From the IMG/VR virus record IMGVR_UViG_3300025154_001556: a DNA stretch of 64,000 nt; one strand, 5' to 3'. Below, one piece after another: positions 1 through 64,000 of this stretch. Positions within the stretch are counted from its first letter, which is position 1; the number at the start of each line of letters is the position of its first letter. Source of the DNA: a virus. Taxonomy: Duplodnaviria; Caudoviricetes. Below the pieces are notes generated by a model that was not told where the DNA came from, searched no databases, and saw nothing but the letters and a program-made list of their open reading frames with translations. The position numbers and the translations under genes are program-made.

Positions 1-3000
1 CCTTGGCTTTATTATAGATATCTTGTTGGACAGAAGCCTCTTCTGGAATAGTTAAACCTGATGTAGCATCTTTAAAATACTCTATCATAAACTTATTACC
101 AGAGTTTATGAGTTGTGATTTTAGCCCTTCTACTTCTGATTGAGAAGCACCTGCTGCTGTAAGCCCTTCTATTTGACTATCTAACAATTCAGCTGCTAAC
201 TGCCCCATACTTTTAGGCATTTTGGCAGTACCTAAACCAGCGTTTACCTGCTCTTCACTAGTAAGTACTTTTATGTTTTTATCACCCCAAGTTTTAAGAA
301 TGTCTGACATTTTAGATGTGTCAGTAGAGGTCATAGACACACCCTTCGATCCAAAACGTGTGGTAAACTTTCTACCAAAGTGATTCATAAAAACTTCGGC
401 AACTTTCGCTGCTTGCACTTCTACATTCTCAGAACGTACTGTTGCCATGGCTTTTTGTACTTCTGTAATAAAAGCTTTGTCTGCGCGTCCTTTATAGGTA
501 TTACTAACTCCTAACATATCCTGAAACTGGCTATATACTTTATTAATAGCCTCAGGAGAATCTACATCTTTTAACACCCCAGGCTTAACATCTGATACCG
601 CCTCTGTGCCTTTACCCGAACTTAACTCTTTTCCCAGCATCCTACCGCCGGCTGCGGGTAAAACTAATGTTTTTGTTAAAGAGGTAACAGCATCAGCAAG
701 TTTACCAGATACAAGTATTTGATCTTCAAACGTGCCGGCAGTGTGGCGTAATTCAGCAGTGACGTTAAAACCATAACCTTTCTCACCGTAACGGCCACCT
801 TCGATTAAAGATTTTTCACGCTCTGTTCTTAATGTTGGTGTTGTAGTACCAATCCCTTTTACACGGGCTACATCAAATTTATCTGTAAGGCCGTTTATTT
901 CATCAATAGAAGAGGACATAGCGTTAGTAACACCCGCTATATTACGTCCTAATTGTTGAAATTCACCAAAAGGGGCCATGCTTGTTAAGTCATCAACAAA
1001 CATCTTTATATTAGTTCCACCAAGTGCTTTTAAGTAAGATAGCCCTTCTTCGTAATCTTTATTATCCTCGTCGGCTCCTCTTACTTTATTAGATTTAAGG
1101 TAAGCTATGGAACTAGCCTGAGACTCGGGTATACCTAAGGAGGATAGTTTTCTTCCTTGTGTAGGCAGTTCTTGTAACCGTTTAACAATAGGACCAGATT
1201 CCGGAGATTCTGCCGCCAATTTAGCGAGCATGTCCCTTTCAGCGTACATTTCCTTAAAACGTAGGTTTAAATCTTTAATATAATTTTTATGTTCTTCAGG
1301 TTTTAATTCATAATCCCTTTCAGTAGGATATAAACCTGGTGTACCTCTGGAAAGAAGATTAACCACATTAGATTGCTGTAAACCACGACGTGGTTTACCG
1401 GGCTCTATTAGCGGCATCAGTTGTTCTACTTGTTTTGTAGCTGATTCAAAGCCCCTGGCACCACTCTGGTATGCTGGTTTTTCTACCAACTTTTTTAGCG
1501 GGTCTGCTAAGACCTTACCATAGATATCATATATGTTTTTAAATTCTACTTTATCTAAGGCCTTTGCAAAATCATATGCTGACACTTGTGCGGTGTTCAT
1601 CATATTAACAAAAGACATGATCTGCGTTTTAAGATCTTTGTTGGGGTCAAGGGTAAACTGATCTATCTGATTAGTAATGTTGGTTAATGCAGGTAATATG
1701 TCTAAATCAGGATCTATACGTTTTTTCTGCACCATTTTGGAAACAGTGGCTGCTTTGTACCCTTCTTTGATGCCGGAGAATTCTTTAATAACACGTGCAT
1801 ATTCAGTTGATGCAGGTGCACCCTGTTTAAAAGTGCTTATATCAGCTAGCAATTTAGTTACTAAATCTGATACAGCATTTTGTTCTAAGCGTGTTTGGGG
1901 ATTAACACCAATAGTTTGTATTTTAGAAGCATAGTCTTCTTCGCGGCTTAATGTGCCGGCCTGTAGTGCCTTACTGTACAGCTTTTCCAGCCCTGTTTCA
2001 AACATTGCAAATTTAGATAAAGCACGTTCTGAGCCATGAGCGGTTTCCAAAATAGGGGTACCGGAAGGAGTCATCCTAGCCGCAGGTAGTGCCACATTAC
2101 GGATATAAGGGGCTGGATGTTCTTTTCTTGTAGTGTCCACATCAGATAAACTTCTGTTGACCTCAGCTACCGCGTATGTTTGTCTAGTAAGTTGTGTTAG
2201 TGGCCCTAATTGACTACCAACAGCTTTTTTTACACCTTCAACTAAATTAACAGTGCCTTTGGATGTTTCATAAGCCGTTTTAAGATCAAGAAGTGCTTTT
2301 TTAATTTCAGGATCTGCCACGGTTGTCCAACCAGCTATATTTTCTTTCGACGCGGACTTCATCCACGTAGCTACTTTACTAGCCAGTAACTCCGCATTTT
2401 CATCAGCACTACCGCCATGAGTTACATTTGCCATTAACTTATCTAACTGCAGCTCTTTAAAGGCAGAAACTATTTGATTTGGATCACCCGTAGCAGTTCT
2501 TTTGTTTTTTGTAAGTTCTCTTTGCATAGATTTTACATCCGCTATCTGCATGGTCCACATTTTAGCGTTTGTTTGATTTAAGCTATTACTTACATTTGTA
2601 AAATATTTGCTACTTTCAGGAGCTCCGGGCATTTCTAAAGGCTTCCAATCAGATTTACCTAATTGCTCAGTAACCGTGTTAGTAATATCTTTTAGTAATG
2701 CATTTAATGAGCTGGAAAGCTGTCTCTCCATAGCATGGACGTCGAGGGAAGCTCTGGAAGCGGAGATACCTTTAAGAATACCTTGCACAGAATCAGCCAT
2801 CTGATCTTTTGCGGTAGCTACTTTATCGAACTCCTGTTTTATATTATCAGCACTATAACCACCTACTGCTGGTTTTATTACTTTAGATCCATAAACAGCT
2901 TTTTGTTCTGATGTACTACCGATCGCTTTAATTCTGCTAATATTTGCTGCCGGTGTGGTAGGAGCTTTGGCGCCGACATTAGTAGCAACTTTTGTAGTTG

Positions 3001-4936
3001 GTGCAGCCAACACAGTGTGTTTAGTACTATCAGCTAATTTAGTTAAAGACGCAGCTACTTCGGCTACATTACGCTCTAAGGCTTCAAACTTGCTACTTAA
3101 ATCTTCTGTTTTTATAGCCCTAACCTTAGTTACTAAATTATCAGCAATTTGAGATCCGGCCTTGGCTTGACTTACCATTGAGGCCTCAGTTGTATTTTGT
3201 AGCTCATCAATCAAAGATCGCAGGGCGGCAATCTCACTGGATGCTTTTTTTACTTCTGGGCTATTAAAAGAACTCGTCCTTAAGGTCTTATTTATAGATT
3301 CAGTTTTAACACTTAAAGATTCTGTAAGAACCCCTTTTAATGATTCTAAATTCTTTTTTAAAGTAGATATAGCTTGTTTATAATTATTAAAATAGCCACT
3401 TAAAGCTTTGGCAGCCTCGTCGGCGTTTAAATCAAGCAGCACGTCTAATTTAACGTTATCTGGAAATTTAGAAGTTATTAAACGTTCAATGTTTTCTAAC
3501 TTAGGGGCTATTACTATCTCAGCAGCACCTGATGAAATTTCCTTAATTACAGAATTAAGTTCTTTTTTAACATCCGCAGTGTCTATTGTAACATCTAGGG
3601 TGGCGGCTTTATCTATAATATCAAGTAGTGTAGTTATTTCCTTAAGTTTTTTATTAAGTGTTGTAGCTACACCTATCTTAATATCTCTATCTTTTACTAG
3701 AGTATCTATGTCTTTTTCAGCTAATTTAGTATCGGCAGAAACTTGGACAGTTACTTTACTGTTAGAAGCATTTATTATAGAATCAATTGTTTTTCTAAAT
3801 GCTTTATCATCAACATCTACTGATAGTACCAACTTTTCAGAAAGTTTATTGAGTCTAGTAATTATTTCTTTATCATTAAGGGCTACATCTATTTGTTGCT
3901 TAGACTTTTTAGTAGCTGTTTCTAGATATTTTATGTTGCTGGTAGATCCACCAGATTTTAAAAGTTTAGGTAAGTCTTCTAGTGCTTTACTTACAGCACG
4001 TAACTCAGAAAGTGTACTAACTAAAACTTTATCTGTTTGTTTAGAAGGCTCTTTACTAATTATACTTGTTTTCTTTGCAGCGGATAAAGTAACCAAACCT
4101 TTTTCTACTGATTTAGATATGGCTGAGGCCAACGCATACGTATCGATACCGCTAGCAGCAGAAGAGCGTTGTTTTGTAGTTTCTTCTTTTACGGCTTTTT
4201 TTATTTGATCTAGTTCTTTTATAATGTCAGAACTAGCAGCTGGTGAAGCCTCTACTGCTTTGGATAATTTTGTTAGTCCGGAAGTAAGTTGTTTAATCTC
4301 TGAATATAATTTTGATAGTCCAGCACTTACTTCTTTTACATTTGATGTATCTTTGGTTGTTGTAACAGTAGTTTTGTAGGAATTATCTACGCTCTTGGCT
4401 AACCCTTCTATGGCTGTTTGTAACTTAGTTAATTTACCAAAGTCAGTTGATGCAGGATCTTTTTTAATGGCAGTAAGGATAGAGGTATTGAGATCTTTTA
4501 TACTTTTGTCTATGGCAGTTTTATCTGATTTACCTGATATGGCGCCTAATACTTTTGTTAGCGCACCTAATTCTTTTGTTATAATTGATTCTAATGCCTT
4601 AGTATCTAATGTAGTTGTAGGTTTACCCGAAGACGTGGTTCCGCCTGCAGTGATACTTCGTTGAAATTCTTTGGCTATTGTTTTGGAAATATTATCTGCA
4701 AGGATCTTTGCTTGCTGGGCAGTATCTTTTGTAGCAGTGCTTGACTGAGCTTTACCATACGCATCATTTAGCCCATCCTTTATTGCTTTTTTAACAGAAG
4801 ACGCTAATCTATCGGTTAACCCATTAAATGCTTTTGCTAATGTGCTATCTAAGGTAGAAGCTATATTGTCGGCCTTATTGCTTCCTGAACTTGATCCACT
4901 TATTATATGAGATACTGTGATGTCGTGCTTAGCCAA
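1..4936 (-). CDS. Giant tape-measure-position virion protein (>1640 aa, 3'-truncated by the window) with RNA polymerase beta-like motifs
   Basis: Not in the ORF track because it runs off the edge. TTG start at 4936 with AGGAGG 7 nt upstream. The segments I translated (N-terminal about 800 nt and most of 2240 to 2) are open in one frame, and long antisense shadow ORFs cover part of the remainder. Ala/Lys/Ser/Thr-rich helical N-terminus; lies directly downstream of the tail tube and two chaperone-like genes. Contains FEDQILVSGKLA (D codon 724-722) and GRKFTTRFGSKGV (376-338). Confidence 0.8.
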   Translation of the reverse strand, partial: MAKHDITVSHIISGSSSGSNKADNIASTLDSTLAKAFNGLTDRLASSVKKAIKDGLNDAYGKAQSSTATKDTAQQAKILADNISKTIAKEFQRSITAGGTTSSGKPTTTLDTKALESIITKELGALTKVLGAISGKSDKTAIDKSIKDLNTSILTAIKKDPASTDFGKLTKLQTAIEGLAKSVDNSYKTTVTTTKDTSNVKEVSAGLSKLYSEIKQLTSGLTKLSKAVEASPAASSDIIKELDQIKKAVKEETTKQRSSAASGIDTYALASAISKSVEKGLVTLSAAKKTSIISKEPSKQTDKVLVSTLSELRAVSKALEDLPKLLKSGGSTSNIKYLETATKKSKQQIDVALNDKEIITRLNKLSEKLVLSVDVDDKAFRKTIDSIINASNSKVTVQVSADTKLAEKDIDTLVKDRDIKIGVATTLNKKLKEITTLLDIIDKAATLDVTIDTADVKKELNSVIKEISSGAAEIVIAPKLENIERLITSKFPDNVKLDVLLDLNADEAAKALSGYFNNYKQAISTLKKNLESLKGVLTESLSVKTESINKTLRTSSFNSPEVKKASSEIAALRSLIDELQNTTEASMVSQAKAGSQIADNLVTKVRAIKTEDLSSKFEALERNVAEVAASLTKLADSTKHTVLAAPTTKVATNVGAKAPTTPAANISRIKAIGSTSEQKAVYGSKVIKPAVGGYSADNIKQEFDKVATAKDQMADSVQGILKGISASRASLDVHAMERQLSSSLNALLKDITNTVTEQLGKSDWKPLEMPGAPESSKYFTNVSNSLNQTNAKMWTMQIADVKSMQRELTKNKRTATGDPNQIVSAFKELQLDKLMANVTHGGSADENAELLASKVATWMKSASKENIAGWTTVADPEIKKALLDLKTAYETSKGTVNLVEGVKKAVGSQLGPLTQLTRQTYAVAEVNRSLSDVDTTRKEHPAPYIRNVALPAARMTPSGTPILETAHGSERALSKFAMFETGLEKLYSKALQAGTLSREEDYASKIQTIGVNPQTRLEQNAVSDLVTKLLADISTFKQGAPASTEYARVIKEFSGIKEGYKAATVSKMVQKKRIDPDLDILPALTNITNQIDQFTLDPNKDLKTQIMSFVNMMNTAQVSAYDFAKALDKVEFKNIYDIYGKVLADPLKKLVEKPAYQSGARGFESATKQVEQLMPLIEPGKPRRGLQQSNVVNLLSRGTPGLYPTERDYELKPEEHKNYIKDLNLRFKEMYAERDMLAKLAAESPESGPIVKRLQELPTQGRKLSSLGIPESQASSIAYLKSNKVRGADEDNKDYEEGLSYLKALGGTNIKMFVDDLTSMAPFGEFQQLGRNIAGVTNAMSSSIDEINGLTDKFDVARVKGIGTTTPTLRTEREKSLIEGGRYGEKGYGFNVTAELRHTAGTFEDQILVSGKLADAVTSLTKTLVLPAAGGRMLGKELSSGKGTEAVSDVKPGVLKDVDSPEAINKVYSQFQDMLGVSNTYKGRADKAFITEVQKAMATVRSENVEVQAAKVAEVFMNHFGRKFTTRFGSKGVSMTSTDTSKMSDILKTWGDKNIKVLTSEEQVNAGLGTAKMPKSMGQLAAELLDSQIEGLTAAGASQSEVEGLKSQLINSGNKFMIEYFKDATSGLTIPEEASVQQDIYNKAK

Positions 4937-5015
4937 AGCGGTGCCTCCTAGATGATGTTGCTTTAATCAATTAAACATTCTTTTATTCTTAATAATAGAA
5001 TGGTTACCTTATTAC

Positions 5016-6038
5016 TTAACTCCGGCGAGTGCGCTTTTTAATGTCCGTCCTATCTTTTATTTTTTGTGCTTCTTTGGGTTTATCATACTTTATATCTTGG
5101 TATAAATCATTAGATTGCGTTATTATGACCTCTTCTTTACTAAAAGCGGACATTTTGCCTTTATTAAACTTATTACTTTTTTTAGCCGCGTTTTCTTTGG
5201 TACGCTCATTATAGTAATCAGTCATGTAAGCATCTAGTGCATCATCGTCCTCTATTATACTATCTGGTGGTCTATCTTCAGGCATCATTTCGTATATGTT
5301 AGAATAATAACTTGACCAATATATTAAATTAAGCTGATCATTAGAGTACTCAACTGTCGGTATACCAAATAAAGACTCAGTAACTTTTTGGCTATGTACA
5401 TAACGTATACGCCATAAATTGTGTCTTGCAATAAATCTAATTGTCTTCATTGGGATGCCATGATAAAAATGTAGAAAAGCATTCATAACTTTAATTTTAA
5501 AATTTATATTTTTTTCTAAAACTAAACTATCTACATTATCCCAATAATGCTTATCGCCTTGTTCTGTGTATGCACAAGCCCAACATAAATAATGATGTCT
5601 TTCTTCATCTGCCTTTGTTTCGGCGGACATGATTAACCTAGAATTCTTTTTATACTCTATTTCATTTATCTGATCTTTAATTTTATTGATAAGCTTTTTA
5701 ATTCTATCTGCATTAGCTTTTACTTTGGTAGTTTTAGACAGAAGCGCTTCTTGGGCCTCTAATTGTGATTTTAGTTTGGCAACTTTTGTTATATCTTCTT
5801 CTGTATATAAACCACGCTCGCTTAGTAATTTTTCTAATTCGGTTATAGAGTATAAGCCTTCATTGATTGCTTGCTTATAAGATCTCTCATAAACCAGTGT
5901 AGCTCTAAGACGTATTTCAGAAGTTGGTTGCTTAAATATTAAGTATACCTCTTCTGAACCTTTAGTAATGTTTACTATTTCCTTTCCTGTGAAAACCTTA
6001 AGTAGATAACTATCCACCTCTTCATAAGATAGTTCCAT
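5016..6038 (-). CDS. Probable tail assembly chaperone 2
   Basis: 340 aa ORF between the tail tube and tape-measure genes; acidic C-terminal IIEDDDALDAY segment. Assignment by synteny. Confidence 0.45.
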   Translation of the reverse strand: MELSYEEVDSYLLKVFTGKEIVNITKGSEEVYLIFKQPTSEIRLRATLVYERSYKQAINEGLYSITELEKLLSERGLYTEEDITKVAKLKSQLEAQEALLSKTTKVKANADRIKKLINKIKDQINEIEYKKNSRLIMSAETKADEERHHYLCWACAYTEQGDKHYWDNVDSLVLEKNINFKIKVMNAFLHFYHGIPMKTIRFIARHNLWRIRYVHSQKVTESLFGIPTVEYSNDQLNLIYWSSYYSNIYEMMPEDRPPDSIIEDDDALDAYMTDYYNERTKENAAKKSNKFNKGKMSAFSKEEVIITQSNDLYQDIKYDKPKEAQKIKDRTDIKKRTRRS

Positions 6039-6061
6039 GCGTGGCCTTTATATATAGTTAT

Positions 6062-6083
6062 GGGGCTGCTTTTATACAGCCCC
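6062..6083 (-). terminator. Intrinsic terminator-like hairpin between the two chaperone-like genes
   Basis: GGGGCTG-N8-CAGCCCC inverted repeat just downstream of the 6101 stop; weak U-tract. Confidence 0.5.
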
Positions 6084-6100
6084 TTATAACAAGCAATTCT

Positions 6101-6859
6101 TTATTTTGTTTTTTTACGATTTGTTTTTGGCTTTACAACTTCAGACTCAACAGAAGTATTGTGCTCTTCGGTAACCAGTTGTTCTTCTTTAAGTTCGTCA
6201 ACAAGTTCTTCTTCTGCTGCTGCTTTAGCTGCCTCTAAGGCAGCCCTAGCTCTGGTCATGAGATCTTCTTCTACCTCTTTCATAGCCATAGCTTCCGGAG
6301 ACTTTTCCATAAAGTTTGAATCAAGTCCTTGCAGGAACAACATTACTTCGAAACGTGCTCTCATTGCTAGATCTTTATTCTTTGACTTTAAAAAAGCATC
6401 GTAGTTTTCCCACACCCTTTTACCATTAGCGTCTTTGGTAATACTTGAAGTTAGATGTTCCAGTCTGGAATCATCAGCCATCTGTTCACAGGTATTTGAT
6501 AACGGCCCGTTTAAACGTTGGTTCCATTGGAAGAGTTCTTCTCTGGCTATGGATACTTCTACCGCCAAGTTTCTTTTGTCTTCCATTGTTTCTGCTGAGT
6601 CAAGTTGGTCTATCTTGGAGCGTAGGTCTGCAATAAGCTCTTGGGCTCTTTGTTCGAACTCAGGACCAATAATGCCTCTACGCATAAGAATGTCTTGCAT
6701 TTCTGCAGCAGTTGTTATGCCCTCTACCAAACATTTAGTGTATGTTTTGCTGTATTGCCAGTCGGCGCCGCGGATGTCTTCTGCGGTGGGGGATGAGATA
6801 AAATATTCGGTGGTGCCATCAGCACCCTTGAAGTTACGATCTATGGTGTTATCGCTCAT
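6101..6859 (-). CDS. Probable tail assembly chaperone 1
   Basis: 252 aa helical, charged ORF with a good RBS, downstream of the tail tube gene. Synteny only. Confidence 0.45.
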   Translation of the reverse strand: MSDNTIDRNFKGADGTTEYFISSPTAEDIRGADWQYSKTYTKCLVEGITTAAEMQDILMRRGIIGPEFEQRAQELIADLRSKIDQLDSAETMEDKRNLAVEVSIAREELFQWNQRLNGPLSNTCEQMADDSRLEHLTSSITKDANGKRVWENYDAFLKSKNKDLAMRARFEVMLFLQGLDSNFMEKSPEAMAMKEVEEDLMTRARAALEAAKAAAEEELVDELKEEQLVTEEHNTSVESEVVKPKTNRKKTK

Positions 6860-6900
6860 AATAAATACTCCTTTACCTTTAAATTAAAAACCTTAGCCTT

Positions 6901-7152
6901 TTACTTCCTATTATTTGAAACTTCTATAACATCCTCTGAATTGATTTTTAATACCATCTCGTATTGGTCTGATTTGTTTTTCAGATTCCTAATACAGTTA
7001 TTACCAACTCTGAGGATTTTGGCTCTAAGTGCTTTGAACGTCCCTTGATGTTCACAAGCCACCTGAGCAAAGTCTAAAGCAGATTCAAATAGTCTTGTCA
7101 CTTCTTTTTCTATTTCTCTTTTGAATCTATCCCTGCTCTTTAAATTATCCAT
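6901..7152 (-). CDS. Conserved-looking hypothetical protein (83 aa)
   Basis: The track start at 7197 lies in a terminator; the ATG at 7152 (MDNLKSRDR) has GGAGG upstream. Confidence 0.6.
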   Translation of the reverse strand: MDNLKSRDRFKREIEKEVTRLFESALDFAQVACEHQGTFKALRAKILRVGNNCIRNLKNKSDQYEMVLKINSEDVIEVSNNRK

Positions 7153-7176
7153 TCCTTTAATCCTCCAAATATATAA

Positions 7177-7200
7177 GGGGTGAGGTATTACCCCCACCCC
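7177..7200 (-). terminator. Terminator after the major tail gene
   Basis: Minus-strand GGGGTGGGG-GTAATA-CCTCACCCC stem followed by TTATAT, 18 nt after the 7218 stop. Confidence 0.65.
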
Positions 7201-7217
7201 TCCCAGTTAATTAAAAA

Positions 7218-8831
7218 TTAACCATTACGTCTTACTTTATAGTCGCCGGTAATATGTGTAATATCGATATCACCTTTAACTACATAAAGGTCATTGGTTG
7301 ATCTGAAACCAAAAGTCTGAGTCATATTAGCACCCATATCAAGTGTTGAGCCCTCATCAGTAATCTTAAGGTGTTCAACGATAATGGTTTTAAGTGCATA
7401 CTCACGGTCGCCCGCAGCATATGTACCCATAACACCGTTATTCCAGTAATTCTGACCAATAAGATCGGAGCCGGCTCTAACAGTTCTAACATAACCTGTA
7501 CCCTTAGCTTCCTCATCGGTTTGAGCATAAACTTTAACAACAAGTTTAAGATCTTCAGAGGCCATAAGGTCAGCTAAATTGATGTCTTCCAAAGAGTCCG
7601 CATCAAACTCCGCAAGACGGTTGGCTACTTTTGACCAGTTCTCCAAGTCACCGGCTGTAGAATCTACAGTTACAGTGATAGGAATAGGCAGCGTAAGGGG
7701 TCTATCATAAGGCCCTAAATGACCAAGCTCTGATAGAGGCTCACGTGTAAGGTCAGAAGAAATAGTACAACCAGTCAAACGCCAAGCAATATCCCACTCA
7801 GCGGCATCATTGGCTACGATATAAACTGCAACCTGACCCTGACGAAGAGCGCCCAGAAAATCAGGCCTTGATGTAGCGTCAAGTACTTGGAAATAAGTAT
7901 TTTCGGTTGTATTGCCATAGCCATTGGCGGCGTACAACATTTCTAATCTGTCCCCAGCACCAAATGTAGTGCCTGTCGGAAAAGTAATTACATGTCCTGT
8001 ACTGTTATATACAAACTTAGACGCTCTAGCAGCTGCTTCTTCAGCCGCAGCTAAGGCAGCTACCTGTGCTTCAGTCATAACAGCTACATTTACCATCTCG
8101 TTGGCGCTAGCATCGTACCAAGTTACCGCTGGAGAACCGTTATCATCTTTACGTAAGAACCCAGGGTTTGCCGATGAAAGCTCGGCTACTGCATAAGCTC
8201 CAGCAGATAAAGTTGTGGAGGTCTCTGAACCGGTTGTAAAAGTGAAAGTATCCATGTTTACAAAGCGACCGGCATTCAGAAGCCACATCTTGTTATCGGT
8301 TTCAGCGCCGTAGTTCTCAGTAGCGTTAGCACCGGTGGTGTAACTAAATTCGAGGCTATTAACATAAACTTCGTCCATAAACAGAGTCTGATCTATGTTA
8401 TTAGCAAGTGTACCAATAGAGCACTCGTCCTGAACAGGAGCCCAAATTGTAACACCGGGTAAGTTACCACATACGATTGAAAAGTCAGCCAGAGAAACAC
8501 CATGTAGATAGGTGCTTGTTTCTGCAAGCTGAGTACCACTTACAACAACTAAATTACCATTTGTACTTGTAGCAGTAGCAGACATTGCTGCTTTTGCAGG
8601 TGAAACCTGTGCTAGTGTAGCCAGTGTTTTGACATCACCGAAGTCATTTGTGTTCAAGGTCACTGCCACTGCTGGAACGTCATCGACAACGTCAATGATA
8701 TCCAGATGACCGAGTTCAAAAATATCTTCACTGGTAAATGTCGTGGTGCTTCCTAAAGATTGTACACGGTAAAGAACCTCACCGTTACACCACACCGATT
8801 GGCTCGCATAAATTATTCTATTCCTTGCCAT
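7218..8831 (-). CDS. Major tail (tube) protein with apparent internal duplication
   Basis: 537 aa with a strong RBS, positioned between neck/tail-terminator genes and chaperones/TMP. Repeated motif EDIFELGHL ... EPLSELGHL and GANATENY ... GANMTQTF. Confidence 0.7.
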   Translation of the reverse strand: MARNRIIYASQSVWCNGEVLYRVQSLGSTTTFTSEDIFELGHLDIIDVVDDVPAVAVTLNTNDFGDVKTLATLAQVSPAKAAMSATATSTNGNLVVVSGTQLAETSTYLHGVSLADFSIVCGNLPGVTIWAPVQDECSIGTLANNIDQTLFMDEVYVNSLEFSYTTGANATENYGAETDNKMWLLNAGRFVNMDTFTFTTGSETSTTLSAGAYAVAELSSANPGFLRKDDNGSPAVTWYDASANEMVNVAVMTEAQVAALAAAEEAAARASKFVYNSTGHVITFPTGTTFGAGDRLEMLYAANGYGNTTENTYFQVLDATSRPDFLGALRQGQVAVYIVANDAAEWDIAWRLTGCTISSDLTREPLSELGHLGPYDRPLTLPIPITVTVDSTAGDLENWSKVANRLAEFDADSLEDINLADLMASEDLKLVVKVYAQTDEEAKGTGYVRTVRAGSDLIGQNYWNNGVMGTYAAGDREYALKTIIVEHLKITDEGSTLDMGANMTQTFGFRSTNDLYVVKGDIDITHITGDYKVRRNG

Positions 8832-9058
8832 ATCGTTTTTTCCTCCTAGAAAATTAATTTTTTTGAAGACTTACTTTTAAATAAAGTGTAATTCTATAAA
8901 TTTTTGGTTGGTATGTTTACTACTTCCTTTGTGTTTAATAAGAGCTGAGGCGGCCCTATGTTAAACCAAAGCCGTGTCCTCCCACATCCTGTGGGAAATT
9001 TAAAACTTCTACTATATCTTAATAGGTTAGTTAATTAGTATGTATATATAATTATTTA

Positions 9059-9937
9059 CTAACTACCATCAAGGTAAGAATACATATCTAACGATATCTT
9101 ACTCCGGTACGCATTTAAGTCACTCAACATTACTTGATCAACACCTCTTGACATTACTAATGGCAGATTAACGTGTCTTGATGTTACGTTATCAAAATAT
9201 AAATTACTTACTCCTAATACTACTGATCTATCAAATAAATTAGTATCTTTATTAAGGTTGTATTTCCTATTATAGAATGTGCCATCGTAATCTAGTACAG
9301 ACCCATCTGGAAAATCCATTAATGGTATACTTTTTAAATACAATGCGTTGTAAATAACTTCTACTATGTCATTACGTTCAGATGTGGATGAAGCAAAAAC
9401 ATGTATATCCACTTTTCTAGCATCTTTATGACCGCCACCTAATTGATAGCCAGTTTTATCTGTACCATTAATGTCAATGACAACTACTGGCGGATCTTCT
9501 GCTTGTATAGCTGCCCACTCATCAACTATACCGGCGTAGTGCCAATAGTAGTCTACAGAATGAGGGGTCACGGTGCCTGACGTTACTATTCTACCATCAA
9601 CATAGTCTACTATATAGCTGTTTTCATCTATTATATTACCATTAATGTCATACACCACAACCCGCTCTGATTGTTCTCTAGTTGGGAGTCCTCTATAACA
9701 GTAAGGACTTGTACCGGATACAGTATCGAAATAAAGCCATCCTCGCCCGCGGGCGGTAGGTTTAGGTATCATCTCAGTCAACGCTTCGTACACAAAACTG
9801 GTAGCTGAGGATATTTCTGGTATATATTCGAGAGGAATATTTTCTTCACGTTCAATAAAATCTACTAACACTATTTCTTTAAGATAGTGATATAAACTTA
9901 GATCTTCTTTACGTAGCTTGGTCATTTCTGAACTCAT
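9059..9937 (-). CDS. Probable tail completion/terminator protein
   Basis: 292 aa; DIHVFASSTSERNDIVEVIYNAL resembles tail terminator proteins; immediately upstream of the major tail gene. Confidence 0.5.
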   Translation of the reverse strand: MSSEMTKLRKEDLSLYHYLKEIVLVDFIEREENIPLEYIPEISSATSFVYEALTEMIPKPTARGRGWLYFDTVSGTSPYCYRGLPTREQSERVVVYDINGNIIDENSYIVDYVDGRIVTSGTVTPHSVDYYWHYAGIVDEWAAIQAEDPPVVVIDINGTDKTGYQLGGGHKDARKVDIHVFASSTSERNDIVEVIYNALYLKSIPLMDFPDGSVLDYDGTFYNRKYNLNKDTNLFDRSVVLGVSNLYFDNVTSRHVNLPLVMSRGVDQVMLSDLNAYRSKISLDMYSYLDGS

Positions 9938-10576
9938 TTAATAAACCTCTCCTAGCTTTAATTGCGCATCTATTACTGCTTCTTTTATCCACAGAGGTAA
10001 TTGTATAGCAACATAATCATTTACATCTTTAAATATATCCATAGGTCCAGCGTTAGAAAAAGGGTACATAACAAAATTAGTTTTTAACTCTTTTTCTTTA
10101 CTTCTAATAAAAGCATTATATTTTAATAAATATATCTTTTCCTTAGCGGACAAAGAACTATCGGCTACGTGCTCTGTTACACCACTTTTGCCGAATATTT
10201 TAGCATATTGATCACCATTAACTTCAACATATTGTCCTACTATACCTTCTAATATATTTTCTATAACCCTTAATTTACCACTAAAATCAAAGTTGGACAT
10301 ATCAGGAACAGTAAAAGATACCTGTCCATTGGTAACTGTTACGTATTCAAAGTTATCTAATCGGGCTATAAAATCTTCAATATAATCTTCAGGCCTAGTT
10401 TTACTACGCTTATCTGTAACCACATTAGTTAGCTGTTGAGAGTAAGAGTCCACAATAACATCTTTAACCTCATCTATCCTAGAAGTCAGTTTAAAGAACA
10501 GTTCTTTTTCTATAATATTCTCAAATTTATACGCTATTTCATGTGCGGATTTAATTACTTTTAATGGTGCTGCCAT
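9938..10576 (-). CDS. Probable neck/tail completion protein
   Basis: 212 aa, translationally coupled within the neck cluster. Confidence 0.35.
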   Translation of the reverse strand: MAAPLKVIKSAHEIAYKFENIIEKELFFKLTSRIDEVKDVIVDSYSQQLTNVVTDKRSKTRPEDYIEDFIARLDNFEYVTVTNGQVSFTVPDMSNFDFSGKLRVIENILEGIVGQYVEVNGDQYAKIFGKSGVTEHVADSSLSAKEKIYLLKYNAFIRSKEKELKTNFVMYPFSNAGPMDIFKDVNDYVAIQLPLWIKEAVIDAQLKLGEVY

Positions 10577-11175
10577 TATGTGTAGTCCTTAATTATCTCA
10601 GTAGTGTCTACTTTGGGCTTGTCAGTAGTAAAAGCAGTAATGATTAATAAAGATTGATTACCCAAGCCTCTTAATAACGGAGGTTTTGATAATTTACAGT
10701 CTACTCCATCTACTATAATTTTAACACAATTTTTAAATAAATCAAAGTATTTAGGATCTGTTTTTAGTTGTACTATCGTAGACCCTTCTGTGCCCGCTGG
10801 GGTGTATGTCATCGTATTACCAAAACCGCTAGCGGATGGGTCCCAAGTAATTAAGCAGTCTGCCCAAGCCCTACGTTGTGTTTCCAAAAATCCTTTACCA
10901 GTACAAACTGGACACCTACCACGTAAAAAGTATTTATAGTGTATGGTGACATTACCAGCAGCTTCCCACTCTGCTTGTTTAGCCAAAGCTTCTAAGGGTG
11001 TCCAAGAGCACTTGCCAGTACTTGAATCAGTCATTTTATCATAGTAGCAATTTGTACATTCTGATTTTATTGGCTGTTTATACACCTGTACTTTACGTGA
11101 TAAGCCTTTAATTACATTACGTATTGCTTTCTGGTACCTATCTTTTGTAAAGGATTTAATGCGGTTATCTTTCAT
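10576..11175 (-). CDS. Probable head-closure/neck protein with Zn-binding Cys pairs
   Basis: 199 aa with CTNC and CPVC motifs; beta-rich C-terminus; neck cluster position. Confidence 0.45.
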   Translation of the reverse strand: MKDNRIKSFTKDRYQKAIRNVIKGLSRKVQVYKQPIKSECTNCYYDKMTDSSTGKCSWTPLEALAKQAEWEAAGNVTIHYKYFLRGRCPVCTGKGFLETQRRAWADCLITWDPSASGFGNTMTYTPAGTEGSTIVQLKTDPKYFDLFKNCVKIIVDGVDCKLSKPPLLRGLGNQSLLIITAFTTDKPKVDTTEIIKDYT

Positions 11176-11221
11176 TACTTAATTTCCCAAAAGTTTAAGT
11201 ATGTAGTATTAATGTTTGTCA

Positions 11222-12184
11222 TTAATCGATCCTTACTCCACCAATACCTAACATTCTTACTGAATGTATGGCGTCATCTAAACGTTTTCTTATTGCATCC
11301 AATAATTCTTTTCTAGCCCGTATACCAGGTGATGGGTCATACTTAGAATTTTCATCAGTTATTATTGCACCATCCTCACTTACGTAATCCCAGGTTTCTG
11401 ACATTAGTAAATCATAAGCACAAGCCAGCATGTATATTTCCGCATTAGCGTTGGCTGCTGTTAACGGAGGAGGCGGGGGTGTGTTATCATAGGCTTCCAT
11501 AATTTCTCTGTCTGACCATCTAAATGTGTAATACCAGATGTCTACCCCGCTTTGAATCATACGCCCACCTGATATAACAGTAACAGGAGTGTCAATATAA
11601 CCATTAAATCTTAAATACCTATAACCATTTATGGAGGGATTGGCAGTTTCTGTATATTGCACCCCGTTCATATTTACAAAAGCGGGCCAGCCTTTTTCAT
11701 CCAGCACGTAAGTCCGGCCATCCGGCATTATAGAGGATTCTGCCTCATCACCATATTCCCTGTCTAAACCTATGGGGTCACCTATAAGTAAACGTATACG
11801 TTTTATTATTAACTGATCTGCTGTACCATATTCGATCTCAGGAGGATAGGCCGGGTCGTAGTATAAATCTTGTGCCTCTCCAAGTATAGGGTCTGTCCAA
11901 CCACTTACTGACCCGGTAGATGAGCTATAGTATCTAGATGTATACCAATCCGCAGCTGCTCCACTTGGGTCCATAAAGTAGTATTGACTATATTGTGGTA
12001 GTAATATAATCTCATCTGTATCAGTAATATTACTTATCTGGTCTGTACCAGATACAGCAGTGTAGTATGTAACATCAACAGGCGTCTGTGGTATGCCTAT
12101 ACCAGAGTAACGCATTAGCTGTATTCTATCAAATACTGATAATATTGTGGCTATGGAATCTAGCGTAAAGGTGAGATTGATCAT
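11222..12184 (-). CDS. Probable head-tail adaptor protein
   Basis: 320 aa; IKRIRLLIGD and FSDREI-like (WSDREI) motifs typical of gp15/gp6-like adaptors. Confidence 0.55.
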   Translation of the reverse strand: MINLTFTLDSIATILSVFDRIQLMRYSGIGIPQTPVDVTYYTAVSGTDQISNITDTDEIILLPQYSQYYFMDPSGAAADWYTSRYYSSSTGSVSGWTDPILGEAQDLYYDPAYPPEIEYGTADQLIIKRIRLLIGDPIGLDREYGDEAESSIMPDGRTYVLDEKGWPAFVNMNGVQYTETANPSINGYRYLRFNGYIDTPVTVISGGRMIQSGVDIWYYTFRWSDREIMEAYDNTPPPPPLTAANANAEIYMLACAYDLLMSETWDYVSEDGAIITDENSKYDPSPGIRARKELLDAIRKRLDDAIHSVRMLGIGGVRID

Positions 12185-12928
12185 TTAATCCTCCAAATAA
12201 CTACATTTATAATTCTTATGTTGGTTTCTGTTACCCTTGGCGCATGACACCATATGGGCCGGGTTAAGTTTATGCTCCCTACAAAAAGACGCTAAACAGT
12301 CTATAAGTATAATTTCGCCTGTAGGTGTCTCTATACTGTATTTCTTGGCATTTGGATTTAAAGCCCCAATAAATCTACCTTTTAATGTAGTAGCTATTTT
12401 ACTTTTAGTTTCATTATGTCTTGGTTTACCATAATTAGGGTTGTTAGCCCCAACATACATCCCAGAGTTCTTCCTTGTTTCTGACATCTTTCTTTTGGCG
12501 GACTCTGTATGTTTTCTGCCTTTTTTAGACGCACTAATCTTTTGTCTGGCTTCTTCTGATAGAATGTTACCGTAAGCGGGATGATCGGAGCCTTTTAATC
12601 CGTACATTGCATTTAACTCGCCTACAGCCCCTATACTATTAGTTCCACCTTCAGTCATATTGTACCCTTTGTTAAAACTATTATACTCATTTATATAGTA
12701 TATTTCCTTTTCATTCAGCGCTTCTTTATTATAAGCACTATCTAACTTAGACCAAATAAAATTGGCCGGGCCGTGTTTTAATAAAGCTTGATACAGTTTA
12801 TACGATTTACGTTTCATGGCATTTAAATGTTGTGTTTTACGTCTTGCCAAAGTATGCGTAGTTTGACCTATATATACTTTACCATTAATTACATTAGTTA
12901 CTTTATATATTATACCGTAAATATTCAT
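12185..12928 (-). mobile_element. Free-standing GIY-YIG homing endonuclease with NUMOD3 repeats
   Basis: GIIYKVTN...KVYIGQT, R..QH, EKE, GYN motifs; HTESAKRKMSE-type NUMOD3 repeats; abuts both neighbours with no intron sequence. Confidence 0.9.
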
Positions 12929-12935
12929 AATATAC

Positions 12936-15155
12936 CTATAAATTTGTAGGCCATGGAAACACTACATTAGTTTTTTGTACACGCATACTAGGTTTAATTT
13001 CTATTGCTTGCGTTGACTTTTCACCAACCTCATGAGCATGTGTCTCAGGATCTTTTACGGCAACAACCCTGGTTATTACAGAACCTATACCCATTATCAC
13101 GTCATCTAAATAGATACTTAAAGGCCTGGTGGCTTTAAATTCTATCTCATCTATATACACCTCGGTCATATTAAAAGAATCAAACGGTATATAGATTCTT
13201 TGCCATTCTTCTATCAAACTACTGTTTAAATAATGCCTTAAACTTACGGCATTACCATTAATACTGCCTACACTTTTTAAAGTAACTTCTATGTCCGCAG
13301 CTGCTGACCATTCTTGTAGGTTTAATTGCACCGCTATTAAGTCATACTCCTCAGTACTTATTGGGGGACCTATACGTATAAAACTAAATGAACTATTGGT
13401 TAACATACCAGAAGCGTCTAAACCATTTGTTCCTGATTTCATGGCATCCGGTGATTCTACACCAAAACCACTATGCAACCAGTCGCCCCCTATATCTGCT
13501 ACGCCAGTACCATTCCAAATATAGTAGTAGGCCTCTGTTGGACAAACAACATCAATTTCTTGTAATAAACTGTCATTAGTTGTTGTGCCTGTACCATGTA
13601 CATAGCCTATTATTCTATAAGAGCCTAATGAGGTAAAACATACCTTTTTTTCTTTTTGCTCTAAGCCTACAGGGCTCTCCCATGTTAGTTCCCAAGAACC
13701 CTCATTATCTTTATACACTTCCCAATGATAGCCTGTCGTTGTTCCATCAGAAGAAGTACCAGTTATTTCTAATAAATAGTAGCATTCTACTGTGGTAATA
13801 GTAACATTTGTAGTAAATACCACATCATAACTTATAGTAGTGGTTTGGTTGTACCAACCATCATTCCAATAGGCTGTTAATGTCACAATACCAGAATCTA
13901 TCTGCGGGGTGTATTCAAAAACGTAGTCATGAGTGACATTGGTCGCTGTTGTTAAGTCCCCATCTTCATTATATATCCAAGTATATCTATAACCATTTGG
14001 AGTATAAGTACCTACCCTATCGTAAGAAGTAGTTGTGTTAAGAAACTGCGCTTCTTCCGCAACTGTAACTTGGGCGGGAAACTGTGTAAAATCTACTAAG
14101 GGTCCGCCGAATAATCCTTGCTCTATTGGTATACTATAACTTATTACATGATCTTCAAAGTAGTCATTCCAATGTATATCTATACTTATTGTGTGTGTTC
14201 CTGGATTAGTAAAAGCACCTAATACGTTTGATTGTCCATACCAAGAAGTACCTAACCCCTCTGTATGGCTTATCACATCGTCTCTATTAGCAGAAACCAA
14301 AGTAGTTGTTGAACCAAAGGCCCCTGTGTCAATTATAGCCCAGTCTATACTAATTATTCTATTGTCTACATCAGTACCTGTATATTCAAATGTTACTGGT
14401 GTATTTGGGTCCAATACAACACCTGATACTGCCTGATGACATGTTATAGCTGGAACAGGGGCATGATATAATATCTGTATACTTTTGGTGTCACTTGTTA
14501 CTGTGGCACATTCATCTTCTATATTTATATCTACATTATATATACCAGCAGTAGCCCATTGGTGTGTGGAGGATGCTACACCAGAAAGGTCTAATGTACT
14601 TGCTGTGTCGCCCCAAAAATAATCAGTATTTGTTATGGTATTTACTAATTGTATGTTTTCTCCATAACGGGTTCGCCAATGATTCATAGTGACGCCATTA
14701 AAATCCCAACTATGCACGTCATAAGAAGTGTTGGTAGTGGTATAATTAGTATTAACTAAACCCGTGGTTGGTAAACTCCATACAAGATTAGGTGCTATAT
14801 TACTTTTTACTTGTATATCTAACGTATACACTGAACTACCATCTAAGGTAATTTCTGTTGCGCTCCATTGTTCTAGTAAAGAGCAGTCAGCATTTCTATC
14901 AGTAGTTGTGCCTTTCCAAAAAACTATTATTACTTTTGCATTATTTAGTGCCGCACCTTCTTGCCCTAAAAAAGCTTGATCTCCTAAATTAAAACTCCAA
15001 TAAGAAGTAGATTCACAAATTCTAACATCATTCCACGTGGAAGCTGATGAAGCGGTACCATTGTTATAAAAGTATGCTTGGTATTTTATGGTAGCCCCTG
15101 ATAAAGTAGCGTCCTCTAAGTAGGAAAAACCATTTATAGTAATGTTTAAAGCCAT
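12936..15155 (-). CDS. Large beta-rich virion accessory protein with PKD/Ig-like repeats and a C-terminal carbohydrate-binding-like domain
   Basis: 739 aa; PKD-like HQWATAGIYNVDINIED and FTNPGTHTISIDI segments; WQRIYIPFDSF resembles CBM11/CIA30-type domains. Confidence 0.55.
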   Translation of the reverse strand: MALNITINGFSYLEDATLSGATIKYQAYFYNNGTASSASTWNDVRICESTSYWSFNLGDQAFLGQEGAALNNAKVIIVFWKGTTTDRNADCSLLEQWSATEITLDGSSVYTLDIQVKSNIAPNLVWSLPTTGLVNTNYTTTNTSYDVHSWDFNGVTMNHWRTRYGENIQLVNTITNTDYFWGDTASTLDLSGVASSTHQWATAGIYNVDINIEDECATVTSDTKSIQILYHAPVPAITCHQAVSGVVLDPNTPVTFEYTGTDVDNRIISIDWAIIDTGAFGSTTTLVSANRDDVISHTEGLGTSWYGQSNVLGAFTNPGTHTISIDIHWNDYFEDHVISYSIPIEQGLFGGPLVDFTQFPAQVTVAEEAQFLNTTTSYDRVGTYTPNGYRYTWIYNEDGDLTTATNVTHDYVFEYTPQIDSGIVTLTAYWNDGWYNQTTTISYDVVFTTNVTITTVECYYLLEITGTSSDGTTTGYHWEVYKDNEGSWELTWESPVGLEQKEKKVCFTSLGSYRIIGYVHGTGTTTNDSLLQEIDVVCPTEAYYYIWNGTGVADIGGDWLHSGFGVESPDAMKSGTNGLDASGMLTNSSFSFIRIGPPISTEEYDLIAVQLNLQEWSAAADIEVTLKSVGSINGNAVSLRHYLNSSLIEEWQRIYIPFDSFNMTEVYIDEIEFKATRPLSIYLDDVIMGIGSVITRVVAVKDPETHAHEVGEKSTQAIEIKPSMRVQKTNVVFPWPTNL

Positions 15156-15574
15156 TATTCACCCCAAACTATTTCCATAGAAATAGTATTCAATGACTTT
15201 ATCCAAAAACCAGAAATCTCCTCGTTATCTCCATCCACAGTTACTAATTGAAAATTATGCGGACTACTTTCTGGAGTAACGCCTACAATATATGAATAGA
15301 ATGCCTGCACATCCCCTATATAAGTATTACATACTTCTACTTTATTAGCACCATAAAGATCAATAATCTGATCTATTACATAATTTTTAATTTTGGCCGT
15401 AGTAATCCCATCATGAATGTGTTTATGCTCAGCAACCGACCAGTAACCTTGGCGAACAGGGATAGATATGAGTTGCCACCCTGGCTCTAGCTCAATCGTG
15501 CCGTGCCCTACACTTGATATACTTTCTGCCGGAGCTAGCTGGTAACCGGCCCAAGATTGGTACCGCATATCCAT
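15155..15574 (-). CDS. Hypothetical virion-associated protein
   Basis: 139 aa; LEPGWQLISIP motif; coupled within the structural operon. Confidence 0.5.
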   Translation of the reverse strand: MDMRYQSWAGYQLAPAESISSVGHGTIELEPGWQLISIPVRQGYWSVAEHKHIHDGITTAKIKNYVIDQIIDLYGANKVEVCNTYIGDVQAFYSYIVGVTPESSPHNFQLVTVDGDNEEISGFWIKSLNTISMEIVWGE

Positions 15575-16105
15575 TTAGAACGGCCCTCCCATAAGATAAG
15601 GCACTGTATCAGTAGATGTTCTGTAATGCGCATGTACTGTGCCGGAAGCCACTGGGCTGCTCCAATCTGAGGCGTCATCAGATTTAATTTTAGTTATTAC
15701 ATAGTCTGTTTTATTTAATGGGACATTGCGTGCTGTTTGTGATGCGGTAGGTGTAGCATTCAATCTTAGGACATCTTCTACTGATATGTTGTAATGTCTT
15801 GTGTTATTTACAATATTATATATGTTTTGTTCGTTTACTAATATTTCTTCACTCGATGTTAGAAAACCAGAACACGTAGCATAGCATATAAATATGCCCG
15901 CCTCATCTATGGAAACGGCTGTTTTATATAAACCAGCTTCTACCGTAGATTCAATCAGTGTACCATTTATAGGAGGTATTAAGGCACTATCATCAATGCG
16001 ACGCACGTCATAGTACACAGTTTCGCCTGATGCCAAACTGCTGTCTTCCTCATTAAATAAAGATACTAATATAGGAAAGTTTTCGCCAACATTAGCCCTG
16101 ATCAT
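15575..16105 (-). CDS. Hypothetical virion-associated protein
   Basis: 176 aa, coupled ORF in the structural operon. Confidence 0.5.
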   Translation of the reverse strand: MIRANVGENFPILVSLFNEEDSSLASGETVYYDVRRIDDSALIPPINGTLIESTVEAGLYKTAVSIDEAGIFICYATCSGFLTSSEEILVNEQNIYNIVNNTRHYNISVEDVLRLNATPTASQTARNVPLNKTDYVITKIKSDDASDWSSPVASGTVHAHYRTSTDTVPYLMGGPF

Positions 16106-16114
16106 TTAAAGTCC

Positions 16115-16690
16115 TTAGTCCTTTTTCCAAACCACTTCAAATATAGATTCTAATAAGTCATCTGGTAATATAAGTTTATCGATTGGTTTACTTGAGTATT
16201 TTGGATGCTCATAACATGTGTCAATAAATTCTGTGCATGACATCTCTTTTTCATCATTAAAATTAAATTCATAATCATACCCTATATCTTTATATAGACA
16301 GTTAAATGCGTTTTTAATTGCGGTTACTGCTTTATTATTGTCAGGACAACGTAATATACATATGTCGTCACAGCGTAAAAAAGTTAATATATCTTCCTTG
16401 TTTATGCCTTGCCCCAACATGTGGATAACATAGCCATCTCCAACATACAGGGCCGCGTGAGACCAGTATCCTGGAATTAAGATACTACCTAAGTAGTGAT
16501 CATACCTTCTTAAAAGAACATCTCCTGGTTCAAGTACATTTAATACATAACGTGTATCTGGTCCTTTTATACTGTAAGAAGAATTACCAAAAAGTACAAA
16601 CCCTCCTGCATATACACGTATATCAGAAAACCAAGCAATCAATGTGTTTTTAATTTTGTAAAAAATAGTTGAAAGTGTCATACTTATCAC
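16115..16690 (-). CDS. Permuted papain-like amidase (YiiX/YebB, NlpC/P60 permuted family)
   Basis: LEPGDVLLRR, YWSHAALYVG (His), YDYEF and MSCTEF (Cys) in the permuted His-before-Cys order. Confidence 0.85.
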   Translation of the reverse strand: MISMTLSTIFYKIKNTLIAWFSDIRVYAGGFVLFGNSSYSIKGPDTRYVLNVLEPGDVLLRRYDHYLGSILIPGYWSHAALYVGDGYVIHMLGQGINKEDILTFLRCDDICILRCPDNNKAVTAIKNAFNCLYKDIGYDYEFNFNDEKEMSCTEFIDTCYEHPKYSSKPIDKLILPDDLLESIFEVVWKKD

Positions 16691-16696
16691 CTTTTA

Positions 16697-17683
16697 TTAT
16701 ATGGAGCGTGCTCTATGCATACATAATATACTTGCCATTGACCAGTTATGATCTCCTGATATAGCCATATTAGTGTCGGCTGTTACTTTTAATCTCATAC
16801 CACTACCTACTTGATCAGTATCTGAGGAATTTAAAGCTATAAAACCATTTGATAATAGTGGTACTTTATTTATAAATCTGGCTAAGGTTACTTCTACTGT
16901 AAACATATTGTACCTACCATTACCATAAGGGGCGGGGGTGATGTTTTCGTAACGTTTGGTTACAGTATTCCAAGTAGCATCCCAGAAAGCTACTGGGGCG
17001 TTGTGTTGGTCATCGTCTGGTACATAAACTAAACCACCTGTGTGTGTGGTTATATCTGATGTAATTGCTACTGTACCATTACCGGCGGCGGGGACTATTA
17101 AATAACCACCATATAAATTATAGTTAGTATTTGTTCCAACAGTGGTTGTTGTAACTCTTGGTACCACTTCCAGTGTTATTGTATCTAATAAAGCATCTTT
17201 CCATGTAATATAACCTTCATGTAACCATGTTTCATTTTCTACAATATTGAAATCTACATAAATAGGATCAGGGTCTGGATCACCAACAATATGATTAACA
17301 ACTATTGGTGTACCGCCACCAACAAGTCGTGGATTTGTTGTATCATCACCTTCCCCAGTCCAATAAATGGCTGTACCTAATTTTCTTGAAGTTTGATGCA
17401 CCCTTAATTTACCGGATAGGTCTCTATACTCATCTACTATACTTACATTAGAAAATTCTCCTAAACAATACTTTATACCTTCAGTAGTAGGGAAAGTAGT
17501 CACACCGTTACTTACAGCAATGTCACCAACAGCTACTTTGGCCACCAATACTTCTGATTGTGCTACCTCACGATCTGTTAAATAATCTGTAATAGTGGTA
17601 GTACTAGATGCTGGTATATTAAATCCACGTACATCTAATTCTATATCTTCTGTTGTAGTATTAGTTAATATTATAGTAGTCAT
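16697..17683 (-). CDS. Hypothetical structural protein
   Basis: 328 aa, beta-rich, Thr/Gly-rich, coupled with neighbours. Confidence 0.5.
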   Translation of the reverse strand: MTTIILTNTTTEDIELDVRGFNIPASSTTTITDYLTDREVAQSEVLVAKVAVGDIAVSNGVTTFPTTEGIKYCLGEFSNVSIVDEYRDLSGKLRVHQTSRKLGTAIYWTGEGDDTTNPRLVGGGTPIVVNHIVGDPDPDPIYVDFNIVENETWLHEGYITWKDALLDTITLEVVPRVTTTTVGTNTNYNLYGGYLIVPAAGNGTVAITSDITTHTGGLVYVPDDDQHNAPVAFWDATWNTVTKRYENITPAPYGNGRYNMFTVEVTLARFINKVPLLSNGFIALNSSDTDQVGSGMRLKVTADTNMAISGDHNWSMASILCMHRARSI

Positions 17684-18180
17684 ATATCATATCTCCAAGC
17701 AGTTTCTACACGACATACAGTGTTAATAATAGCTGATGAACTTTTAGAAACATACACTTGTATTTTGTCGGTCGGTTCTATATTTAAATTCAAATCATTA
17801 ATTAAAAATGTCCTATCAGCATTACCGTTATAACTAAAAGTATATATAGTAGCAGTATTTTTCTTTAACGCAAATTCTGTATAAGCATCTCCGGACTTAC
17901 TTCTACAAAATATACCAAGTACAGTTGATGGCCTATTTGGCATGTACACATCATCTGTGTCATCTAAATCACCTAATAAAGGTAAGTAAACACCTTTTGC
18001 GGCGCCTTTTCTTGCGTACTCAAATACCGGCTTTTCAGCAGATAACCATTTAGTTCTAACCACATCATAACAATAAGTTATATTTGTGATTGGATCAATC
18101 CATAACATATCTCCTATTAAAGGCTGCCCCCCATAGGCTACCAGGCCTTTTGTATGCCTTTGGAAAATACCCTTAGCCAT
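17680..18180 (-). CDS. Hypothetical structural protein
   Basis: 166 aa, overlapping stop/start with neighbours. Confidence 0.5.
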   Translation of the reverse strand: MAKGIFQRHTKGLVAYGGQPLIGDMLWIDPITNITYCYDVVRTKWLSAEKPVFEYARKGAAKGVYLPLLGDLDDTDDVYMPNRPSTVLGIFCRSKSGDAYTEFALKKNTATIYTFSYNGNADRTFLINDLNLNIEPTDKIQVYVSKSSSAIINTVCRVETAWRYDI

Positions 18181-18181
18181 T

Positions 18182-20143
18182 CTATATTACCTCCGTCAAT
18201 ATATCGAATGTTAGTAACAGTAAAATAGCGTCATTAACCATAGTATCAGCAGCGTCTGTGCTATCCCTGTATATTCTAAAACTAACTGCGGCGTCTCTAC
18301 TCAAAGGGCTATTAGCATCATTATAAGGTATATAAGAGACACATTTTAAAAAAGTGTCGGCCGAAGCATTGTCAGGTAGAGGCTTGTTTAGTACAACTGT
18401 TGAAATGGGTTTATTTTCTACTACATCTAAATCATTAAATACTTGGTACTCTAATGCCCATCTACAAGATGTTGCACCTGTCTGAGAGTAGTCATTAAAA
18501 AAGCTTATTTTCATTAATATATCGGTGTTCCTTTTCCAATTAGACGGTATTTCAAAAGAACCATACATAGACTCTTCTACGGTATCATCATAAGCTAATC
18601 CTGTTATAGGACATCCAGAGGCAGTAGTCTTATGTGGGAAATTGGTTATCCCTTCTGTTAAACTTCCGGCTCTAAATATCAGACTATACATATTATCCGC
18701 CGTGGATTTGGATATGCAACATGTTTCCGCGCCGGAAGAAAAATCTAACACTAATTTACCAAAATCAAGGTATCTTAGGTACATATCATTATCAACATTG
18801 TTTAATTGTACTGAAGGTGAAGCACTCCACTCTCTACCTAAGCCTTCTGTTTTAGGTCTATTCCAGTAAGTTACAGCAGCAGAATTAGCACCATAGTAAA
18901 CATCAGAAGTTCCGAAAGCATCAAGATTCCACATCATAGCAGAAACAAAGCCGAAATTAAACAATTCTTGCCCATTACTATTACTGTTATCTATAATACC
19001 TACGGCCGCCATATTGACCCCGTATTCATATCTTTTTATGTTGGCTTTTGAACCTCTTGCTGCCCAATCAGTTTTAGATTCATAACCAGCAGTAGAGGTA
19101 TAAGAAGCGGTGTTTATAGGAAAGCTTTCTAGAAGACACCAATCACTGGATGTAAGATTAGAGGTACCAGAAGTAGTATTATAGATAGTATTAGGATAGT
19201 TTGGATCATTATCGATACCTAAAATATGATCTAAGTTCCAAGTATTTACAAAACATAATTTAGAGTAGGTTTTATTATGAACATAGTCTATTCTGGTGTT
19301 CAACGCATCTCTGGTTACACCGTAGTCATACCCGGCCTCATCTATGAATATACCATCAATATTTAATAAATCCCAATTATCTGTTTTGGTTTGAAATACA
19401 GAAAGATCTTGGTTAGCCGTCACATAACCAAAAATTTGAATCCTTGGATTTAATGCTTTAACTCTTGGTATTATTATTTGGGTATTTGAATAGTCACCAT
19501 GGGTGGGGGTTTGTATTCCATCTCCTAAAACAATATAATTGTATTTAGCTATATCCTGGGCCACTTTTTCGTTTGTCCAAGAATTGGCGGCAGAGTTAAA
19601 TGAACTTAACCACCCGTAGTATACAAGTAAATCCATAGGACTAGGATAAGTCCAGCTTTTTATGTATTCAGTATACCAACCATCTTCTGACAAGGCAGTA
19701 TTAAGAGAGGATAGATTATCAGCGTGATCTTGTAATATACCATTAGGGCCTAAAATGGGTTGATGCTCTGCCACATATAAAGGACTGTCTGTATCATTGT
19801 ATAAATCTCTTCTATTGATCAGTACTTGCATAGGAATAAAAGTACCAGATACACCAGTATAGGGATCTACCACGATGGCGGTATCGGTTACAAAATATTC
19901 TAAGTCGCCTATAAATTCTACTATTGGTTGCCCCAGGTGGTTATCAACCACAGTGTCTAAAACAGTCTTACTAGCAGTGGATAAAGCTTCTTGATAGCAT
20001 ATATGTAAATCAGTGGGTTCATTAAATGAAAGACAGTCTAATGTACCACTAATATTAGTAGCTTGAGATAACTCGTAATGAAGAGCGCCTAAATCTACCG
20101 GTGATTTTGTATAAGAATACTCTTGCATTAACTTACTCTCCAA
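18182..20143 (-). CDS. Virion-associated protein with a central glycoside-hydrolase-like TIM barrel (spherulin-4/GH135 or GH114-like)
   Basis: 653 aa; YNYIVLGDG, QIFGYV, IDGIFIDEAGYDYG, CFVNTWN, WCLLESF strand pattern. Confidence 0.6.
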   Translation of the reverse strand: MESKLMQEYSYTKSPVDLGALHYELSQATNISGTLDCLSFNEPTDLHICYQEALSTASKTVLDTVVDNHLGQPIVEFIGDLEYFVTDTAIVVDPYTGVSGTFIPMQVLINRRDLYNDTDSPLYVAEHQPILGPNGILQDHADNLSSLNTALSEDGWYTEYIKSWTYPSPMDLLVYYGWLSSFNSAANSWTNEKVAQDIAKYNYIVLGDGIQTPTHGDYSNTQIIIPRVKALNPRIQIFGYVTANQDLSVFQTKTDNWDLLNIDGIFIDEAGYDYGVTRDALNTRIDYVHNKTYSKLCFVNTWNLDHILGIDNDPNYPNTIYNTTSGTSNLTSSDWCLLESFPINTASYTSTAGYESKTDWAARGSKANIKRYEYGVNMAAVGIIDNSNSNGQELFNFGFVSAMMWNLDAFGTSDVYYGANSAAVTYWNRPKTEGLGREWSASPSVQLNNVDNDMYLRYLDFGKLVLDFSSGAETCCISKSTADNMYSLIFRAGSLTEGITNFPHKTTASGCPITGLAYDDTVEESMYGSFEIPSNWKRNTDILMKISFFNDYSQTGATSCRWALEYQVFNDLDVVENKPISTVVLNKPLPDNASADTFLKCVSYIPYNDANSPLSRDAAVSFRIYRDSTDAADTMVNDAILLLLTFDILTEVI

Positions 20144-20772
20144 ATGTCAATCATCGCGTTTTTTATATAAGCAACCGTAGATCCCACAGTACTTCTATAA
20201 TTTATGGCTATTGTTAAAGCTTGTGTTGTGGGTAAATTACCATACATAAAACCAGAAACAAGTCCATAGTAATTTTGTTTTATCGGGGATTGGGCTTGAT
20301 CAAATATTACCTGATTTATGCTTGTGCCTGTTACAGTTACTTGTGCATTGTATTCAGTGGAAGTTTTATTTTGAGCCCATTGATAACTAAAACCTACTCT
20401 ATAATCACCTGCGGGCAAAGTTTCAGTGGTTAGAGTAAGTTTGTTTTGCCAAGCAGTGCTGGTAGTCGAACTAACAGCGTCAGATATAGCATCGCTAAAA
20501 TTTGAACCGAAATTTATGTTATTAATATCTGTATATTCTAAACCAGTTTCATCGGATTTTACTACAAGATATTTGCCTGCTTGATTTGTATAAGTTGCTG
20601 GAGTGTCTATAAGACTTATAAAAGACATGTTGTCAATTCTTTCAGTTAATTCTCCAGAAACTGTGGTTATTTTATTATGTATTGTTCCTGATACTACATC
20701 ATTAGCAAATTCTTGCTCAGATAAAAAGTCATAGTCATCTACTTGTTCTTCTCTTATCTTACTCCTGGCCAT
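20128..20772 (-). CDS. Fibre-like structural protein
   Basis: 214 aa; FISLIDTPATY...GKYLVVKSDETGLEY is a common phage fibre linker motif. Confidence 0.5.
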   Translation of the reverse strand: MARSKIREEQVDDYDFLSEQEFANDVVSGTIHNKITTVSGELTERIDNMSFISLIDTPATYTNQAGKYLVVKSDETGLEYTDINNINFGSNFSDAISDAVSSTTSTAWQNKLTLTTETLPAGDYRVGFSYQWAQNKTSTEYNAQVTVTGTSINQVIFDQAQSPIKQNYYGLVSGFMYGNLPTTQALTIAINYRSTVGSTVAYIKNAMIDIWRVS

Positions 20773-21041
20773 TATTGATAAACCTCATAATGTGCTTTTA
20801 ACACGTCAGTTACGTCAGGAACAATGACTGTGAAAGTTATTTGTGTGTCTGTATTTTCTACAAAATCGTCTGGGCTATACAATGATTGTCCATTGTAATC
20901 TATTATTATCTTACCAGCTTTAAAAGAGGAGGGTGTGCTAAAAGTTTTATTAATGCCGTTCTGAGCACCTATAAGTAGTTCAGCAAGCTTAATATAAGAA
21001 GTCTTTTTTACTTTTCTAAGAACTATCATAGTAAACTCCAA
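20772..21041 (-). CDS. Small beta-sandwich structural protein
   Basis: 89 aa; GINKTF...YNGQ.L....DF.E....ITF pattern. Confidence 0.5.
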   Translation of the reverse strand: MEFTMIVLRKVKKTSYIKLAELLIGAQNGINKTFSTPSSFKAGKIIIDYNGQSLYSPDDFVENTDTQITFTVIVPDVTDVLKAHYEVYQ

Positions 21042-21103
21042 TTAATAGAAGGGGTTAAAATAGCACATTTTAACCCCAACATAATAAGAACCATGGATAA
21101 GCA

Positions 21104-21490
21104 TTATTCGCCAGAATTATCTAATTCTTCTTCGTACATAATGTCATCAACATTTTTAGATATAGTAGACTCTGGTACTGTATCAATATTGTCTTCTATA
21201 ACTACTCCGCGCAATTTAAGCATAGTAGCTTGACGTGCTTTATCTCGTTCGGCGGCGCGTATAATACTATCCACCAGGTCAACAATTATTTTTTCGTTAG
21301 CTCTTAGCTGTCCAAGCTCACCTTGTAGCAAACTGAGCTGTCTTTGTTTCTTTTCAATTTCTTGCCTAAAACGTTCAATCAAAGTTACTACAAAACCAGC
21401 CTCAGATCGTGACATCAGTTTTTCTTCTTCTGCTTTCATCATAACTTTACGAAGTCTGTTTCTCTCATCTCTATCCTGTACACCTTCCAT
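21104..21490 (-). CDS. Coiled-coil hypothetical protein
   Basis: 128 aa with heptad-like Q/L/E-rich segment; RBS present. Confidence 0.6.
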   Translation of the reverse strand: MEGVQDRDERNRLRKVMMKAEEEKLMSRSEAGFVVTLIERFRQEIEKKQRQLSLLQGELGQLRANEKIIVDLVDSIIRAAERDKARQATMLKLRGVVIEDNIDTVPESTISKNVDDIMYEEELDNSGE

Positions 21491-21528
21491 AATAAATCTC
21501 CTTTATTCCGTTTGTATTAATTATGAAA

Positions 21529-21546
21529 GAGGGGCTTACGCCCCTC
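21529..21546 (-). terminator. Intrinsic terminator
   Basis: GAGGGGC-GTAA-GCCCCTC followed by TTTC on the minus strand, just after the 21561 stop. Confidence 0.7.
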
Positions 21547-21560
21547 CTTATTTTACACTA

Positions 21561-23066
21561 TTACTGTTTAACTACATAAGTAATATTTCTACCTGGTTGT
21601 ATATTAAATCTGAAAGTTATACTTGTAGTAGAAGTCTCAGCATAGTCACGATCGGCATTAACACCAGCAGCGCCAGTGTCTGCGGCGAGCAACTGACCGT
21701 CAACATATACATCCATATTAGCACCTTCCTGGCCGGCAGTAGACACCGGTGTGTAGGTTATACTATAAGGCAGGGCGTGTGCTGTATTAGAATCAATTTG
21801 TGTACCAACAGATTCTACGTATTTAGCACCTGATGTAGCATCAAGAGACCCTTGGATAGTATTGATGGCGTCATCTAATGTGCTGATAGCATCCACCAGA
21901 TTAGAACCATCTGCTACGTAATAATTGTTAGCGAAGTCAACTGTACCTGAAGAGGTAGCACCAACAGCACCCTGTAGATCTGATATGTCACCATTAATAG
22001 TAGATATAGAGGTATTAATACCACCAATATCTGATACGATGCCTGAAATATCACCATCATTGGATATAATAGCTTCACTCAAAGCGTCCAAAGAAACTGT
22101 AATATCCTCACCGTCAGTAAGGTAAGTAGCTGACGTATAAGTTGCATCACCGATACCTGTATTTAAAGCATCAATAGCTGATTTTAAACTGGTGGGTGAG
22201 GCATTTAACAGATAGTTACCTGTAATGCTATCCCAAGGTGTAGCACTACCATCATTATCCGTGGCGCCGGTGAATGTCCAAATATTGTGAATGTCTTCAA
22301 CCAGCTCAACATCGCCTTCCCAAGAGCTAACAAAGTCTGTACGCAGCCACTCATACTCCGACATTTCTGACATTAGTTTACGGTAAGGATACACGAAAGC
22401 TACAGCTGCGGGAACAGCCCCTTCCAAAGTAGATAGGTCTGTAGCAACACCGTTAGCATAAAATTTGGCATAAACATCAGTACCGGTACCTGTACCGCCG
22501 AAATCAGCACCATCATGGAACTTAGCATAAATAGTATTACCGCTAGCATCCTTCATTTCATTGCCGGTATCCAGATTAATAACGTCAACTCTAACTACTC
22601 TGTCAAGACCACCCTCGTCAAAGTAACTACCAGTATTAGCTGTACTAGCAAAAATAGGTAGACCACGTCTGTCAGTAGGCGTAGCGTAGGCTGTAGTTGC
22701 GGAGATAAGTGCGCCGGCAGTAGTGCCTGATACGGTGTAACCAGCACCAGAATTGTCATCTGATACGGCTAAAATTACTGTCTTAGCATCTAGGGTGTTG
22801 TTTTTGATATTGGTAAGGTTAAGATCTTTATTGGCAGCGCTTCCAGCGTCGGTATTAGACGGGTCAAAGTAGTTGCCCAAATCACCAAACCAATCCGAAG
22901 TACCTTTTAGTTCTTTTACCAAGGTACGCATAACGTTTAAATCTTGTTCCAGTGAACCTGATACAGTGGGCTCGGCAACACCCGATGTATACACACTGGC
23001 TACAGCATCATCATAAGTCGCTGAACGTCGAATTTGTTCTAATTGTCTAAGTAAACTTCTAGCCAT
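21561..23066 (-). CDS. Virion structural/fibre-like protein
   Basis: 501 aa, Ala/Gly/Thr/Asp-rich, with a coiled LDDAI-type segment and a beta-rich C-terminus. Confidence 0.55.
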   Translation of the reverse strand: MARSLLRQLEQIRRSATYDDAVASVYTSGVAEPTVSGSLEQDLNVMRTLVKELKGTSDWFGDLGNYFDPSNTDAGSAANKDLNLTNIKNNTLDAKTVILAVSDDNSGAGYTVSGTTAGALISATTAYATPTDRRGLPIFASTANTGSYFDEGGLDRVVRVDVINLDTGNEMKDASGNTIYAKFHDGADFGGTGTGTDVYAKFYANGVATDLSTLEGAVPAAVAFVYPYRKLMSEMSEYEWLRTDFVSSWEGDVELVEDIHNIWTFTGATDNDGSATPWDSITGNYLLNASPTSLKSAIDALNTGIGDATYTSATYLTDGEDITVSLDALSEAIISNDGDISGIVSDIGGINTSISTINGDISDLQGAVGATSSGTVDFANNYYVADGSNLVDAISTLDDAINTIQGSLDATSGAKYVESVGTQIDSNTAHALPYSITYTPVSTAGQEGANMDVYVDGQLLAADTGAAGVNADRDYAETSTTSITFRFNIQPGRNITYVVKQ

Positions 23067-23142
23067 AATAGGTTTCCTCCAAAATTGTGTAAATTGTTAG
23101 ACGCCAGCGTAGATTAGTTCAAAAACCTAGTAGAATTTTATG

Positions 23143-23649
23143 CTACCTGGCTATTTTTAGTTCTGTAATGCGCTTTCTCAAAATACGACAAAGACTGTCT
23201 TTGTTTGATAAAGAAGAAGCTTGTTGAAGAGCATACTGTAAAAGTTTTACATCTGTTAGTTGTGGCATCATATCTCTTGCCTTTCTAACTGGAAGTCCTA
23301 CTAAGTCAGAGACCGATATCCCTTTGGGCACTATTGGAGTTACATGGTCTGTTTTTCTACTACTAACTTTACTTTCTTCATTTTTTGCTGCACCTTCCAC
23401 AGTATTGTTTACTTCAACCGCTACTTCTGGGGTGACTCTTGTTCCGTCATCATAAACTATTTTCCATCTGTTAGGATCACGTAATTTTATAGATTTAAGC
23501 CACTCTATAAAAGGCGCACCTTCCTCTATTGCATGCTTCTTGCCGTACTGTATGTACAGCTCGTCCAATTCAATCTTACCACCAGGCCTAATAGCACGCT
23601 TCATAGCGTGGGCCCACCCAGATGTAATGTTTTGTATATAACCAATCAT
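23143..23649 (-). CDS. Hypothetical protein
   Basis: 168 aa with a strong AAGGAG RBS. Confidence 0.6.
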   Translation of the reverse strand: MIGYIQNITSGWAHAMKRAIRPGGKIELDELYIQYGKKHAIEEGAPFIEWLKSIKLRDPNRWKIVYDDGTRVTPEVAVEVNNTVEGAAKNEESKVSSRKTDHVTPIVPKGISVSDLVGLPVRKARDMMPQLTDVKLLQYALQQASSLSNKDSLCRILRKRITELKIAR

Positions 23650-23715
23650 AATAATCTCCTTTTCTTTTTTAGTTTACCTTTTCCTGTAGTTTACCTTAAT
23701 GCTAATTGTACTTAT

Positions 23716-24039
23716 TTACTTCACTCCCCACAGCCTATCTATACTAAAATGTATTATGTTTGATAGCCTATGAAAAATTAAAATCGTTGGTAATATTAAA
23801 AGTATACTTGGTAAATACCCATATAAAACCAAATAAAAAAATAGTGTAGAAAACATACTTACCCAAACCGACAAACAATAAGGGCAATCAAGGACAGAGT
23901 GTATAAAATTAAAAACTTTTTTACTTTTCTTATTAAAAACCCATTCTCTTACAGGAGAAAAAAATTCTGATTTACTTACTAATTCAGTAGTTGCTTCTAT
24001 CGATAATGGTATAAGTATAAAAAATAGTATATAATACAC
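23716..24039 (-). CDS. DUF1360-like membrane protein
   Basis: Hydrophobic; LDCPYCLSVWVS matches the CxxC.S.W family signature as I recall it. Confidence 0.7.
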   Translation of the reverse strand: MYYILFFILIPLSIEATTELVSKSEFFSPVREWVFNKKSKKVFNFIHSVLDCPYCLSVWVSMFSTLFFYLVLYGYLPSILLILPTILIFHRLSNIIHFSIDRLWGVK

Positions 24040-24238
24040 AAGGCCACATATAAGTATAAGGTTAATTAAAGTTATTTATATTCTATATATAGATAGGTTA
24101 CTTAATTGTACAGATATAAGATGTAAAACATTGTATTTTAACATATTACTAATTTTATAACCAACCACTTACAATTATTACATGCTTTTTGTTTGGAACT
24201 TTTGAGATAAAATGTATGCTTATACATAAAATAAAAAT

Positions 24239-24273
24239 ACCCTACACAGCACTAGTTAATGGCTGTGTAGGGT
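24239..24273 (-). terminator. Terminator after the major capsid gene
   Basis: Perfect 12-bp stem ACCCTACACAGC-N11-GCTGTGTAGGGT followed by ATTTTTATTTT on the minus strand. Confidence 0.8.
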
Positions 24274-24294
24274 GTGTAAAACAATTATAGCATA

Positions 24295-25365
24295 TTACAG
24301 GGAACGGTCAATTATACCCATGCCCAACATACGGCTATCGAGACACGCGAATCCAAGCTCTGCCCAACCAAAAAAGCCTTGTTTTTGCTGGCGAAGTAAA
24401 ACAGGATCTTCAATTGCCTCAAACTCTTTTCTAACAGGCATTACAAGAGAATCATTTACAGACATATCAAAGCCATAAATCTGAGTCTCTCCAAGAGTAG
24501 CTATTGTACCATCAGCTGCGGTAATATTACCGTGCTCTAATGTGTAGGAATTGTACTGGTTGCTGCTATCAGCAGTAAACTTGCCGTAAGCAGACGTATT
24601 GTCGTTGATATTGTAAAGACCGGTAGCGCCAAGATGTTGAATTTCATGCATTACAACACCCCAAATCTGACCCATACCAGCTACCTGGAAGATTTCTCTT
24701 CGGGTTATCGGATCAATATCGGTATCAGTCCATTCACGGATATCAGCTGCATCTTCTGGGCTGATATAAAGGTCTGTGAGTTTACGACCAGTACGTTTAA
24801 AACCAGTAATCATTTTATTGATAAGTTCTTTTGATAGATAACCAGCACCAGTTGACCCAGGGGATATCTCGTAAATAGGTGCCGGTCTAGAACCAAGCAG
24901 ACCCTTACCTGAAAAAGAAGATGTTGCTGCAGGTACTATTACCCGCCAACCACTTTCTTCTTCATAGTTAGCTAAGTCTTTAGCTACACGTGCAGCAGCA
25001 CGTTGCGGAATATCTATACGTGAGTCTCTGGCATAGGTGATTTTCCAATCAGCCGAAGAGGCGATAGTAAAAGTAGGTATGTTTACTTCTTCACCGATAC
25101 CTTCGATGAAGTTTTGGGCAACATAACCAAGACCTGGGAGAACCCAAACAGGTATCTCAAAATCTTCAGCTACTGGGTATACAGCCTGTGCACCTGGCCC
25201 GAGGCGTTCAACAGTAAATAACTGTCGCATAACCGACTCCAACTCAATCTTTTGCAAAATAGGTACAGTCAAAGCGGCGGCGAATGCCCTATAAGCGGCC
25301 AAACCTTCTGGGGTCTGCACATTAGCTGTGGCCTTAAAAAGTTCTTGCATTTCATGTTTTTCCAT
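24295..25365 (-). CDS. Major capsid protein (HK97 fold)
   Basis: 356 aa, downstream of portal, protease and scaffold; strong RBS and terminator; C-terminal EDP..LRQQKQGFFGWAELGF.CLD typical of large-phage MCPs. Confidence 0.85.
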   Translation of the reverse strand: MEKHEMQELFKATANVQTPEGLAAYRAFAAALTVPILQKIELESVMRQLFTVERLGPGAQAVYPVAEDFEIPVWVLPGLGYVAQNFIEGIGEEVNIPTFTIASSADWKITYARDSRIDIPQRAAARVAKDLANYEEESGWRVIVPAATSSFSGKGLLGSRPAPIYEISPGSTGAGYLSKELINKMITGFKRTGRKLTDLYISPEDAADIREWTDTDIDPITRREIFQVAGMGQIWGVVMHEIQHLGATGLYNINDNTSAYGKFTADSSNQYNSYTLEHGNITAADGTIATLGETQIYGFDMSVNDSLVMPVRKEFEAIEDPVLLRQQKQGFFGWAELGFACLDSRMLGMGIIDRSL

Positions 25366-25431
25366 GATTTATTTGCTCCTTTAAATATTTATTTTCGGAA
25401 GTATTAATTTACTTTAATCCGATTTAACTTA

Positions 25432-26067
25432 CTAAATTAACAGCTTTACTCTAATAGGGTATAAAACAGTATTATCAATATTAGCTTGGCACTTAGCAAC
25501 ACTGGCGCCCTTAACTACACGGGCTACAACAGTAGTATTACCAGTACATCTAGCACCGGTAGCTGCATCAGTTGCACCATCTGAATTAGTAGTACTGTTT
25601 GTTAATTTTGCCTCATCGGCGGCGGCAAACAGAGCTAAACCAGGGGTCATAGCGGTCTGTACAACACTAGCTAACATGGTACATGTATAATGTACTGTAT
25701 CCCAAATACCGAGATGGGCTACACCGACCGGCGCTTCTTTTGTACCAGTAATAACACCAGCAGAACTATAAGTAGGCTGCGCAATAACATCACTTGAACC
25801 CAGGTCACCAGGCATAACGTAACCAGCAGGATGAACCTGATGATAACCTGTTTTGACTTTTTGCATGATAAAACCAAAAGGTACTTCAGCAGCGGCGGCG
25901 TGTGACATCTTAATGACTTCTGCTTCCTGATTTACAGCAGCAGAGTTCAAATATACAATAGAACCTGCATAAGCAACTACACCACCAACACCAGCGGAAC
26001 CGGTTGCTGTTTGAGCTGCATATTTACAGAATTGATTTTCTACTACAGAGTGTCTTGGTATAAACAT
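25432..26067 (-). CDS. Capsid decoration/cement protein
   Basis: 211 aa, Ala/Gly/Thr-rich, directly upstream of the MCP. Confidence 0.6.
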   Translation of the reverse strand: MFIPRHSVVENQFCKYAAQTATGSAGVGGVVAYAGSIVYLNSAAVNQEAEVIKMSHAAAAEVPFGFIMQKVKTGYHQVHPAGYVMPGDLGSSDVIAQPTYSSAGVITGTKEAPVGVAHLGIWDTVHYTCTMLASVVQTAMTPGLALFAAADEAKLTNSTTNSDGATDAATGARCTGNTTVVARVVKGASVAKCQANIDNTVLYPIRVKLLI

Positions 26068-26091
26068 ATCTGTTTTCCTCCTTACCTCTAA

Positions 26092-26814
26092 TTATTCAGA
26101 TTTTTTAAACATATCTGCCATTGCCTGGCCTAGTTTACTGTATTTAGCCTTCACATCATCTGAAGGAACCCCCTCCAAGTTTAAAGCAGCTGATACAGCC
26201 TTATTAGGATCTATATTAGCAGGAGGTACAGCCCCAAGATTTTGATTTGTACTATTTGCAGCGGCGGCGGCTTTATTAGCTTCATCTTCTTTGATTTTTG
26301 CTTCAGCAGCGGCGGCTGCTTTTTCATCTGCTTCTTTTTTAGCTGCTTCCATTTCGGCCATCACAGCCTCTCTAATAGAGACTAGCTCGTCTTTATAAGC
26401 GGCAAATTCCTCATCAGACATTTCTCTAACTTTGGCAATCTGAGATTCTTTGTCCTTACGAAGGATGCCTGCCGTTTCTAATGCAAGCATTCTAACTTCA
26501 GCAGCTTTGTCTTTCCGCATCTTTTCTATTTCGGCCTCTACACCAGCTAATTTCTCAGCAACAGTTGATTTCTCAAGTTTAGCTGCCTCAAGCTCACTTT
26601 TGAGTTCTTCAACGGTTTTATTCAAAGTAGCTACAGTCTCTTCTTTTACAAGAATCTCGGCGCTTTTTTCTTCCAAAGCGGTAGCTAATTCGTCAATAGT
26701 GTTAGCAGAGGTTTGAAGAGCTTCTTCCGTTTTCTGCTTCATTGCGGCCTCTTCTTTTTCTGAAAAGATTGCCTTTATTAAAACTTCGACATCTTTTTTG
26801 AATTTATCTTCCAT
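26092..26814 (-). CDS. Capsid scaffolding protein
   Basis: 240 aa coiled coil rich in E/K/A, between the protease and MCP. Confidence 0.65.
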   Translation of the reverse strand: MEDKFKKDVEVLIKAIFSEKEEAAMKQKTEEALQTSANTIDELATALEEKSAEILVKEETVATLNKTVEELKSELEAAKLEKSTVAEKLAGVEAEIEKMRKDKAAEVRMLALETAGILRKDKESQIAKVREMSDEEFAAYKDELVSIREAVMAEMEAAKKEADEKAAAAAEAKIKEDEANKAAAAANSTNQNLGAVPPANIDPNKAVSAALNLEGVPSDDVKAKYSKLGQAMADMFKKSE

Positions 26815-26913
26815 TTATAAACCTCCTAATGTTCTTTAAATATATAAAGTTAAACTTATTTTTTTTAATACCAACCTTTAATCCTTTTCCAAACCAACTA
26901 GTTTAAAATAAAA

Positions 26914-27336
26914 CTACGGCAACATCTGAGAAGCGCCGGTATTACCGCGACAACTCATATTTGTTAAGTCAGGATTTACACCTAACTGTGCATGTACAAC
27001 CACAACTGTGTCACTGGCGGCAGCAGTAGAACATACCACAGTAACAACATTGTTTACTTTATCTTTTGAGATGTAGCAGCTGCCTACATCACCTTCTGGA
27101 GTAGCTACAAATTTACCGTATGAAGCTAAGTCGTAACCATGGAATTTAATTCCACTAGCAACAACGGCTGTTGTTGCACCACTAATTACAGTGATTTCAT
27201 CAGCCCATAAATAAGGGGCTGAATGGTTATTACCTAAATTACGATAAACCATAGTAGCTCTATCATCACCCATTATTTTACATACTTTAGGTGTGCTGGC
27301 TCTTTCGCCAGTCAACGGTTGTCCGATAGAACCCAT
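26914..27336 (-). CDS. Head-associated hypothetical protein
   Basis: 140 aa in the head module. Confidence 0.5.
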   Translation of the reverse strand: MGSIGQPLTGERASTPKVCKIMGDDRATMVYRNLGNNHSAPYLWADEITVISGATTAVVASGIKFHGYDLASYGKFVATPEGDVGSCYISKDKVNNVVTVVCSTAAASDTVVVVHAQLGVNPDLTNMSCRGNTGASQMLP

Positions 27337-27362
27337 AATTTAATCCTCCTTAACTTATTTTA

Positions 27363-28502
27363 TTAATATAAACCTTGTTTAGCCTTGTTAACTTTCTTTA
27401 ATAAGTCATCAATTAATTGGCTGCGTTTAGCTTCTGCTTCTTTCTTATTTAATAAATCATTTACACACGCGGTGGCAAGCGCGGGTATTTGATGTCTTAA
27501 ACAATCTGGATCAGAAGTATCCCTAGAAAAAGAAGTACATTGCTGATCATAAGCTGTACACCAATTTTCTTTTAAAACATTACTATTTTGATCTTGTGTT
27601 ATACTATCTATAAGTCTTTTTTTATAATTTACACATATACCTATTGTATCTGTGTAAACTAACTCTGATTTTTCTTTAACATCTTCTATTGTTTTTTCAT
27701 CCTCTATATTAGAGGAGGTTACATTATTAGCTATTTCAGTTACTTTGTCATAGTCTAGTATTAGGGGCTCGTCTTGATTTGTAACAGCATTGTCTTTTTG
27801 TGTTGCAGTTTCTAATATTACAGAGGGAGGATTAGCTGGATTTTTAACAATACCCACACCAGAAAAGCATATCCCTCTTAATACCCTCGCAGCTTTACCA
27901 CTGGCTATCTCAACACCCTTTTTTACTACTTTAACCATAGTACCAAAAGCAGTTGATTTTTCTGTGGGGAAGCCCAATAAATCTGCTTCTTTTTTATCTA
28001 AGATAAGATTACCTATTTTTACATCATAGCTTTGGTAATATGCTTCCATACTAACTTTCCATTGATTATCGGAAACTTCCTTAGCTATATTTGGAAATCT
28101 ACTTTTATAGATAATGCCAGCTATTAATATGTGCATATCAGAGGTATCTAATGATGCTTTTTCCATACTGGCTAATTCTTGAACATCCAGTTTATTGCCG
28201 TCTGCATCTACAAAAGCGTAGTCATAAATATGACCGATGATATCTGCTTCTTCGTGTTCAACATCGACAGCTTTGCTGGTGATTGATCCAGAAGCCAAAA
28301 CTAACTCTGATGGTAGAAAATGCGCTAAATTTAAATTAGTACCACTACTTACAAACAAAGCACTAAAATATTGAAGATCTGGTTGTTTATTGCTTTTATC
28401 TGGAAGTTTAATTACAGAAGAGACTTCTTTTCTGAGAGCCTCTGTTTCTTCCACCAAATCTATTTTGGCTTCCATATAAAATTTATTATTAATTTCTTTC
28501 AC
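27363..28502 (-). CDS. Prohead maturation protease (assemblin-like)
   Basis: DVEHE..IIGHI, KVSMEAYY and FSGVGIVKNPANP motifs; follows the portal. Confidence 0.75.
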   Translation of the reverse strand: MKEINNKFYMEAKIDLVEETEALRKEVSSVIKLPDKSNKQPDLQYFSALFVSSGTNLNLAHFLPSELVLASGSITSKAVDVEHEEADIIGHIYDYAFVDADGNKLDVQELASMEKASLDTSDMHILIAGIIYKSRFPNIAKEVSDNQWKVSMEAYYQSYDVKIGNLILDKKEADLLGFPTEKSTAFGTMVKVVKKGVEIASGKAARVLRGICFSGVGIVKNPANPPSVILETATQKDNAVTNQDEPLILDYDKVTEIANNVTSSNIEDEKTIEDVKEKSELVYTDTIGICVNYKKRLIDSITQDQNSNVLKENWCTAYDQQCTSFSRDTSDPDCLRHQIPALATACVNDLLNKKEAEAKRSQLIDDLLKKVNKAKQGLY

Positions 28503-28576
28503 AATTAAACCTCCGGATAATTATGTAATGACTTCTTATTTAAATACTTAAACTTTATACTTACTTAGTAAGTTAG

Positions 28577-30379
28577 TTAATTACTGTTTCTAATAGAATC
28601 CAATTGCTGTAAAAAAGTACTATATTCTTCTTCTGATAAATCTTTTACTATGTATTCTATTGTATTTAACGACGCTTCTGACTTAGGTGCCTTTGCAGGT
28701 TTTTTAGTTAGTTTCTGTGGATCTGTTTCTTTTTTATTAGTGGGTGATGTAACTTTACCTGAAGGTCTACCATTAGAAGGTGTTCCAACAGGAGCCCCTT
28801 GAACGTCCTGTGTTTTAGCCTGCTGCCATGGACTACCAGCAATCCCAAATATACCATCCTGAACTAATTGAAATTCATTAGTCATATTATTAAGTTCATT
28901 AGGATAATCAAAACCTAATAATTCTAAGGCTGTTTGATAGCTAAGCATCCTTCTATCTACTAACTGTGATATAGTACTCATATATAGAATGATATCCTTT
29001 AATATACTATTATCCCATCTAACTTTCGGAAATCTTTCAAAACCCATAGCCTCAGCTATCTGCCTAAATTCTTTGTACAGCCACCTACTTACTTGGCGGC
29101 GGGCATATTCAATTTCTTCCAATACCCCCTTAATAACCATATTAACACTATCAGCACTGAAATTACCAACACCGTCTATAAGGGCCCTAGTCATACCTAA
29201 ACCACCAGTAATGTCCTCATTCACTTGTTCATATTTAGTTTTGCCTAAAATAGATGAAATTTCAGGGCTAACTATTTTTTCTACTTTTAATGTGTGGTTC
29301 CATACAACATCGAAGGATTTACTTGGGGTATTAAATAACGCGGCTACTGCTTCTAATTCTGCTTGTGACGTTACTGGATATTCGTCATTACCCACAGTGA
29401 TTTTTAGTATATAGTTAGATATACCATCTAGTGTACTTAAATCAGCCTCACGTAATGCTTTTTTATAGTTTAAGGAATCGAACACCCTAGTAAGTTTAGG
29501 TCTTGCATAACGTTCATAAGGTTGTTTTCTATAAGTAATAGTGCTTACTAACCTAGAATCCAGTTGTAACTCTTTACCACTTTCTGCGGCGGCCCTTAAA
29601 TCACTGGGAAGGGATTTAATCAGTATTTTCTCTTCTTCGGTCAAAGTGCTGGAAGGCTTTTTAAGTAGATCTTTTAATTCTGTGGGTGTTGTGAGTTTAA
29701 CTGACACACTGTCGAAGAGTAAATTGCCGTCTATGGTTACCAATGCTGGATTTAATACTGTGTAGGCTATGGGAAGATGCCCTTTTGACCATATTTTTTT
29801 AGCCGCGGCTGTTTCTAAATTAGCTGTCTTTTTTAATGATTTTCCTGGTGCAGGTGAAAGAGTAGATACTCTTGGTTCATATTTTGCTACTACTTTGTAA
29901 GTAGTTACCTGCCCTACTTTAAAAAAGTCTAAAAATATCCATTCTAAAACTTCATCCATAGCGATATCAAATATCCAAGTGTCATAAAAATTCTTAATAT
30001 TCTCATCATCTATATCTAATTCAAACCCCTTTACTGCTAAGGAAGCCATTAAGTTTGTTGTGGTACCTACAATTGGATCTGTGTAGTAATACCTAATAGC
30101 CTTTTTATAAGCATCTTGCGGGGTCTCATCATAAGGATCTTTGGCCAAACCAATATCTAATAAAGATCTGCTTATAGCATCTCTTGTTATTGTGGAGGCT
30201 GTTGCCTGATGTATCCTAGGTGTTACAGCGTCACCTGGTTTTTCCAGAAAAGCCAAGGACTTTTTAGTTGGCTGTAAGTAGAACATAGATTTACCATTAG
30301 CTTCATCCAGCTCTATACTTCTTATACCCACATCAGGATATTTTTCTTGTAGTTCACTTGTTAGTTTATTTAAATCCAT
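28577..30379 (-). CDS. Portal protein
   Basis: 600 aa between the terminase region and protease; YYYTDPIVGT..NL, YARP.L.RVFD, P.VRWD motifs. Confidence 0.8.
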   Translation of the reverse strand: MDLNKLTSELQEKYPDVGIRSIELDEANGKSMFYLQPTKKSLAFLEKPGDAVTPRIHQATASTITRDAISRSLLDIGLAKDPYDETPQDAYKKAIRYYYTDPIVGTTTNLMASLAVKGFELDIDDENIKNFYDTWIFDIAMDEVLEWIFLDFFKVGQVTTYKVVAKYEPRVSTLSPAPGKSLKKTANLETAAAKKIWSKGHLPIAYTVLNPALVTIDGNLLFDSVSVKLTTPTELKDLLKKPSSTLTEEEKILIKSLPSDLRAAAESGKELQLDSRLVSTITYRKQPYERYARPKLTRVFDSLNYKKALREADLSTLDGISNYILKITVGNDEYPVTSQAELEAVAALFNTPSKSFDVVWNHTLKVEKIVSPEISSILGKTKYEQVNEDITGGLGMTRALIDGVGNFSADSVNMVIKGVLEEIEYARRQVSRWLYKEFRQIAEAMGFERFPKVRWDNSILKDIILYMSTISQLVDRRMLSYQTALELLGFDYPNELNNMTNEFQLVQDGIFGIAGSPWQQAKTQDVQGAPVGTPSNGRPSGKVTSPTNKKETDPQKLTKKPAKAPKSEASLNTIEYIVKDLSEEEYSTFLQQLDSIRNSN

Positions 30380-30397
30380 TATTTAAGCCCCTTAGTA

Positions 30398-30763
30398 TTA
30401 AACTCTTGTGTATCTTTCATAAACCCTTACTTCGGAATCTAGTCCTGTACTTACTATATATAGTGGTGCATTTGTTACATCTTCCCATTCACCCCCAGAA
30501 CCGGCTACTAATATACCATCAGCAGCCGACACACCAGAGGCAGTTATAATAGACACATCAACAGTGCCTATATTTATAACCTTTACATAATTTCTATTAT
30601 GTAAAGGAGTTGCAGGTAGCAGTGTGGGTGTGCCACTAACAGTTATAGTAGAAGTAACTATTTTATCATAATTATCTCTACGCCCTATAATGTCTTCTAT
30701 TTCATATGGCGGCGGAACGCCAACTGCTCTTGATCTTGTGTAATCATCTGTCCATGAAGCCAT
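30398..30763 (-). CDS. Hypothetical beta-rich protein
   Basis: 121 aa with RBS. Confidence 0.55.
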   Translation of the reverse strand: MASWTDDYTRSRAVGVPPPYEIEDIIGRRDNYDKIVTSTITVSGTPTLLPATPLHNRNYVKVINIGTVDVSIITASGVSAADGILVAGSGGEWEDVTNAPLYIVSTGLDSEVRVYERYTRV

Positions 30764-30776
30764 AAGCTGTCTCTCC

Positions 30777-31736
30777 TTAAAATAAAGTGCTTATAGATAC
30801 ACCAGCACTGTAATTGGAATCTTTGTCTAAATAAATTGTTGGTCCTATGAATAAGTTTTCCATCAAAGGAAGCGGTTTACCTACATTATATTTAACTGGG
30901 GTAAAATACATAATTTCGGTATCAGAAGCTTTGGCAGCACCAAAGGCTATGAACTGCCAGTCACTGTCAGCTTTTGTTTTACCATAACTAAATAAACCTA
31001 AATCTAAACCTACCGCAGTAGCTGTACCAAATATACCAGAAAAACCTATTCTTGGGCTGTACCAAAATTTCTTTTCTTTTTCTTCACGTTTTGCCCAATT
31101 GTCGATAGTAAGGGCTACTGGAAATTTTTTATATGTACCATCCTCATTTTTACCAAGTGACGACCAGTGATTTTCTACCCATGCTTCGGCATACCTTTTA
31201 GGGTTACCGTCATCATCTGTTGTTTCCACTATATCGGTTTTTATTTCTAATTTATGTGGTTCGACCGACCAACGTTCTTCACCTTGTATATTTGGACTTA
31301 ATCGTACTACGGCTACTGGATACGGCTTTCCGGTGGCATCATTTAAATTAACTGTAACCTCTTCTAAGTCTCTTTTAGGATTTTCTGGGTCTTTATAAAC
31401 AGTTTCTTTTGCTAGCCAATCTACTTTTCCAGAAAGTGTGGCAGTAGTTCTACCTATTTCATCTACACGTTCTTTATTTTCTTTTATAGTTTTTAATAGC
31501 ACACTATTTTGGGCAACAAGTTGCTCAGTTAACTTTTTAATATCCGCATTGTTTGCGGCTACGGTAGCCACAGCAGCATTAACAGCAATATTCTCTATTG
31601 TGGTTACATCCACGGGATTTTTATCATTACCAGCGAAGCTACTTATTATTTTTGGTATCTCCATGAACAGAAACACTACAAAAGCTATTAAAGCTATTGA
31701 TTTAGTTATATCAAATATATTTGAATCTATTTTCAT
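30777..31736 (-). CDS. Membrane-anchored coiled-coil protein, possible spanin-like
   Basis: N-terminal TM helix, coiled coil, and C-terminal beta-strand region ending in F. Confidence 0.4.
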   Translation of the reverse strand: MKIDSNIFDITKSIALIAFVVFLFMEIPKIISSFAGNDKNPVDVTTIENIAVNAAVATVAANNADIKKLTEQLVAQNSVLLKTIKENKERVDEIGRTTATLSGKVDWLAKETVYKDPENPKRDLEEVTVNLNDATGKPYPVAVVRLSPNIQGEERWSVEPHKLEIKTDIVETTDDDGNPKRYAEAWVENHWSSLGKNEDGTYKKFPVALTIDNWAKREEKEKKFWYSPRIGFSGIFGTATAVGLDLGLFSYGKTKADSDWQFIAFGAAKASDTEIMYFTPVKYNVGKPLPLMENLFIGPTIYLDKDSNYSAGVSISTLF

Positions 31737-32539
31737 ACTTTGAAACCAATTAGTTTGTGTATGTCTTTATGACAAGTTTTACATAAAGTTACCCCATTGT
31801 TTACATCGTATAGTATTGATGTTAAGTTGTTATCCATAATATAATTAAAAGGTATTATGTGGTGTGCTACAAGCCTACCCCCTTTTTTATCACAATTCTG
31901 ACAAGTATAATTATTATTTATAAAAACCTCTGAACGCCATTGTCTATATTCCATGCTTTTACGTACAGTTTCATTAATAGTAGATACACCCCCTTTCCAG
32001 CCAGGTGCATTTTCTCCTGAAAAATTAGGCCTCTTAACACCTTTTAATGGGTGTCCTGTATGGTTATACGGTAATCTATTAGCTTTAAGATAATTACGCA
32101 AACCCTCATTCATAGCACTTGTATCAATTTTTTTACCATAAGCTGGATGTGCGTTGCCAGTGCGTCCATACATAGGGTTTTTACTACCAAGTTTAGATAA
32201 TGAGTATCTTTTTAACATATGCGCAGATCTTACTTTACCAAGATTTCCTTTACGTGTTTTTTCAGTTGCCTCTTGTGATTTTTTTGTGCCTAATAATGGA
32301 GATGGCTTACCCGTCTGTTTAGCAGAGACACCACAAGACTTACTACAATACATATTTTTATTGTGTAACAATCCTAAAAATGAGTCACCACACCAACAGC
32401 ACTTATCTATAAATGTATACTTATGAACAATCTTTTGTAAAGATTTACGGCCTTTTCTGGCATAAAAAATAGTGTTCAGCCATAATCCAGTGGTGATGTC
32501 ATAGCTTAGTTTATTTATATTGTCCCAACATAATTTCAT
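31733..32539 (-). mobile_element. Free-standing HNH homing endonuclease with NUMOD-type repeats
   Basis: CQNC...LVAHHII...NGVTLCKTCHKDIH; YCSKSC; NPMYG/HPAYG/APGWKGG repeats. Confidence 0.88.
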
Positions 32540-32820
32540 TTATCGGTATTAAAGCCCCCTTCGTCTTTATCAACAAGCTTTGTGTTTATTATGATTCTGC
32601 TAGTTGCTAAGGTTATAAAACCACCACCAAGAAAACTGAGCCCCAAGGCGGCGGATATCCAAGGTTCTTTTGTTCCTGGATTGATATGAAACATACCCCA
32701 CACTATTGGAATATAAATAAATAACAACCACTGATATTTTACAGAAGCTATATTTCTAAAACATTTCATAAGAAACAAATCCCAGAAATCTTTTCTAAAA
32801 ATAGATATATCCATAAACAT
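32536..32820 (-). CDS. Small two-TM membrane protein, holin candidate
   Basis: Two hydrophobic segments and a charged C-terminus. Confidence 0.4.
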   Translation of the reverse strand: MFMDISIFRKDFWDLFLMKCFRNIASVKYQWLLFIYIPIVWGMFHINPGTKEPWISAALGLSFLGGGFITLATSRIIINTKLVDKDEGGFNTDK

Positions 32821-32863
32821 TTATCTCCACAATTTATTAATAAAGTATTATCCATATAAGAGG

Positions 32864-34594
32864 TTACTTTATTTTTTTCTTTAATATGGCCATAGACATA
32901 TTAGTATTACTTGCCACATTAGTGATGGGCTTTGCTATTTCTCTAAAAGAAGAGTTGGGTGTCCTCTCTCTGATCATACCACCACTGCTATGTAGTACAG
33001 GATCTAAAACAGTATCCACAGGTTTACTAAGTTCTTTTGCGCCGAAGCCGGCCAGTATTAATGAGGAGTATAGATCTTTGTTTTGCCCTTTTTTGGGTGT
33101 ATCAAAGTGTAGCACACCGCTGCCTGTTTGTGTTAGTATGATACTTAGTAGTTGTTTTTTAAGTTCATATATGGCTGCGTATTGTTCATCTAATTGATCA
33201 GACCCGTCCGGCATGCGCTCTGGAAATAGTAAAAGTCTGTCTTCAAATAATGATAACGTTGAATAGTTAGCTTCTTGTATCCACTGTGGAGTAAAATTTA
33301 TTAACTCTAATATATGTTTACCTTTCCAGTGAGAATGATCTGGATTAGTTCTATCTATAATCGGTGTTGCACCATTATAACCTTCTTCTAACAAGTCACA
33401 TATAGCTTTACCACCGCCGGCCTTATCCATATATATACGAATAACGTTATACGTTTTGCAAACACTCTGTAAAGTAGTTACCATACCTTGTGTCGTGCCA
33501 TTCTTTACTTCTAACATATTTACTATTCTATTTGGTTGCCCTAATTTAACTATGGACACACCACAGCTTGCTGAGCCACCTTGATTAGGGTCTACCCCAA
33601 TGACATATTCAGCCTTACTATCTCCACTTAGTTCTAAGTAGTGCCCACTGTTACTTGTACATGCTTCTAGCATAGAAGCTTTAAAAAAGCCTTCGGAATC
33701 AGACACCATTTCTGCTTCATATTCCATACGAAATTCATGGTCAGACATTACCCGGCGGGCCTCTTCAATGTTGTTCTCGTCCAAGAAACCTTTTGGTAAA
33801 AACCAGTGAGGTATCTGATGCACCATAACATTAGACTCTTCTTCACCTTCTTGTATGATTTTATCCCAATAGGCACGCATACGCCTATACATATGGTTGA
33901 ATTTATAGAAGCCGGAAGAGGTCATTACCATCTTATTAACTTGATCATCATCAAAATCGTCTTCTGTGGCTAACCCGGATTCGATCAACAGCCTCATCTG
34001 TTCAAGGCGTCTAACATTAGCCATAGGATCTTGTTTAGTGGCGCCCATAGGTCGAAGAACCATATCAAGTATCTTATCTGGAACTTGTGCTAACTCATCA
34101 ATACATATTAAATAAAAACGTGAACCACGAATTTTAGCACCGTCATTACCTAGTGGTATGGCTTCAATGAATGAACCGTTACTAGAACCAACGGATTTAA
34201 ATTTAAGATAGGCTGTATCAGAGCCTCTAATAGGTTTCTTTTCTGTGGCTTCTCTGAGAATGGCTGATTTTGTATAGTGTTTTTCTACTTCTGAAAAAAT
34301 CATTTTTGATTGTCTAAAAGAGGGGCCTACTAAACCAACCCTGTACCCTGGATATAGCATAGCACGCAATGCAGCAAGTGTTCCAAGTAAAAAGCTTTTT
34401 CCAAAACCACGGCCGGCGACAGTGATTGTGTAGTCCCTAAACCACATATCCTCGAATACTATACGTTGTATAGGGGCTAAGTCTACACCTAATAAATCGT
34501 AGGCTGCTATACAGGGATTATTTCGATAGAACTCTATTAGCATAGGCCCTTGTCCCATTACAGCATCCATCATTCTACCTTTCTTACGAGCCAT
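32864..34594 (-). CDS. terL: Terminase large subunit
   Basis: Walker A AGRGFGKS, Walker B ICIDE, RNase-H-like VIGVDP nuclease start, C-terminal KDLYSSL. Confidence 0.92.
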   Translation of the reverse strand: MARKKGRMMDAVMGQGPMLIEFYRNNPCIAAYDLLGVDLAPIQRIVFEDMWFRDYTITVAGRGFGKSFLLGTLAALRAMLYPGYRVGLVGPSFRQSKMIFSEVEKHYTKSAILREATEKKPIRGSDTAYLKFKSVGSSNGSFIEAIPLGNDGAKIRGSRFYLICIDELAQVPDKILDMVLRPMGATKQDPMANVRRLEQMRLLIESGLATEDDFDDDQVNKMVMTSSGFYKFNHMYRRMRAYWDKIIQEGEEESNVMVHQIPHWFLPKGFLDENNIEEARRVMSDHEFRMEYEAEMVSDSEGFFKASMLEACTSNSGHYLELSGDSKAEYVIGVDPNQGGSASCGVSIVKLGQPNRIVNMLEVKNGTTQGMVTTLQSVCKTYNVIRIYMDKAGGGKAICDLLEEGYNGATPIIDRTNPDHSHWKGKHILELINFTPQWIQEANYSTLSLFEDRLLLFPERMPDGSDQLDEQYAAIYELKKQLLSIILTQTGSGVLHFDTPKKGQNKDLYSSLILAGFGAKELSKPVDTVLDPVLHSSGGMIRERTPNSSFREIAKPITNVASNTNMSMAILKKKIK

Positions 34595-35118
34595 TATTCG
34601 TCATTACCTTTTTTAATATGTCCATCTACATCATATTTATTACCTGGATGTTCTCTCACTAATTTTTTAGATGCCTCATCCTCTTCTTTAAGCTGCCTAA
34701 CTTTACTTTCCAGTGTACCACGCTTGGTCTGATCATAGGCAAAAGCTAAGTCCACAATAGAGAATCCTTTGTGCTCGTTAGGATTAATTCGATCCTTTCG
34801 TCTAGAAGATAAGCTTTCTTTAATCTTTTCTGTTTGTTTGCGTAATTTCTCTACACTGGCTGTTATGTCTAATTGACGATTAGCATCCCCTTTACTGGTG
34901 CGTAGTAGCCTGATTTCTAAAACCTTATTGGTGGCCAGGGTCATTACATCATCTAAATCGCTTGCGGATAATTCATCATCATCAAAGTCTTTTATGTAGA
35001 TGTCTACTAGGGATGTGTAGATATTAAGCTCGTCTTCGGCGAATAATTCGCCAATAGGCATAATTTCGGTTAGGAGTTGTCTAACACTTGGTGGGTTTTT
35101 TGGTCTTCCAGCTGCCAT
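34594..35118 (-). CDS. Probable terminase small subunit
   Basis: 174 aa helical protein with N-terminal GRP motif, overlapping the terL start. Confidence 0.5.
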   Translation of the reverse strand: MAAGRPKNPPSVRQLLTEIMPIGELFAEDELNIYTSLVDIYIKDFDDDELSASDLDDVMTLATNKVLEIRLLRTSKGDANRQLDITASVEKLRKQTEKIKESLSSRRKDRINPNEHKGFSIVDLAFAYDQTKRGTLESKVRQLKEEDEASKKLVREHPGNKYDVDGHIKKGNDE

Positions 35119-35119
35119 A

Positions 35120-35533
35120 TTATAAATCCATATAATCGTTTATATCAATACCTAATTCCGCACAACGCTCTTTAAGTAATAATATGGTTTCTGGTGTTAA
35201 ATCATGGCTGAAATAGTCTATATTGTCTCCATAAACTAATTCTGTTTTACGTGTATTACGCATAGATCTATCAGTTAATATATCTTCAAATTCGTCTAGT
35301 TCTTCTCTAATATCAGTAATCCAAGAACATAAGCTGTCATCATCAGATCTACAATATCTGTTAATTAGCTCTGTTGACAGTGGATTAAGACGTCTAAAAT
35401 AAATCATTAGCGTTCTTGATATTTTATTTTTAGTTTCTTGTGTGTGCAACTGCCCTTTTTTAGATTCGCTTATTGCCATTTTACTAGTGTCACTTAACCT
35501 ATATCCAGTAGGACGACCTCTTTTTTTAGTCAT
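35120..35533 (-). CDS. Putative DNA-binding protein with AT-hook-like and NUMOD3-like motifs
   Basis: KKRGRP; HTQETKNKIS; no nuclease motif seen. Confidence 0.5.
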   Translation of the reverse strand: MTKKRGRPTGYRLSDTSKMAISESKKGQLHTQETKNKISRTLMIYFRRLNPLSTELINRYCRSDDDSLCSWITDIREELDEFEDILTDRSMRNTRKTELVYGDNIDYFSHDLTPETILLLKERCAELGIDINDYMDL

Positions 35534-35855
35534 TATCTACCTCCTGAATAGCCGCGTATGTTTTACAATTTGAACATATAATGCCCACAGTGTTCTTGTT
35601 CACATACTTAGTTACCCCACAATTTGTACATTTAACTAGCTTGTGTCTACCATCTTTCTTGGGTTTGGAAAATGTAAAAGGTAATTTACCGTAAGTATCC
35701 ATTAACTTACTTTCGTCATGTATGCGTTTGTTGTGACGCGTAATACCACCAACAGGCTCATAACGTCTACCAGTGGACCCAGGAGATAATTCCTGTTTAC
35801 CAACATTTGCGTTGGCTATTCCCTTAGATAAAGCTTTAATAAACTCACTATTCAT
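35526..35855 (-). CDS. Zinc-ribbon protein
   Basis: CTNC...CSNC at the C-terminus. Confidence 0.6.
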   Translation of the reverse strand: MNSEFIKALSKGIANANVGKQELSPGSTGRRYEPVGGITRHNKRIHDESKLMDTYGKLPFTFSKPKKDGRHKLVKCTNCGVTKYVNKNTVGIICSNCKTYAAIQEVDND

Positions 35856-35891
35856 TATATATCACCATAAGTTTTAATAAACGTCATATAG

Positions 35892-36455
35892 TTATCTTTT
35901 GTAATAAACTTCTATTGTTTTCTTAGACGCTATGTAGTCAGACATATACACACATAACTCCTCAGGGGTGTAGTCACTTAGAGGTTTTAACCATTCACCA
36001 GTAGACCAAGGACCATAATGGTATCCCACAGACTTTCTAATTATATTAAATGAATCTTCCTCTAATATCTGTGTGGCTTCTTGAACTTCTGCTGTTAAAT
36101 CAGCACCAAGTTTAGGATGGGCCTTGGATGTATGTCCTGACTTTACCAATCCTTGCTTTCTTAAATCATGGATGATACATGCCGATAAGATCTCGTCCCT
36201 TCTATCTTCACAACCCAGACCACGACATAAGTCATATGCTACTGTAAATACTTTCTTTGTATGCAGTATAGTACCATCAGGCCCCAACTCAGAAATTGGA
36301 TGAAATTTACCAGTACTAGAAGCTGGACAATCTAAAAAAACGTAGTCGGGTGCTGACATAATACATAAACGTGTAAATTCTCTCACAGAAGGATCGAATA
36401 TTAATGCTAGTTCTTGTTCAAATACTGCTGCTTTTTCCTCTGGTGTAATACTCAT
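35892..36455 (-). CDS. HD-domain phosphohydrolase
   Basis: PASSTGKFHP, GTILHT, CIIHD, IRKSVGYHYG and YMSDY motifs. Confidence 0.85.
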   Translation of the reverse strand: MSITPEEKAAVFEQELALIFDPSVREFTRLCIMSAPDYVFLDCPASSTGKFHPISELGPDGTILHTKKVFTVAYDLCRGLGCEDRRDEILSACIIHDLRKQGLVKSGHTSKAHPKLGADLTAEVQEATQILEEDSFNIIRKSVGYHYGPWSTGEWLKPLSDYTPEELCVYMSDYIASKKTIEVYYKR

Positions 36456-36463
36456 TTAAATCC

Positions 36464-36700
36464 TCACCTTGGTTTTAGAGTAAAATCATCACTCTCTAAA
36501 TTAATTTTTTCTGGTTTTGTTGCTTGGTGGTGAGGGTTATAACCCGGTTGTGGAAAGCTACCACCTTCACCCCTATAATTTCTTGGGTAAGCATCAAATT
36601 TAATAAATCTGTCTTTCTTATCAGTACTTAGTGGGTAACGCTCTTGAAATTTTGTAAATGTAGGTTCTCTAAATTCACTAATATCTATCGGCATGATCAA
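36464..36700 (-). CDS. Hypothetical protein
   Basis: 78 aa with GGAGGG RBS. Confidence 0.55.
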   Translation of the reverse strand: MIMPIDISEFREPTFTKFQERYPLSTDKKDRFIKFDAYPRNYRGEGGSFPQPGYNPHHQATKPEKINLESDDFTLKPR

Positions 36701-36797
36701 TAACCCTCCAAACTAAATTTATTAACAGCCACCCTTACCGCCCTTACCACCTTTCTTAGTATCTTTCTTAGCCATGTTAGCACCCAACTATTGTATG

Positions 36798-37067
36798 TTA
36801 TTTATTTTTAACAAACTCATCATATTCCTGCGTGTATGATGCAACAGCTTTATTAATAGACTCTTTATTGGATTGAATGAAGCCCATTAAGTCAAAAGCA
36901 AAATCAGGAATTACATTACCTTTCCATTCGTAGTTAATAGAGATATATTCCCCTTCACCTTTCTTAGCCACTACTGAAGCATAGTTGTAACCTTCTTTGC
37001 TCTTTGAGATGCTTGTATGCATAACCTCATCAGGATTAATTGAAAGTGTCATTGTTTTGCTTGCCAT
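36798..37067 (-). CDS. Hypothetical protein
   Basis: 89 aa with AGGAGA RBS. Confidence 0.6.
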   Translation of the reverse strand: MASKTMTLSINPDEVMHTSISKSKEGYNYASVVAKKGEGEYISINYEWKGNVIPDFAFDLMGFIQSNKESINKAVASYTQEYDEFVKNK

Positions 37068-37669
37068 GTTCGTGTCTCCTTTATGTTTAGTGTGTTTTCT
37101 AAAAAATAATCTAATTTTTTATACAAATCTTCTGTGGTTCCATCATTAGCAACTGTATAATGGATAGTTAGCTTGTTATCATCTAAGGCAGTCTCAGTCT
37201 CATGATCTTGTCCTTGAATCCTGGGCCTTTCTTTTCTTGTAATCCTTATATGATAACCACCTCTGTCTAAGATGGCCTTTACTTCATTGGGTTGTCTTAC
37301 GTCTGTAATAATTGTGTTACTTTTACTAAAATCCTGTATATTACGAAACAAAGCTTTAACCCAATAGTCTTTATCAAAAGATCTCATAAACTGCCCATAA
37401 GATTGCATCATCTCTCTTGGAGTCCAAAAACCACCTTCTTGTTTGGGGTAACGCTCATCAGGTTGTTCTTTTAAATTACCATATAGTTGATTATGGCTTA
37501 AATCAAATTTCTCTAGCAACTCTTGCTTTAACATGTTGGCAAAAGCGGTTATAGATGTATTGTAATAAACCGCGCCTATCTTGTTATATAAGTAAGTACC
37601 AGCTGTGTCTTTACCTGATCTAGCCTTTCCTGAAATACCTATTAAAATGTTTCCTTTAATACTTTCCAT
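37049..37669 (-). CDS. Deoxynucleoside monophosphate kinase
   Basis: IGISGKARSGKDT P-loop, TPREMMQSYGQ, IITDVRQPNE, HETE. Likely start MESIK at 37669. Confidence 0.88.
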   Translation of the reverse strand: MESIKGNILIGISGKARSGKDTAGTYLYNKIGAVYYNTSITAFANMLKQELLEKFDLSHNQLYGNLKEQPDERYPKQEGGFWTPREMMQSYGQFMRSFDKDYWVKALFRNIQDFSKSNTIITDVRQPNEVKAILDRGGYHIRITRKERPRIQGQDHETETALDDNKLTIHYTVANDGTTEDLYKKLDYFLENTLNIKETRTWQAKQ

Positions 37670-37683
37670 TTGTGTAAATAACC

Positions 37684-37965
37684 TTACGTGAGTGTTAAGC
37701 AAAAAGAGTTACCTTGCCTTTTTATTCTGCCTGATGAGAAATTGTCTTGCCTAACCTGAGTATCGTAGTGATATTCAGGTTTTATTACTTTGTTATTATA
37801 GCAGATACATTCTATATTGTCAAGTATATTTTTTTCAAGGGTTGTATTATCAACAACACAATTAACAATTACCGGCATATCATGTATAAGCAATAAAATA
37901 ACTTTATATCTGATATTTAAACAAATTTTATTTATCTTTTTAAAAAGTGTATTTACTAAGTTCAT
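37684..37965 (-). CDS. Hypothetical protein
   Basis: 93 aa ORF coupled with neighbours. Confidence 0.45.
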   Translation of the reverse strand: MNLVNTLFKKINKICLNIRYKVILLLIHDMPVIVNCVVDNTTLEKNILDNIECICYNNKVIKPEYHYDTQVRQDNFSSGRIKRQGNSFCLTLT

Positions 37966-38219
37966 AATTTAAATCCTTTTAACTTTTTAATGCTTTTGCT
38001 TAACTCGTCGGTTTCTTTTTTTATAGTAGTAAATAGTTTATTAATAGATTTGTCCCAATCATCCATTGAATTATCTTGTCTATCTATTTCTAGCAATTTA
38101 ACTAAGTACTCCTTGCACATAGTATTATCAATGCAATGTTTGTCTTTGCAAACGCATCTAATATCAAAATCTTCTAATTTTACCCAATATCTATCAACCA
38201 ACTTCGGTACTCCAATCAT
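37962..38219 (-). CDS. Hypothetical protein
   Basis: 85 aa ORF. Confidence 0.5.
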   Translation of the reverse strand: MIGVPKLVDRYWVKLEDFDIRCVCKDKHCIDNTMCKEYLVKLLEIDRQDNSMDDWDKSINKLFTTIKKETDELSKSIKKLKGFKL

Positions 38220-38619
38220 TAGCTTTTATGTAACGAATTAATTTTAAGTAGTCTTCTAATAAACTAGCCCTGTCTTTCATTATAGATAATATATCAATGT
38301 GCATAGTATCACTATTTATTAAAGTAGTGTATAAATTTAACCTACTTTCCAAAGTAGCTGCTATTTCTAAAGCATCAGTTATATTAATTTTATTACTGTC
38401 AACAATTATATGGTTATCAGTATTACATTTCTTTAATACAACTTTTTGGCTTTGTAATTGATCGTATAAATTAAATAACTTTATAATACATTCTTTATAC
38501 ATCTTGGACAGACTGTCTCTGTCACCAGTAATATTTTGTAGCCTACTTATGTAGTTCTCTAACTCTTTAATCTCATCTTGTGTTTGTAATTTACGTAAAA
38601 CTAATTCAGCCACCAGCAT
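38194..38619 (-). CDS. Hypothetical helical protein
   Basis: 141 aa ORF. Confidence 0.55.
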   Translation of the reverse strand: MLVAELVLRKLQTQDEIKELENYISRLQNITGDRDSLSKMYKECIIKLFNLYDQLQSQKVVLKKCNTDNHIIVDSNKINITDALEIAATLESRLNLYTTLINSDTMHIDILSIMKDRASLLEDYLKLIRYIKANDWSTEVG

Positions 38620-38631
38620 ATGTAAACCTCA

Positions 38632-39315
38632 TTATAGGAATGTACCACAACTACCACAGTATTTTATGTAAGACTTCCAACGTTTTCCACAGGAAGGACA
38701 TTGTTTTTTGGTCTTAGTCATTATAGGTGTTTTTACTTCACGTTTAAACTCATCACATCCTTGTAATTTAAGTGTAATAACATATGACTGTGTCTCTAAA
38801 ATACCCGTATGTGTTGTTATAAAATCTTGTTTTGTTGGGGTTCCTTTTACAGTTATACCAGATGAACTATATGTATTAGAAGCACCAGCTACACCTGCTC
38901 TATAACCTATCACGTCATAGCTTGATTTAAAGCCCGACAACTCTTTAATAAAATCTCTATAAGGTATCGATGGTTTTTCAAAAGTATACTCTACCCTAAC
39001 TATGCCATCATCTAGCCTGTCTCCTCTAAAATCTGATATAGCCTTAGTCTTCTGTATAAATCTAAATTTATTATTTACACTTAAATTGTCTAAGGCACCT
39101 TGTAATTCTACTATATCATTAGCCGGAACAACTATCTGGTTACCATTTAGTACAGATAGGCCATCAATATCCACAGATACCACCGCTCTACGTGAATCAT
39201 AGTTTTTTAGTACAATGGTGTAGTCTGAACCAAAAGGAACAGTAACTACACCATCTATTTCTCTAAGTACTTTACCATTGTGTTTTAATATAACTAAAAA
39301 ATTGTTTTTATACAT
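38632..39315 (-). CDS. Conserved-looking phage protein with C-terminal zinc ribbon
   Basis: VPFGSDYTIVLKN..SRRAVVSVDIDG N-terminus; CPSC...CGSC; AGGAGA RBS. Confidence 0.65.
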   Translation of the reverse strand: MYKNNFLVILKHNGKVLREIDGVVTVPFGSDYTIVLKNYDSRRAVVSVDIDGLSVLNGNQIVVPANDIVELQGALDNLSVNNKFRFIQKTKAISDFRGDRLDDGIVRVEYTFEKPSIPYRDFIKELSGFKSSYDVIGYRAGVAGASNTYSSSGITVKGTPTKQDFITTHTGILETQSYVITLKLQGCDEFKREVKTPIMTKTKKQCPSCGKRWKSYIKYCGSCGTFL

Positions 39316-39376
39316 AATGTTCTCCTTTAAAGACCCCCAGCAACGGTCTTGGTTTATACTGGATGGATAATTGTTA

Positions 39377-39858
39377 TTATAAAAGCTTTACTTCTGTTGC
39401 CTGAATACCCTTTTCTGTATTCTTTAAAATAAAACTTACTGGTTGGCCGGCTTTAAGTGTTTTATAGCCGTCCATATCAATACTTGTAAAGTGGATAAAA
39501 TACTCTGCGTCTGGATTACCATCAATCAACACAAAGCCGTATCCGCGGTCATTACTAACATTTTTTTCGAGTTAGTTCGTTACACTAACCCCGCCTATGC
39601 AGGCTGCTTTATGTTTCCATAAAGAAAAGACTATATCAAAATCCTGTTAAGGATTCTCCCCATTTCGGACCACTTGGTCCTACGAGCCTTCGCTCTAGTC
39701 GTTGAACCTTCCTCTTACGAGGCTTGGCTGCTGATTATCTTCGACATTATTCGCTAAGATTTTCCAGCAATTAAAGGAGTTTCGATACATTGTTACCAAT
39801 GTAAAGGGCTCTACATAATGAACCATTTAACTGTTCCGTTAATTCTTTCTTCACTCAT
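39377..39858 (-). CDS. csp: Cold-shock domain protein, 72 aa after splicing: join(39822..39858, 39377..39558)
   Basis: Spliced product MSEERINGTVKWFSNDRGYGFVLIDGNPDAEYFIHFTSIDMDGYKTLKAGQPVSFILKNTEKGIQATEVKLL has RNP1 (RGYGFV) and RNP2 (YFIHF) motifs; GGAG RBS; missed by the ORF track. Confidence 0.93.
39559..39821 (-). ncRNA. Group I self-splicing intron (263 nt, no internal ORF; IA-like with P7.1/P7.2)
   Basis: 5' exon ends in U and intron ends in G. P1 pairs UAAAUGGU with IGS GCCCUUUA (terminal U.G wobble); P10 pairs UCAUUA with exon-2 UAAUGA. Core P AAUUGCUGGAAA, Q AAUCAGCAG, R UCAACGACUAGA, S GAUAUAGUCU. P2 UACAUUG-GUAA-CAAUGUA; P9 CUUUAUG-GAAA-CAUAAAG. Confidence 0.93.
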
Positions 39859-39915
39859 AATTCAAACTCCTTTGGTTTTTATTTGTATAAAGGTAATTTT
39901 AATTTACCCGGTAAA

Positions 39916-40359
39916 TTAACTTAAAAATACTTTTTTCTCTGCCTCTCTTCTATTTACCAAACCAGCAACTACCTTACCGCCGGCTTTTCTCCACAACAAG
40001 AAACTACTTGCTGCCCCTTCATAATCACCTATATTTAGTTTCCTTAATACAGTTGATTTTGAAAAATTACCTAAACCAATGTTATAAGCTAAACTAACCA
40101 AAGCATTAAATTGGTTTTGTGTTACTTTAATTTTTACAAACTCGTTAACACTTTCAGCAAAAGTCGCTACTACATGATTTAGTATTTCAGTAGCACGTTC
40201 TTTAGTTATAGGGGCGTCTGTTAACTTAACTTTTGTACCATCCTCGTAGTAAGTATTACCATAACCTATGGTAGGAATACCTGCTGGACATAGATAAGGC
40301 TTTGAACTAAATCCTTCAAATTTTTTTATTAAATCTAAACCTACTGTATCTATTTTCAT
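39916..40359 (-). CDS. GH24 lysozyme (endolysin)
   Basis: IKKFEG-x-PYLCPAGIPTIGYG catalytic E-x8-C-x5-T; NQFNALVSLAYNIG; GLVNRREAE. Confidence 0.92.
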   Translation of the reverse strand: MKIDTVGLDLIKKFEGFSSKPYLCPAGIPTIGYGNTYYEDGTKVKLTDAPITKERATEILNHVVATFAESVNEFVKIKVTQNQFNALVSLAYNIGLGNFSKSTVLRKLNIGDYEGAASSFLLWRKAGGKVVAGLVNRREAEKKVFLS

Positions 40360-40405
40360 TAATGTAACCTCCCTATTACTGTTTATTACAGAGGGTAGTT
40401 AATTA

Positions 40406-41410
40406 TTATAGTTGAGATGCCATTAAACAACCGGCAGCTACACAAGTCATAGGTGAGGCAGCCCTTCTAATTTCACTAATCTTCATAGGTAATGTAATAC
40501 CTGATAACCGCTCCTCAAACATTCTGGTAAAACCCTCCGCCAACGTTAATCCACCTGAAACTATAATAGGCACAGGTTCTCTAAAAATGGGTAGCCTCTT
40601 TTCTTGCTTTTTAAGCTCAAAAGAAATATTTTGCAATACATAATTTATTACAGATGAGTAGTAAACTGCTATAGCCTCTGCTATCTTATCCTTAGGATTA
40701 TACAAATCAATTCCTGACTCTTTTTCTAACTGAATCAATGATGGGGACATATCTAAGGCGGTGCCTACGGAATGGTCAATAAAATCTCCTGATCTTGTAA
40801 CAGAGAATTCAACCAACGGATCACCTTGATGAATTACAGATATGTTAGCCATACCTGCGCCGAGCGATAAAGCAATGCCAGTTAAACCATCATCTAGTAA
40901 TTCTGATAGTCCAATGGCAAATGCCTCATTGATAGGTTGAGGGGAATATCCCTGATCCCTAAAAAACATATTTAACATCTCTTGATGGTACACAATATCA
41001 AACACAGCATCTACTGGTTTAGCTGGAACAGAATAAACTAATGTGTCACTACCATTACCTCTACCCACTAAATTTGAAAGTAGTACCTTTAACATAGGTA
41101 AGCTGTTTTTATCCTTAGGTGATATAACACCATTTAACATTGGTCTGCTGGAACTACAATTACGTTCCATTGCTATGTGAAGAGCGTCCTCACCAATAAT
41201 TAAAAAGTCCGCGTCGTCCTCAATAAAATTAACACCCCTCTTACTTAGGGACGTTTTAATTGATTGTCTATTAACCTCACTTTTTGGCACTAATCTGTAA
41301 AAAGCATCCCGCTCTAATTTGAATATCGGGTTTCCCTCATCATCAACTTTTGCCACACATAAAGAATTTGTACCAACATCCACACCTACACTCATATTAA
41401 TCCCTCTCAT
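40406..41410 (-). CDS. Actin-like ATPase, volactin-like family
   Basis: Phosphate-1 GVDVGT, connect-1 PINEA, phosphate-2 SLGAGMAN, adenosine IVSGG, C-terminal VAAG. Likely start 41395. Confidence 0.85.
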   Translation of the reverse strand: MRGINMSVGVDVGTNSLCVAKVDDEGNPIFKLERDAFYRLVPKSEVNRQSIKTSLSKRGVNFIEDDADFLIIGEDALHIAMERNCSSSRPMLNGVISPKDKNSLPMLKVLLSNLVGRGNGSDTLVYSVPAKPVDAVFDIVYHQEMLNMFFRDQGYSPQPINEAFAIGLSELLDDGLTGIALSLGAGMANISVIHQGDPLVEFSVTRSGDFIDHSVGTALDMSPSLIQLEKESGIDLYNPKDKIAEAIAVYYSSVINYVLQNISFELKKQEKRLPIFREPVPIIVSGGLTLAEGFTRMFEERLSGITLPMKISEIRRAASPMTCVAAGCLMASQL

Positions 41411-41441
41411 ATTTTAGTTCATTAAAGTTTATTATACAAAC

Positions 41442-42416
41442 TTATTCCGGTAGAGATCCCAATAGATCCTTAAGCTTGGCCACTTTACTAGACATTTTCT
41501 CTTGTTGAGCTATCTTAACATCTTTAAAATTTAAATGCGGTGCCATACTATTTTTAGTATCACTTGGATCTATAAAAACCTGTTCCATTTTAGGCCTACT
41601 GCTTTCCGATACAACACTTTTGGTGGTTTGTGAGTCAGTTATCTGTATATTAACCGGAGTGCTTTTTAATGTGTTTATAGTATCATCTTTAATTTTAATG
41701 ATTTCATCTTTGGATTCTAATTTAGAATTAGCAACGGCTAGATCAGTTTTTATTTGGGCCAACTCATTTTTTAAATCAGTTATAGTTGCATTTAATTTAT
41801 CACTATCACCTGAGCTATTGTGTGGATTATTTTTTAAGGATGTTAATTGAGATTTAGTAATTTCAAGTGTATGCCTAAGCTGCTCTACTTCTAGTATTTT
41901 AGGCTCGTATAAATTAATCTGTTTTTTAAGTTCAATTACTTTATCTTCCGCTAAACGTAGCTCTTTGTTTAACTTAGCTGCTGTCTCTTGTAGTAAAAAT
42001 AGCTGTGCTTGGTATTCACTTTTGGTTTCTTCTACTGCTTTGTCAACTAGAACTTTAATTTCTTTATTGGAAACAGCGTCTGTTTTTCCTTCTTCTAGTT
42101 GTCTTCTTAATCTTAGAATTTCTTCTTGTTGCTCTTTTATACGAACACTATGTTTATTTTCCATCTCAGCAGAAACCTGTAATATAACCTTATTTAACTC
42201 AGTATCAAATTCTTCGGCCGTGTATATAGCGGCTGTATTACCAGTAGTAGAGGTAGTGGTTAATTGTCTAGTTAGTAACTCTATTTGGTCTTTAAGTTCT
42301 CGTACAACATAAGAATTTTGCTCTAATTTTTGTCTTTGCTGCAAATCACGTGGTCCAGAACCACTTTTCAGTGGCCTGGACTTATCACGTGTATCTCTTT
42401 CTTTATTGTATTCCAT
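41442..42416 (-). CDS. Long coiled-coil protein
   Basis: 324 aa, E/K/L/Q heptads, short conserved-looking C-terminal tail (RPKMEQVFIDP...VAKLKDLLG). Confidence 0.75.
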   Translation of the reverse strand: MEYNKERDTRDKSRPLKSGSGPRDLQQRQKLEQNSYVVRELKDQIELLTRQLTTTSTTGNTAAIYTAEEFDTELNKVILQVSAEMENKHSVRIKEQQEEILRLRRQLEEGKTDAVSNKEIKVLVDKAVEETKSEYQAQLFLLQETAAKLNKELRLAEDKVIELKKQINLYEPKILEVEQLRHTLEITKSQLTSLKNNPHNSSGDSDKLNATITDLKNELAQIKTDLAVANSKLESKDEIIKIKDDTINTLKSTPVNIQITDSQTTKSVVSESSRPKMEQVFIDPSDTKNSMAPHLNFKDVKIAQQEKMSSKVAKLKDLLGSLPE

Positions 42417-42421
42417 TATAC

Positions 42422-43009
42422 TTATTTTCTTTTATATTCTACTTGATCAATTAAACCATAAGATTTGGCTTCCTCTGAGGACATGAAGTAATCACGATGC
42501 ATATCTAATTTAACTTTATCAATATTTTGACCAGTCATTTCAGAGTACTGGGCTGCCATCTTATCATACATCCTCTTAGTGTGCTCCATGGTTTGGAAAA
42601 TGTCTCCTGCCTTACCTTGTATACCTGTTGATAGCTCATGAATCATAATCTCACAATTAGGTAGAGCGTAGCGTTTACCCTTCGTGCCGGCTGCTAATAT
42701 AAATGAACCAGCGCTTGCCACTTGACCATAACCAATGGTTACAATGTCAGGTTTGATATAGTTCATGGTATCGTAGATGGCGTACATAGCTGTAATCTGG
42801 CCGCCTGGACTGTTGATATACATGTAAATGTCAGAATCAGATGAGTCTGTTTCTAAGAACAGAAGCTGTGCTACAACTAAATCTGCCATATCTTGATTAA
42901 ATTCACCAGATATGAAAATGATTCTGTCTTTAAGCATTCTTGAAAAAGGGTCGTATGCTCTTTCAGATTCTTCTCTACTTGATTTTTCAAAAATATAGGG
43001 TGTTCTCAT
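42422..43009 (-). CDS. clpP: ATP-dependent Clp protease proteolytic subunit
   Basis: DPFSRMLKDRIIF, YINSPGG, catalytic Ser in ASAGS, His in MIHE, Asp in RDYF, AKSYGLID. Confidence 0.95.
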   Translation of the reverse strand: MRTPYIFEKSSREESERAYDPFSRMLKDRIIFISGEFNQDMADLVVAQLLFLETDSSDSDIYMYINSPGGQITAMYAIYDTMNYIKPDIVTIGYGQVASAGSFILAAGTKGKRYALPNCEIMIHELSTGIQGKAGDIFQTMEHTKRMYDKMAAQYSEMTGQNIDKVKLDMHRDYFMSSEEAKSYGLIDQVEYKRK

Positions 43010-43066
43010 AATTCGGTAATTCTCCTTAGTTCTAGTTAAAATCTTAAATAACCTTGTGTTCTGTAT

Positions 43067-43095
43067 ACTTTAACAACAAAAAAAGTATTTGTCAA
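43067..43095 (-). promoter_or_regulatory. Sigma70-type promoter for the clpP-coiled-coil-actin operon
   Basis: TTGACA-17 nt-TAAAGT on the minus strand, about 60 nt upstream of clpP. Confidence 0.7.
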
Positions 43096-43398
43096 GTTTT
43101 TACTACATTATCAAATGATTTATTTGTGCCAGAAATTGGTTGTTGTTGGTAACGGTTAAAGCAGTATCTACGTTGCCTCAGGAATGGGGTTTAAATGACC
43201 GCTACACGATTTTTATATAGACAACCTAACTACCGACACATTGTAATTAAAAACAGCTCTACGGGGCTTGTATTGATTTATAACATTTGCAAAAGTTTGT
43301 TTTTAAAAAGTAGTTTTCTGTTTATGGTTGGTTGGCTTTATATTTTTTGAAAAAAAAATTAAAAGCCTATATTTTTATTATTAAACTATATTTAAATA

Positions 43399-43478
43399 CT
43401 AGTATACCGTTATTCTAGTATACTTGTTATTCTGGGAGGACATTCATGCCCGGTACCCACAGGGCGTTCATGCCCGGT
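43399..43478. repeat. Iteron-like direct repeats beside an AT-rich tract
   Basis: TTCATGCCCGGT at 43443 and 43467; CTAGTATAC at 43399 and 43415; GTTATTCT at 43409 and 43426. Confidence 0.6.
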
Positions 43479-43484
43479 GCCTAC

Positions 43485-43982
43485 CTACTTAATCTGCTGT
43501 TTTTCCGCACGTTCAGCTAAAGCTAACTTCATAAAGTGTACTTCGGAAAACAAGTTTTCTTTTATCTTACCCAGAGAGTCAAACTCCCAAGTGCCCAGGA
43601 TATAAATATTGTATGTCTTGTCATAACGTACTACTTTTTCTACCTTTATAAATCCCTGTTCTTTTAGCTTTTTTATTTGTCTACGTATAGATGTGACATT
43701 ACAACCAGCTATCTCGGCCAGCGCCTCCTGAGACCAACTGGTGGCTAGAACATTCTTTTTATAGTGTGTATGATATAAATCAAACTTACCATTATGTTCA
43801 CTAAATCCTCTAATGATATTGGCTTTAAGAAATCTAAGTAATGCACTTTCAGGTGTTATATTAAATCTGAAGAAGGCTGTACTTTTTTCTATTAATAAAT
43901 GGGTAGTAACATGTAAATTGTATAAATGCTTTTGGTTCATAGTAATACCTTTTCTTTTAAACAAACCACGGGTTAGTGTCAT
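43485..43982 (-). CDS. Winged-helix DNA-binding protein, replication-initiator-like
   Basis: SWSQEALAEIAGCNVTSIRRQIKKLKEQGFIKVE...NIY is an HTH_36-type pattern. Confidence 0.7.
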   Translation of the reverse strand: MTLTRGLFKRKGITMNQKHLYNLHVTTHLLIEKSTAFFRFNITPESALLRFLKANIIRGFSEHNGKFDLYHTHYKKNVLATSWSQEALAEIAGCNVTSIRRQIKKLKEQGFIKVEKVVRYDKTYNIYILGTWEFDSLGKIKENLFSEVHFMKLALAERAEKQQIK

Positions 43983-44268
43983 CTAACACGTGCGCATAGT
44001 ACTCAAACATACTCTCATCAGATACAAGGGCTATGGCACTGTTATATAGATCCATAGCCTCATCATGCTTTCCTTCATCAAATAGTGCAACTACAGCTTG
44101 AACTTCTTCAAACTTTTCATGTAGTAAAGCTACGCCAGACATACGTAGTCTATTACATTCAGAATTCTCCTGTTTACTGTAATTACATAAATCCCAGCCG
44201 TTCTGAGCAAGATAGTCTATCAACTTAGTTAAGTATACTTTTTTGTCTTTTAGTTTCATTTTGACCAT
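43957..44268 (-). CDS. Hypothetical protein
   Basis: 103 aa with GAGG RBS. Confidence 0.55.
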   Translation of the reverse strand: MVKMKLKDKKVYLTKLIDYLAQNGWDLCNYSKQENSECNRLRMSGVALLHEKFEEVQAVVALFDEGKHDEAMDLYNSAIALVSDESMFEYYAHVLDDTNPWFV

Positions 44269-44309
44269 TTATATTTACCTCTTAAAATAAAATATTAGTA
44301 GTTAAAATC

Positions 44310-44338
44310 ATAATAACACTAATATAGTTATTTGTCAA
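44310..44338 (-). promoter_or_regulatory. Sigma70-type promoter
   Basis: TTGACA-17 nt-TATTAT; shares TTGACAAATA with the clpP promoter. Confidence 0.7.
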
Positions 44339-44586
44339 TAAATAAACTGGCGAGGTATTAGTTCCGGTAATTTTTTTGTAAATTTATTACATTCTAAAAC
44401 ATCATAAGCTAAGTCCATACCTAATATTAAACAGGTTAGTTGTGCTACAGGTTCACCACCATTAGCATCGAAGTCATCAGGATCTATCCCTAAAAGATCG
44501 GCTGATTCTGTTGAATTAGGCATCAGTACACGCTCCATATAATGGTAGCAATTAGGACATAGAAATGTAAGCTCTTCTGTTTCCAT
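44335..44586 (-). CDS. Zinc-ribbon hypothetical protein
   Basis: CPNC motif; GGAG RBS. Confidence 0.55.
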   Translation of the reverse strand: METEELTFLCPNCYHYMERVLMPNSTESADLLGIDPDDFDANGGEPVAQLTCLILGMDLAYDVLECNKFTKKLPELIPRQFIY

Positions 44587-44607
44587 AGCACACTCCTTAA
44601 TATTTAC

Positions 44608-44820
44608 TTATTCGTGGCGTTGTTTATAAGCCCTATCTATTACTTCATCTTTTTTACCCTCTAATATTTTACCTAATTCTTTTAATCTCTTGATTTTACA
44701 ATTTATACTATCGGCCTGTCTTCCAGGTAATAATTCTTCCAATTCTTTAATAGTCATATTGTTATAATTTGATATTAATAGCCTCTCTTCTGTGTATGAC
44801 CATCCTCTTCTTCTTGCCAT
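44608..44820 (-). CDS. Myb/SANT-like HTH protein
   Basis: WSYTEERLLISNY...ELEELLPGR...I pattern; likely start MARRRG at 44820 with GAGG RBS. Confidence 0.65.
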   Translation of the reverse strand: MARRRGWSYTEERLLISNYNNMTIKELEELLPGRQADSINCKIKRLKELGKILEGKKDEVIDRAYKQRHE

Positions 44821-44821
44821 A

Positions 44822-44998
44822 TCAATACCTCTTATCTTCAAAAAATTCTTCCATGGTATTAACAACTTTGGTATTGTTAATCAGCTCCACCATAATTTCT
44901 AATATTTCTTTATTCTTGCTTTTTTCTAATACAGTATCAATACTCTCTAATAGCTTTTGTTTCTTTTCCTCCCACAAATAGTCTGTTAAATTTTTCAT
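44822..44998 (-). CDS. Small hypothetical protein (58 aa)
   Basis: MKNLTDYLWEE...; GAGG RBS; fills the gap between neighbours. Confidence 0.5.
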   Translation of the reverse strand: MKNLTDYLWEEKKQKLLESIDTVLEKSKNKEILEIMVELINNTKVVNTMEEFFEDKRY

Positions 44999-45011
44999 AG
45001 CCTCACCTTAT

Positions 45012-45452
45012 TTAAGTTTGTAGTTTTAAGACACCCTCTATTTCCTCATCTTCCCAGCCTATGTAAATTTCTTCTTGGATGTCAGTAAGAGCTAAAAAAT
45101 ATATATTATTGAGTACTGTTTGCACAACTTCGTACATCAATGTATTATCTGCCATTGAATATCTATGTAAAAATCCCTCGGGACTATTTAGAGACTCATC
45201 TATATTGGAGAACACATCTCCTGTTAGAAACTCGCCGTATTCTATGATAAAGGTTAGATAATTATCATGATTAGGAGATGATACATATATTTGCATATCG
45301 TCTTCACTAACTAACCCTTCAACAACTAATAATCCCTCTGTTACAGGCATCCACAAACCATTACTGCGTAAGTAATTTATGGCAGAAGGACTTAAACCTT
45401 TAAATCTACTATCATTATCAAGTACATGTACTATATTTAGTATATCAAGCAT
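45012..45452 (-). CDS. Acidic hypothetical protein
   Basis: 146 aa ORF. Confidence 0.55.
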   Translation of the reverse strand: MLDILNIVHVLDNDSRFKGLSPSAINYLRSNGLWMPVTEGLLVVEGLVSEDDMQIYVSSPNHDNYLTFIIEYGEFLTGDVFSNIDESLNSPEGFLHRYSMADNTLMYEVVQTVLNNIYFLALTDIQEEIYIGWEDEEIEGVLKLQT

Positions 45453-45464
45453 ATAAAGCCTTAA

Positions 45465-46745
45465 TTAACATAATTTTTTATCTTGTAGTAAGTCAGCTAG
45501 TGCTATTAGACCACCTCTATGTGAGTTTGGTAGTTCAACATAAGCTAAACTTTTATGTGGTAGAATTCTTAATAATTTTAGTAAGCCTGATTCAGAAGGT
45601 CTTACAACATTGTATGTTTGTGCTAAATCACCTAATAGTATTAGTTTACTTCCTTTATTAGCCCTTGATAATATCATACTCATAGTATCTATATCTATAA
45701 GTTGGCATTCATCACAAATCATTATGTCTGATTCTAATATACTCATACCTTGAATTACATTTATTGGCACAGCTTCAAATTTATCTTGAAAGTATCTATC
45801 CTTAACTATATCATACTTTATACTATTTTGGTCTTTACTTGATCCTTGATTTCTGGTATTAGCATATAGATAATATAATGCACTTAATATACCAGCAAAC
45901 CACGCTTCCATTTTTGCTTGTTTATCACCGGGCAAGAACCCTATATCGTATTTATGGCTTATACCAATTGGAGGTCTGGTGATAAATATTTTATTGTCAC
46001 TGTTGCAAGATAAGGCATAGGCTGTGCTTAGTAAAGTTTTCCCTGTTCCCCATTTACCAGTAATTAAAACACCGTCAGCTTCTGTCATAGCGTATATAGC
46101 ACATATTTGGTATATATCCAGCGCTTTTAGTTTATTACCCTCCACAACAACTTCTCTATACTCAGGCATATTATCTATACGTGACACTGTGCCTTTAATA
46201 GGGTTAGTAGCATATACGTAAGCATTATTTAATATAACAAACTTCCAGCATTCAGTGTCTATGTCTAATTGTAATTCTATATTAAAATCATATAAACTGT
46301 AATTTTGTAAGTAAGTAAAGTTCTCTGGTAGATCTTTGATATCTAAATGTATGTATGGTTTAAATATACCGTTTGGTATAATATCATATAATACAGTGTC
46401 CACACCCTTAGTTGCCGCTATAACTGACATAGACAAATCTTTTGTGGCTAAGTCGGCTTTATTTTTTATAGCCGCGTCAATTATTAAAGTATCGTTTGTT
46501 TTTAATTCCTCGTTGTCAACAGCCAACACTAATCTGTTTGGGTGTGCTTCTCTAAAAGCAACTATTTCATAGATTGCTGTTCTAGCACTATAAGATAAAT
46601 CAGGATTAAATTTATGTTTATCAAGTTCTTTCAATACTGTTAATGGAACTATTACTTTTTCATATTTATTTAGCGACTTAAATAATATTTTAGGGTCATC
46701 TAATAATATATTTGTATCAATTAAGATATTTTTATTTTTTAACAT
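45465..46745 (-). CDS. phoH: PIN-PhoH family protein (PhoH2/YlaK-like)
   Basis: N-terminal PIN ILIDTNILL...VLKELD...NDTLII; P-loop GKWGTGKT; ITRP; ICDECQ; LLGDLAQ; SHRGGL. Confidence 0.88.
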   Translation of the reverse strand: MLKNKNILIDTNILLDDPKILFKSLNKYEKVIVPLTVLKELDKHKFNPDLSYSARTAIYEIVAFREAHPNRLVLAVDNEELKTNDTLIIDAAIKNKADLATKDLSMSVIAATKGVDTVLYDIIPNGIFKPYIHLDIKDLPENFTYLQNYSLYDFNIELQLDIDTECWKFVILNNAYVYATNPIKGTVSRIDNMPEYREVVVEGNKLKALDIYQICAIYAMTEADGVLITGKWGTGKTLLSTAYALSCNSDNKIFITRPPIGISHKYDIGFLPGDKQAKMEAWFAGILSALYYLYANTRNQGSSKDQNSIKYDIVKDRYFQDKFEAVPINVIQGMSILESDIMICDECQLIDIDTMSMILSRANKGSKLILLGDLAQTYNVVRPSESGLLKLLRILPHKSLAYVELPNSHRGGLIALADLLQDKKLC

Positions 46746-46762
46746 ATATTGAATATTTCTCC

Positions 46763-47326
46763 TTATACATTTTTAGTTAATTCTACATAAAATACAGAAA
46801 AAGTAAGTAGTTCAATAACTTTAATATTTATATCATCAATCTCCCTATTTATATTATTAATAATATAAGACGTATCTTTCAAATGTTGTTTTAAAAAACT
46901 ATGTGGTATAATAGTATTTATTAAACCAAGAGTCTCGTTTAACCTATTTACCATTTTTATTGTAAAGGCTTCTTTACTCATGGTATTTAAACATTTAATT
47001 AAATTATCGAGTTTGTTTTCATCAGTATTATGTGTAATTGGTGTGTTTAATTCAAGTACAAGATTAGTTATCTTACTGCCGAATAAATCATAAATATCTT
47101 GTACTTCAACACCATCATAGGTTAGTATGTTTTGTAGTATTGATGCTGCTATTACTTCCTCATCATCTACAAATCTGGCTAATAAACAAGCCACATACTC
47201 TGGGTGTATTGACTTATAATCATGTGTAGTTTTTCTTTCTTTATTTACTTTTGAAAAAAGTAAATAGGCGTCTCTAATAGTAGAGGATACTTCTAATTCG
47301 TTTAGTTCATTCATAGTTATCACCAT
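46763..47326 (-). CDS. RelA/SpoT-type HD-domain (small alarmone hydrolase-like) protein with degenerate active site
   Basis: IHPEYVA..L....DEEVIAASILQN...FGSKITNLVLEL matches the SpoT hydrolase scaffold, but HDxxED is QNILTY. Confidence 0.75.
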   Translation of the reverse strand: MVITMNELNELEVSSTIRDAYLLFSKVNKERKTTHDYKSIHPEYVACLLARFVDDEEVIAASILQNILTYDGVEVQDIYDLFGSKITNLVLELNTPITHNTDENKLDNLIKCLNTMSKEAFTIKMVNRLNETLGLINTIIPHSFLKQHLKDTSYIINNINREIDDINIKVIELLTFSVFYVELTKNV

Positions 47327-47388
47327 AAAATAATGAAGTTCTTTAATACCTTATCTACTTATATAATGGTTAGATTAATATAAACAAA

Positions 47389-47784
47389 CTATTCTGTAAT
47401 GTAAATAAAATTTATTACTGGATATGGCAACGTCACACCTTTGTCGGCCGAATAAAATTCAGCACCAGATTCAACGGCTGTAATAACAAAATAAGTGTTT
47501 GTTTTAAATTCAACATTAGGACAAGTAATTACAGTTGCATTACGGTCGTTAATACTACATGCCAATACTTTATTACTCATATCTTGGTAATAGGAGTAAT
47601 ACAATCTATATTCCATAGTATTTGTTGTAACATTGTTGTAAGACCAAGTAACAGTTACATTTTTTTTAATAGCTACAACTGTACTAGGGTAGCACATAAG
47701 TAATACAAATAAAATGGCGGCTGTAAAAAGTTGTATGTGCCTAACAATCCACATATAACACCTTTTCATAACCTTGCGTACCAA
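47389..47784 (-). CDS. Exported fibronectin type III-like protein
   Basis: Hydrophobic signal, then VTVTWSY...EYRLYY...YFVITAV...YS. Confidence 0.6.
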   Translation of the reverse strand: MVRKVMKRCYMWIVRHIQLFTAAILFVLLMCYPSTVVAIKKNVTVTWSYNNVTTNTMEYRLYYSYYQDMSNKVLACSINDRNATVITCPNVEFKTNTYFVITAVESGAEFYSADKGVTLPYPVINFIYITE

Positions 47785-48058
47785 TATTATATAAAATAGC
47801 TGAGTCTATTGGTAATACCATACGTATATATTTTATCTGCTTATCTATACTTATTGTCCATTCCTTAGTCGTGGCTTTGATTATATTTATATTATTGTAT
47901 GCTAATAAATCGCACAACATAGGGCCTGCTTCTTTTCTACATGAACAAGAATCAAACACTAAATAAAACACACTACGCTTATCAAAGGCTATATCTACAA
48001 TAATTGGGTATAAAGCTGATTGAGTCATTATTATTTCCTTATTACAAAACAACTTCAT
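47741..48058 (-). CDS. Hypothetical protein
   Basis: About 95-105 aa ORF. Confidence 0.45.
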   Translation of the reverse strand: MKLFCNKEIIMTQSALYPIIVDIAFDKRSVFYLVFDSCSCRKEAGPMLCDLLAYNNINIIKATTKEWTISIDKQIKYIRMVLPIDSAILYNIGTQGYEKVLYVDC

Positions 48059-48287
48059 TTGTAATTAATGATTTTATATGAACTGGATTACTGTTTATAT
48101 CAACTACTTTTCCAAAAGCCAAGCAGTCAGGATTGTAGCATGTAAATAAAACTACCATCTCATTTACGCCGCCGGCCCTAAAAAATTGACCTATCGGTTC
48201 TAAGTTACTTTCTCCACAACTCTCACAATAGTATTTACTATTATTACACATTCCTTTATTCATACAATTTTGACAATTTAAGTTCAT
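48042..48287 (-). CDS. Cys-rich zinc-ribbon protein
   Basis: CQNC, CESC, C..PDC motifs; AGGAGA RBS. Confidence 0.55.
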   Translation of the reverse strand: MNLNCQNCMNKGMCNNSKYYCESCGESNLEPIGQFFRAGGVNEMVVLFTCYNPDCLAFGKVVDINSNPVHIKSLITNEVVL

Positions 48288-48309
48288 TTGTTGTTCTCCT
48301 TTAAATCAA

Positions 48310-49161
48310 TTAAAGCATAATAAGTGATTTTAATATATCTAACAAAGTCATTTTCTCATTTAAACCAATAGTTTTTAGATAATTTTCTCCAACTATCCAA
48401 CGTTCCTTTGAATAAAACCTATCTTTATATATTATTTTAACAAATACAATATTATCTGGGTATATCCTTATTATGTACATATCACCATCATCTAGTATAG
48501 TACTTTCCCTAAATGTGGTTTTACTTACTGTATCCCCTTGTTTAAAACTTTTAAATTCTTTTTCACAATAAGCTACTTTTTCTTGTTCAAATTTTAGATG
48601 CTGCTTGTAACTAAAATATTTAGCTGTTGTATTTGTTGTTGTAGGTAATATAAGCATAAAACTTATTATAGCTATCCAACCTTTAAAAGAAAGGCCTAAA
48701 ACCCATCGTTTAATCCTATATAAAATACGTTTATCGCTGAGTTTAGATACACTAGTAGTTGGTATAATAATATTGTCAGGAGATGCTTCTCCTCTTAGAT
48801 GTTTATTGGCTATAACTATAAATGCCCTAGCATCAGGAGGTTTTACCATAATCATTTCTCTTGGTACTTTATGAAATTCAACCAATTCACTTACTGTATC
48901 TTCTGGCAAGCTTCTAGATAATATAAGGCATTTATCAGGATCTGCACCACCTCTGCCCACAAGCTCTAAACCGCTTTCTTTATTTTCTAGTATTGTATCA
49001 ATGATATATAAGTCGTAGTCGTACCTCATCATACGTTCTCTGGCTTCTTTTAAACTACTAACTGAATGTACTACACAGTCGTATGGTGCCAGTAATCCTT
49101 TGTATAGTTGTATCATAGCTAAACTTTCTTCAGCTATCAGTACTGCCTTTTTATTGGCCAT
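48310..49161 (-). CDS. Atypical response-regulator receiver domain fused to a TM helix and C-terminal extracytoplasmic domain
   Basis: VLIAEE, DLYIID (phospho-Asp), MVKP; hydrophobic WIAIISFMLILP. Confidence 0.7.
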   Translation of the reverse strand: MANKKAVLIAEESLAMIQLYKGLLAPYDCVVHSVSSLKEARERMMRYDYDLYIIDTILENKESGLELVGRGGADPDKCLILSRSLPEDTVSELVEFHKVPREMIMVKPPDARAFIVIANKHLRGEASPDNIIIPTTSVSKLSDKRILYRIKRWVLGLSFKGWIAIISFMLILPTTTNTTAKYFSYKQHLKFEQEKVAYCEKEFKSFKQGDTVSKTTFRESTILDDGDMYIIRIYPDNIVFVKIIYKDRFYSKERWIVGENYLKTIGLNEKMTLLDILKSLIML

Positions 49162-49174
49162 AGTTATAACCCCG

Positions 49175-50251
49175 TTATTTAAATATAATATCTAAATCAT
49201 AATTACAGGCTTTTATAACCGCCAAACAAGCCTCTACGACTTTATCGTCGTATAGTTTACCAGAACCTTTTACTATTTCTTCAATGGCCACAGTAACACC
49301 CAAAGAGGCCCTATATGGTCTATGTGAAGCCATAGCCTCTACTACATCAGCTACACTGATTATTTTAGCTTCTATGGATATTTGGTCACCCCTTAAACCA
49401 TTAGGATAACCAGAACCATCTAGCCTTTCGTGATGTTGTAATACCATACGGGCTATTGGTGCTTCAAAAGGAATATCACTAATTATATTGTATCCTTCTA
49501 TGACATGTTTTTTTAATAATTTAAATTCTGTTTCACTTAATCTAGTTGGTTTAACTAATAACTCTTGCGGAACATAGAATTTACCTATATCATGGAGCAT
49601 ACCTGCCAGTTTTATATGTTCGATTTGGGATTCATCTAGGCCATAATACTCGGATATTTTTATTGCTAACGCCGTTACGCGTTTTTGGTGCCCAGCTGTG
49701 TATGGGTCACGTATCTCCATAGTTTTTGATAAAGCTTCAACAGTTTTGTATAAAACACTACTTAAATCTTTGTTAGCTACTGCTAGTTTTTCATTTGTTG
49801 CTGCTAGATTATCTGTTCTTTCTTTAACCAATTTTTCTAGTTGTTGTTGATACATCTGGTTATCTCTTACCAAGTCATGTTTTTCTAGGCATTGAGTTAC
49901 AGAATGTTTTAAAATTTCTAGTGTTATTGGTTTGGTTATAAAATCACAAGCACCTTTTCTTAAAGCATCTACCACAAACTCATTACAAGTGTTACCTGTT
50001 ATTATAATAATTTGTGATGGTGGATATAGTGCTTTTATTTTATCCATTAAATCTAAACCCATAGCATCAGGAAGACTTATGTCTAATAATACTATTGGTG
50101 GTGAGTATTTTTTAAAGGCGGCTATACCTTCAACTCCCTTAGTAGCATTAATTATATTGTCGAACCCAATTACAGATAACATTGTACTTATAACAGCCAA
50201 TATAGATTGATCATCATCTATTACAAGTATAGGTTCTTTTATTCTAGTCAT
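49175..50251 (-). CDS. Response regulator with HD-GYP cyclic-di-GMP phosphodiesterase domain (RpfG-like)
   Basis: REC: ILVIDDD, LLDISLP, ITG, FITKP. HD-GYP: RDPYTAGHQKRV, LHDIGK, QHHERLDGSGYP, VADVVEAM..HRPYR. Confidence 0.93.
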   Translation of the reverse strand: MTRIKEPILVIDDDQSILAVISTMLSVIGFDNIINATKGVEGIAAFKKYSPPIVLLDISLPDAMGLDLMDKIKALYPPSQIIIITGNTCNEFVVDALRKGACDFITKPITLEILKHSVTQCLEKHDLVRDNQMYQQQLEKLVKERTDNLAATNEKLAVANKDLSSVLYKTVEALSKTMEIRDPYTAGHQKRVTALAIKISEYYGLDESQIEHIKLAGMLHDIGKFYVPQELLVKPTRLSETEFKLLKKHVIEGYNIISDIPFEAPIARMVLQHHERLDGSGYPNGLRGDQISIEAKIISVADVVEAMASHRPYRASLGVTVAIEEIVKGSGKLYDDKVVEACLAVIKACNYDLDIIFK

Positions 50252-50358
50252 TTAAATTCTCCAAAAACAGTAAAATATTTATTTACAAAGTAGTTATTAC
50301 AAATAATAACACATTTATTTTCTCCATATTTAAATTAAAGTTAATTCTTATATTTTAT

Positions 50359-51753
50359 TTATAGTAAAATATTAACTTTAATATTATTTGTACCTGTTGA
50401 TAATTTAGTTACATTTGTTTGTGTGTCACTATAAGAAATCACTGAATATTCAGAAGGTGTTTTAACCACGTACGAACCAGTTTCTGTATAATTAATAGTT
50501 ACTTGATCTATACTTGGTGTCACTAGACTATCAGCAGACGTTAAAAGAAAAGCAAAATCAACAGTTTCTTCATCTGTAATATTATAGTTAGTAAACCCTG
50601 TTTCTATATCAGAAACGGTGCTCCATCCAGTTTTAGTGTCTATACCAGAATGAGTTGTAAATGAACCACTTATACAAGTTTCCCAAGTTGTTCTACCGTC
50701 AAAAGAAACCAGTGCTCCAACATCTGTATTGGTCGGTTCAGTAGTAGTGATAGTCATTGAATTTATACTTGAAATATAAGCCAGACTAATGTTATTTTGA
50801 TCAGATGTTGTGACATACCACGGTGAAGTAGTATGAATAGATACCTCATTAGCTACCTCAACTACTCCTGAAGGCGCGTACTGACAGGAAGAGTGTAAGT
50901 ATCTAGATGTTAACGAATTACCCATCCAGTATAGTTCGTCAAAAATTCTCCATGTTTGCCCGGCAGTAGCCGTGTAATAAGGATTAGTAGGTGACGTGGC
51001 AGGTGACTTATCTCCTAACCACACTCCTTTTTTATGTGACCAAATGTAGCCTGTACTGGGCTGAAAAGCTATTCCTATAACATCTCCTTGAACCTGCGGA
51101 GTAGATATACTCTCATATATATTAATACCGGCCACTTGAAAAGCATAGTAATAATAAAAAGCCCAACCAAAACTAGAAGCACTGCCTGAAATAGCCCAAT
51201 CTACATTCGATCCTTCTATATATGCCCCACAATGGAATTGACTGCCTGCAGTAAGGACTTTTTCCCAATAAAATATATCACTACCACTTAACACACATGT
51301 AGCCGCCACCCCGTGCCAACCATTTATATTATTTTTAGCAGCTATAAGGGATGTTTCGTCTAGGGTTACGTTGTCGTTTTTTCTAGTATTATCATAAGTA
51401 GCAGTAAGTAGCTCTGTATCATAGTGCAATTGTACTTTACCATCAATAAAGTCAGTACCACTTACAGTACTTTCTTGTATAAACTGTGCTTCATCAGCAA
51501 GATCGAAGTCTAAGGATGTATCCACCAGTTCCCCTCCGGCAACAAATTCAGATACCTGTACTAACCTTTTGCCATCCGCATCTGCAAGATGTGTTGCTGT
51601 AACCACCTGGTTTTGAACAACCCCTGTAAAAGCTGTTTGATTTATTGCAGAGGCACTTCCATCACCAACAAAACTGTCGGCACCGAAAGTAGCGACAGCA
51701 ACTGCGTTTATATCAGCCACTTCATTATTTAATAGTTGTGAGTAAGTAGTCAT
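50359..51753 (-). CDS. Accessory virion/adhesin-like protein with SPRY-like insert (paralog A)
   Basis: Shared N- and C-modules with the next two genes; YWE, GDVIGIAF and IWSHKKGVWLG resemble SPRY/B30.2. Confidence 0.6.
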   Translation of the reverse strand: MTTYSQLLNNEVADINAVAVATFGADSFVGDGSASAINQTAFTGVVQNQVVTATHLADADGKRLVQVSEFVAGGELVDTSLDFDLADEAQFIQESTVSGTDFIDGKVQLHYDTELLTATYDNTRKNDNVTLDETSLIAAKNNINGWHGVAATCVLSGSDIFYWEKVLTAGSQFHCGAYIEGSNVDWAISGSASSFGWAFYYYYAFQVAGINIYESISTPQVQGDVIGIAFQPSTGYIWSHKKGVWLGDKSPATSPTNPYYTATAGQTWRIFDELYWMGNSLTSRYLHSSCQYAPSGVVEVANEVSIHTTSPWYVTTSDQNNISLAYISSINSMTITTTEPTNTDVGALVSFDGRTTWETCISGSFTTHSGIDTKTGWSTVSDIETGFTNYNITDEETVDFAFLLTSADSLVTPSIDQVTINYTETGSYVVKTPSEYSVISYSDTQTNVTKLSTGTNNIKVNILL

Positions 51754-51764
51754 AAATTATCCCT

Positions 51765-52106
51765 CTAAGATAGGAGTATATTAACTTTAATATTTGAGGT
51801 ACCGCTGGATAGTTTAGTTATTCCAGTTGTAGTTGGTGATAAAATAGACACTTTATAATTAGAGCTATCTTGTAGTTTATAAAGTGATATATCAACTTGT
51901 AACTCATACACCTGTACTATACGGTTACCATCAACATCACTGGCATGTGTGATAACAGATATTACATTTTGACTTGCATTAGTTATAGTGGTTTGAATAG
52001 TGTTTGATACAGTACTTGAACTGGTAAAACTTTGGGCCCCATTAAGTGTTGCTGTATCATTAGCTTCTTTTATTATTGTGTTAGCTATTTGTGAGTAGTT
52101 AGGCAT
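51765..52106 (-). CDS. Minimal paralog B (N- and C-modules only)
   Basis: 113 aa made only of the shared N-module and the TKLSSGT.NIKVNILL C-module. Confidence 0.65.
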   Translation of the reverse strand: MPNYSQIANTIIKEANDTATLNGAQSFTSSSTVSNTIQTTITNASQNVISVITHASDVDGNRIVQVYELQVDISLYKLQDSSNYKVSILSPTTTGITKLSSGTSNIKVNILLS

Positions 52107-52118
52107 TGTATAATCCTC

Positions 52119-53951
52119 TTATGGTAGTAGAACATTTACTTTTATGTTACTTGTACCCACACTATTTTTTGTTATTTCCGTGGTAGTACTAGTTGCATTT
52201 ACTATGTTATAGTCTGTATCATATTTAAATTCGTAATTACCGTTCTCATCATAATTTACAGTAACTTGATCCAAGGATGGTGTAGTATTTGAATCCGTAG
52301 TTGATAACTGAAATGCAAAGTCTAAGTACAGTTCATCGGATACAGGGTAGTTTTGTAAACCCCTTTGCATAGCTGTTAATGTACAGTCATTATCAAAGGT
52401 AATACCGCTGACTGTGGTATAAGTATTTTCGTAGTCCGATTCATATAGTTCCAGTTCACTTATTGCATGATTCCAAGCAGCATTAGTTGTGACATATAAT
52501 CTGTATGTAGTGTAAGCAGTACTATTACTAAAACTGTACGATTTTCTTTCGTATGCCTGCCAGGCAGATAAACCGGATACTGTGTGTAGATCTGTCCAAG
52601 AGCTGCCAGTCCATCCTTGTAAAATCCAGCCAAGTGGGCCATAGGCTTCCCAACCAGCCCCTCCTGCTTGAACTATATAATGTCTTACAGTTTTACTTGT
52701 AGTTAGCGCATAACTAAGCCATTCACCTGCTGTGGTTGCATTAGACACCCACTGAGATGTTGTTGAGTCATCAAATGCTTTATCCGCATTATAGTCTGGA
52801 TTACTACCGTTGTAAGAGCTTGCTGTGGCTGTTCCACCCGTACATAATTTTATATGCGCCGCTTTTTGCCAACTAAGACGATTATCAAAAGAAAAGAGGT
52901 ATTTTATATCAGTATTGGTGGGAACCGTGGAAGTTACATCCACATAGTTAATAGTAGATAAACTACTCAATGCTAAGTGATTTTGATCAGAGGTAGTAAC
53001 ATATTTAGGTGTGGTTATATAACCATCGTCTCCGAATCTATCATTGAATCCTACGGGAGGGGTATATAGGAACTCAGAGTCTTTAAATTTTACTGTAATT
53101 TGATTTCCTATTACACGTTGTTGTACTATGGCCCTAAGATCAGAATTCATTATAATATCGGCACCATTAATACTCGGATTTGTACCAGCGGCTGGGTCGC
53201 CACCTAAATACCATGTACCATTAACACCCACCCACATTCTATTTGTAACACAGTTAAAAGCTATCATAACTGTATCACCATCCTCAGGGATGGGCTGATC
53301 GTTTACTACCATGGTGGTTCCTTTATAAACTCTTGACCAGTTATGACAAACTACGCCAGTAACCGGTATGTTAGCGGTAGTATTATATCCACCGTTAACA
53401 CTGCATATACCAAAGGCTGCGTATGTTCGTTGATGGTAAACGGCCTCCATATAAACTTTTATACCAGTAGTCCCATCTAATGTTACTTTACTTAATGCGT
53501 GGATAGTAACACCGTCTGTTGTTAATTCCAAAGTATTATTACTGTTAATTAAATGGCCATAAGCAGGATTATAAACCGTAGTAGCATCCAAACCAGTCTC
53601 TATTGGAGGTTCTCCTGGAGCATATAAAGTAACTGCACCATCGGCAAACACTGTACCGCTAACAGCAGTCTCTTGAACAAATTTACCCTCGTCGGCCAAA
53701 TCAAAATCCAAAGTTGTGTTAGATACATTAGGCTGGTCTGCTTGAAGTTCATATAATTGGGTTATACGTTTACCTAATGAATCAGTGGTGTGGGTAACAA
53801 CAACAGTGCCACTTTGAGTAACATTATTGAACGCCTGTTGCACCATACTAACAGTACTATAATCAGAGGTAAAACTGTCAGCTCCCAGCACAACAGCTTT
53901 ATCATTAGCCACTGTTATGGTGTTATTAATTATATCAGAATAATTAGTCAT
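52119..53951 (-). CDS. Accessory virion/adhesin-like protein with SPRY-like and discoidin (F5/8C)-like inserts (paralog C)
   Basis: KVYME, GDTVMIAF, MWVGVNGTW (SPRY-like); TASS..ADKAFDD....W......WL.Y...WILQGW...WTDL...Y.YRLYVT (discoidin-like). Confidence 0.65.
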   Translation of the reverse strand: MTNYSDIINNTITVANDKAVVLGADSFTSDYSTVSMVQQAFNNVTQSGTVVVTHTTDSLGKRITQLYELQADQPNVSNTTLDFDLADEGKFVQETAVSGTVFADGAVTLYAPGEPPIETGLDATTVYNPAYGHLINSNNTLELTTDGVTIHALSKVTLDGTTGIKVYMEAVYHQRTYAAFGICSVNGGYNTTANIPVTGVVCHNWSRVYKGTTMVVNDQPIPEDGDTVMIAFNCVTNRMWVGVNGTWYLGGDPAAGTNPSINGADIIMNSDLRAIVQQRVIGNQITVKFKDSEFLYTPPVGFNDRFGDDGYITTPKYVTTSDQNHLALSSLSTINYVDVTSTVPTNTDIKYLFSFDNRLSWQKAAHIKLCTGGTATASSYNGSNPDYNADKAFDDSTTSQWVSNATTAGEWLSYALTTSKTVRHYIVQAGGAGWEAYGPLGWILQGWTGSSWTDLHTVSGLSAWQAYERKSYSFSNSTAYTTYRLYVTTNAAWNHAISELELYESDYENTYTTVSGITFDNDCTLTAMQRGLQNYPVSDELYLDFAFQLSTTDSNTTPSLDQVTVNYDENGNYEFKYDTDYNIVNATSTTTEITKNSVGTSNIKVNVLLP

Positions 53952-54055
53952 TACTATTGACCCCCAGTTCGTTTTTATTTTAGTTTAAAATGTCTAATCT
54001 TTATATATTTGATTTTTTAACCCGCGCTCAATTAACCCTTTATACGACCACCATG

Positions 54056-54310
54056 CTATAAAAGCAAGTCATTAATAAACTTGAACCACTGCTCCTCTAC
54101 GGACACTAGTATTATACCAGGCACAGGGCCAAACTTTTCAGCTAACAATTCTCTTTCTTTATCGGTGGTATGCAACAGGTTGTTTATGTGGTAGTATAAG
54201 TCCATCAAATCAGGTGTATCCATACCTTTAATAATTGTAGCTAAACAGTTGTTACATATAGTCTTGCTATCAGTGTTATTAGTCCTACAATGTCTATCTA
54301 TACACTCCAT
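54056..54310 (-). CDS. Small Cys-motif hypothetical protein
   Basis: 84 aa; AAGGA RBS. Confidence 0.5.
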   Translation of the reverse strand: MECIDRHCRTNNTDSKTICNNCLATIIKGMDTPDLMDLYYHINNLLHTTDKERELLAEKFGPVPGIILVSVEEQWFKFINDLLL

Positions 54311-54411
54311 ATCATTTCCTTAAGTTTCTATATTATACATAGGACAGTTTATTAAAAACAAGGCACTTTATCATAATATATTAATACCCAGTATTACCAT
54401 ATAATAGTATA

Positions 54412-54654
54412 CTACACTATCAATAAATTACTACTATACCTATTCATATGCATTCTTTTAAAAGATGCTTCATACGAAGCCACAGAATGATCAGGTAGCA
54501 CCTTTAATAGTTGTTTTAGTGCTAGCGCGGCATACTTATCAGCTACTACAAGTTGTTCTAACGTAACACAACTATTGTATACCTTTTTTACCTTCTTTAT
54601 TAATTCTAAACTTTTTTTGTAATCCGACCTTTGTTTCTTTTTAAAAATACACAT
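54412..54654 (-). CDS. Hypothetical protein
   Basis: 80 aa; GGAGGG RBS. Confidence 0.5.
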   Translation of the reverse strand: MCIFKKKQRSDYKKSLELIKKVKKVYNSCVTLEQLVVADKYAALALKQLLKVLPDHSVASYEASFKRMHMNRYSSNLLIV

Positions 54655-54934
54655 AGGTTCCCCTCCGCCGCGTACTGTCGGTTATTATAATTTAGTATAG
54701 TATTATATAGTATCTATTTTTCTTTAAAGTAGTTAGTTGCTAAATAGCCTCCTTGTACTTATATCGTGGTCAATGTCTTTTAATATTCTGAAATTATTTT
54801 CTATAATAAAATAGTACTACTTTATACCTTGTTATTATCCTTTATCATAACTTACATATGTAACTACTGTCTTTGTTTCTTTCCCCCCCCTGATTTTTTT
54901 TCTCTTCACTCACTTGAAGGTTAGTTTATAGTAG

Positions 54935-55279
54935 TATAGTATACTATATATCCATGATTCTACCGTATTTAAGTAGACCAGTTCGATCGATATACCAGTA
55001 GACACCCCTATATTTCCACATTTACTTATTTAGTTATACTAAGTTATAGTGTCCTAATAGTATAACTTTATAGGGTAGGGTTGGTTTACTACTCTACGGT
55101 AGTGATACTCTACTCTACGTTACGGTGGGACTATTCTACTACTATCTATTGGGGTACTTGGGTAGTTGGGTACTACTCTATATCTTGGGGTACTACTCTA
55201 TATAATACTATACTATCATGGTCATGTATTTATAGCCCGCCGAACAATTTTCAGATATACCCCCCTACTATCATGGTCA
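54935..55279. repeat. Cluster of short direct and inverted repeats in the strand-switch junction
   Basis: Palindrome TATAGTATACTATA 54935-54948; inverted AAGTTATA/TATAACTT at 55041/55061; GGGTACTACTCTATAT at 55168 and 55188; TACTACTCTA also at 55087; TACTATCATGGTCA at 55211 and 55266. Confidence 0.75.
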
Positions 55280-55478
55280 ATGGTTAAAATTACTGCAAGT
55301 TTATAGCCATAGGGTCCCATATAATAAGTCATGTAGAAAGGTATATATTAATAACTTATAGGGCCCCTTATGCGCATTTTGGATTTTTATCCTGAGTTAT
55401 GATGGTATTATTTTTACCTGTATTGAGAAGGATTGTCTTTCTCTTTGTTAACCTTTTATCCTGTAAGGAGGATACCCA

Positions 55479-55577
55479 ATGAAAGCATTACTTAGTGACT
55501 CCACATTTGAAGACATGGCCGCAATTCTTGAAGTTATTTGCCTGGCTGATGAGACTGAAATAGAGATTCTGAACTAA
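55479..55577 (+). CDS. Small acidic peptide (32 aa)
   Basis: MKALLSDSTFEDMAAILEVICLADETEIEILN with AAGGAGG RBS. Confidence 0.6.
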   Translation: MKALLSDSTFEDMAAILEVICLADETEIEILN

Positions 55578-55602
55578 TAACCTTTTATCCGAGGAGGATA
55601 CC

Positions 55603-55839
55603 ATGAACATTCAACACATCTGTAAGTCCCAAGCTACTTGTAAAGCACAGCCTGATGCCAATTGTGCTGGTTGTTTCTATTATGACGCAGTAAAAGAGAT
55701 TACCGTATGCGTATGCTGTAATCTGGCTGCTGCTCCTGGCAGTGAGTACTGTGACTTCTGTAATCCAAGCTATCAAGCACGTTTTAAGAAAGCAGTTATC
55801 CGTGAGTCCGCTGGCCTTCATAGTGAGTATGACATTTAG
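55603..55839 (+). CDS. Cys-rich small protein
   Basis: 78 aa, multiple CxxC; GAGGAGG RBS. Confidence 0.65.
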   Translation: MNIQHICKSQATCKAQPDANCAGCFYYDAVKEITVCVCCNLAAAPGSEYCDFCNPSYQARFKKAVIRESAGLHSEYDI

Positions 55840-55879
55840 TCATCTCAATACCCTTTTATCCTGTAAGGAGGATATCGCT

Positions 55880-56083
55880 ATGTTTATTTGTGAGATATGT
55901 AACTGTGCTTTTGAGAGGGAGTATTCTCCAATATGTGGTAAACAACTGTGCTATGATGCCTTCATGCATATGGTCTACGATGGTGATGACAACTGGGGCC
56001 CTGAGAATGGGAATTGTTGCCCTTGTAATAGTCCTAACTGTGATGGCACTTGTGAGAAAAACACCAAGAAAAAGGAGGTATAG
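55880..56083 (+). CDS. Cys-rich small protein (67 aa)
   Basis: True start MFICEIC after the repeated leader. Confidence 0.65.
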   Translation: MFICEICNCAFEREYSPICGKQLCYDAFMHMVYDGDDNWGPENGNCCPCNSPNCDGTCEKNTKKKEV

Positions 56084-56084
56084 T

Positions 56085-56294
56085 ATGAATTGTATTAAAA
56101 ACTGTGTTAGCTGTGTTGAGGCTGGATGTGCCTCCCATCCGTTGAGGACGCTGTTGAAGGTATGCCATAAATGTGGTAAAAAGGAGGTGCTGACAATAAC
56201 AGAGCATGGGGCCATAGCCTCGTGCCCTAACGACAAGCACCCTGCCCGTATACTGCGTGCTGCTGGCAACGTATGGGCAGCTATGGGTTGCTAA
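56085..56294 (+). CDS. Cys-rich small protein (69 aa)
   Basis: Start MNCIKNC after AAGGAGG; CHKC motif. Confidence 0.6.
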   Translation: MNCIKNCVSCVEAGCASHPLRTLLKVCHKCGKKEVLTITEHGAIASCPNDKHPARILRAAGNVWAAMGC

Positions 56295-56343
56295 CTATCA
56301 ATGGGCCAGGTTAGTACGACTGGCCCAAACTAAGGGGTATACT

Positions 56344-56724
56344 ATGAAGATAAATAATGCGTTAAAAAGACTCATTGAAGAGGCCTTATCAGAGGCTAAG
56401 GAAGCCTCTACTGATTATGTGATGGTAAGAAGCCTTTTTCGTCATGCGCTGCGGAGGAAGACCCGCCTCTCTATGGCACAGGCTACATGGATATGGCACA
56501 ACCACGTCCCACATATCAACTTGCTGTGCCGTGTTGATATGGGCTATCAAGAGGATATAACCGGCTTCGATTCCTTGAAAGAAAAACATGCCTTCTTGAT
56601 AGCACAGGGCATATGTCCTAATTGTGGGGGCAAGATTATCAGCTGTAATCCGACGTTCTGTGAAAATTCGGCCAAGGCACCGGATGCTGATGATGAAGGC
56701 CCCTTCTGTAACTTTGAACAATAA
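56344..56724 (+). CDS. Hypothetical protein with C-terminal CPNC motif
   Basis: Start MKINN after AAGGGG. Confidence 0.6.
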   Translation: MKINNALKRLIEEALSEAKEASTDYVMVRSLFRHALRRKTRLSMAQATWIWHNHVPHINLLCRVDMGYQEDITGFDSLKEKHAFLIAQGICPNCGGKIISCNPTFCENSAKAPDADDEGPFCNFEQ

Positions 56725-56735
56725 GGAGATTTACC

Positions 56736-56954
56736 ATGACTGCTAATACTGTCACTACTACCAATGAACATCCGCCGTTTGTAACCACGTATGAATGTAT
56801 CATAGGATGGAAAGCTGTTTTGATTGCGTGGGATGTTGAGTTTGGGTACATTCCGGATAATACCGCCTGCTACGCTCATCCAACTGAGGACGTTGCTATC
56901 GAGGATGCTAAGCAGTGGGCGGAAGCCGAAGGAATTGAGTATCGTCCGCGCTAA
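56736..56954 (+). CDS. Hypothetical protein
   Basis: 72 aa; AAGGAG RBS. C-terminus AIEDAKQWAEAEGIEY resembles AEDIAEAWAKEEGLVY of the 58521 protein. Confidence 0.6.
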   Translation: MTANTVTTTNEHPPFVTTYECIIGWKAVLIAWDVEFGYIPDNTACYAHPTEDVAIEDAKQWAEAEGIEYRPR

Positions 56955-56994
56955 ATAGTTTATTTGTCTCTAACCTTTTTTCAGGAGAATTACC

Positions 56995-57753
56995 ATGAAA
57001 TCTATTAAATCAATCGTTGTAGCAGCAGTTATCATTCTTTCCCTCGTAGCTTGTAAACAAGAACCTGTTGAAGTAACTTCTGCCCCTGTGGTAGTTGGGA
57101 ACACATACACTACTGACGTTCTTCGTTATGAAGGAGAGATGAGGGATAACGTCCCCAATGGTAAAGGAGTTCTCACTTTCAGTTGGGGTGACAATTACGC
57201 TGGTGATGTGGTCAATGTTGTGCCCAATGGTGAAGGCGTTATGCGCTATGTGGATGGCTCCATCTACCGCGGGCAGTGGAAAGACGGTCTTCGTCACGGA
57301 CAAGGGCGTATGGAGACACCTGATGGTAACTGGTATGAGGGTTCCTGGGTAGCAGGTAGCAGACAAGGTCAAGGAACCATTAACCTGGATGGTGTTAAAC
57401 AGACCGGCCTCTTTGAGAATGACCAACCCAAAAAGGTGGTTGTTTTAGACACCAATGTTTGTGTGGAAGGTAATTGTCGTTCAGGTTATGGGGTTAAAAA
57501 CACCCCTGACGGCGTATACTATGGGGAGTTCGAAGATGGTGAGTTCTATGGACAAGGCACCTTTAAGTATAACAATGGTGACGTATTCAAAGGGAGCTTC
57601 ATCAAAGGTACTATGTTCGGCGCCGGGACACTCACCAGCACAAACAATCATTCTGTAACCATGGGTATTTGGGAGAAGGGTAAGTGGGTAGAAGGCAATC
57701 GTCGCTATGACGATGGTACTCCGGAATACATCCTTCTGAGACATATACTGTAA
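56995..57753 (+). CDS. MORN-repeat lipoprotein
   Basis: Lipobox LSLVAC; repeated Y.G.W.DG.RHGQG and Y.GEF.DG.F.GQG MORN units; C.EGNC..GYG. Confidence 0.88.
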   Translation: MKSIKSIVVAAVIILSLVACKQEPVEVTSAPVVVGNTYTTDVLRYEGEMRDNVPNGKGVLTFSWGDNYAGDVVNVVPNGEGVMRYVDGSIYRGQWKDGLRHGQGRMETPDGNWYEGSWVAGSRQGQGTINLDGVKQTGLFENDQPKKVVVLDTNVCVEGNCRSGYGVKNTPDGVYYGEFEDGEFYGQGTFKYNNGDVFKGSFIKGTMFGAGTLTSTNNHSVTMGIWEKGKWVEGNRRYDDGTPEYILLRHIL

Positions 57754-57764
57754 TTGCCTCTTTT

Positions 57765-57794
57765 CTCTGCCTATCCACTGTTAGGTAGGCAGAG
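57765..57794 (+). terminator. Hairpin after the MORN gene
   Basis: CTCTGCCTA-N12-TAGGCAGAG; no clear U-tract. Confidence 0.45.
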
Positions 57795-57823
57795 GTTAGG
57801 AGACAAGTACTTATCACCATATC

Positions 57824-58033
57824 ATGAAAAGGAGAAATATCATGACCGCACAGTTACGTTGGTTCGAACAGATTAAACAGGCAGTGGTAGTCACACAAGA
57901 TAAGGTATGTAGGTATCACGTGTGTACTATGGAGGAATTGGACGTGGCCATTAAGGTATTAGAAAGTATGTTGAACACCAAGGCTGTTATGGCTAAGTCT
58001 AAAAATCCTGATGTATTCATCTTTAACTTTTAG
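57824..58033 (+). CDS. Hypothetical protein
   Basis: About 63-69 aa; AAGGAG upstream of the ATG at 57842. Confidence 0.5.
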   Translation: MKRRNIMTAQLRWFEQIKQAVVVTQDKVCRYHVCTMEELDVAIKVLESMLNTKAVMAKSKNPDVFIFNF

Positions 58034-58048
58034 TACAACGGAGGATAT

Positions 58049-58336
58049 ATGGGACGTAAAACACTGATACATTGGACCATGCGTATATGTAAGGGGGTAA
58101 CTACCCCTACTTTATATGAGAAACAAGAGGTGTACGAGGTACCTTACTCGGGCACATATGACGCCAGACATATGAGAAACATGTTGAGAAATCGCCTAAT
58201 TTCCAACAAAGAGGAAGTGTATAAATTGGCAGAGTACGTCAAGGAAGTGCTGGTAGAGGAATGGGATAGGTCACTAACAATACGGGTGTGTGTTATTAAA
58301 CACCTCAACGATATTATAGGAGATAAGCATGTCTAA
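58049..58336 (+). CDS. Hypothetical protein
   Basis: 95 aa; GGAGG RBS. Confidence 0.55.
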   Translation: MGRKTLIHWTMRICKGVTTPTLYEKQEVYEVPYSGTYDARHMRNMLRNRLISNKEEVYKLAEYVKEVLVEEWDRSLTIRVCVIKHLNDIIGDKHV

Positions 58337-58499
58337 ACAACAAGGTGATACGTTGTTGATTTACCAAGACCTGTCTGATGGTAGATGGATAAGGGCTTAT
58401 TGCTGTTCCCCTGTATGTAGCTGCCCCCTCTACAAAAAGACTAAATGCGACAGCAAACAATGCCGTTTCTTCAAAGAGGAAGTTATCTACAAAAAATAA
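58329..58499 (+). CDS. Cys-rich small protein (56 aa)
   Basis: MSKQQG...CCSPVCSCP...C...C; AGGAG RBS; not in the track. Confidence 0.5.
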   Translation: MSKQQGDTLLIYQDLSDGRWIRAYCCSPVCSCPLYKKTKCDSKQCRFFKEEVIYKK

Positions 58500-58520
58500 G
58501 CAACCTGGGAGGGTAGACTT

Positions 58521-58730
58521 ATGAGCGCGTTCTTTATTACAATGTCAGAAGCTCCTGATGGGGGCTTTCAACCGGTTAAAGCAATAATGCTGCCTAATGG
58601 GAGAAGCTGCGTTGTAAGTAGAAGTCCCGTTACCACTCACTGCCCTAAGTTTGCCGAAGATATAGCAGAAGCTTGGGCAAAAGAAGAAGGGTTAGTCTAT
58701 AAAAAGTGTAAGGAGGTATCACATGTTTAA
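58521..58730 (+). CDS. Hypothetical protein
   Basis: 69 aa; GGAGG RBS. Confidence 0.55.
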   Translation: MSAFFITMSEAPDGGFQPVKAIMLPNGRSCVVSRSPVTTHCPKFAEDIAEAWAKEEGLVYKKCKEVSHV

Positions 58731-58953
58731 ACTCGACTCTCAGAACATACTGATTGGTGCGGTGATTGTTGCCACTATTTGGTTTATTAACTACCTGATT
58801 GGTGCAATACTCATCATTGCGGCGGCTTGTGTAATTGGCTTGTTTGTATTCAATTGGGTAGGTGGTCTTTTCCGTAAAGACACAACGAGACCCAAAGATA
58901 AGGCAAAAAACCCAACAGATTTGTCGGGGGCATTTAAGGAGACTAAGCCATGA
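58723..58953 (+). CDS. Small membrane protein
   Basis: Two hydrophobic helices; AAGGAGG RBS. Confidence 0.65.
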   Translation: MFKLDSQNILIGAVIVATIWFINYLIGAILIIAAACVIGLFVFNWVGGLFRKDTTRPKDKAKNPTDLSGAFKETKP

Positions 58954-59153
58954 AGATAGTAAAAGTGCTTTGTGCGTGGTGTATTGCTGAGGGGTTGAGT
59001 GCTACTCCTTTGCGTGAAATAGAGGTACCAGATGATGTCAAGGGAGAGTCACATGGTATATGTGATTACCATGCTGAACAGCTGATGGCTGAATCTAACG
59101 CGCTGGCAGCTAACAACAACAAGAAGAAGAAGGAGGTGATGCCTATGTGCTAA
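58950..59153 (+). CDS. Small CxxC/CxxH protein
   Basis: CAWC...SHGICDYHA; AAGGAG RBS. Confidence 0.6.
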   Translation: MKIVKVLCAWCIAEGLSATPLREIEVPDDVKGESHGICDYHAEQLMAESNALAANNNKKKKEVMPMC

Positions 59154-59159
59154 GCGTTA

Positions 59160-59248
59160 GGGTTTAAGTGAAGGGCAAACTTGTCGTAAGGCAAGGACGC
59201 AAAACTATGGGCCCTCATTATGAGGGCCGCCAAGTTACCAAACAAACC
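59160..59248 (+). promoter_or_regulatory. c-di-GMP-I (GEMM) riboswitch-like aptamer
   Basis: AAGGGCAAAC-UUGUC-GUAA-GGCAAG-GACGCAAAAC-UAUGG-GCCCUCA-UUA-UGAGGGC-CGCC-AAGUUACC. It shows the GGCAAA junction, a GNRA-capped P2, GACGCAAA, a P3 hairpin and the 3' GUUACC, then an SD and ATG at 59268. Confidence 0.8.
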
Positions 59249-59267
59249 GAATTATAGGAGAATTACC

Positions 59268-60242
59268 ATGAAGAAATCAATCGTTATTTCCGCAATCATT
59301 TCTCTTATTTCTACTCTTTCTATTTCATCAGCACAGGGCGAGCTCATCGATGGGCGCTACACTGTTCTGGATACCACCACCAACTACGAGTGGATGAAAC
59401 ATCCCTTCGTATACACTAACTGGTATGATGGTAAGGAACAGTGTGAAGACCTCGTGCTGGATGGTCATGATGACTGGGTTATGCCTTGGCCTGCCCATAT
59501 GAAAACCATCAAAGGCGTTATCCAGTACTTGGCCTACAACTATATGTTTTATCATACCATCAGGGAGTATTCAGCTACGGCGGACTACTCATACAACATT
59601 GATACTGGTGTTATGGGTGTTGTGTCCAAATACAATCTTGGAAACGTTCGTTGTATGCGCGATGCTTCGGCTGATATGGCTGAGGTTATTACCAGCGTAA
59701 CTATCCAGAAAACCGGTTACTACACTATGGCCACTACTATGGCTAATGTAACTGGTATGGTATCGGCATTTGTTGATGGTGTTATGGTTGCTTCTTACAA
59801 TACCGATTATATCAGCGGCCCTGTTGGTATTGGCAGCCTCGTAGCCGGCCAGAATCTGGAAATCACAGTAAATGGTTCAAAAGCGGAGGGAATTGAGGAG
59901 TTGGACTGGCAGAGTTGGAATATGACCTTTTCTGCCGGCGACATTGAAATCTATGTCGAAGACCCGCCCATGCCCACGAGTGGCGTACAGACAATGGTGG
60001 TAGAGGAAGAGGAGCTTCCCCCACCAGCAATCGTTAATGTAAAAGTTAACAAAGCACAGATACTCAACAGTAAGAACAAGAGTACTCTGACGTTGGTATT
60101 GGACGTTCCTGCGCAGATTACCCTGGAAGACGGACCTACCGATTTTGTGGTTTTACTGTACACAAATGGTTCGGATACTGCTTACATGGGTAATACCGAA
60201 ATGAGCCATAAGGGTAAAGGGAATATCATTTCCAATAAGTAG
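59268..60242 (+). CDS. Secreted protein with DUF1566 (Lcl C-terminal)-like domain
   Basis: Signal peptide MKKSIVISAII...AQG; TVLDTTTNYEWMK, WYDGKEQCEDL.LDGHDDWVMP, VRCMR. True start after AGGAG at 59268. Confidence 0.75.
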   Translation: MKKSIVISAIISLISTLSISSAQGELIDGRYTVLDTTTNYEWMKHPFVYTNWYDGKEQCEDLVLDGHDDWVMPWPAHMKTIKGVIQYLAYNYMFYHTIREYSATADYSYNIDTGVMGVVSKYNLGNVRCMRDASADMAEVITSVTIQKTGYYTMATTMANVTGMVSAFVDGVMVASYNTDYISGPVGIGSLVAGQNLEITVNGSKAEGIEELDWQSWNMTFSAGDIEIYVEDPPMPTSGVQTMVVEEEELPPPAIVNVKVNKAQILNSKNKSTLTLVLDVPAQITLEDGPTDFVVLLYTNGSDTAYMGNTEMSHKGKGNIISNK

Positions 60243-60250
60243 TCTAATCA

Positions 60251-60274
60251 AGGGGCATCCTGCTGGGTGCCCCT
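60251..60274 (+). terminator. Hairpin after the DUF1566 gene
   Basis: AGGGGCATCC-TGCT-GGGTGCCCCT; weak U-tract. Confidence 0.5.
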
Positions 60275-60294
60275 ATACCCAACGAGGTAACGTT

Positions 60295-60696
60295 ATGACA
60301 GGACACTATCAACGCGGCATATATCACACGAATCGTGGATTTGTACATGTGTACAATATCGGCAATAAGTGGTTATACAAACGCATATCCTTATCCTGTT
60401 TCACTGATGTTGTAGAAGAATTGACACCGGATACTTGGAATGTTTGTTCCGAAGTTACAGATTTGAAAGTACTGGCCAATTTCACCCGGCCGTCAGATAA
60501 GAGCAACACGTTCCGTATCTGTGACGGAACCAACACTTGTCTAAGGGATTGTTCCGCAAAGAATATTCCAAATTCAAGCGTTTGGATGTCCACATCAGTA
60601 GTAAATGACCCATGCAGTTGTGTACACTCGGATCATATAGACGGAGAAAAACATGACTGTACATATACAACAGTATACGCCAGATTAAGGGTCTAA
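60295..60696 (+). CDS. Hypothetical protein
   Basis: 133 aa; GAGG RBS. N-terminal GHY..G.Y......V......KW.Y.R pattern is shared with the 62905 protein. Confidence 0.55.
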   Translation: MTGHYQRGIYHTNRGFVHVYNIGNKWLYKRISLSCFTDVVEELTPDTWNVCSEVTDLKVLANFTRPSDKSNTFRICDGTNTCLRDCSAKNIPNSSVWMSTSVVNDPCSCVHSDHIDGEKHDCTYTTVYARLRV

Positions 60697-60779
60697 CAAA
60701 TCTTCCTGCTCATCAGTAATAGATGAGCGGGGCTGAGTTGTTAAGCCCAACCATAATCCCTAAACTACGGAGGAGACCC

Positions 60780-60908
60780 ATGAAACCAAAGTGTGGCTGT
60801 AACAAAGAGAAGATGTGTGATAGATGTTATGTTGTGCTGATGCTGAAAGTAATTACGGCAATTGTCAGGCAACGTAAAAAGAATAACAATAATAACGAGT
60901 CTAAATAA
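60780..60908 (+). CDS. Small Cys-rich protein (42 aa)
   Basis: Start MKPKCGC after GGAGGAG. Confidence 0.5.
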   Translation: MKPKCGCNKEKMCDRCYVVLMLKVITAIVRQRKKNNNNNESK

Positions 60909-60932
60909 CCTATACACTTGTGGAGGTGTAAT

Positions 60933-61280
60933 ATGTTGGAAAATAAATGTAGCATTATCGAAAATGGTGTGTTGTGTGGCGAACCCGTGCTCACAGACGG
61001 TGCTTGTTATGACCACTGTGTTCCCTGTCTCATTTGTGGTGACCCCATCTCTAAACTTAGAGAGGGGCGTGTATGTGAATTGTGCGCACATATCTGTGAA
61101 GTGTGCGCATATATCTCAGTACAGCATATTAAAGTATATGTATGGCCTGACGGTACGTGGCTGTATGCGCATGAGTATAACGATGTTGAGGATGCCTGGC
61201 GGGGTGATGATTACGCCATCAAATACTTCTCTGGGGATTCTACGGACGAGGAAGTTAATGAGGCAGTATTGTCAAAGTAA
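60933..61280 (+). CDS. Cys-rich hypothetical protein
   Basis: Start MLENKC after GGAGG; several CxxC. Confidence 0.6.
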   Translation: MLENKCSIIENGVLCGEPVLTDGACYDHCVPCLICGDPISKLREGRVCELCAHICEVCAYISVQHIKVYVWPDGTWLYAHEYNDVEDAWRGDDYAIKYFSGDSTDEEVNEAVLSK

Positions 61281-61294
61281 ACACTTGTGGAGGT

Positions 61295-62248
61295 GTGCTT
61301 ATGGATATTTATGAAAGGATAACTACCAGGCTTGATGGCTTCTTCAAAAAGGGTATGAAGAGGCATTCCTTTGTTGACAAACAACAACATCAGTTGGCCA
61401 GAATCAACGCCTCAAAGATTTCAAGGGCGCTTAACTCGCTGCCGATGTACTTTGTTAACATCTACGATGAATTGGTAAGTCCTACATTTAGGGAACACGC
61501 TGCTAAAATATCCGAATACGTAAAGGAGAATAATATTAAAATTGATGAAGTATACGATGCATTTAGGGTCCCTTACAATGATTTTGTTCTTTGCGACGGC
61601 GTGGACCTTTATATCGTAAGTAGTCCCGCTAATCTTGTATTTAACATGTTGGTATTTACACCATATATTGGTGAAGAACAGCCTTATTTGGGCCTGTACA
61701 TTGAGGCCAATCTTAATACCGATATGTGGAAGGTAAAAGAAATGGTACTGTTAACCCATAACGCGTTACTTCCTAAAAAGGACATTTCGGCAGTAACATA
61801 TGATGATTTACGTAAAATGTGTGACAGACTCTGCGTCGAGAAGTTACCAGACCTGTTTCCTCGTGTGGGTCAGGTCATTCATAATTTCATAATTTGTTAT
61901 GTATTTAGTAAGTTTGAAGGCGAGTACACCGATGTTAAGAAGGTTACTCCTGGTGTTAAGCCTATTAGTAGTAGGCCTAATGTGTTCAGAGAAATAGATA
62001 TTAACCTCAACCATACAAAGTTTATTATGGACCGCAAGGCACAACGTAAGGGACACAAACTCACACATCAAAGTGATATGCCCAGAATGTTGAAGTACCT
62101 GCGGCATGAGCGGTATAGCCAGAAAGGTACACTGCCTGTACAGTATGATATTCAAGGCAAGCCCTACTACTACACTGTTGAGGTTGACCCGTTCACCAGA
62201 GGAAAAGAGCTGCCCAGGAAAGAAGACAGTATCAAATATAAACTGTAA
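61295..62248 (+). CDS. Hypothetical protein (317 aa)
   Basis: Long ORF with GGAGG RBS; no motif recognised. Confidence 0.7.
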   Translation: MLMDIYERITTRLDGFFKKGMKRHSFVDKQQHQLARINASKISRALNSLPMYFVNIYDELVSPTFREHAAKISEYVKENNIKIDEVYDAFRVPYNDFVLCDGVDLYIVSSPANLVFNMLVFTPYIGEEQPYLGLYIEANLNTDMWKVKEMVLLTHNALLPKKDISAVTYDDLRKMCDRLCVEKLPDLFPRVGQVIHNFIICYVFSKFEGEYTDVKKVTPGVKPISSRPNVFREIDINLNHTKFIMDRKAQRKGHKLTHQSDMPRMLKYLRHERYSQKGTLPVQYDIQGKPYYYTVEVDPFTRGKELPRKEDSIKYKL

Positions 62249-62259
62249 GGAGGTGTGTT

Positions 62260-62418
62260 ATGAAGATGAAGTATACAGTAGTAACTGGTAATACGCATGC
62301 TGATTTTATAATAGCGGTTAACGAGTTAATTGCCAAGGGTTGGGCCCTCCAAGGAGGAGTATCGATGTCAGATGCCCCTCCTTTTTATGCTCAAGCACTC
62401 GTGCTGATTGAAAAATAA
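62260..62418 (+). CDS. DUF1737-like small protein (52 aa)
   Basis: VNELIAKGWALQGGVS...FYAQAL; AAGGAGG RBS; not in the track. Confidence 0.7.
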   Translation: MKMKYTVVTGNTHADFIIAVNELIAKGWALQGGVSMSDAPPFYAQALVLIEK

Positions 62419-62439
62419 TACTCATAAGGAGGCATTACC

Positions 62440-62883
62440 ATGTCCTGGATTGAAGATGAAATTACACGGAGCAATAATAAGGGTATTGTAGATGCAATGA
62501 AAGACCGGACCGGCGCCATGAAAAGAGTAACTATTAAGAGCTGTATGGCTTGTTTGCTGGTGGCTATATTAAAATGTAACAACACATTGCCAGAGCAGCT
62601 GCGCCTCGCTTGCGTACAAGATATATTCGGTATAACATATCTACTGGACACAAGACGCCCTACTGTGTGTTATATCACATGTGAATCAGAATATATTATC
62701 GTAGCTAAATATGGTAGTTTCTATTATGACGCAGATACCAGAAGGTACGTCTACCAGTATCGTAATAGCCACAATAAATTATTCAACGTCGGAAGTTACG
62801 CAAAAGATGTTGACAAATTAGCAGCGTTAATTGTACGAGCACTTGTTACAAATGACTTTACAATCCTTCATGCTTCAAGTTAA
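62440..62883 (+). CDS. Hypothetical protein
   Basis: 147 aa; AAGGAGG RBS. Confidence 0.6.
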   Translation: MSWIEDEITRSNNKGIVDAMKDRTGAMKRVTIKSCMACLLVAILKCNNTLPEQLRLACVQDIFGITYLLDTRRPTVCYITCESEYIIVAKYGSFYYDADTRRYVYQYRNSHNKLFNVGSYAKDVDKLAALIVRALVTNDFTILHASS

Positions 62884-62904
62884 GGTTTTTAAAGGAGGGT
62901 AACC

Positions 62905-63153
62905 ATGGAAGGACACTACATGAATGGTATGTATTCTGGTCACTTAGGGAACATTCAGGTGGCTTTTGTCAGCGGCAAATGGATGTACAGAAGGGTGCGT
63001 CCCAAAACTGCCCCAGGTACGTACGCACAACTGACTGATTATATTTGGCAGAGATGCTGGCCCATCACAGACATCAAGTTGTTGAGAAAGCTGTATAGAA
63101 CAACGGATGTTCTCTACAAGGAGAAGAAGGCTCGGGAAGTAGCGTCTGCTTAA
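62905..63153 (+). CDS. Hypothetical protein
   Basis: 82 aa; AAGGAGG RBS. Confidence 0.6.
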   Translation: MEGHYMNGMYSGHLGNIQVAFVSGKWMYRRVRPKTAPGTYAQLTDYIWQRCWPITDIKLLRKLYRTTDVLYKEKKAREVASA

Positions 63154-63167
63154 TTTATTACACCACT

Positions 63168-63205
63168 GGGGAGAAGGCACTAGCTGCCTTTTCCCCCGTT
63201 TTTTT
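63168..63205 (+). terminator. Intrinsic terminator
   Basis: GGGGAGAAGGCA-CTAGC-TGCCTTTTCCCC followed by a T7 tract. Confidence 0.8.
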
Positions 63206-63582
63206 GAGGGGCTGTGTTACGAGAGTCACACCTCTCCTACCTACCCGAGGGTATAGGTAGTTAATCCAAAACTCTTATTAAACAGGTTCATATCAGGAGG
63301 TATGGACGCATGTCTGAAATGACAAAAGGTTGTTGGTATTAAGCTGTGGGTAGGTTTTGCCCTCACAAGAGGGCACGCCATTTGGCGCATAGAAAACACA
63401 CCCGCAGTAGCTTATTAAACTTAACCGGTTTACCATGGAGGCATAGTCCTTGTGGGAAACCCGAGACCTTGGAAGAAGTGACCAGGTTTGAAGAAGTCCA
63501 TGGTATGGGCCGGCCCCAAATTACAAGTGCCTTGGACTGGTCACAACATTCAACTCGTTGGCATAAAGGAGGTGATTACTAA

Positions 63583-63954
63583 ATGCCGTTTTATACTGCG
63601 CGTATAAATTACAGTGGTAATGATAGACTGGATATCACTGCCGCTGGACAGCATCCGATAGGTAAGATTTTTGCTCCTACTTGGGATATTGTCAAAATGT
63701 GGCAAAATGCGAAAAAAATTGCCGAAAAAACTGGTGACCGTTCTGTGTTGGACAAAGCAGAGGCTTGCTATAAGGTTCAATACAGAGAACAGATGATGAA
63801 CAGTTTACGCAACAATGCTGGTATGTGGATTAATATATTATCACAGCCGGTAGTAACAGTTGTGTGTTATTGCCCAAAAGGAACATTCTGTCATCGGTAT
63901 CAGTTAATGGACATTTTCACTGAGTTAGGCGCTATCTACATAGGCGAGCGCTAA
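63583..63954 (+). CDS. DUF488-like phage protein
   Basis: FAPTWDIV...Y...Y.E.M...W...L....VTVVCYC...FCHR; AAGGAGG RBS. Confidence 0.65.
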   Translation: MPFYTARINYSGNDRLDITAAGQHPIGKIFAPTWDIVKMWQNAKKIAEKTGDRSVLDKAEACYKVQYREQMMNSLRNNAGMWINILSQPVVTVVCYCPKGTFCHRYQLMDIFTELGAIYIGER

Positions 63955-64000
63955 CCAACTAACAACTTGGCCTGGTGGCGACGCAAGCCATCCCCTTGCA

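Follow-up and report, generated by a model that had tools for sequence, protein, structure and literature searches.

At the left edge of the analyzed DNA, a giant gene of an uncultured phage with a long tail encodes the tail tape-measure protein (TMP). Structural models support the presence, within this protein and N-terminal to its TP901-type core, of a complete-looking single-chain RNA polymerase (RNAP) with two barrels; a predicted nuclease lies in the same polypeptide. We give a probability of roughly 75% to the reading that the phage carries such a TMP with an embedded two-barrel RNAP and a nuclease, and that the polymerase is delivered at infection and transcribes the first phage genes. 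Here, the window is the whole stretch of DNA that was analyzed, 64,000 nucleotides of IMG/VR record IMGVR_UViG_3300025154_001556. The functions of RNA polymerases and of tape-measure proteins were assumed to be unrelated until 2024.

The open reading frame at 4936->2 on the minus strand is a real gene, as evidenced by its Shine-Dalgarno sequence and its identity to a database protein. It exits the left edge of the window, and its 1,645-aa translation is identical throughout to the N-terminus (approximately one fifth) of the 7,618-aa protein P0004. The TTG start is common to L001 and L002. Two homologues could be assembled in full length from IMG/VR contigs, one of 7,715 aa from a 234-kb contig and one of 7,470 aa from a 111-kb contig. 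Residues 1-944 are poorly conserved, differ in length between family members, have only weak coiled-coil-type matches in Pfam, and are probably a coiled coil, judging from sequence features. Between the G001 and G002 proteins, which are 43% identical, BLASTP similarity begins at residue 945, and the start position of the RNAP module differs from member to member. There is not a single cysteine across the 7,618 aa of P0004.

Table 1. Features of the tape-measure gene and its upstream neighbors, in window coordinates (residue numbers are those of P0004)
Feature	Position	Strand	Basis
Giant tape-measure gene, N-terminal 1,645 codons	2..4936	-	Open frame; identity to P0004
Residues 1360-1645, first half of the beta/Rpb2-like module, including the first predicted double-psi barrel strands	2..859	-	AlphaFold, Foldseek, VIA-align
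P1574-K-S-M-G1578, likely counterpart of beta PSRMNIGQ	203..217	-	G 92/92, P 85/92; collinear with beta P1104
GRKFTTRFGSKGV with K1523 and K1531, counterpart of beta GDKMAGRHGNKGV (K1065, K1073)	338..376	-	Residues in 92/92; equal 8-residue spacing
DVKPGV, residues 1449-1454, no conserved motif	575..592	-	D 27/92, P 32/92; variable, disordered loop
F1403-E1404-D1405, counterpart of E. coli beta E813-D814	722..730	-	E, D 92/92; hhalign
Residues 945-1359, conserved stretch before the modeled RNAP module	860..2104	-	G001/G002 conservation; HMMER family matches
Residues 1-944, A/S/T/K/E/L-rich low-complexity region	2105..4936	-	Composition
Shine-Dalgarno AGGAGG	4944..4949	-	7 nt before the TTG start codon (4934-4936)
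Three genes (98, 252, and 340 aa) between the tube and TMP genes	5016..7197	-	ORFs
Tail tube protein, 537 aa	7218..8831	-	Atlas feature score 0.93 to Phage_tube_2 clusters; structural TM 0.74-0.88 (target-normalized)

The giant protein is a tail TMP. PF10145 (PhageMin_Tail) matches P0004 with an E-value of 2.2e-26 and 93.4 bits, versus a curated cut-off of 33.2, at ~4030-4230 of the same ORF that has the RNAP module (~1360-2750), and PHROG TMP families match at an E-value of 3e-72. The order of genes is terminase, portal, capsid, tube, and the TMP with its TP901-type core. Because the tail tube gene is upstream, the giant downstream gene is in the canonical TMP slot. A sequence-only reading of the window had placed the gene in this slot and suggested that it is fused to an RNAP, and both proposals are supported. 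The products of the three small genes between tube and TMP have no match in Pfam and PHROG searches; from gene order, these genes are candidate tail assembly chaperones. The core is homologous to that of TP901 TMPs of Bacillota siphophages (Bacillus phages Slash, Staley, Stills, and Basilisk; 27-30% identity, E ~1e-37 to 1e-39), with matches confined to residues 3900-4700 of P0004. The terminase is also nearest to those of Bacillota siphophages, not Thermus phages. Automatic annotation of these very large phage proteins yields only "TP901 family tape measure protein".

Modeling supports residues ~1360-1900 as a beta/Rpb2-like half with double-psi beta-barrel (DPBB) strands. The first 286 residues of this module are within the window. 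In an earlier model of 1,200 aa, the motif-bearing region of the window had a pLDDT of only 30-60, and the segment was therefore remodeled alone with an alignment of 92 sequences. The AlphaFold model of residues 1360-1900 (m86002f930c1f) has a pLDDT of 81.1 and a pTM of 0.76. Beta/Rpb2-type subunits account for every one of its best 50 Foldseek matches. The alignment to Thermus beta covers 153-169 columns with 18-22% identity and a probability of ~0.9, and the E-values of matches, taken one by one, are weak (1e-3 to 1e-1). VIA-align, which is independent of Foldseek, was run against 48,161 chains. The best nine are all second-largest RNAP subunits (Z of 8.8-12.0), the next chain has a Z of 6.3, and Pol I A135 aligns over 196 aa with an rmsd of 3.6 Å (Z of 11.3). 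Ten chains have a Z of at least 5, nine of which are cellular-type or phiKZ/AR9/ASFV-type beta. The lack of a predicted DPBB fold and of a DxDGD-type motif elsewhere had been set beforehand as a possible refutation of the polymerase reading. Neither refutes it; the predicted fold is of the beta/Rpb2 type, and the motif is present, as described below.

Searches with sequences do not recover this relationship. Pfam, PHROG, phmmer, and hmmsearch gave no match that ties the window's own segment to RNAP, with Pfam and PHROG returning coiled-coil noise or nothing. When PF00562 (RNA_pol_Rpb2_6) was searched member by member on the beta-like segment, it matched 0 of 47, and searches of PDB sequences with phmmer and with a 46-sequence profile found no RNAP, just coiled-coil and helical noise. 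The beta assignment is therefore based on predicted structure and conservation of motifs.

The order and spacing of motifs in the beta-like half follow those of cellular RNAPs in part. Positions are those of the translation of window 4936->2 on the minus strand, and E. coli rpoB and rpoC are the reference. All four peptides that the sequence-only reading quoted are present in this translation. The first, GFNVTAELRHTAGTFEDQILVSGKLA, spans residues 1389-1414 (window 695-772), and hhalign places TFEDQILVSGKLA on residues 808-831 of E. coli beta (E = 0.04), in which NFEDSILVSERV is at 811-822. The lysine motif spans residues 1521-1533. Its K1523 is 118 residues past D1405 and eight residues before K1531, exactly as had been noted, and K1065 and K1073 of E. 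coli beta (motif at 1063-1075) are also eight residues apart. MPKSMGQLAAE is at residues 1573-1583 (window 188-220), and in E. coli beta, PSRMNIGQILE begins at 1104; order and conservation are the grounds on which the two are likely counterparts.

Conservation separates three of these motifs from the fourth. In a set of 92 homologues that are 28-69% identical, E1404, D1405, K1523, G1529, K1531, G1532, and G1578 are present in every sequence, and Q1406, R1527, and P1574 are present in 90, 91, and 85, respectively. The acidic, lysine, and MPKSMGQLAAE motifs exceed chance, and to this extent the proposed series of beta motifs holds. DVKPGV, which had been included in the series, does not belong to it. 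It is unconserved and within a disordered loop (model residues 72-98, pLDDT <50), and its correspondence to beta is therefore unsupported. The V.PGD motif named as its counterpart is absent from E. coli beta.

The region between the acidic and lysine motifs differs from that of E. coli beta. D814 and K1065 are separated by 251 residues in E. coli versus 118 for D1405 and K1523, and in the model a helical insert replaces the flap-like one. In the model, the insert between the FED and lysine motifs is ~110 aa in length (E48-50 to E163-166) and is helical or disordered, with a pLDDT of 40-83. A flap-type (SBHM), beta-rich insert is typical of cellular-type beta (Iyer et al. 2021, PMC7824862); no flap-like SBHM insert is seen in the model of the beta-like half. 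The N-terminal half of multisubunit beta is also unrecognizable here.

Residues ~1900-2750 are supported, likewise by modeling, as a beta'-like half with a metal-binding DFDGD. A DxDGD motif had been predicted from the window to lie beyond its left edge, and DFDGD is indeed there, at residues 2480-2484; the surrounding region resembles beta'/Rpb1 (Z of ~13). Of the 49 clusters of the family, 48 retain D[FY]DGD. The aspartates of E. coli beta' NADFDGD are at 460-464, and hhalign places QKLDFDGDQIEIH..EAR on beta' 455-481. In pairwise hhalign comparisons, motif scores are weak, with E-values of 0.04 and 0.004. PF00623 (Rpb1 domain 2, RNA_pol_Rpb1_2) also matches weakly, in 30 of 48 members and always below threshold (best E = 7e-4; in the search of long contigs, 13.1 bits versus a cut-off of 25.3). 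Modeling of this half reached residue 2544, and the best 50 Foldseek matches are all largest subunits, with probabilities of up to 0.99. In VIA-align, the Z is 12.6-13.2 over 255-290 residues versus beta' 24-505, and 492 chains have a Z of at least 8. Both halves are present in one model, and QDE-1 spans both barrels with a Z of 9.4. Helical-bundle noise reaches a Z of 9-12 in part of the beta' region. A QKGMDVKHAG block (2717-2726), located past the beta' barrel where a bridge helix and trigger loop would be expected, is invariant or nearly so in 48 sequences. Because the protein lacks Cys, the zinc sites of beta' are absent.

That the motifs are a chance resemblance in a long, low-complexity TMP is hardly credible. 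The scores of hhalign are weak and one of the four motifs proved spurious, as might be expected under chance, but two independent models each retrieve from the whole PDB just the matching type of RNAP subunit, and the predicted DxDGD was found where expected and is conserved. A more substantive alternative is that the polymerase is a catalytically dead relic that is retained only for its contribution to the structure or the length of the tape measure. The missing cysteines, the missing flap-like insert, and the lack of a Pfam match above threshold would all suit a relic. However, the three Asp, the two Lys, and the E-D pair are invariant down to 28% identity while nearby loops vary freely, which makes a relic very improbable. 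We infer that the polymerase is active and DNA-dependent.

In addition to the polymerase, the TMP has a predicted Cas4/RecB-like PD-(D/E)xK nuclease at ~3290-3430 of P0004, outside of the window and downstream of the RNAP module. Five residues that form the ordered motifs hD, (D/E)xK, and QxxxY show conservation across 21 sequences, namely D3348, D3363, K3365, Q3415, and Y3419. The profile of this region matches PDB 4ic1 (E = 8.8e-5), and PF12705 matches weakly in 8 of the 21 sequences.

By analogy to gp96 of Thermus phage P23-45, the TMP would be assembled within the tail tube and the polymerase would be packaged in the virion. Upon infection, the TMP would be expelled into the cell envelope, where the attached polymerase could meet the incoming end of the DNA and transcribe the first phage genes without host polymerase. 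It is also conceivable, though unlikely, that the two-barrel polymerase is active and has a main job other than gene expression, either as a transcribing motor for genome entry or in making primers or other RNAs, with the nuclease processing DNA ends or attacking host DNA. Structure and conservation speak for such roles just as they do for early transcription. A conserved PD-(D/E)xK nuclease in the same polypeptide, a large genome of ~234 kb, and the coupling of transcription to DNA translocation proposed by Chaban et al. (PMC10770324) would fit such roles. On the other side, nothing separates these roles from transcription of early genes, with which they are compatible, and the fused enzyme of P23-45 transcribes pre-early genes from specific promoters. 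Delivery of the polymerase for early transcription is the reading that we favor.

The fusion of a TMP to an RNAP has a precedent and, as a concept, is therefore not new. In P23-45, the virion RNAP gp96 is fused to the TMP (Chaban et al. 2024, Nat Commun 15:317, PMC10770324; PDB 8h2m, 8h2n), and its transcription of pre-early genes from specific promoters has been demonstrated (PMC10770324). The link was termed "a previously unsuspected association" and had been found in just four closely related Thermus phages (PMC10770324). Among the papers citing Chaban et al. 2024 and the supplements that we searched, no other TMP-RNAP family is reported. Like the protein described here, gp96 is a giant TMP (5,002 aa), belongs to a phage with a long tail, and carries, N-terminal to the TMP part, a two-barrel RNAP in a single chain with DFDGD, and the presumed logic is shared, in that a polymerase that enters with the DNA would make the first transcription independent of the host. 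This makes gp96 a nearer precedent than the virion RNAP of crAss-like phages, which the sequence-only reading had offered as a likeness.

Differences between the two systems are nonetheless extensive. The RNAP of gp96 is at 327-1124, whereas the one here is internal (~1360-2750), follows ~1,350 residues, is larger, and resembles multisubunit-type beta and beta'. In gp96 there is a Peptidase_M23 and no PF10145; here there is PF10145 and a Cas4-like nuclease. The proteins described here are also bigger (7,000-8,000 aa), and their contigs, up to ~300 kb in length, come from groundwater and soil settings that are mesophilic. P23-45 has a non-virion paralogue, gp64; searches with a beta'-like profile and PF00623 for a second, gp64-like RNAP found none in the 234-kb (89% complete) and 111-kb contigs, from which a very divergent paralogue could escape. 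An hhalign comparison of the family profile to residues 1-1200 of gp96 detected no homology (probability of 0.4%), and among the chains searched, 8h2m and 8h2n are absent from the lists of Foldseek and VIA-align matches. The lack of detectable homology to gp96, the multisubunit-like beta and beta' halves, and the different type of TMP suggest that the fusion arose independently, which we consider probable.

The converse, that the protein is a divergent relative of gp96 and that both lineages inherited a single ancient fusion, is quite unlikely. The common order of RNAP and TMP parts and the DFDGD of both could reflect shared ancestry, and two-barrel RNAP families often lack detectable sequence similarity. 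But in addition to that probability and the absence of the gp96 structures among matches, the TMP parts differ, the terminase and TMP core have their nearest counterparts in Bacillota siphophages rather than Thermus phages, and a gp64-like second RNAP was not found in the two long contigs.

In structure, both halves are closest not to gp96 but to multisubunit beta and beta', including those of jumbo phages phiKZ and AR9, ASFV, and poxvirus. The collinear motifs FED, G.K..(T/G)R.G.KGV, P..M.G, R.P..(H/G), and DFDGD are shared with these enzymes, and beta precedes beta' as in rpoB-rpoC. Unlike them, the polymerase here is a single polypeptide fused to a tail protein, has no Pfam match over curated cut-offs, and lacks the zinc-site cysteines. 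Single-chain, two-barrel enzymes such as QDE-1 and gp66 of crAss-like phage phi14:2 are similar in their overall plan. According to the literature, gp66 likewise forms part of a large protein of the virion that enters the cell upon infection. It differs in that it belongs to podovirus-like crAss phages, is outside of a TMP, and has DFDxD rather than DFDGD. Enzymes of the crAss and QDE-1 types rank below cellular-type subunits in our comparisons, and gp66 itself is missing from the lists of matches. A crAss-like affiliation of the phage was considered and ruled out based on gene order with a TP901-core TMP and the absence of gp66 from structural matches.

The family is widespread in environmental data. 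Its proteins are 6,400-8,000 aa in size and form 49 clusters at 90% identity, all with PF10145, and 83 representatives at 50% identity. The RNAP module was found on 47 environmental viral contigs, the largest of ~270-300 kb, that come from many samples. The phage itself has a genome of ~230 kb or more. A tblastn search of the C-terminal 496 aa of the window ORF against 50,697 phage records gave no match, and the family is in no cultured phage. None of the RNA runs searched has the sequence. Genome matches were considered as a source of information on host, but the only ones, to short MAG contigs labeled Gammaproteobacteria, Woesearchaeota, and Fermentibacteria, are mutually inconsistent and were set aside as mis-binned phage DNA. 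The "moraphage" jumbo lineage (PMC12619734) was likewise set aside, since it is another group, has contractile tails, and has neither a TMP nor an RNAP identified in it.

These data extend the TMP-RNAP architecture to a family that is unrelated to gp96, far larger, and widespread, and that has a different flavor of polymerase and an extra nuclease. A more far-reaching proposal, for and against which we see the odds as even, is that this is a second and independent TMP-borne polymerase, a minimized beta-beta' RNAP that is structurally nearer to the multisubunit lineage than to gp96 or QDE-1 and that was joined, along with a Cas4-like nuclease, to a TMP of the TP901 type. The product would be a cysteine-free "pilot polyprotein" of 7,000-8,000 aa that a clade of widespread environmental jumbo siphophages threads through a tail on the scale of micrometers. 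If the invention was independent, delivery of large enzymes through the lumen of the tail is a recurrent strategy and not an oddity of Thermus phages. How a tail tube can hold and release a polymerase of ~150 kDa or larger becomes a general question. The family also offers mesophilic and more diverse material with which coupling of transcription to genome entry could be tested. Lastly, a minimized, single-chain beta-beta' enzyme without zinc sites and a flap-like insert joins the small set of two-barrel RNAPs available for evolutionary reasoning. Among the structural matches is a "Minor tail protein" of an uncultured siphovirus (UniProt A0A8S5SD80, Siphoviridae sp. ctnpt50), which hints at further families.

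The giant gene at the left edge of the window encodes a tape measure protein (TMP) whose N-terminal part carries beta-like (~1360-1900) and beta'-like (~1900-2750) RNA polymerase (RNAP) modules with conserved catalytic-type residues. Its minus-strand frame is open over 1,645 codons from a TTG at 4936 to the window edge, with a Shine-Dalgarno sequence, AGGAGG, 7 nt 5' of the start. The translation is identical to residues 1-1645 of P0004, a 7,618-aa database protein whose numbering is used throughout. Relatives occur on two IMG/VR contigs of 234 kb (96% identity) and 111 kb (43%), and full-length genes of relatives, with overlapping loci joined, encode 7,715 and 7,470 aa. The window is a minus-strand phage structural module in which the giant ORF follows the tail tube gene and three small genes of unknown function. 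The tube protein itself is longer than the clusters that it matches (about 280-430 aa). That the giant gene occupies the TMP slot, as the sequence-only reading had proposed, is borne out by the upstream tube gene and by matches within P0004: PF10145 at ~4032-4229 (93 bits versus a cut-off of 33, E 2.2e-26), PHROG TMP families at ~3970-4927 (up to E 3e-72) and more at ~5400-5760. TMPs of Bacillus siphophages share 27-30% identity with the TMP core. Judged by these matches, the C-terminal half of P0004 is a genuine tape measure.

Features of the window and of P0004
Feature	Window position	Strand	P0004 residues	Remark
First quoted peptide	695-772	-	1389-1414	
Second quoted peptide (DVKPGV)	575-592	-	1449-1454	
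Third quoted peptide	338-376	-	1521-1533	
Fourth quoted peptide	188-220	-	1573-1583	
N-terminal region			1-944	low-complexity, variable
Conserved region			945-1359	
PD-(D/E)xK nuclease			~3290-3430	H, E, D, D-x-K, Q-x3-Y motifs kept in 21 sequences
Hydrophobic segment			4542-4568	single, strongly hydrophobic
Tail tube protein	7218-8831	-		537 aa; matches Phage_tube_2-type clusters
Homing endonuclease, GIY-YIG/HNH-type	12185-12928	-		phrog_314, E 3e-43
739-aa protein	12936-15155	-		
Major capsid protein	24295-25365	-		
Portal	28577-30379	-		
Large terminase	32864-34594	-		
PIN-PhoH fusion	45465-46745	-		PF13638 + PF02562; phrog_2765, E 3e-59
MORN-repeat protein	56995-57753	+		
Lcl_C-like protein	59220-60242	+		weak

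Four peptides had been read as RNAP beta motifs, and all are present with the claimed spacing: K1523 and K1531 are 8 apart and D1405 precedes K1523 by 118 residues. Among the motifs cited for Escherichia coli, comparison with RefSeq rpoB and rpoC upholds NFEDSILVSERV (beta 811-822), GDKMAGRHGNKGV (beta 1063-1075), PSRMNIGQILE (beta, from 1104) and NADFDGD (aspartates at beta' 460-464); 'V.PGD' is absent from beta. In a set of 92 homologues, 28-69% identical to the protein of the window, every sequence keeps E1404, D1405, K1523, G1529, K1531, G1532 and G1578, and almost every one keeps Q1406, R1527, V1533 and P1574. DVKPGV, one of the four peptides, is unconserved in this set and disordered in the model, and that part of the claim falls. 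Left of the window, the predicted DxDGD motif is found as DFDGD at 2480-2484, within a block K-L-D-x-D-G-D-x-I-E-I-H, and D[FY]DGD occurs in 48 of 49 family clusters. R2376-x-P-F-T-G and Q-K-G-M-D-V-K-H-A-G (2717-2726) are likewise invariant or nearly so.

At the level of sequence profiles, the relationship to RNAPs is barely detectable. With hhalign, TFEDQILVSGKLA of the family aligns to E. coli beta 808-831 (E 0.04) and the DFDGD block to beta' 455-481 (E 0.004). PF00623 (Rpb1 domain 2) gives a sub-threshold match in 30 of 48 members, Pfam searches of the beta-like part, member by member, give none, and sequence searches of the PDB (phmmer; a 46-sequence profile) returned no RNAP.

Predicted structures are the deciding evidence. 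For a model of 1345-2544 (pLDDT 74.9), the best 50 Foldseek matches are all largest RNAP subunits. VIA-align gives Z of 12.6-13.2 over 255-290 residues, with 492 chains at Z >= 8, and places model residues 560-1184 on E. coli beta' 24-505 and on its counterpart in Pol I, II and III. A wide scan of this model, the larger of the two, found both subunit types in one chain; single-chain QDE-1 spans both barrels at Z 9.4, where helical-bundle noise also reaches Z 9-12. Because the window motifs are at low confidence in the 1345-2544 model, 1360-1900 was refolded with the 92 sequences (pLDDT 81.1, pTM 0.76). Its best 50 Foldseek matches are all of beta/Rpb2 type, in agreement with the RNAP-type fold proposed for the window segment. 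A scan of 48,161 chains that did not rely on Foldseek ranks nine second-largest subunits at the top (Z 8.8-12.0; unrelated chains <= 6.3): in order, ASFV, Pol I A135, plastid PEP beta, Xanthomonas beta 721-1279, AR9 nvRNAP, Pol IV, phiKZ nvRNAP, vaccinia and Pol III. Several superpose at 3.3-3.9 A rmsd over 177-196 residues. We put the probability that the P0004 module is a homologue of two-barrel RNAPs at roughly 0.93, and the family falls within testable definitions of both the two-barrel RNAP superfamily and TP901-type TMPs. In BFVD, the viral structure that matches the two-barrel model best is A0A8S5SD80_1 (1,263 aligned columns at 8% identity, E 6.3e-4, probability 1.00). It is a fragment of a 'Minor tail protein' from an uncultured phage, Siphoviridae sp. 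ctnpt50, and may belong to another tail-embedded RNAP family that has gone unannotated.

A Cas4/RecB-like nuclease domain, ~4.8-5.3 kb left of the window start, separates the RNAP from the TMP core. Its conserved residues in a comparison of 21 homologues are H3314, E3331, D3348, D3363, K3365, Q3415 and Y3419; eight of the 21 weakly match PF12705. The domain profile matches PDB 4ic1 (E 8.8e-5), labelled 'Uncharacterized protein', which we take to be Sulfolobus Cas4 SSO0001. Precomputed annotation lists further Pfam domains in some members: P0048 and P0050 have an RNase_T-type exonuclease (PF00929) and P0016 has PF14449, suggesting that enzymatic cargo differs among TMPs of the family. P0004 has no cysteine in all 7,618 aa, which may be linked to unfolded passage through tail or envelope.

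At 90% identity the family falls into 49 clusters, every one with PF10145. An exhaustive HMMER scan yields 83 representatives at 50% identity and no match outside the family. Members are on 47 IMG/VR contigs of up to 269 kb, and the DNA is seen repeatedly in groundwater and soil metagenomes. No cultured phage with the family was found by tblastn of the window protein's C-terminal 496 aa against 50,697 phage records. Three members are on 16-25 kb MAG contigs labelled Gammaproteobacteria, Woesearchaeota and Fermentibacteria; we rejected these labels as host evidence since a binning error that put phage contigs into MAGs is the likeliest explanation.

The same architecture is found in gp96 of Thermus phage P23-45, a TMP whose N-terminal part (327-1124) is an active RNAP (PMC10770324). 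Virions contain gp96, which transcribes pre-early genes from promoters rich in AT; the authors of that study propose a site of action at the TMP pore during DNA entry (PMC10770324). Common descent with extreme divergence could account for the likeness. Yet hhalign of the family profile against gp96 1-1200 gives a probability of 0.4%, and gp96 structures 8h2m and 8h2n, although among the searched chains, are in no structural match list. Moreover, gp96 has Peptidase_M23 and lacks PF10145, whereas the P0004 family has PF10145, and the head and TMP genes of the family are closest to those of Bacillota siphophages, not of Thermus phages. We consider a fusion independent of gp96 more likely than common descent. 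No paralogue like gp64, the second, non-virion RNAP of P23-45, was found in the 234-kb and 111-kb contigs with the beta'-like profile and PF00623. Unlike cellular-type RNAPs, the P0004 module is below every Pfam threshold and lacks zinc sites, and it is predicted to have a short helical insert at the position taken by an SBHM flap in the beta barrels of cellular, killer-plasmid and jumbo-phage enzymes (PMC7824862).

The P0004 polymerase is likely catalytically active and would travel in the virion as a segment of the TMP. Upon infection it would be expelled and transcribe the first genes, a virion-delivered early transcription that we regard as reasonably probable; the nuclease may act on entering DNA. 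The concept of a virion RNAP fused to a TMP dates from a 2024 publication and is therefore not categorically new. New, as far as the literature examined shows, are an unrelated, widespread environmental family, a polymerase differently built and internal in the TMP, the addition of a nuclease and TMP-RNAP proteins of 7,000-8,000 aa.

Other genes in the window include a homing endonuclease amid the structural genes, a PIN-PhoH fusion and a 739-aa protein that resembles PKD/Ig-like repeat proteins (atlas features and structure; weak scores, <= 0.85) and is, as a lead only, a candidate decoration or fibre protein. At 56000-64000, which may be either a further phage module or acquired DNA, the coding strand switches to plus and GC is 0.42-0.45 versus 0.30-0.38 elsewhere; the MORN-repeat and Lcl_C-like proteins are encoded there.

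Follow-up and report, generated by a model that had tools for sequence, protein, structure and literature searches.

A probable selfish group I intron in the cold-shock protein gene of a large uncultured phage

The cold-shock protein gene (csp) examined here lies on the minus strand of a 64-kb stretch of phage DNA (hereafter the window, meaning that whole stretch) and occupies positions 39377-39858, where its coding sequence is interrupted. This raises the question of what the interrupting element is, whether the gene would still yield its protein, and whether the element is a selfish one or a device that controls Csp synthesis. An earlier note on this DNA had proposed that a group I intron splits the gene and that its splicing could respond to temperature or to Csp itself.

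Excision of the Insert Restores a Complete Cold-Shock Protein

The ribosome-binding site AAAGGAG (39867-39873, minus strand) is evident in the sequence and precedes the csp ATG by 8 nt. Exon 1 (39822-39858, minus strand; ATG ... AAA TGG T) comprises 12 codons and the first base of codon 13 (Phe), and its encoded N-terminus, MSEERINGTVKW, agrees with that of uninterrupted homologs. Exon 2 (39377-39558, minus strand; TT AGT AAT GAC CGC GGA ... TAA) encodes the RNP1 motif (RGYGFV), the RNP2-like FIHF, and the remainder of the OB fold. When 39559-39821 was excised in silico and 39858-39822 was joined to 39558-39377, a CspA-type protein of 72 aa was obtained, MSEERINGTVKWF|SNDRGYGF..., as had been predicted in the earlier note. 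This product matched the Pfam CSD domain (PF00313) over residues 7-71 (1.3e-19; 70.3 bits against a threshold of 27) and the PHROG family 'cold shock protein' (1.1e-15), and both RGYGFV and YFIHF were found in it.

The position of the junction was examined by enumerating the frame-restoring alternatives within +/-6 nt. Three of them obeyed the rule of a U at the exon end and a G at the intron end, and only the junction 39822/39558 yields WF-SNDR-GYGF as it stands in uninterrupted alleles. A protein search found uninterrupted 72-aa Csp homologs that are 97-99% identical (P0002 and P0003), together with many more at 70-87%. Every uninterrupted allele that was compared reads KWFSNDRGYGF across the junction, which is the predicted ligation product; the exon junction is thus settled as far as sequence allows. 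In the nearest empty site (L228), the two insertion sites described below, marked here by carets, read AAA TGG T^TC AGT AAT GAC CGC^GGG TAC.

The intronless alleles in related phages, which the earlier note had proposed to look for, are also syntenic wherever their surroundings could be read. The shared gene order is ClpP, x, Volactin, lysozyme or a 135-aa gene, csp, a 227/245-aa gene and, further on, dNMP kinase and HD; in the window, the lysozyme gene abuts csp. The contig of P0003 carries ClpP, x, Volactin, lysozyme, and csp, and P0006 is located on a 308-kb contig. In the window, the genes for Volactin (Pfam, 9.6e-62), a long coiled-coil protein, and ClpP follow one another at 40406-41410, 41442-42416, and 42422-43009 (minus strand), and this block is kept in all related phage contigs (L017, L018, L227, and L056).

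The Insert Has the Structure of a Group I Intron, Probably of the IA Type

A search with the Rfam model Intron_gpI (RF00028), which the earlier note had recommended, gave a minus-strand match at 39830-39607 that covers the full model (1-253 of 253) and scores 88.2 bits, as compared with the gathering score of 50 bits (E 3.5e-21). It is the sole Rfam intron match in the window. Together with the empty alleles, this full-length match supports the claim that a group I intron splits the phage csp gene at the junction given above. The intron (39559-39821, minus strand) is 263 nt long and ORF-less, and its minimum free energy is -77.1 kcal/mol (z = -4.1 relative to shuffled sequences).

For the structural analysis, four introns (those of the window, L011, L054, and L003) were aligned over 355 columns and folded by RNAalifold, which recovered P1, P2, P3, P4, P6, P7.1, P8, P9, and P9.2. 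Double changes that keep the pairing were seen at 32 of the 51 RNAalifold pairs. The P7 pseudoknot was counted separately, and two of its five columns are compensatory.

All elements lie on the minus strand. In P1 (39803-39828), the last seven exon nucleotides and intron nt 1-2, 5'-AAAUGGU|UC, pair with the guide GAGCCCUUU (intron nt 11-19); the helix is short and contains one U.C mismatch. Its splice-site U.G pair (39822/39809) is conserved in all four aligned introns. The P2 hairpin (39786-39803) is capped by a GUAA loop, and six of its seven pairs show compensatory changes. The catalytic core, P3-P8, was placed at 39629-39779 by the Rfam match and covariation. Within it, compensatory exchanges are found in P3 (39779-39774 with 39661-39656), in P4 and P6 of the P4-P6 stretch (39769-39706), and in P8 (39654-39641), while P7 (39700-39696 with 39633-39629) consists of 5 bp. 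Covariation supports P7.1 (39695-39684; GAGC-GAAG-GCUC) in part, and the columns of P7.2 (39680-39667; GGACC-AAGU-GGUCC) align too poorly for such an analysis. The peripheral 3' domain (39571-39624) is formed by P9 (39624-39607; GAAA loop), P9.1 (39603-39590), and P9.2 (39589-39571), of which P9 and P9.2 covary. No covariation support was found for P5, P7.2, and P9.1 in this small four-intron alignment. The intron ends in the omega-G at 39559, and all seven homologous introns likewise end in G at a frame-restoring junction. Judged from its P7.1/P7.2 architecture, the csp group I intron appears to be of the IA type, an assignment that does not distinguish IA1, IA2, and IA3.

A candidate P10 pairs GUAAUGA of exon 2 with UCAUUAU of the intron, and it is equalled by 18% of shuffled exon sequences. 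Against shuffled exon sequence, P10 was not significant in four of five alleles and borderline in L011 (5% of shuffles). Of the elements listed in the earlier note, P1 with its U.G pair, the P/Q/R/S cores, the P7.1/P7.2-type hairpins, P8, the GNRA-capped P2 and P9, and the terminal G were located, whereas its P10 is no better than chance.

An in-frame UAG occupies intron nt 9-11 (39811-39813, minus strand), so that unspliced RNA would be read as ...KWFIM*, a peptide of 15 residues. This agrees with the earlier proposal that an early in-frame stop blocks translation of the unspliced RNA. The stop in frame starts at intron nt 4-9 in all seven interrupted alleles examined.

Homologous Introns Are Found at the Same Site in Other Phage Loci

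Reading of the sequence 5' of N-terminally truncated csp matches in viral and metagenome scans revealed homologous introns at the same site (site A, between the first and second bases of the Phe13 codon, just 5' of RNP1) in L011 (330 nt), L054 (267 nt), L227 (268 nt), and L056 (995 nt, ORF-bearing). The csp proteins of these four loci are only 63-67% identical to that of the window. Meanwhile, the 263-nt site-A intron of L035 is identical to the window copy. In silico splicing of each site-A allele gave a full-length Csp, and the csp-specific guide GAGCCCUU is common to the site-A homologs. In place of the P7.1/P7.2 region, L056 has an ORF of 238 aa with its own ribosome-binding site, and the encoded protein matches the LAGLIDADG_2 homing endonucleases (1.8e-21), indicating that the lineage includes a classical mobile intron.

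An nhmmer profile built from the four-intron alignment detected the homologs with E values ranging from 1e-24 (for the two halves of L056) to 1e-71. Rfam RF00028 at E <= 0.01 misses the introns of L011, L054, and L056, which were recognised by eye and by the profile at E 1e-24 to 1e-70; scans with this single model thus under-count phage group I introns.

Short sequence patterns were searched for as well. The pattern CGGGGT...ACTCGAA matched the L003 contig alone. A stricter pattern combining guide and core matched two viral contigs and none of 185,579 bacterial and archaeal genomes; as it requires an exact match, diverged copies would escape it. The looser pattern TGGTT-N(3-12)-GAGCCCTTYAT gave at least 120 viral-contig matches, of which only the L011 contig was real according to nhmmer and the others were rejected.

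A 166-nt contig from wastewater (run X18, record 16) aligns with window positions 39779-39943 with four mismatches and contains the unspliced exon 1/intron junction. A relative with a site-A intron therefore also occurs outside groundwater.

A Second Insertion Site and Free-Standing Endonuclease Genes

A related intron was found at another position of csp, designated site B, in L003 (234 kb) and in the short groundwater contigs L020-L025. With its 264 nt, it reaches 86 bits with Rfam and shares 64% identity with the intron of the window. Site B lies 14 nt downstream of site A, at the Arg17/Gly18 codon boundary where RNP1 starts. Site A is empty in L003 and L020-L025, and site B is empty in the window. 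A screen of N-terminally truncated protein matches for a third position met only genes without an interruption, so that two sites are described here.

In L020-L025, a gene for a free-standing HNH endonuclease of 290 aa is located between the lysozyme gene and csp. L227 also carries a free-standing HNH endonuclease gene (HNH_2, 2.2e-9) immediately upstream of csp, and the nuclease domains of the L020 and L227 proteins are related (36% identical). In the window, there is neither an endonuclease ORF inside the intron nor a free-standing endonuclease gene adjoining csp. The closest candidate in the window is a 137-aa ORF with the NUMOD3 motif at 35120-35533 (minus strand), about 4 kb away, in which no nuclease domain was detected.

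Several minor observations concern these genes. The NUMOD3-only ORF of the window is possibly a homing endonuclease remnant. Past its nuclease domain, the HNH ORF of L227 (1716-2702) meets no stop; in another frame, it continues through csp exon 1 and for about 160 nt of the intron, an extension that may be fortuitous read-through or may point to a recent insertion. The intron-less 308-kb relative (L017/L018) carries a NUMOD3+HNH endonuclease gene at 1919-2560, just upstream of Volactin, with no counterpart in the window. The csp/Volactin neighbourhood is a hot spot for free-standing endonucleases.

The Interrupted Genes Keep the Marks of Selection and, Possibly, of Homing

Codon differences between the window and L020 amount to 13 synonymous and 1 nonsynonymous, and those between L054 and L056 to 14 synonymous and 3 nonsynonymous; L011 was left out of the codon comparison with the window because of indels. 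The protein encoded by exon 2 is 100% identical between the window and the L020-L025 alleles. These counts indicate that the interrupted csp genes are intact and under purifying selection. Since selection at the protein level on an interrupted gene requires splicing, the counts argue well, if indirectly, for splicing in vivo. Apart from the 166-nt wastewater contig described above, four RNA-flagged runs matched just the universally conserved core of the intron (39696-39740), the matches coming from introns of other organisms. As they contain no spliced joint, these runs are uninformative for splicing either way.

The nucleotide differences between the window and L020 are not evenly spread. Around the two sites, within the first 84 nt of the coding sequence, 15 nt differ, whereas the remaining 135 nt contain 2 differences (Fisher p = 1.6e-5); identity over the downstream flank is 97.3%. 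Such clustering would fit co-conversion of the flanking exons during separate homing events.

Relation to Known Phage Introns

The nearest relatives at the DNA level are introns of Herelleviridae phages (vB_BceH_LBC2 and SapYZU04), which blastn aligned at 68-73% identity over about 205-220 nt and which nhmmer detected with E values of 2e-51 and 9e-38. They lie in structural-gene regions, indicating that the lineage is not tied to csp. The subgroup-IA introns of Herelleviridae (Staphylococcus Twort/K-like and Bacillus Bastille-like phages) resemble the intron of the window in being about 250 nt long and ORF-less, in having P7.1/P7.2, and in interrupting protein-coding regions. They differ in residing in virion structural genes near the tail-sheath gene, in another phage family with other hosts; moreover, SapYZU04 has several introns in tandem, whereas the window has one. 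In the SapYZU04 sequence (L002:2481-3648), the intron profile matches strongly at three places and weakly at a fourth, all in tandem in the unannotated gap between orf93 and the 'capsid protein' gene. This gap resembles a structural gene with several interruptions, such as phage Twort has.

The td intron of phage T4 belongs to subgroup IA2, is self-splicing and about 1 kb long, and encodes the GIY-YIG endonuclease I-TevI. The effects of RNA chaperones (StpA, S12, and IF1) on splicing have classically been read out with this intron. It shares with the csp intron its group I class, its location in a conserved phage gene, and an in-frame stop near its start; unlike the csp intron, td carries its own endonuclease and interrupts a gene of nucleotide metabolism, whereas the intron of the window is ORF-less and its host gene encodes an RNA chaperone.

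In collaborative homing, an ORF-less intron is paired with an adjacent free-standing endonuclease, as described for psbA/F-CphI of S-PM2 and for the DNA-polymerase introns of T7-like phages (PMC3984707, PMC6083498). The alleles with an HNH gene upstream of csp (L020-L025 at site B and L227 at site A) are similar to these systems. The window differs from them in that no endonuclease gene adjoins the intron, and the csp segment differs in offering two alternative insertion sites.

In the huge 'Jug' phages of the gut, group I introns number about 18 per genome and are spread over many genes, and their splicing was validated by metatranscriptomes (PMC12880540). Like the phage studied here, they are large and uncultured, and they combine short group I introns with stand-alone HNH, LAGLIDADG, and GIY-YIG genes; their host genes (terL, nrdD, and DNA polymerase), habitat, and clade are different (PMC12880540). 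The main text of that paper (2026) does not mention csp as an intron host. The host genes named in a 2014 review include polymerases, ribonucleotide reductases, terminases, recA, and flagellin (PMC3984707). In full-text searches, no publication was found that names csp as a host of group I introns, the host genes in a 2025 intron database lying outside their coverage. The earlier remark that a csp host gene had not been seen reported is consistent with these literature searches (PMC3984707, PMC12880540).

Splicing, Homing, and the Alternative Explanations

Taken together, the data make it very probable that 39559-39821 (minus strand) is a functional, ORF-less, selfish homing group I intron of apparently IA-type architecture in a phage csp gene. 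We infer the splicing chemistry, the endonuclease specificity, and the route of mobility from the intron family, and the process would run as follows. The primary transcript would fold so that P1 presents the exon-terminal U in the U.G pair. Exogenous guanosine would attack at this site, after which the freed exon 1 would attack past the terminal G, and the ligation of AAAUGGU to UUAGUAAU would give the message for the 72-aa Csp. The UAG at the start of the intron would halt entering ribosomes and keep the ribozyme core clear of them. At the DNA level, the intron lineage would target the most conserved stretch of csp, and neighbouring free-standing HNH endonucleases could mobilise the introns in trans by collaborative homing. 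The window copy, being without an endonuclease, would represent a late, ORF-less stage of the homing cycle.

The interruption could in principle have arisen during assembly, with the intron of another genome joined into csp by the assembler, because the sequence comes from a metagenome and reads of other organisms collect on the conserved core of the intron. The source phage is a large, uncultured one of groundwater and soil metagenomes; its genome is at least 165 kb, and in the runs carrying the window stretch the contigs reach 165-216 kb. The genes in the window include those for the large terminase, a phage lysozyme, ClpP, the actin-like Volactin, dNMP kinase, HD proteins, and a PIN-PhoH protein. 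The region 39300-39950 was recovered in one piece and with zero differences in contigs of 2.7-57 kb from four runs in four studies (39300-39937 in X1), three of the four contigs covering the csp region whole. The 263-nt intron of L035, a JGI assembly, is identical as well, and homologous interrupted alleles occur in other datasets. No intron-less joint was found in the DNA-run contigs of the source populations, in which rare variants drop out. As the intron DNA is contiguous and identical in four independent assemblies, the interruption is not an assembly artefact, and we regard a chimera as practically out of the question. Hardly more credible is a decayed remnant that has ceased to splice and has left csp a pseudogene producing only the 15-residue peptide. 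The mismatch in P1 and the missing endonuclease ORF would suit such decay, but the Rfam model is matched from end to end, the core is intact, the helices are kept by compensatory changes, and both exons are intact, with a ratio of synonymous to nonsynonymous differences of 13:1 relative to L020, which is likewise interrupted. We therefore consider this remnant very unlikely.

A regulatory role deserves somewhat more attention, although we also judge it improbable. The efficiency of splicing would then be set by temperature or by Csp, and the intron would control Csp synthesis, either as a cold switch or through an autoregulatory loop. The idea draws on the ability of Csp-family proteins to melt RNA structure, so that the product of the host gene could act on its own intron, on the promotion of T4 td splicing by other RNA chaperones and by the OB-fold protein IF1 (PMC3017892, PMC3984707), and on the several independent insertions in one small gene. 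Against it, the intron is absent from the syntenic alleles with 97-99% identity (P0002 and P0003), and L003 and L020 carry a different intron 14 nt away instead. The introns are associated with homing endonucleases (LAGLIDADG in L056, HNH in L020 and L227), and their closest relatives reside in unrelated structural genes. The clustering at the RNP1 stretch is what is expected of endonucleases that target conserved sequence, and an early in-frame stop is general to phage and bacterial group I introns rather than specific to csp (PMC3984707). The polymorphism in presence and site, the links to endonucleases, and the relatives in structural genes can thus be understood without a dedicated switch. 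Co-option of the intron, in which splicing has come to depend on Csp and temperature and repeated invasion of csp is tolerated or even favoured, seems to us similarly doubtful. A selfish homing intron remains the reading that we prefer.

With this intron, csp, a gene of 72 codons for an RNA chaperone, joins the phage genes colonised by group I introns. The alleles form a series within about 14 nt of RNP1 (empty, site A with an ORF-less intron, site A with a LAGLIDADG intron, and site B), which further splits according to whether each intron type has an adjoining free-standing HNH gene. Such a series lends itself well to work on the homing cycle, on collaborative homing, and on co-conversion in large phages that are uncultured. 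Meanwhile, a chaperone gene with its own intron offers a cheap and direct way to ask whether a phage Csp affects the folding of a ribozyme. For annotation, it should be noted that gene callers misread csp intron loci as ORFs of 56-75 aa that start within the intron (P0014 and P0015).

Other Features of the Window

Two features of the window relate to cyclic di-GMP. A c-di-GMP-I-GGC riboswitch aptamer was detected at 59165-59243 (plus strand; Rfam 66.6 bits, E 1.5e-13), and it overlaps the start of a 340-aa ORF (59220-60242) with a weak match to an Lcl_C-like domain. A response-regulator/HD-GYP protein (HD_5, 2.8e-39; 49175-50251, minus strand) is encoded beside a second receiver-domain protein (48310-49161, minus strand). 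The riboswitch and the HD-GYP protein suggest that the phage may sense and degrade the c-di-GMP of its host.

The PIN-PhoH protein of the window is a fusion encoded at 45465-46745 (minus strand), with matches to PhoH (3.4e-25) and PIN_4 (2.5e-14).

Follow-up and report, generated by a model that had tools for sequence, protein, structure and literature searches.

We propose that the stretch of DNA analysed here (the window, 64,000 nucleotides) encodes a phage cytoskeletal module of two genes, a volactin-family actin and a dedicated adaptor, probably co-transcribed with a host-type ClpP from a promoter read by the host RNA polymerase. The reading of the two proteins as a filament plus its adaptor is well supported. 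The features on which the argument rests are as follows.

43067..43095, minus strand: promoter-like site of the sigma70 type, TTGACA-17-TAAAGT, with TG before the -10 hexamer (sequence)
42422..43009, minus strand: clpP, cellular-type peptidase subunit by its profiles, 195 amino acids (PF00574, NF001368)
41442..42416, minus strand: putative adaptor, predicted helical rod of 324 amino acids, termini conserved and middle variable in length (AF2 model, orthologues)
42327..42416, minus strand: adaptor N-terminal motif, residues 1-30, M.YNKE ... GPRD.Q.RQ (orthologue alignment)
41445..41603, minus strand: adaptor C-terminal tail, residues about 272-324, RPKME.VFIDP ... KV.KLK.LLG.LP (orthologues and profile)
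40406..41395, minus strand: volactin-family actin-fold ATPase, 329 amino acids (334 amino acids in the longest open reading frame, 41410..40406) (PF25216, AF2)
39916..40359, minus strand: endolysin (Phage_lysozyme), context only and outside the module (PF00959, 156.6 bits)
43396..43484, strand not given: short tandem repeats, one of 24 nt in two copies and ATACTAGTATAC in two copies (repeat search)

The three minus-strand open reading frames and the TTGACA-17-TAAAGT site described in the initial annotation are all present. The hexamers (TTGACA at 43095-43090, TAAAGT at 43072-43067) lie approximately 57 nt 5' of the clpP ATG and form the top-scoring promoter-like site of the region, with 10 of 12 matches, and are best regarded as a predicted promoter; the number of such sites in the region, 13 observed against 15.2 expected, is not above chance. 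A relative (L011) carries TTGACA-17-TATAAT at the equivalent place. Gaps of less than 30 nt had been claimed throughout, which is true of clpP and the adaptor gene (5 nt) and slightly off for the adaptor and actin genes, as these are 31 nt apart, or 46 nt if the actin starts at the ATG at 41395. This ATG has a GAGGGA Shine-Dalgarno sequence 6 nt upstream and is also the start in public gene calls (P0001, 329 amino acids). No terminator was found after the actin gene, and a terminator-like site at 39824-39807 was rejected as the end of the operon because it lies inside a group I intron. The transcription unit probably runs on into the endolysin gene, which starts 46 nt 3' of the actin gene and is probably co-transcribed with it, and then into an intron-split cold-shock gene. 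Relatives have an endolysin of varying family at the equivalent position.

The order clpP-adaptor-actin was found in all related loci with enough flanking sequence (about 40 IMG/VR loci together with ENA, NCBI and JGI contigs of up to 308 kb), with actin identities of 52-100%, and the trio is kept across the whole phage clade, as the synteny check proposed at the outset had been meant to establish. These loci were retrieved with scans built from closer alignments; single-protein pattern scans of genome and viral contigs gave no match. The trio sits within a conserved block (PhoH ... HTH ... trio ... endolysin, csp, dNMP kinase, HD, terminase), and because the whole region is syntenic, the adjacency of the three genes within the clade counts as one evolutionary event and not as many. 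Homing endonucleases are inserted between clpP and the adaptor gene in three relatives (L019, L028, L038) and between the adaptor and actin genes in two (L010, L011), so tight translational coupling is not required. In two huge phages (LR745208 and LR756511) the actin was found, and ClpP and a recognisable tail-bearing partner were not. Neither a megablast search of the phage collection with 24 kb nor tblastn of the adaptor against phages gave a match, and from a terminase at most 28% identical to that of any cultured phage we conclude that there is no cultured relative. The source is a lytic-looking, uncultured groundwater jumbo phage.

The actin and its family

The volactin family was described only in 2024, in haloarchaea. 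The phage actin is a full-length member of this family and is not an MreB, ParM, FtsA, Hsp70 or sugar kinase. It matched the Pfam family PF25216 (Volactin) (209.7 bits, cut-off 35; E 9.6e-62), the alignment spanning residues 6-331 of the protein and positions 1-320 of the 321 in the profile; the likeness proposed initially is thereby confirmed, and all of the peptide segments quoted in its favour occur in the translation. Scores were below threshold for MreB/Mbl (PF06723, 23.9 bits against 27), for the NCBIfam MreB model NF010539 (tested as the PRK13927 family; 19.3 against 293) and for salactin (NF053533, 20.2 against 400). No ParM/StbA-type Pfam family matched the actin at E<=0.01, membership of the ParM/AlpC type being judged by Pfam together with adaptor and repeat features. 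The motifs of the volactin family are all found in the window protein, namely DxGT (phosphate 1), RPM..G, VPA.P.D, YH and NE, followed by S-x-G-A-G-M (phosphate 2), GD.ID, KE and GG[TL][ST] (adenosine), and alignments with members from phages, planctomycetes, Omnitrophota and haloarchaea show no variation in them. In two relatives (P0124, L164) an intein is placed exactly in the phosphate-2 loop, and inteins typically occupy functionally essential sites. A quick tree with E. coli MreB as single outgroup (branch length 9.4 changes per site) put the window actin inside the volactin family, in a subclade of phage and MAG-fragment sequences (SH-aLRT 90), and the actins of the trio loci in one clade (SH-aLRT 97). 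Profile and phylogenetic placement both grouped the protein with volactins.

The AF2 model of the actin (pLDDT 96.5, pTM 0.92) has as its first 24 Foldseek neighbours in the PDB structures of the filament formers MamK, MreB and BeeR, several being filament structures; the best is the MamK filament 5ljv, and Hsp70 appears only from rank 48. By sequence, the PDB returned MreB only (E 0.035). One could suppose instead that the protein is a non-polymerising chaperone- or kinase-like ATPase and the helical protein its regulator or substrate, as the phosphate-2 Asp of classical actins is replaced by Ser and the viral structure library BFVD held no close model, its best entries being Hsp70 homologues and Bacillus phage G gp506 (TM <=0.65). 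However, the Ser characterises the family as a whole, haloarchaeal and planctomycete members included, and that family contains volactin itself, which forms dynamic filaments in vivo (PMC10869688). The order of the PDB neighbours also speaks against this alternative, as does the Pfam search, in which the actin protein had neither an Hsp70 substrate-binding domain nor a sugar-kinase family match, and we consider it distinctly improbable. By analogy with archaeal volactin in vivo, the phage actin would bind ATP and polymerise into filaments.

The adaptor and its C-terminal tail

On sequence grounds, the 324-amino-acid protein looks like a dedicated partner of the actin and is not a random coiled coil. 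Its AF2 model contains helices at residues 22-54, 67-108, 117-196 and 201-252, a disordered stretch at 253-300 and a short helix at 308-318. No Pfam or PHROG family matched it, and no recognisable DNA-binding fold (RHH, HTH) was seen by Pfam, PHROG, NCBIfam or in the AF2 model. Orthologues of 185-450 amino acids are encoded at the same position in all trio loci, their ends conserved and their middle varying in length. At the N-terminus, Y3, K5 and P22 are invariant and G21, R23 and Q26 nearly so (28-32 orthologues); this motif is basic, predicted to be disordered (pLDDT about 52) and specific to the clpP-carrying phage clade.

The C-terminal tail, conserved in all orthologues, reaches much further. 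Approximately 45 residues of it share homology with the C-terminus of the protein encoded immediately 5' of the volactin homologue in Planctomycetota and in phages outside the clade. When 4863 open reading frames from 85 loci outside the trio clade were searched with a profile of the tail, 38 hits were obtained at E<=10, 30 of them in a reading frame ending just upstream of a volactin homologue (Fisher p = 5e-45) and all 30 at the extreme C-terminus of that frame. The signature of these partner tails (.. LF .. ES[NH][IL].V.. K .. L.KL[KR].L ..) is present in the window adaptor. It is because the tail is common to volactin-upstream genes of distant lineages that the protein behaves as a dedicated actin partner; the resulting two-gene module of volactin plus partner is a family defined in this analysis and not by curators. 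Small partners with the same tail are encoded in sister phages (L127, L130, L131, L048 and L091), with an N-terminal transmembrane helix in L131, L048 and L091, and natural fusions join a coiled coil to a volactin domain (P0138, P0165).

We propose that the C-terminal tail is the actin-binding element. The adaptor would be an alpha-helical, probably dimeric rod that docks on actin through this tail, and its clade-specific basic N-terminal motif may hold a cargo or an anchor. As the partner in other phages carries a transmembrane helix instead of the N-terminal motif, the tail would bind the filament and the other end would decide where. A multimer prediction of the actin with its coiled-coil partner, as suggested in the initial annotation, took as its input the two L011 orthologues (72% identity to the window protein for the actin, about 50% for the adaptor) and gave a median ipSAE of 0.43, compared with 0.23 for the best of three controls; contacts agreed between runs to at least 51%, and the partner had a pLDDT of at least 57. 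In calibration, 58 of 80 solved complexes reached the mark, as did 2 of 110 mismatched pairs; those reaching it with 0.60 or less comprised only seven of the 80 solved complexes and both of the mismatches that passed. The prediction for the orthologues weakly supports a contact between actin and adaptor. Given a conserved operon with a volactin-family actin, an adaptor and ClpP, it is probable that the phage makes actin filaments of its own, and their role in infection may be the positioning of DNA or particles, or host remodelling.

A more specific model would be segregation or positioning of the ParMRC or AlpAC kind, with the N-terminus of the adaptor binding repeated DNA sites and the filament pushing or positioning phage DNA, perhaps in a plasmid-like carrier state. 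Adaptor-then-actin order and the proposed actin-binding tail resemble ParR-ParM and AlpA-AlpC (PMC4446434, PMC5539076), the N-terminus is basic and disordered, and an Omnitrophota locus (L063) has volactin genes beside a ParA-like gene. The tandem repeats at 43396-43484, which lie 5' of the promoter in an intergenic region of 475 nt, adjoin an HTH_36/replication-initiator-like gene and are possible operator, iteron or centromere-like sites. Each repeat, however, occurs in two copies only, the searches described above revealed no RHH or HTH fold in the adaptor, and in several sister phages the partner is anchored in the membrane by its transmembrane helix rather than binding DNA. Integrase and plasmid maintenance genes were not seen in the window either. 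We regard this model as unlikely.

ClpP beside the actin and adaptor genes

Judged by its profiles and alignment, the phage ClpP is of the cellular type, with an intact Ser-His-Asp triad, and not of the head-maturation type. It scored 240 bits with PF00574 (cut-off 20.2) and 252.7 with the cellular ClpP model NF001368 (cut-off 249); the equivalog model TIGR00493 (236 against 308.6) and the head-maturation model NF045542 (76.9 against 120) stayed below their cut-offs. A full-length alignment with E. coli ClpP shows 47% identity, the triad coinciding with S97/H122/D171 and the N-terminal region being aligned as well, and its best PDB match has an E-value of 1.9e-60. The window showed no gene for a cognate unfoldase, and ClpP would act together with one from the host (ClpX, ClpA or ClpC).

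These properties bear on the idea that ClpP and the coiled-coil protein are a prohead protease and a scaffolding protein, with the actin-like gene unrelated to them. ClpP indeed has its best PHROG matches in 'head maturation protease' families (phrog_94, 1.7e-42), Pfam and PHROGs picked out no protease among the genes from the portal to the major capsid protein, and scaffolds are often helical and encoded just after the protease. Against this stand the subfamily scores and the full-length identity to E. coli ClpP, the host-type promoter and the location of the operon, approximately 12 kb from the portal-capsid block and past the terminase and nucleotide-metabolism genes. The head block has a scaffold-like helical gene of its own (240 amino acids; a lead only), and the tail of the coiled-coil protein is common to volactin partners in non-viral Planctomycetota genomes. 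A prohead function is thus extremely improbable.

A more serious alternative is that actin and adaptor form a real module while ClpP is an independent auxiliary gene of host takeover, boosting or redirecting host Clp proteolysis and sharing merely the promoter and the synteny; to us this could equally well be right or wrong. Two related sister phages (L130 and L131) keep actin and partner without ClpP, no ClpP was found near volactin in planctomycete, Omnitrophota or haloarchaeal loci, the flanking synteny is kept as a block, and the clpP-adaptor junction tolerates homing endonucleases. On the other hand, ClpP-family genes recur directly beside volactin genes in at least two unrelated phage lineages and in different arrangements (upstream in L129, downstream in L176), and within 4 kb in two more (L160; L173/L175/L181). 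The N-terminal motif of the adaptor, moreover, is confined to the clade with clpP directly upstream, a clade that counts as one event. A functional tie of ClpP to the filament is only suggestive. Of the filament, adaptor and proteolytic turnover system inferred initially, the adaptor is borne out by the linkage of its tail (30 of the 38 profile hits) and ClpP-mediated turnover is not, given L130 and L131.

Perhaps the adaptor is a double-ended tether, its tail holding the filament and its N-terminal motif recruiting ClpP or a host unfoldase to give a filament-localised protease. We think this quite unlikely; if true, it would be spatially organised protein degradation of a form known in no virus, and the ClpP-family genes beside volactin genes in unrelated phages would reflect a general partnership.

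Relation to known cytoskeletal systems

To our knowledge, phage cytoskeletons are known from a few cases only, namely PhuZ, a tubulin, and AlpC, an actin. The literature searched contained no description of phage volactins. The analysis indicates that a whole clade of groundwater jumbo phages carries a volactin-family actin, always with a dedicated adaptor, and the tail of this adaptor ties the phage systems to an unannotated partner gene beside volactin homologues in hundreds of Planctomycetota genomes, thereby defining a widespread module of volactin plus tail-bearing partner. As a peptide of about 25-45 residues, the tail is a concrete and testable candidate for the binding element. The anchoring of volactin filaments and the use that phages make of an actin of their own can now both be tested directly, and the co-encoded ClpP raises a possible link between filaments and proteolysis.

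The closest known system is volactin itself (VolA, HVO_2015) of Haloferax volcanii, with which the phage protein shares PF25216 over the full length. Members of the family share S-x-G-[AG]-G-M at phosphate 2 and the same motif set, haloarchaeal megaplasmid homologues being 31-33% identical to the phage protein. Volactin forms dynamic filaments whose tips touch the membrane (PMC10869688), such filaments being known in vivo only for H. volcanii VolA. The phage proteins differ in being viral and in forming a clade separate from haloarchaeal and planctomycete members, and the cell-shape role of volactin is not transferable to them. A partner lies beside the actin gene in haloarchaea too, in the form of an upstream DUF7139 membrane protein with a long disordered linker and a short C-terminal helix; in H. 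volcanii, the CdpA-like membrane protein HVO_2016 adjoins HVO_2015 (PMC12126565). However, the haloarchaeal partner is a membrane protein with four transmembrane helices, whereas the phage partner is predicted to be a soluble helical rod, and its tail is homologous to those of planctomycete and phage partners, not detectably to that of the haloarchaeal one. The haloarchaeal tails ...GLMSRLRSLFFE and ...GLLGSIRSLFR were rejected as homologues, as the tail profile gave no match to them, and are analogous only. ClpP is co-encoded only in the phages. The phage enzyme retains the catalytic triad, the N-terminal axial region and the unfoldase-docking positions, mostly aromatic or hydrophobic, of cellular ClpP (E. 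coli, PDB 1tyf), and differs from it in being phage-encoded and in having no propeptide.

In their overall design, the phage genes recall AlpC/AlpA of the Corynebacterium glutamicum prophage CGP3 and ParM/ParR of plasmid R1, where an actin-like filament is likewise joined to its cargo by a small adaptor encoded next to it; AlpC is a phage-borne actin that aids the replication and transport of viral DNA (PMC4446434, PMC5539076). The actin described here belongs to a different family, and its adaptor, a long coiled coil, has a tail specific to its family and no recognisable DNA-binding domain. No centromere is defined here, and the element is a lytic-looking jumbo phage rather than a prophage or plasmid. 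MamK and MreB have the same four-subdomain actin fold (TM about 0.65-0.70) with only 14-18% identity; MamK is a structural neighbour only, at 16%, and the MreB models scored below their cut-offs. The PhuZ spindle of nucleus-forming jumbo phages is likewise a cytomotive filament of a jumbo phage that serves intracellular organisation (PMC4244570, PMC8314001), and no chimallin or other nucleus genes were seen in the window. PhuZ, however, has a tubulin fold and no paired adaptor gene, whereas the system proposed here combines an actin fold with an adaptor.

Gene order and conservation of the trio

The actin-fold gene is the last of three consecutive minus-strand ORFs in the window, and the three ORFs and the promoter-like site described in the initial annotation were borne out by the ORF list and the sequence:

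43095-43090 and 43072-43067, minus strand: promoter-like site from a sequence scan, TTGACA, 17 nt, TAAAGT, with TG before TAAAGT
43009..42422, minus strand: clpP, 195 aa, from the ORF list
42416..41442, minus strand: helical middle protein (adaptor), 324 aa, from the ORF list
41410..40406, minus strand: actin-fold gene, longest ORF (likelier start ATG 41395)
40359..39916, minus strand: endolysin, next gene after the actin

The intergenic region upstream of clpP is 475 nt long, and TTGACA-17-TAAAGT scores best of the promoter-like sites there, which are no more frequent than chance predicts (13 sites against 15.2 expected); the related locus L011 has TTGACA-17-TATAAT at the equivalent position. 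ATG 41395 is the more likely actin start than 41410 because a GAGGGA Shine-Dalgarno sequence precedes it and the public gene call (329 aa) uses it. Gaps of less than 30 nt had been claimed, which is right for clpP and the adaptor (5 nt) and wrong for the adaptor and the actin (31 nt, or 46 nt if the actin begins at 41395). No terminator-like element was found after the actin gene. The endolysin is followed by a cold-shock gene (exons at about 39857-39831 and 39532-39377, minus strand) that is split by a group I intron (39607-39830, minus strand; Rfam RF00028, 88.2 bits, full model) and is unbroken, at 72-73 aa, in the relatives L003 and L008. Tandem palindromic ATACTAGTATAC lies at 43396-43423, upstream of clpP, and a tandem 24-nt repeat at 43437-43484, directly past the stop of an HTH_36/replication-initiator-like gene (43485-43982); the repeats within 43396-43484 are candidates for operator, iteron or centromere-like sites.

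The synteny check that had been proposed showed the trio to be conserved: wherever a related locus extends far enough upstream, clpP is followed by the helical protein and then the actin, across actin identities of 52-100%. In relatives homing endonucleases have inserted into both of the gaps within the trio, leaving the gene set unbroken, and the same place downstream is always taken by an endolysin, of varying family. As the entire region is syntenic within the clade, the conservation amounts to a single evolutionary event. Two contigs of the species-genome collection, assigned to Saccharibacteria (L044) and Fermentibacteria (L045) MAGs, carry the phage trio with actins 61-62% identical; L045 agrees with the IMG/VR viral contig of L024 in length and range. 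Both contigs most likely come from phages and were placed in MAGs by binning.

An actin of the volactin family

The actin matches Pfam PF25216 (Volactin) at 209.7 bits over the entire profile, against 23.9 bits, under the cut-off, for Pfam MreB, and it falls far under the cut-offs of the NCBIfam MreB and salactin models. All of the peptides quoted in the initial annotation were found in the translation. The AlphaFold2 model, from a 40-sequence alignment, has a pLDDT of 96.5, and the 24 PDB structures that Foldseek ranks nearest to it are of MamK (filament form top), MreB and BeeR (TM ~0.65-0.70, 14-18% identity); Hsp70 first appears near rank 48. The protein thus groups by Pfam family and Foldseek order with actins, and not with the sugar kinases or Hsp70 that had been named as the alternative.

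The family comprises 942 clusters at 50% identity, with homologues in species-representative genomes (491 loci, chiefly of Planctomycetota but also of Omnitrophota), on haloarchaeal megaplasmids (31-33% identity to the actin) and in other huge phages. No mention of volactin-type actins in phages or Planctomycetota was found in the literature searched. S-x-G-[AG]-G-M stands in all members where classical actins have DxGGG; because it is common to all, haloarchaeal proteins included, the phosphate-2 serine is a family trait and not decay. In two relatives (P0124, 702 aa; L164:4983-7082) an intein of ~370 aa with a homing-endonuclease-like insert is located exactly in the phosphate-2 loop (..GISAS|C...HN|CGAGM..). 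A quick ML tree groups the clpP-linked phage actins in a single clade (SH-aLRT 97), nested in a subclade of other phage and MAG-fragment sequences (SH-aLRT 90) and separate from the planctomycete, Omnitrophota and haloarchaeal group.

The partner protein and its C-terminal tail

The middle protein has no family in Pfam, PHROG or NCBIfam. Its AlphaFold2 model runs from long helices (22-252) through a disordered part to a short helix near the end (308-318), and its orthologues (185-450 aa) are conserved at both ends, with an N-terminal motif M.YNKE ... GPRD.Q.RQ and a C-terminal block RPKME.VFIDP ... ESHI.V ... KV.KLK.LLGKLP. A profile of this block was searched against 4863 ORFs from 85 loci outside the trio clade (E<=10); single matches are weak and the weight rests on positional enrichment, 30 of 38 being an ORF that ends just upstream of a volactin homologue (Fisher p = 5e-45), with the match at its extreme C-terminus. 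The tail is therefore homologous across lineages and linked by position to the actin. The planctomycete partners, 210-560 aa long and unannotated, are coiled-coil proteins that end ..LF..ESN[LV]..[IV].VK....G[VI]...L.KL[KR].L[QK]..; the 125-aa partner of the sister phage L130 bears the tail (...GRPKMDEYFINPSD...AKRLRDILNKRKD), as does a short partner at L127. Partners at L131, L048 and L091 have an N-terminal transmembrane helix, and natural fusions of coiled coil and volactin domain exist. Comparison of these sequences identifies the middle protein as a putative dedicated actin partner; the picture is of a tail that goes with the actin and another end that varies, being a membrane anchor, a rod or, in the trio clade, a rod with a basic N-terminal motif.

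The multimer check proposed earlier was run on the compact orthologous actin/adaptor pair of L011, and lends weak support to a predicted complex (median ipSAE 0.43; best of three controls 0.23; at least 51% of contacts agreeing between runs; partner pLDDT at least 57). Of 80 solved complexes 58 attained the ipSAE mark, as did 2 of 110 mismatches; values of 0.60 or under account for only 7 of the 80 and for both passing mismatches.

Among cellular loci, Planctomycetota (L058, L109, L051 on chromosome OZ244999.1, L067 and about 25 others) nearly always have a tail-bearing unannotated coiled-coil gene directly upstream of the volactin homologue; in some lineages the volactin protein instead measures 600-940 aa and has a long N-terminal extension, coiled-coil or acidic, or carries tandem volactin domains (P0125). 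In an Omnitrophota MAG (L063, 3279-8139) the gene for a ParA-like ATPase is followed by those for a coiled-coil protein, two volactin homologues, of which the second is longer (492 aa; PF25216, 261 bits), and lastly a protein of 200 aa with a tail-like end (..ILDKLKKMKGGT); this locus is a paired-actin variant of the module.

In Haloferax volcanii, the dynamic filaments of volactin (HVO_2015) span the cytoplasm with tips touching the membrane, and the binding factors of volactin are not known (PMC10869688). HVO_2016, a CdpA-like four-TM protein, adjoins the volactin gene, and volactin was enriched in CdpA pull-downs (log2FC 2.5, p = 0.06; PMC12126565). Haloarcula and Halogeometricum megaplasmids share this arrangement of H. 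volcanii, with a DUF7139 membrane protein (long acidic linker, short terminal helix) encoded directly upstream of the volactin homologue. As no homology of its tail to the phage and planctomycete tail was detected, we regard the two as analogous.

ClpP, the phage and possible roles

Along its whole length the phage ClpP shares 47% identity with E. coli ClpP; Ser-His-Asp and the N-terminal axial region are retained, as are the docking positions, which are mostly aromatic or hydrophobic. A prohead protease with its scaffold was considered and rejected, since this ClpP passes the cellular subfamily model, fails the ClpP-related head-maturation model and is encoded ~12 kb from the portal-capsid block. 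No prohead protease proper was recognised among the genes between portal and capsid. A tie between ClpP and the filament is favoured by recurrence: the unrelated phage L129 has a divergent clpP that overlaps the beginning of its volactin gene, at L176 a ClpP-family gene directly follows the actin, and two further lineages have one within 4 kb. Against it, the sister phages L130 and L131 have partner and actin without ClpP, and no ClpP was found near volactin homologues in the cellular loci examined. A functional link is accordingly tentative, at best an even chance, and a physical one much less probable.

The window is phage DNA, with endolysin, dNMP kinase, PhoH and HNH genes and the following:

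24295-25365: major capsid protein
28577-30379: portal
32864-34594: large terminase

No close cultured phage was found (terminase at most 28% identical to any), the identical actin recurs on over 55 contigs, the longest of 237 kb, with relatives on contigs of 264-308 kb, and near letter-for-letter operon copies occur in groundwater metagenomes of at least nine studies; the source is therefore an uncultured groundwater jumbo phage. A PIN-PhoH fusion (PIN_4 + PhoH; 45465-46745, minus strand) keeps its position in all relatives of the clade. At ~56000 GC climbs from ~0.35 to ~0.44 and the coding strand turns from minus to plus; beyond lie a MORN-repeat protein (56995-57753) and a DUF488-type gene. 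In this higher-GC plus-strand right end, ORF 59220-60242, with a weak Lcl_C-like domain, begins within a c-di-GMP-I-GGC riboswitch (RF03167, 66.6 bits; 59165-59243, plus strand). Such a riboswitch on a phage is, to our knowledge, unusual. Two neighbouring response-regulator genes, one with receiver and HD_5/HD (HD-GYP-type) domains (49175-50251, minus strand) and one with a receiver alone (48310-49161, minus strand), occupy 48310-50251; riboswitch and regulator pair in one phage suggest that it reads or manipulates c-di-GMP signalling.

We propose that the actin would polymerise in an ATP-dependent manner, and that the adaptor may be a dimeric coiled-coil spacer, its tail docking on the actin and its N-terminal motif holding cargo; ClpP would work with a host unfoldase. 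Candidate roles in infection are the positioning of phage DNA or particles, by analogy with PhuZ and AlpC, membrane attachment, since sister-phage partners are TM-anchored, and host remodelling. Of the system envisaged in the initial annotation, filament and adaptor gain support and proteolytic turnover is conjectural. An actin filament with an adaptor is a known kind of system, found here in phages and built from a recently named family; what is new is a partner tail homologous across lineages and the clpP-linked phage clade, whose ClpP neighbour recurs beside volactin genes elsewhere.

Follow-up and report, generated by a model that had tools for sequence, protein, structure and literature searches.

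Identification of a c-di-GMP-I aptamer in a phage genome

The locus at 59160–60242 raises the question of whether a phage can read the messenger c-di-GMP through an RNA of its own and, with an enzyme encoded in the same genome, also erase it. Riboswitches are rare in phages (PMC5473149), and there are earlier publications both on HD-GYP proteins of jumbo phages and, separately, on prophage-borne c-di-GMP riboswitches. An earlier note on this DNA had claimed that a sensor and an eraser of c-di-GMP are paired in one phage, a combination of which it knew no example; our literature search likewise found no paper on a phage HD-GYP and a c-di-GMP riboswitch together. Here, the window denotes the whole stretch of 64,000 nucleotides that was analyzed. 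It derives from a phage, as indicated by the genes for the large terminase, portal, major head protein and PhoH, and the genome that hosts the aptamer is that of a tailed phage of ~237 kb from groundwater and soil communities.

A cmscan search of the whole window against Rfam returned a single riboswitch match, located at 59165–59243 on the plus strand, to the model RF03167 (66.6 bits, E = 1.5e-13, model positions 1–80, full length; gathering score 59). This significant match to clan CL00126 bears out the GEMM-like aptamer that had been proposed for the gap ahead of a secreted gene. The score of the window copy on RF01051 (gathering score 35) was masked by clan competition; the aptamer of the sister phage scored 75.1 bits on this canonical model and 66.3 bits on RF03167. 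In the Vc2 numbering, which we placed on the window aptamer by means of the Vc2 sequence, the base at position 20 is G (AAGGGCAAAC), as previously claimed, and the same base is present in all five phage variants. Residues G20, A47 and C92 contact the ligand (PMC5888326, PMC4744006), and the interhelical Watson–Crick pair C44–G83 is universal (PMC4744006). Both C59198 and G59229 were unchanged in all the variants, while the adjoining bulge base was C or A. Judged by its residues, the pocket with its C44–G83 pair is the canonical c-di-GMP set, and the sequence comparisons confirm a genuine aptamer of the c-di-GMP-I clan, of the c-di-GMP type of GEMM-I. The coordinates of the features are collected in Table 1.

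Table 1. Features of the aptamer locus and of the receiver genes in the window
Feature	Position	Strand	Basis or remark
c-di-GMP-I (GEMM-I) aptamer	59165..59243	+	Rfam, sister score, covariation on 4 variants
P1a	G59175-C59200, C59176-G59199	+	aptamer helix
P1b	59180-59185 with 59190-59195	+	GUAA tetraloop as cap
P2	59203-59216 with 59222-59236	+	aptamer helix
Ligand-pocket bases	G20 = 59174, A47 = 59201, C92 = 59238	+	alignment to model consensus
Tertiary pair	C44 = 59198 with G83 = 59229	+	C of GAC, G of CG bulge
5' flank GCGUUAGGGUU	59154..59164	+	identical in all variants despite diverging upstream coding sequence
A/C-rich linker AAACCGAAUUAU, aptamer to SD	59244..59255	+	invariant in alignment
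SD AGGAG (59256-59260) and start ATG (59268-59270)	59256..59270	+	sequence; kept in variants
Upstream Cys/His-rich ORF, 67 aa	58950..59153	+	stop 11 nt ahead of aptamer
Secreted DUF1566/Lcl_C-like gene, 324 aa	59268..60242	+	ORF, signal peptide, Pfam, fold matches
GC-rich stem-loop GGGGCA...UGCCCC, without U tract	60252..60273	+	sequence only; directly past stop codon
REC-HD-GYP phosphodiesterase (predicted), 358 aa	49175..50251	-	Pfam, motifs, PDB matches
REC-TM protein, 283 aa	48310..49161	-	receiver domain, one membrane helix, C-terminal domain without assignment

Conservation and covariation of the RNA

Because BLAST of positions 57000–62000, in both near and distant modes, gave no matches among 50,697 GenBank phages, relatives were sought through their proteins. 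The fold was kept in four phage variants, each from different metagenomes. Covariation was evaluated on four full variants (the window, L001, L006 and L136) whose close relatedness makes the statistics thin: 91.7% of the paired cells were retained as pairs, compared with 29–48% when the partners were slid, double-sided changes affected four pairs, all of them in P1b (4 of its 6 pairs), and 4 of 500 shuffles matched the covariation score. P1a, P1b and P2 were 100% paired across the variants, and the P1b loops were GUAA and GCAA, that is, GNRA tetraloops; P1 drawn as in the Rfam model was paired at 33%. The flanks and the ribosome-binding site were invariant, whereas the adjacent coding sequence diverged, the genes neighboring the aptamer being only ~80% identical between variants. 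The 18 sequencing runs that held the full stretch, and one that held about a fifth of it, were DNA metagenomes; the single possible RNA run held 6% of the words of the stretch.

The controlled gene and its ribosome-binding site

The aptamer occupies the interval from the stop codon at 59151–59153 to the SD and ATG of the downstream gene, to which it is in sense orientation, and 12 nt separate its 3' end from the SD. This gene starts at 59268 and not at 59269. Since a distance of 11 nt separates the stop of the upstream ORF from the aptamer, the riboswitch is internal to a gene run and not part of a classical 5' leader; the upstream frame of L006 and L136 extends into the P1 flank. The motif GGUUU (59161–59165) is likely the true 5' strand of P1, which can be closed in two registers, with AAACC (59244–59248) or with AAAC (59240–59243). 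We infer the closure of P1 by GGUUU:AAACC from the sequence; both strands of this alternative pairing are present and invariant, which places it beyond the reach of covariation. The linker was unpaired in the unconstrained folding prediction.

From 59243 to the gene start, the terminator scan detected no intrinsic terminator on the plus strand, which rules out an expression platform of this kind, and neither a conserved anti-SD nor an alternative pairing, both stable and conserved, that masks or frees the SD was found by folding and alignment of the variants. The pairing of the SD with UUUCC (59287–59291) seen in the MFE prediction was rejected, as it is not kept in L006, L136 and L005. An anti-SD in the 5' arm and loop of P2, CUCAUUAUG with UAUAGGAG, showed pairing energies of −8.5 to −10.4 kcal/mol and one A-U to G-C co-change; it was discarded owing to its near-zero ensemble probability and to the far more stable local hairpin that must break for it to form. 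An extended P1, in which CCUAU (59143–59147) pairs with AUAGG (59254–59258), was broken in L001 and L006. Given that there is no terminator in this interval and that the aptamer is immediately followed by the ribosome-binding site, control would most likely be exerted at translation initiation.

The downstream gene encodes a protein with a Sec-type signal peptide (aa 1–23, MKKSIVISAIISLISTLSISSAQG), followed by a DUF1566/Lcl_C-like domain (aa ~25–135), a jelly-roll beta-sandwich (aa ~140–232) and a low-confidence tail. The Pfam match to Lcl_C/DUF1566 (E = 1.4e-5, 25.8 bits) lies under the curated cut-off of 34.9; the precomputed cluster annotation of the protein is PF07603, and phmmer matched multi-repeat proteins across aa 25–140. 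The predicted structure is of mediocre quality (pLDDT 59.6); its fold matches in AFDB were DUF1566 proteins, and lectin or CBM-like matches were weak. PHROGs gave no match for this gene or its neighbors. The secreted DUF1566-like protein anticipated for this locus was recovered, and its modeled architecture predicts a two-module, lectin-like product (DUF1566/Lcl_C plus jelly-roll); the terms "surface protein" and "biofilm state" used in the earlier note are conjecture. No bacterial riboswitch-DUF1566 cassette was present among the 205 ORFs downstream of pattern-matched aptamers, a small and biased sample.

Signaling genes of the phage and its relatives

The REC-HD-GYP gene reported as intact was found to be so, with Pfam matches to HD_5 (PF13487; 2.8e-39, 135 bits) and Response_reg (6.6e-22, 78 bits), the motifs HDIGK and HHERLDGSGYP, and the receiver residues DD12-13, the acceptor Asp of LLD, T (ITG) and K (TKP). 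Its PDB matches, aligned across the motifs, were V-cGAP3, a 3'3'-cGAMP-specific phosphodiesterase (5z7c, 1e-34), and the c-di-GMP-specific PmGH (4mcw, 1.5e-32). As both solved relatives score about alike, c-di-GMP and cGAMP are not separable as substrates by sequence. The REC-TM gene (Response_reg at 29 bits, slightly under the Pfam cut-off) always follows the HD-GYP gene, and the pair is kept in four phage lineages. In addition, the phage family encodes a hybrid sensor histidine kinase of 1205 aa with the arrangement SBP_bac_3-PAS-GAF-HATPase_c-REC, whose sensor part combines a periplasmic SBP_bac_3 domain and a CxxCH motif with PAS and GAF. For a 69%-identical homolog of the kinase, the longest contig measures 236,830 bp, a length identical to that for the window's own proteins.

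The receiver proteins of the sister genome are exactly three, the hybrid kinase, REC-HD-GYP and REC-TM, and no GGDEF, EAL or PilZ domain was detected in it; because a GGDEF cyclase is missing there, the c-di-GMP sensed would be made by the host. The scan of related phages gave a divided answer on the co-occurrence of sensor and eraser. The pairing of aptamer and REC-HD-GYP recurs in the sister phage. On the other hand, the REC-HD-GYP/REC-TM pair is kept in related phages whose DUF1566 gene lacks an aptamer, or in which the search yielded none, and in one of them the homologous DUF1566 gene lies behind a 75-nt AT-rich spacer without an aptamer. HD-GYP is absent from three other IMG/VR records that bear canonical aptamers. 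The persistence of the HD-GYP pair in aptamer-less relatives implies that neither part needs the other. The aptamer type, the phage setting, the HD-GYP gene and the pairing described in the earlier note all stand; a functional coupling of sensor and eraser is hypothetical.

Comparison with known systems

With Vc2 (tfoY leader) and Vc1 (gbpA leader) of Vibrio cholerae, the phage aptamer shares the three-helix fold, the pocket, the C44–G83 pair and the GNRA tetraloop of P1b, and the likeness to Vc1/GbpA extends to a controlled product that is secreted and of the glycan-binding or adhesin type (as predicted for the phage protein). In contrast to both, it has a short P2, a P1 that departs from the Rfam model and no recognizable expression platform, and it is phage-encoded and lies between two ORFs instead of in a long 5' leader. 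Prophages of Clostridioides difficile (phiCD119 type) also carry c-di-GMP-I riboswitches on phage DNA (Sudarsan 2008, as reported in PMC5473149). However, these are temperate, of ~50 kb and with a Firmicute host, whereas the groundwater phage has a genome of ~237 kb, in which virion-type RNA polymerase genes occur together with a kinase and an HD-GYP of its own.

The signaling proteins resemble RpfC/RpfG of Xanthomonas in comprising a hybrid kinase with a C-terminal receiver and a REC-HD-GYP with intact motifs. They differ in that the genes are ~115 kb apart, no HPt was detected, REC-TM is an extra partner, the kinase sensor consists of periplasmic SBP_bac_3 plus CxxCH, PAS and GAF, and all of them are phage-encoded. 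HD-GYP enzymes are found across jumbo phage groups, where they have been read as counter- or anti-defense (Iyer, Anantharaman, Krishnan, Burroughs, Aravind 2021, PMC7824862), a paper that contains no mention of a riboswitch. The present enzyme is likewise encoded in a phage genome of >200 kb, but it is gated by a receiver and occurs alongside a predicted c-di-GMP reader in the same genome.

Alternative explanations

The aptamer might recognize another ligand, either 3'3'-cGAMP (GEMM-Ib), both dinucleotides, or that of the "GGC" class. Its top-scoring Rfam model is indeed RF03167 (c-di-GMP-I-GGC), which has a similar total length and a P2 that is likewise short, and homologs of the kinase and HD-GYP include proteins of Desulfobacterota and Desulfuromonadales, a group known for cGAMP riboswitches. 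However, the GEMM-Ib 3'3'-cGAMP class needs A20, in disagreement with the G present in all five phage variants. Two G residues are diagnostic of RF03167, one that follows GACGC and takes the place of A47 (GACGCG) and one that precedes C92 (UGC); the window has A at both positions (GACGCA, UAC), as in canonical c-di-GMP-I, and for this reason the aptamer is not a pocket variant, and these residues together with the 75 bits of the sister copy on RF01051 rule out the "GGC" label. In Weinberg's usage of 2017, "GGC" reportedly names positions 20, 47 and 92. The label reflects the overall shape and not the pocket, since RF03167 was the best-ranking model for another viral aptamer too, one that carries the canonical GGACGCAAA. 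Overall, we regard a different ligand as improbable. The aptamer could also be a passenger that the phage captured along with host DNA and that regulates nothing there, which would be in line with the related phage that does without it and with the lack of a definable expression platform; nevertheless, compensatory changes have accumulated, the pocket and flanks stayed invariant while neighboring genes are ~80% identical, and no close bacterial copy exists among 137 pattern-matched aptamers, so we give this explanation hardly any credence.

A different issue is whether the enzyme and the riboswitch act together. In a closed phage circuit, the kinase would sense an external or redox cue and phosphorylate REC-HD-GYP, and the ensuing drop in host c-di-GMP would act through the riboswitch to time or gate the lectin-like protein. 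A single genome contains every part, as does the sister genome; the latter has no cyclase, EAL or PilZ, its only non-kinase receivers are REC-HD-GYP and REC-TM, and a third relative, of 308 kb, retains the kinase in synteny. Against this, the loci are far apart (HD-GYP at 9 kb from the aptamer, on the other strand and in a different gene block; the kinase at ~115 kb), Pfam reveals no HPt domain in the kinase, the HD-GYP/REC-TM pair occurs in lineages whose DUF1566 gene lacks the aptamer, and the enzyme matches cGAMP-specific and c-di-GMP-specific relatives about equally. A circuit of this kind is conceivable, but we consider it doubtful. The two elements could instead serve unrelated functions, REC-HD-GYP as counter-defense against the cyclic nucleotides of CBASS or type III CRISPR, or 3'3'-cGAMP, and the riboswitch separately as a reader of c-di-GMP. 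The conservation of HD-GYP without a riboswitch, the interpretation of jumbo-phage HD-GYP proteins as counter-nucleotide defense (Iyer et al. 2021, PMC7824862) and the 3'3'-cGAMP specificity of the best solved relative, V-cGAP3, are consistent with this possibility; nonetheless, the c-di-GMP-specific PmGH scores almost equally, and a receiver-gated enzyme with a phage-borne kinase resembles RpfG-type signaling more than it does a nucleotide sponge or nuclease that acts constitutively. We view this separation of functions as possible, with considerable reservations.

Proposed role of the riboswitch

Taken together, the evidence makes it probable that the locus is a functional, canonical c-di-GMP-I riboswitch of a ~237-kb phage that sets the output of a secreted lectin-like protein. 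Lying within a plus-strand run of small genes, the aptamer would sense host-made c-di-GMP and adjust the amount of the Sec-secreted, two-module product. Binding of the ligand would stabilize the unusual P1, in either of its registers, and its closure would alter the single-stranded A/C-rich landing region ahead of the SD. The lineage that carries the kinase, REC-HD-GYP and REC-TM probably lowers cyclic dinucleotides under its own sensory control, and the riboswitch would be a later, optional layer over this older signaling module and not an obligate partner. In this manner, the phage may not only read a signal of bacterial lifestyle but also reset it. More tentatively, and in our opinion rather unlikely, the virus would possess a complete, self-contained c-di-GMP pathway, the cyclase excepted, that runs from a heme- and solute-sensing kinase through REC-HD-GYP and the riboswitch to a secreted glycan-binding protein; this would entail phosphotransfer from the kinase to HD-GYP, and it may involve feedback. 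If so, the phage would measure and rewrite the sessile or motile state of its host during infection, and linkage of the parts would amount to a viral signaling pathway, more than a single auxiliary gene.

A conserved riboswitch in a large environmental phage suggests that viruses can read the lifestyle messenger directly by RNA, and a kinase with a receiver-gated HD-GYP in the absence of a cyclase provides a concrete case for viral manipulation of c-di-GMP. The short natural aptamer with its unusual P1 also offers material for studies of riboswitch mechanism. At the other end of the unit, the GC-rich stem-loop directly past the stop codon, which the terminator scan missed, may delimit the unit on its 3' side or stabilize the mRNA.

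Results

Rfam cmscan over the whole 64-kb window returned two matches, a group I intron and an aptamer of the c-di-GMP-I clan, and the aptamer match was reproduced in a local run. This confirms the earlier note, which had described, with correct coordinates, a GEMM-like aptamer filling the gap between the stop of an upstream ORF and the Shine-Dalgarno/ATG of a gene for a secreted DUF1566-like protein (the controlled gene). The upstream product is Cys/His-rich (CAWC...CDYH) with a Lys-rich tail, and the last codons of its ORF (GTG ATG CCT ATG) show nucleotide-level conservation that extends to a riboswitch-less relative.

Features of the window and of the sister phage (IMG/VR genome G001, of which L001 and L140 are pieces)
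Feature	Position	Strand	Remarks
Group I intron	39607-39830	-	RF00028, 88.2 bits, E 3.5e-21; just downstream of a 147-aa ORF (39916-40359)
REC-TM protein, 283 aa	48310-49161	-	next gene after REC-HD-GYP
REC-HD-GYP, 358 aa	49175-50251	-	full set of receiver and catalytic motifs
Upstream ORF, 67 aa	58950-59153	+	stop precedes aptamer
c-di-GMP-I-clan aptamer	59165-59243	+	RF03167, 66.6 bits (gathering score 59), E 1.5e-13, full model coverage
Shine-Dalgarno AGGAG	59256-59260	+	between aptamer and ATG
Controlled ORF, 324 aa	59268-60242	+	3' of aptamer
GC-rich hairpin, 9 bp	60252-60273	+	immediately 3' of controlled gene; no U tract
Pistol self-cleaving ribozyme, sister	L001:8469-8538	+	RF02679, 65.3 bits; intergenic gap
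Hybrid histidine kinase, sister	L140:5684-9307 = G001:C1:19683-23306	-	adjoined by two DNA methylases and an HD protein

The window belongs to a phage, as indicated by genes for the large terminase, portal, major head protein and PhoH, all on the minus strand. No nucleotide match was found among 50,697 GenBank phages; the protein clusters of its genes lead to a contig of 236,830 bp, and groundwater and soil metagenomes from 11 studies contain its DNA.

The best-ranked model for the aptamer was RF03167, 'c-di-GMP-I-GGC', a name that is misleading here. Its consensus carries a conserved G at two diagnostic positions, one in GACGCG and one in the UGC that precedes the 3' strand of P1; in the phage RNA both are A (GACGCA, UAC), the canonical c-di-GMP-I base, and the pocket-variant identity was rejected on this ground and on the RF01051 score of the sister copy given below. 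The model alignment also bore out the G noted at the position of Vc2 G20: the G of AAGGGCAAAC aligns to a ligand-contacting position, which rules against an A20 cGAMP-type aptamer. In Vc2 numbering, the pocket bases are G20, A47 and C92. In c-di-GMP-I aptamers, G20 pairs with G-alpha and C92 with G-beta, the ligand also being contacted by A47 (PMC5888326; PMC4744006), and the C44-G83 tertiary pair is universally conserved (PMC4744006); two bases invariant in all variants, C in GAC and G in the CG bulge of P2, correspond to this pair. In addition, the sister copy scored 75.1 bits on the canonical model RF01051 (gathering score 35), and a second viral aptamer, with the canonical GGACGCAAA, likewise ranks top on RF03167. 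From these sequence features together, we class the phage aptamer as canonical c-di-GMP-I, its P2 being short; that a known class gains a new member here, in an unusual carrier, is well supported.

Canonical c-di-GMP-I aptamers were also present in three viral records of 41-44 kb (L137, L138 and L139, IMG/VR G002-G004), two of them proviruses; one carries two aptamers ~490 nt apart (~88 bits each), and no HD-GYP was found in any of the three.

Homologues of the controlled protein occur on a 234-kb IMG/VR contig (81% identity), two short contigs (78-81%) and a distant phage (58%). The aptamer was found in the sister (L001), an ENA contig (L006) and two JGI contigs (L135, L136), and truncated in contig L005; in the 58%-identical lineage, gene and signal peptide are retained behind a 75-nt AT-rich spacer from which the aptamer is absent. 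In the four full-length variants used for covariation, 91.7% of cells paired versus 29-48% with slid partners, a score reached by just 4 of 500 shuffles; P1a, P1b and P2 were paired in all cells, with double-sided changes in four of the six P1b pairs (CUUGUC/GGCAAG, CUCGUC/GGCGAG, CCCGGA/UCCGGG). This covariation is supportive rather than decisive, since the variants are few and close relatives. The Rfam-style P1 was only 33% paired, and we offer as a candidate P1 the pairing of GGUUU (59161-65) with AAACC (59244-48) or AAAC (59240-43), which lie in flanks that never vary and thus permit no covariation test of this pairing. The sister's pistol ribozyme lies ~1.4 kb upstream of its riboswitch; the equivalent region of the window gave no match even at E 0.1.

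A terminator scan found no intrinsic terminator 3' of the aptamer. The Shine-Dalgarno starts 13 nt past the last aptamer base, and folding predicted a single-stranded linker with the Shine-Dalgarno paired to a coding segment. This pairing was rejected as the switch because the segment is not conserved. Two other candidates were discarded as well: a duplex of the P2 5' arm and loop with the RBS, which contains one co-changing pair but must break a much more stable hairpin, and an upstream CCUAU:AUAGG pairing, broken in two variants. We propose translational control, in which ligand-dependent closure of P1 would act beside the ribosome landing region. Since the aptamer lies between two ORFs and the upstream frame extends into the P1 flank in L006 and L136, terminating ribosomes may also influence its folding. 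The hairpin following the controlled gene may serve to stabilise the mRNA or to terminate transcription by a phage polymerase.

The controlled protein has a Sec signal peptide without a lipobox. Its Lcl_C/DUF1566 match in Pfam is weak (25.8 bits, below the cut-off); phmmer gave 339 matches, mostly DUF1566-type repeats spanning aa 25-140, and a fold search of AFDB returned DUF1566 proteins, in agreement with the description as secreted and DUF1566-like. The AlphaFold model is of modest quality (pLDDT 59.6), with a confident beta-sandwich at aa 140-232. Beyond the DUF1566 proteins, fold searches showed only weak similarity (E about 2e-3), shared with LecB-type lectins, BclA/C1q-like domains and CBM6/35 modules. 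The product can reasonably be taken as a putative secreted glycan-binding protein, which would place its gene with the adhesin and lectin genes that GEMM regulons typically contain, Vc1-GbpA being an example (PMC4744006).

Discussion

The intact REC-HD-GYP gene noted previously retains every motif. Among solved proteins, its nearest relatives are the 3'3'-cGAMP phosphodiesterase V-cGAP3 (1e-34) and the c-di-GMP phosphodiesterase PmGH (1.5e-32), so that by sequence either dinucleotide may be the substrate. A receiver-domain search of the sister genome recovered three proteins and no others: REC-HD-GYP, REC-TM and a hybrid kinase of 1207 aa (SBP_bac_3, the CxxCH motif CKNCH, PAS, GAF, HATPase_c, REC). 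This genome has a single aptamer and no GGDEF, EAL or PilZ. The window's own genome encodes a 1205-aa kinase, P0128, 69% identical to the sister's; it lies outside the window, its cluster leads to the same 236,830-bp contig as the window's proteins, and an intein-bearing gene adjoins it. A 308-kb relative has a shorter, cytoplasmic version (772 aa) in the same synteny. In NCBI, P0128 is labelled 'MAG TPA: response regulator [Patescibacteria group bacterium]', so the phage contig has apparently ended up in a CPR genome bin; this most likely reflects an artefact of binning and gives no reliable host clue.

These genes suggest that a module similar to RpfC/RpfG, with a predicted output that degrades a cyclic dinucleotide, is long-standing in the lineage, and that one sub-lineage added a c-di-GMP reader before a secreted-protein gene. 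Co-occurrence of aptamer and HD-GYP among related phages held in part: the sister has both, but the REC-HD-GYP/REC-TM pair, kept in four phage lineages and always near PhoH and ClpP, is also found in the lineage with an aptamer-less DUF1566 gene, and no aptamer was found within 21 kb in another pair-bearing lineage. The loci of aptamer, HD-GYP and kinase are dispersed in the genome and separable in evolution. The data would fit a phage that reads host c-di-GMP and also resets it; that these elements form one circuit is plausible, although we consider it rather unlikely.

Phage HD-GYP genes and prophage c-di-GMP-I aptamers have each been published before. HD-GYP genes of jumbo phages were read as counter-defence (Iyer et al. 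2021; PMC7824862), and a passage of McCown et al. (2017; PMC5473149), who stress the rarity of phage riboswitches, cites c-di-GMP-I aptamers in C. difficile prophages. Literature searches yielded no paper pairing a phage HD-GYP with a c-di-GMP riboswitch, in line with the earlier note, whose author was not aware of this sensor-plus-eraser combination in a phage.

REC-TM, always directly after the HD-GYP gene in the four lineages, carries EE in its receiver domain where the acidic pair would be DD, and has a single membrane helix and an outer domain of 110 aa; it could be a phosphate sink or relay.
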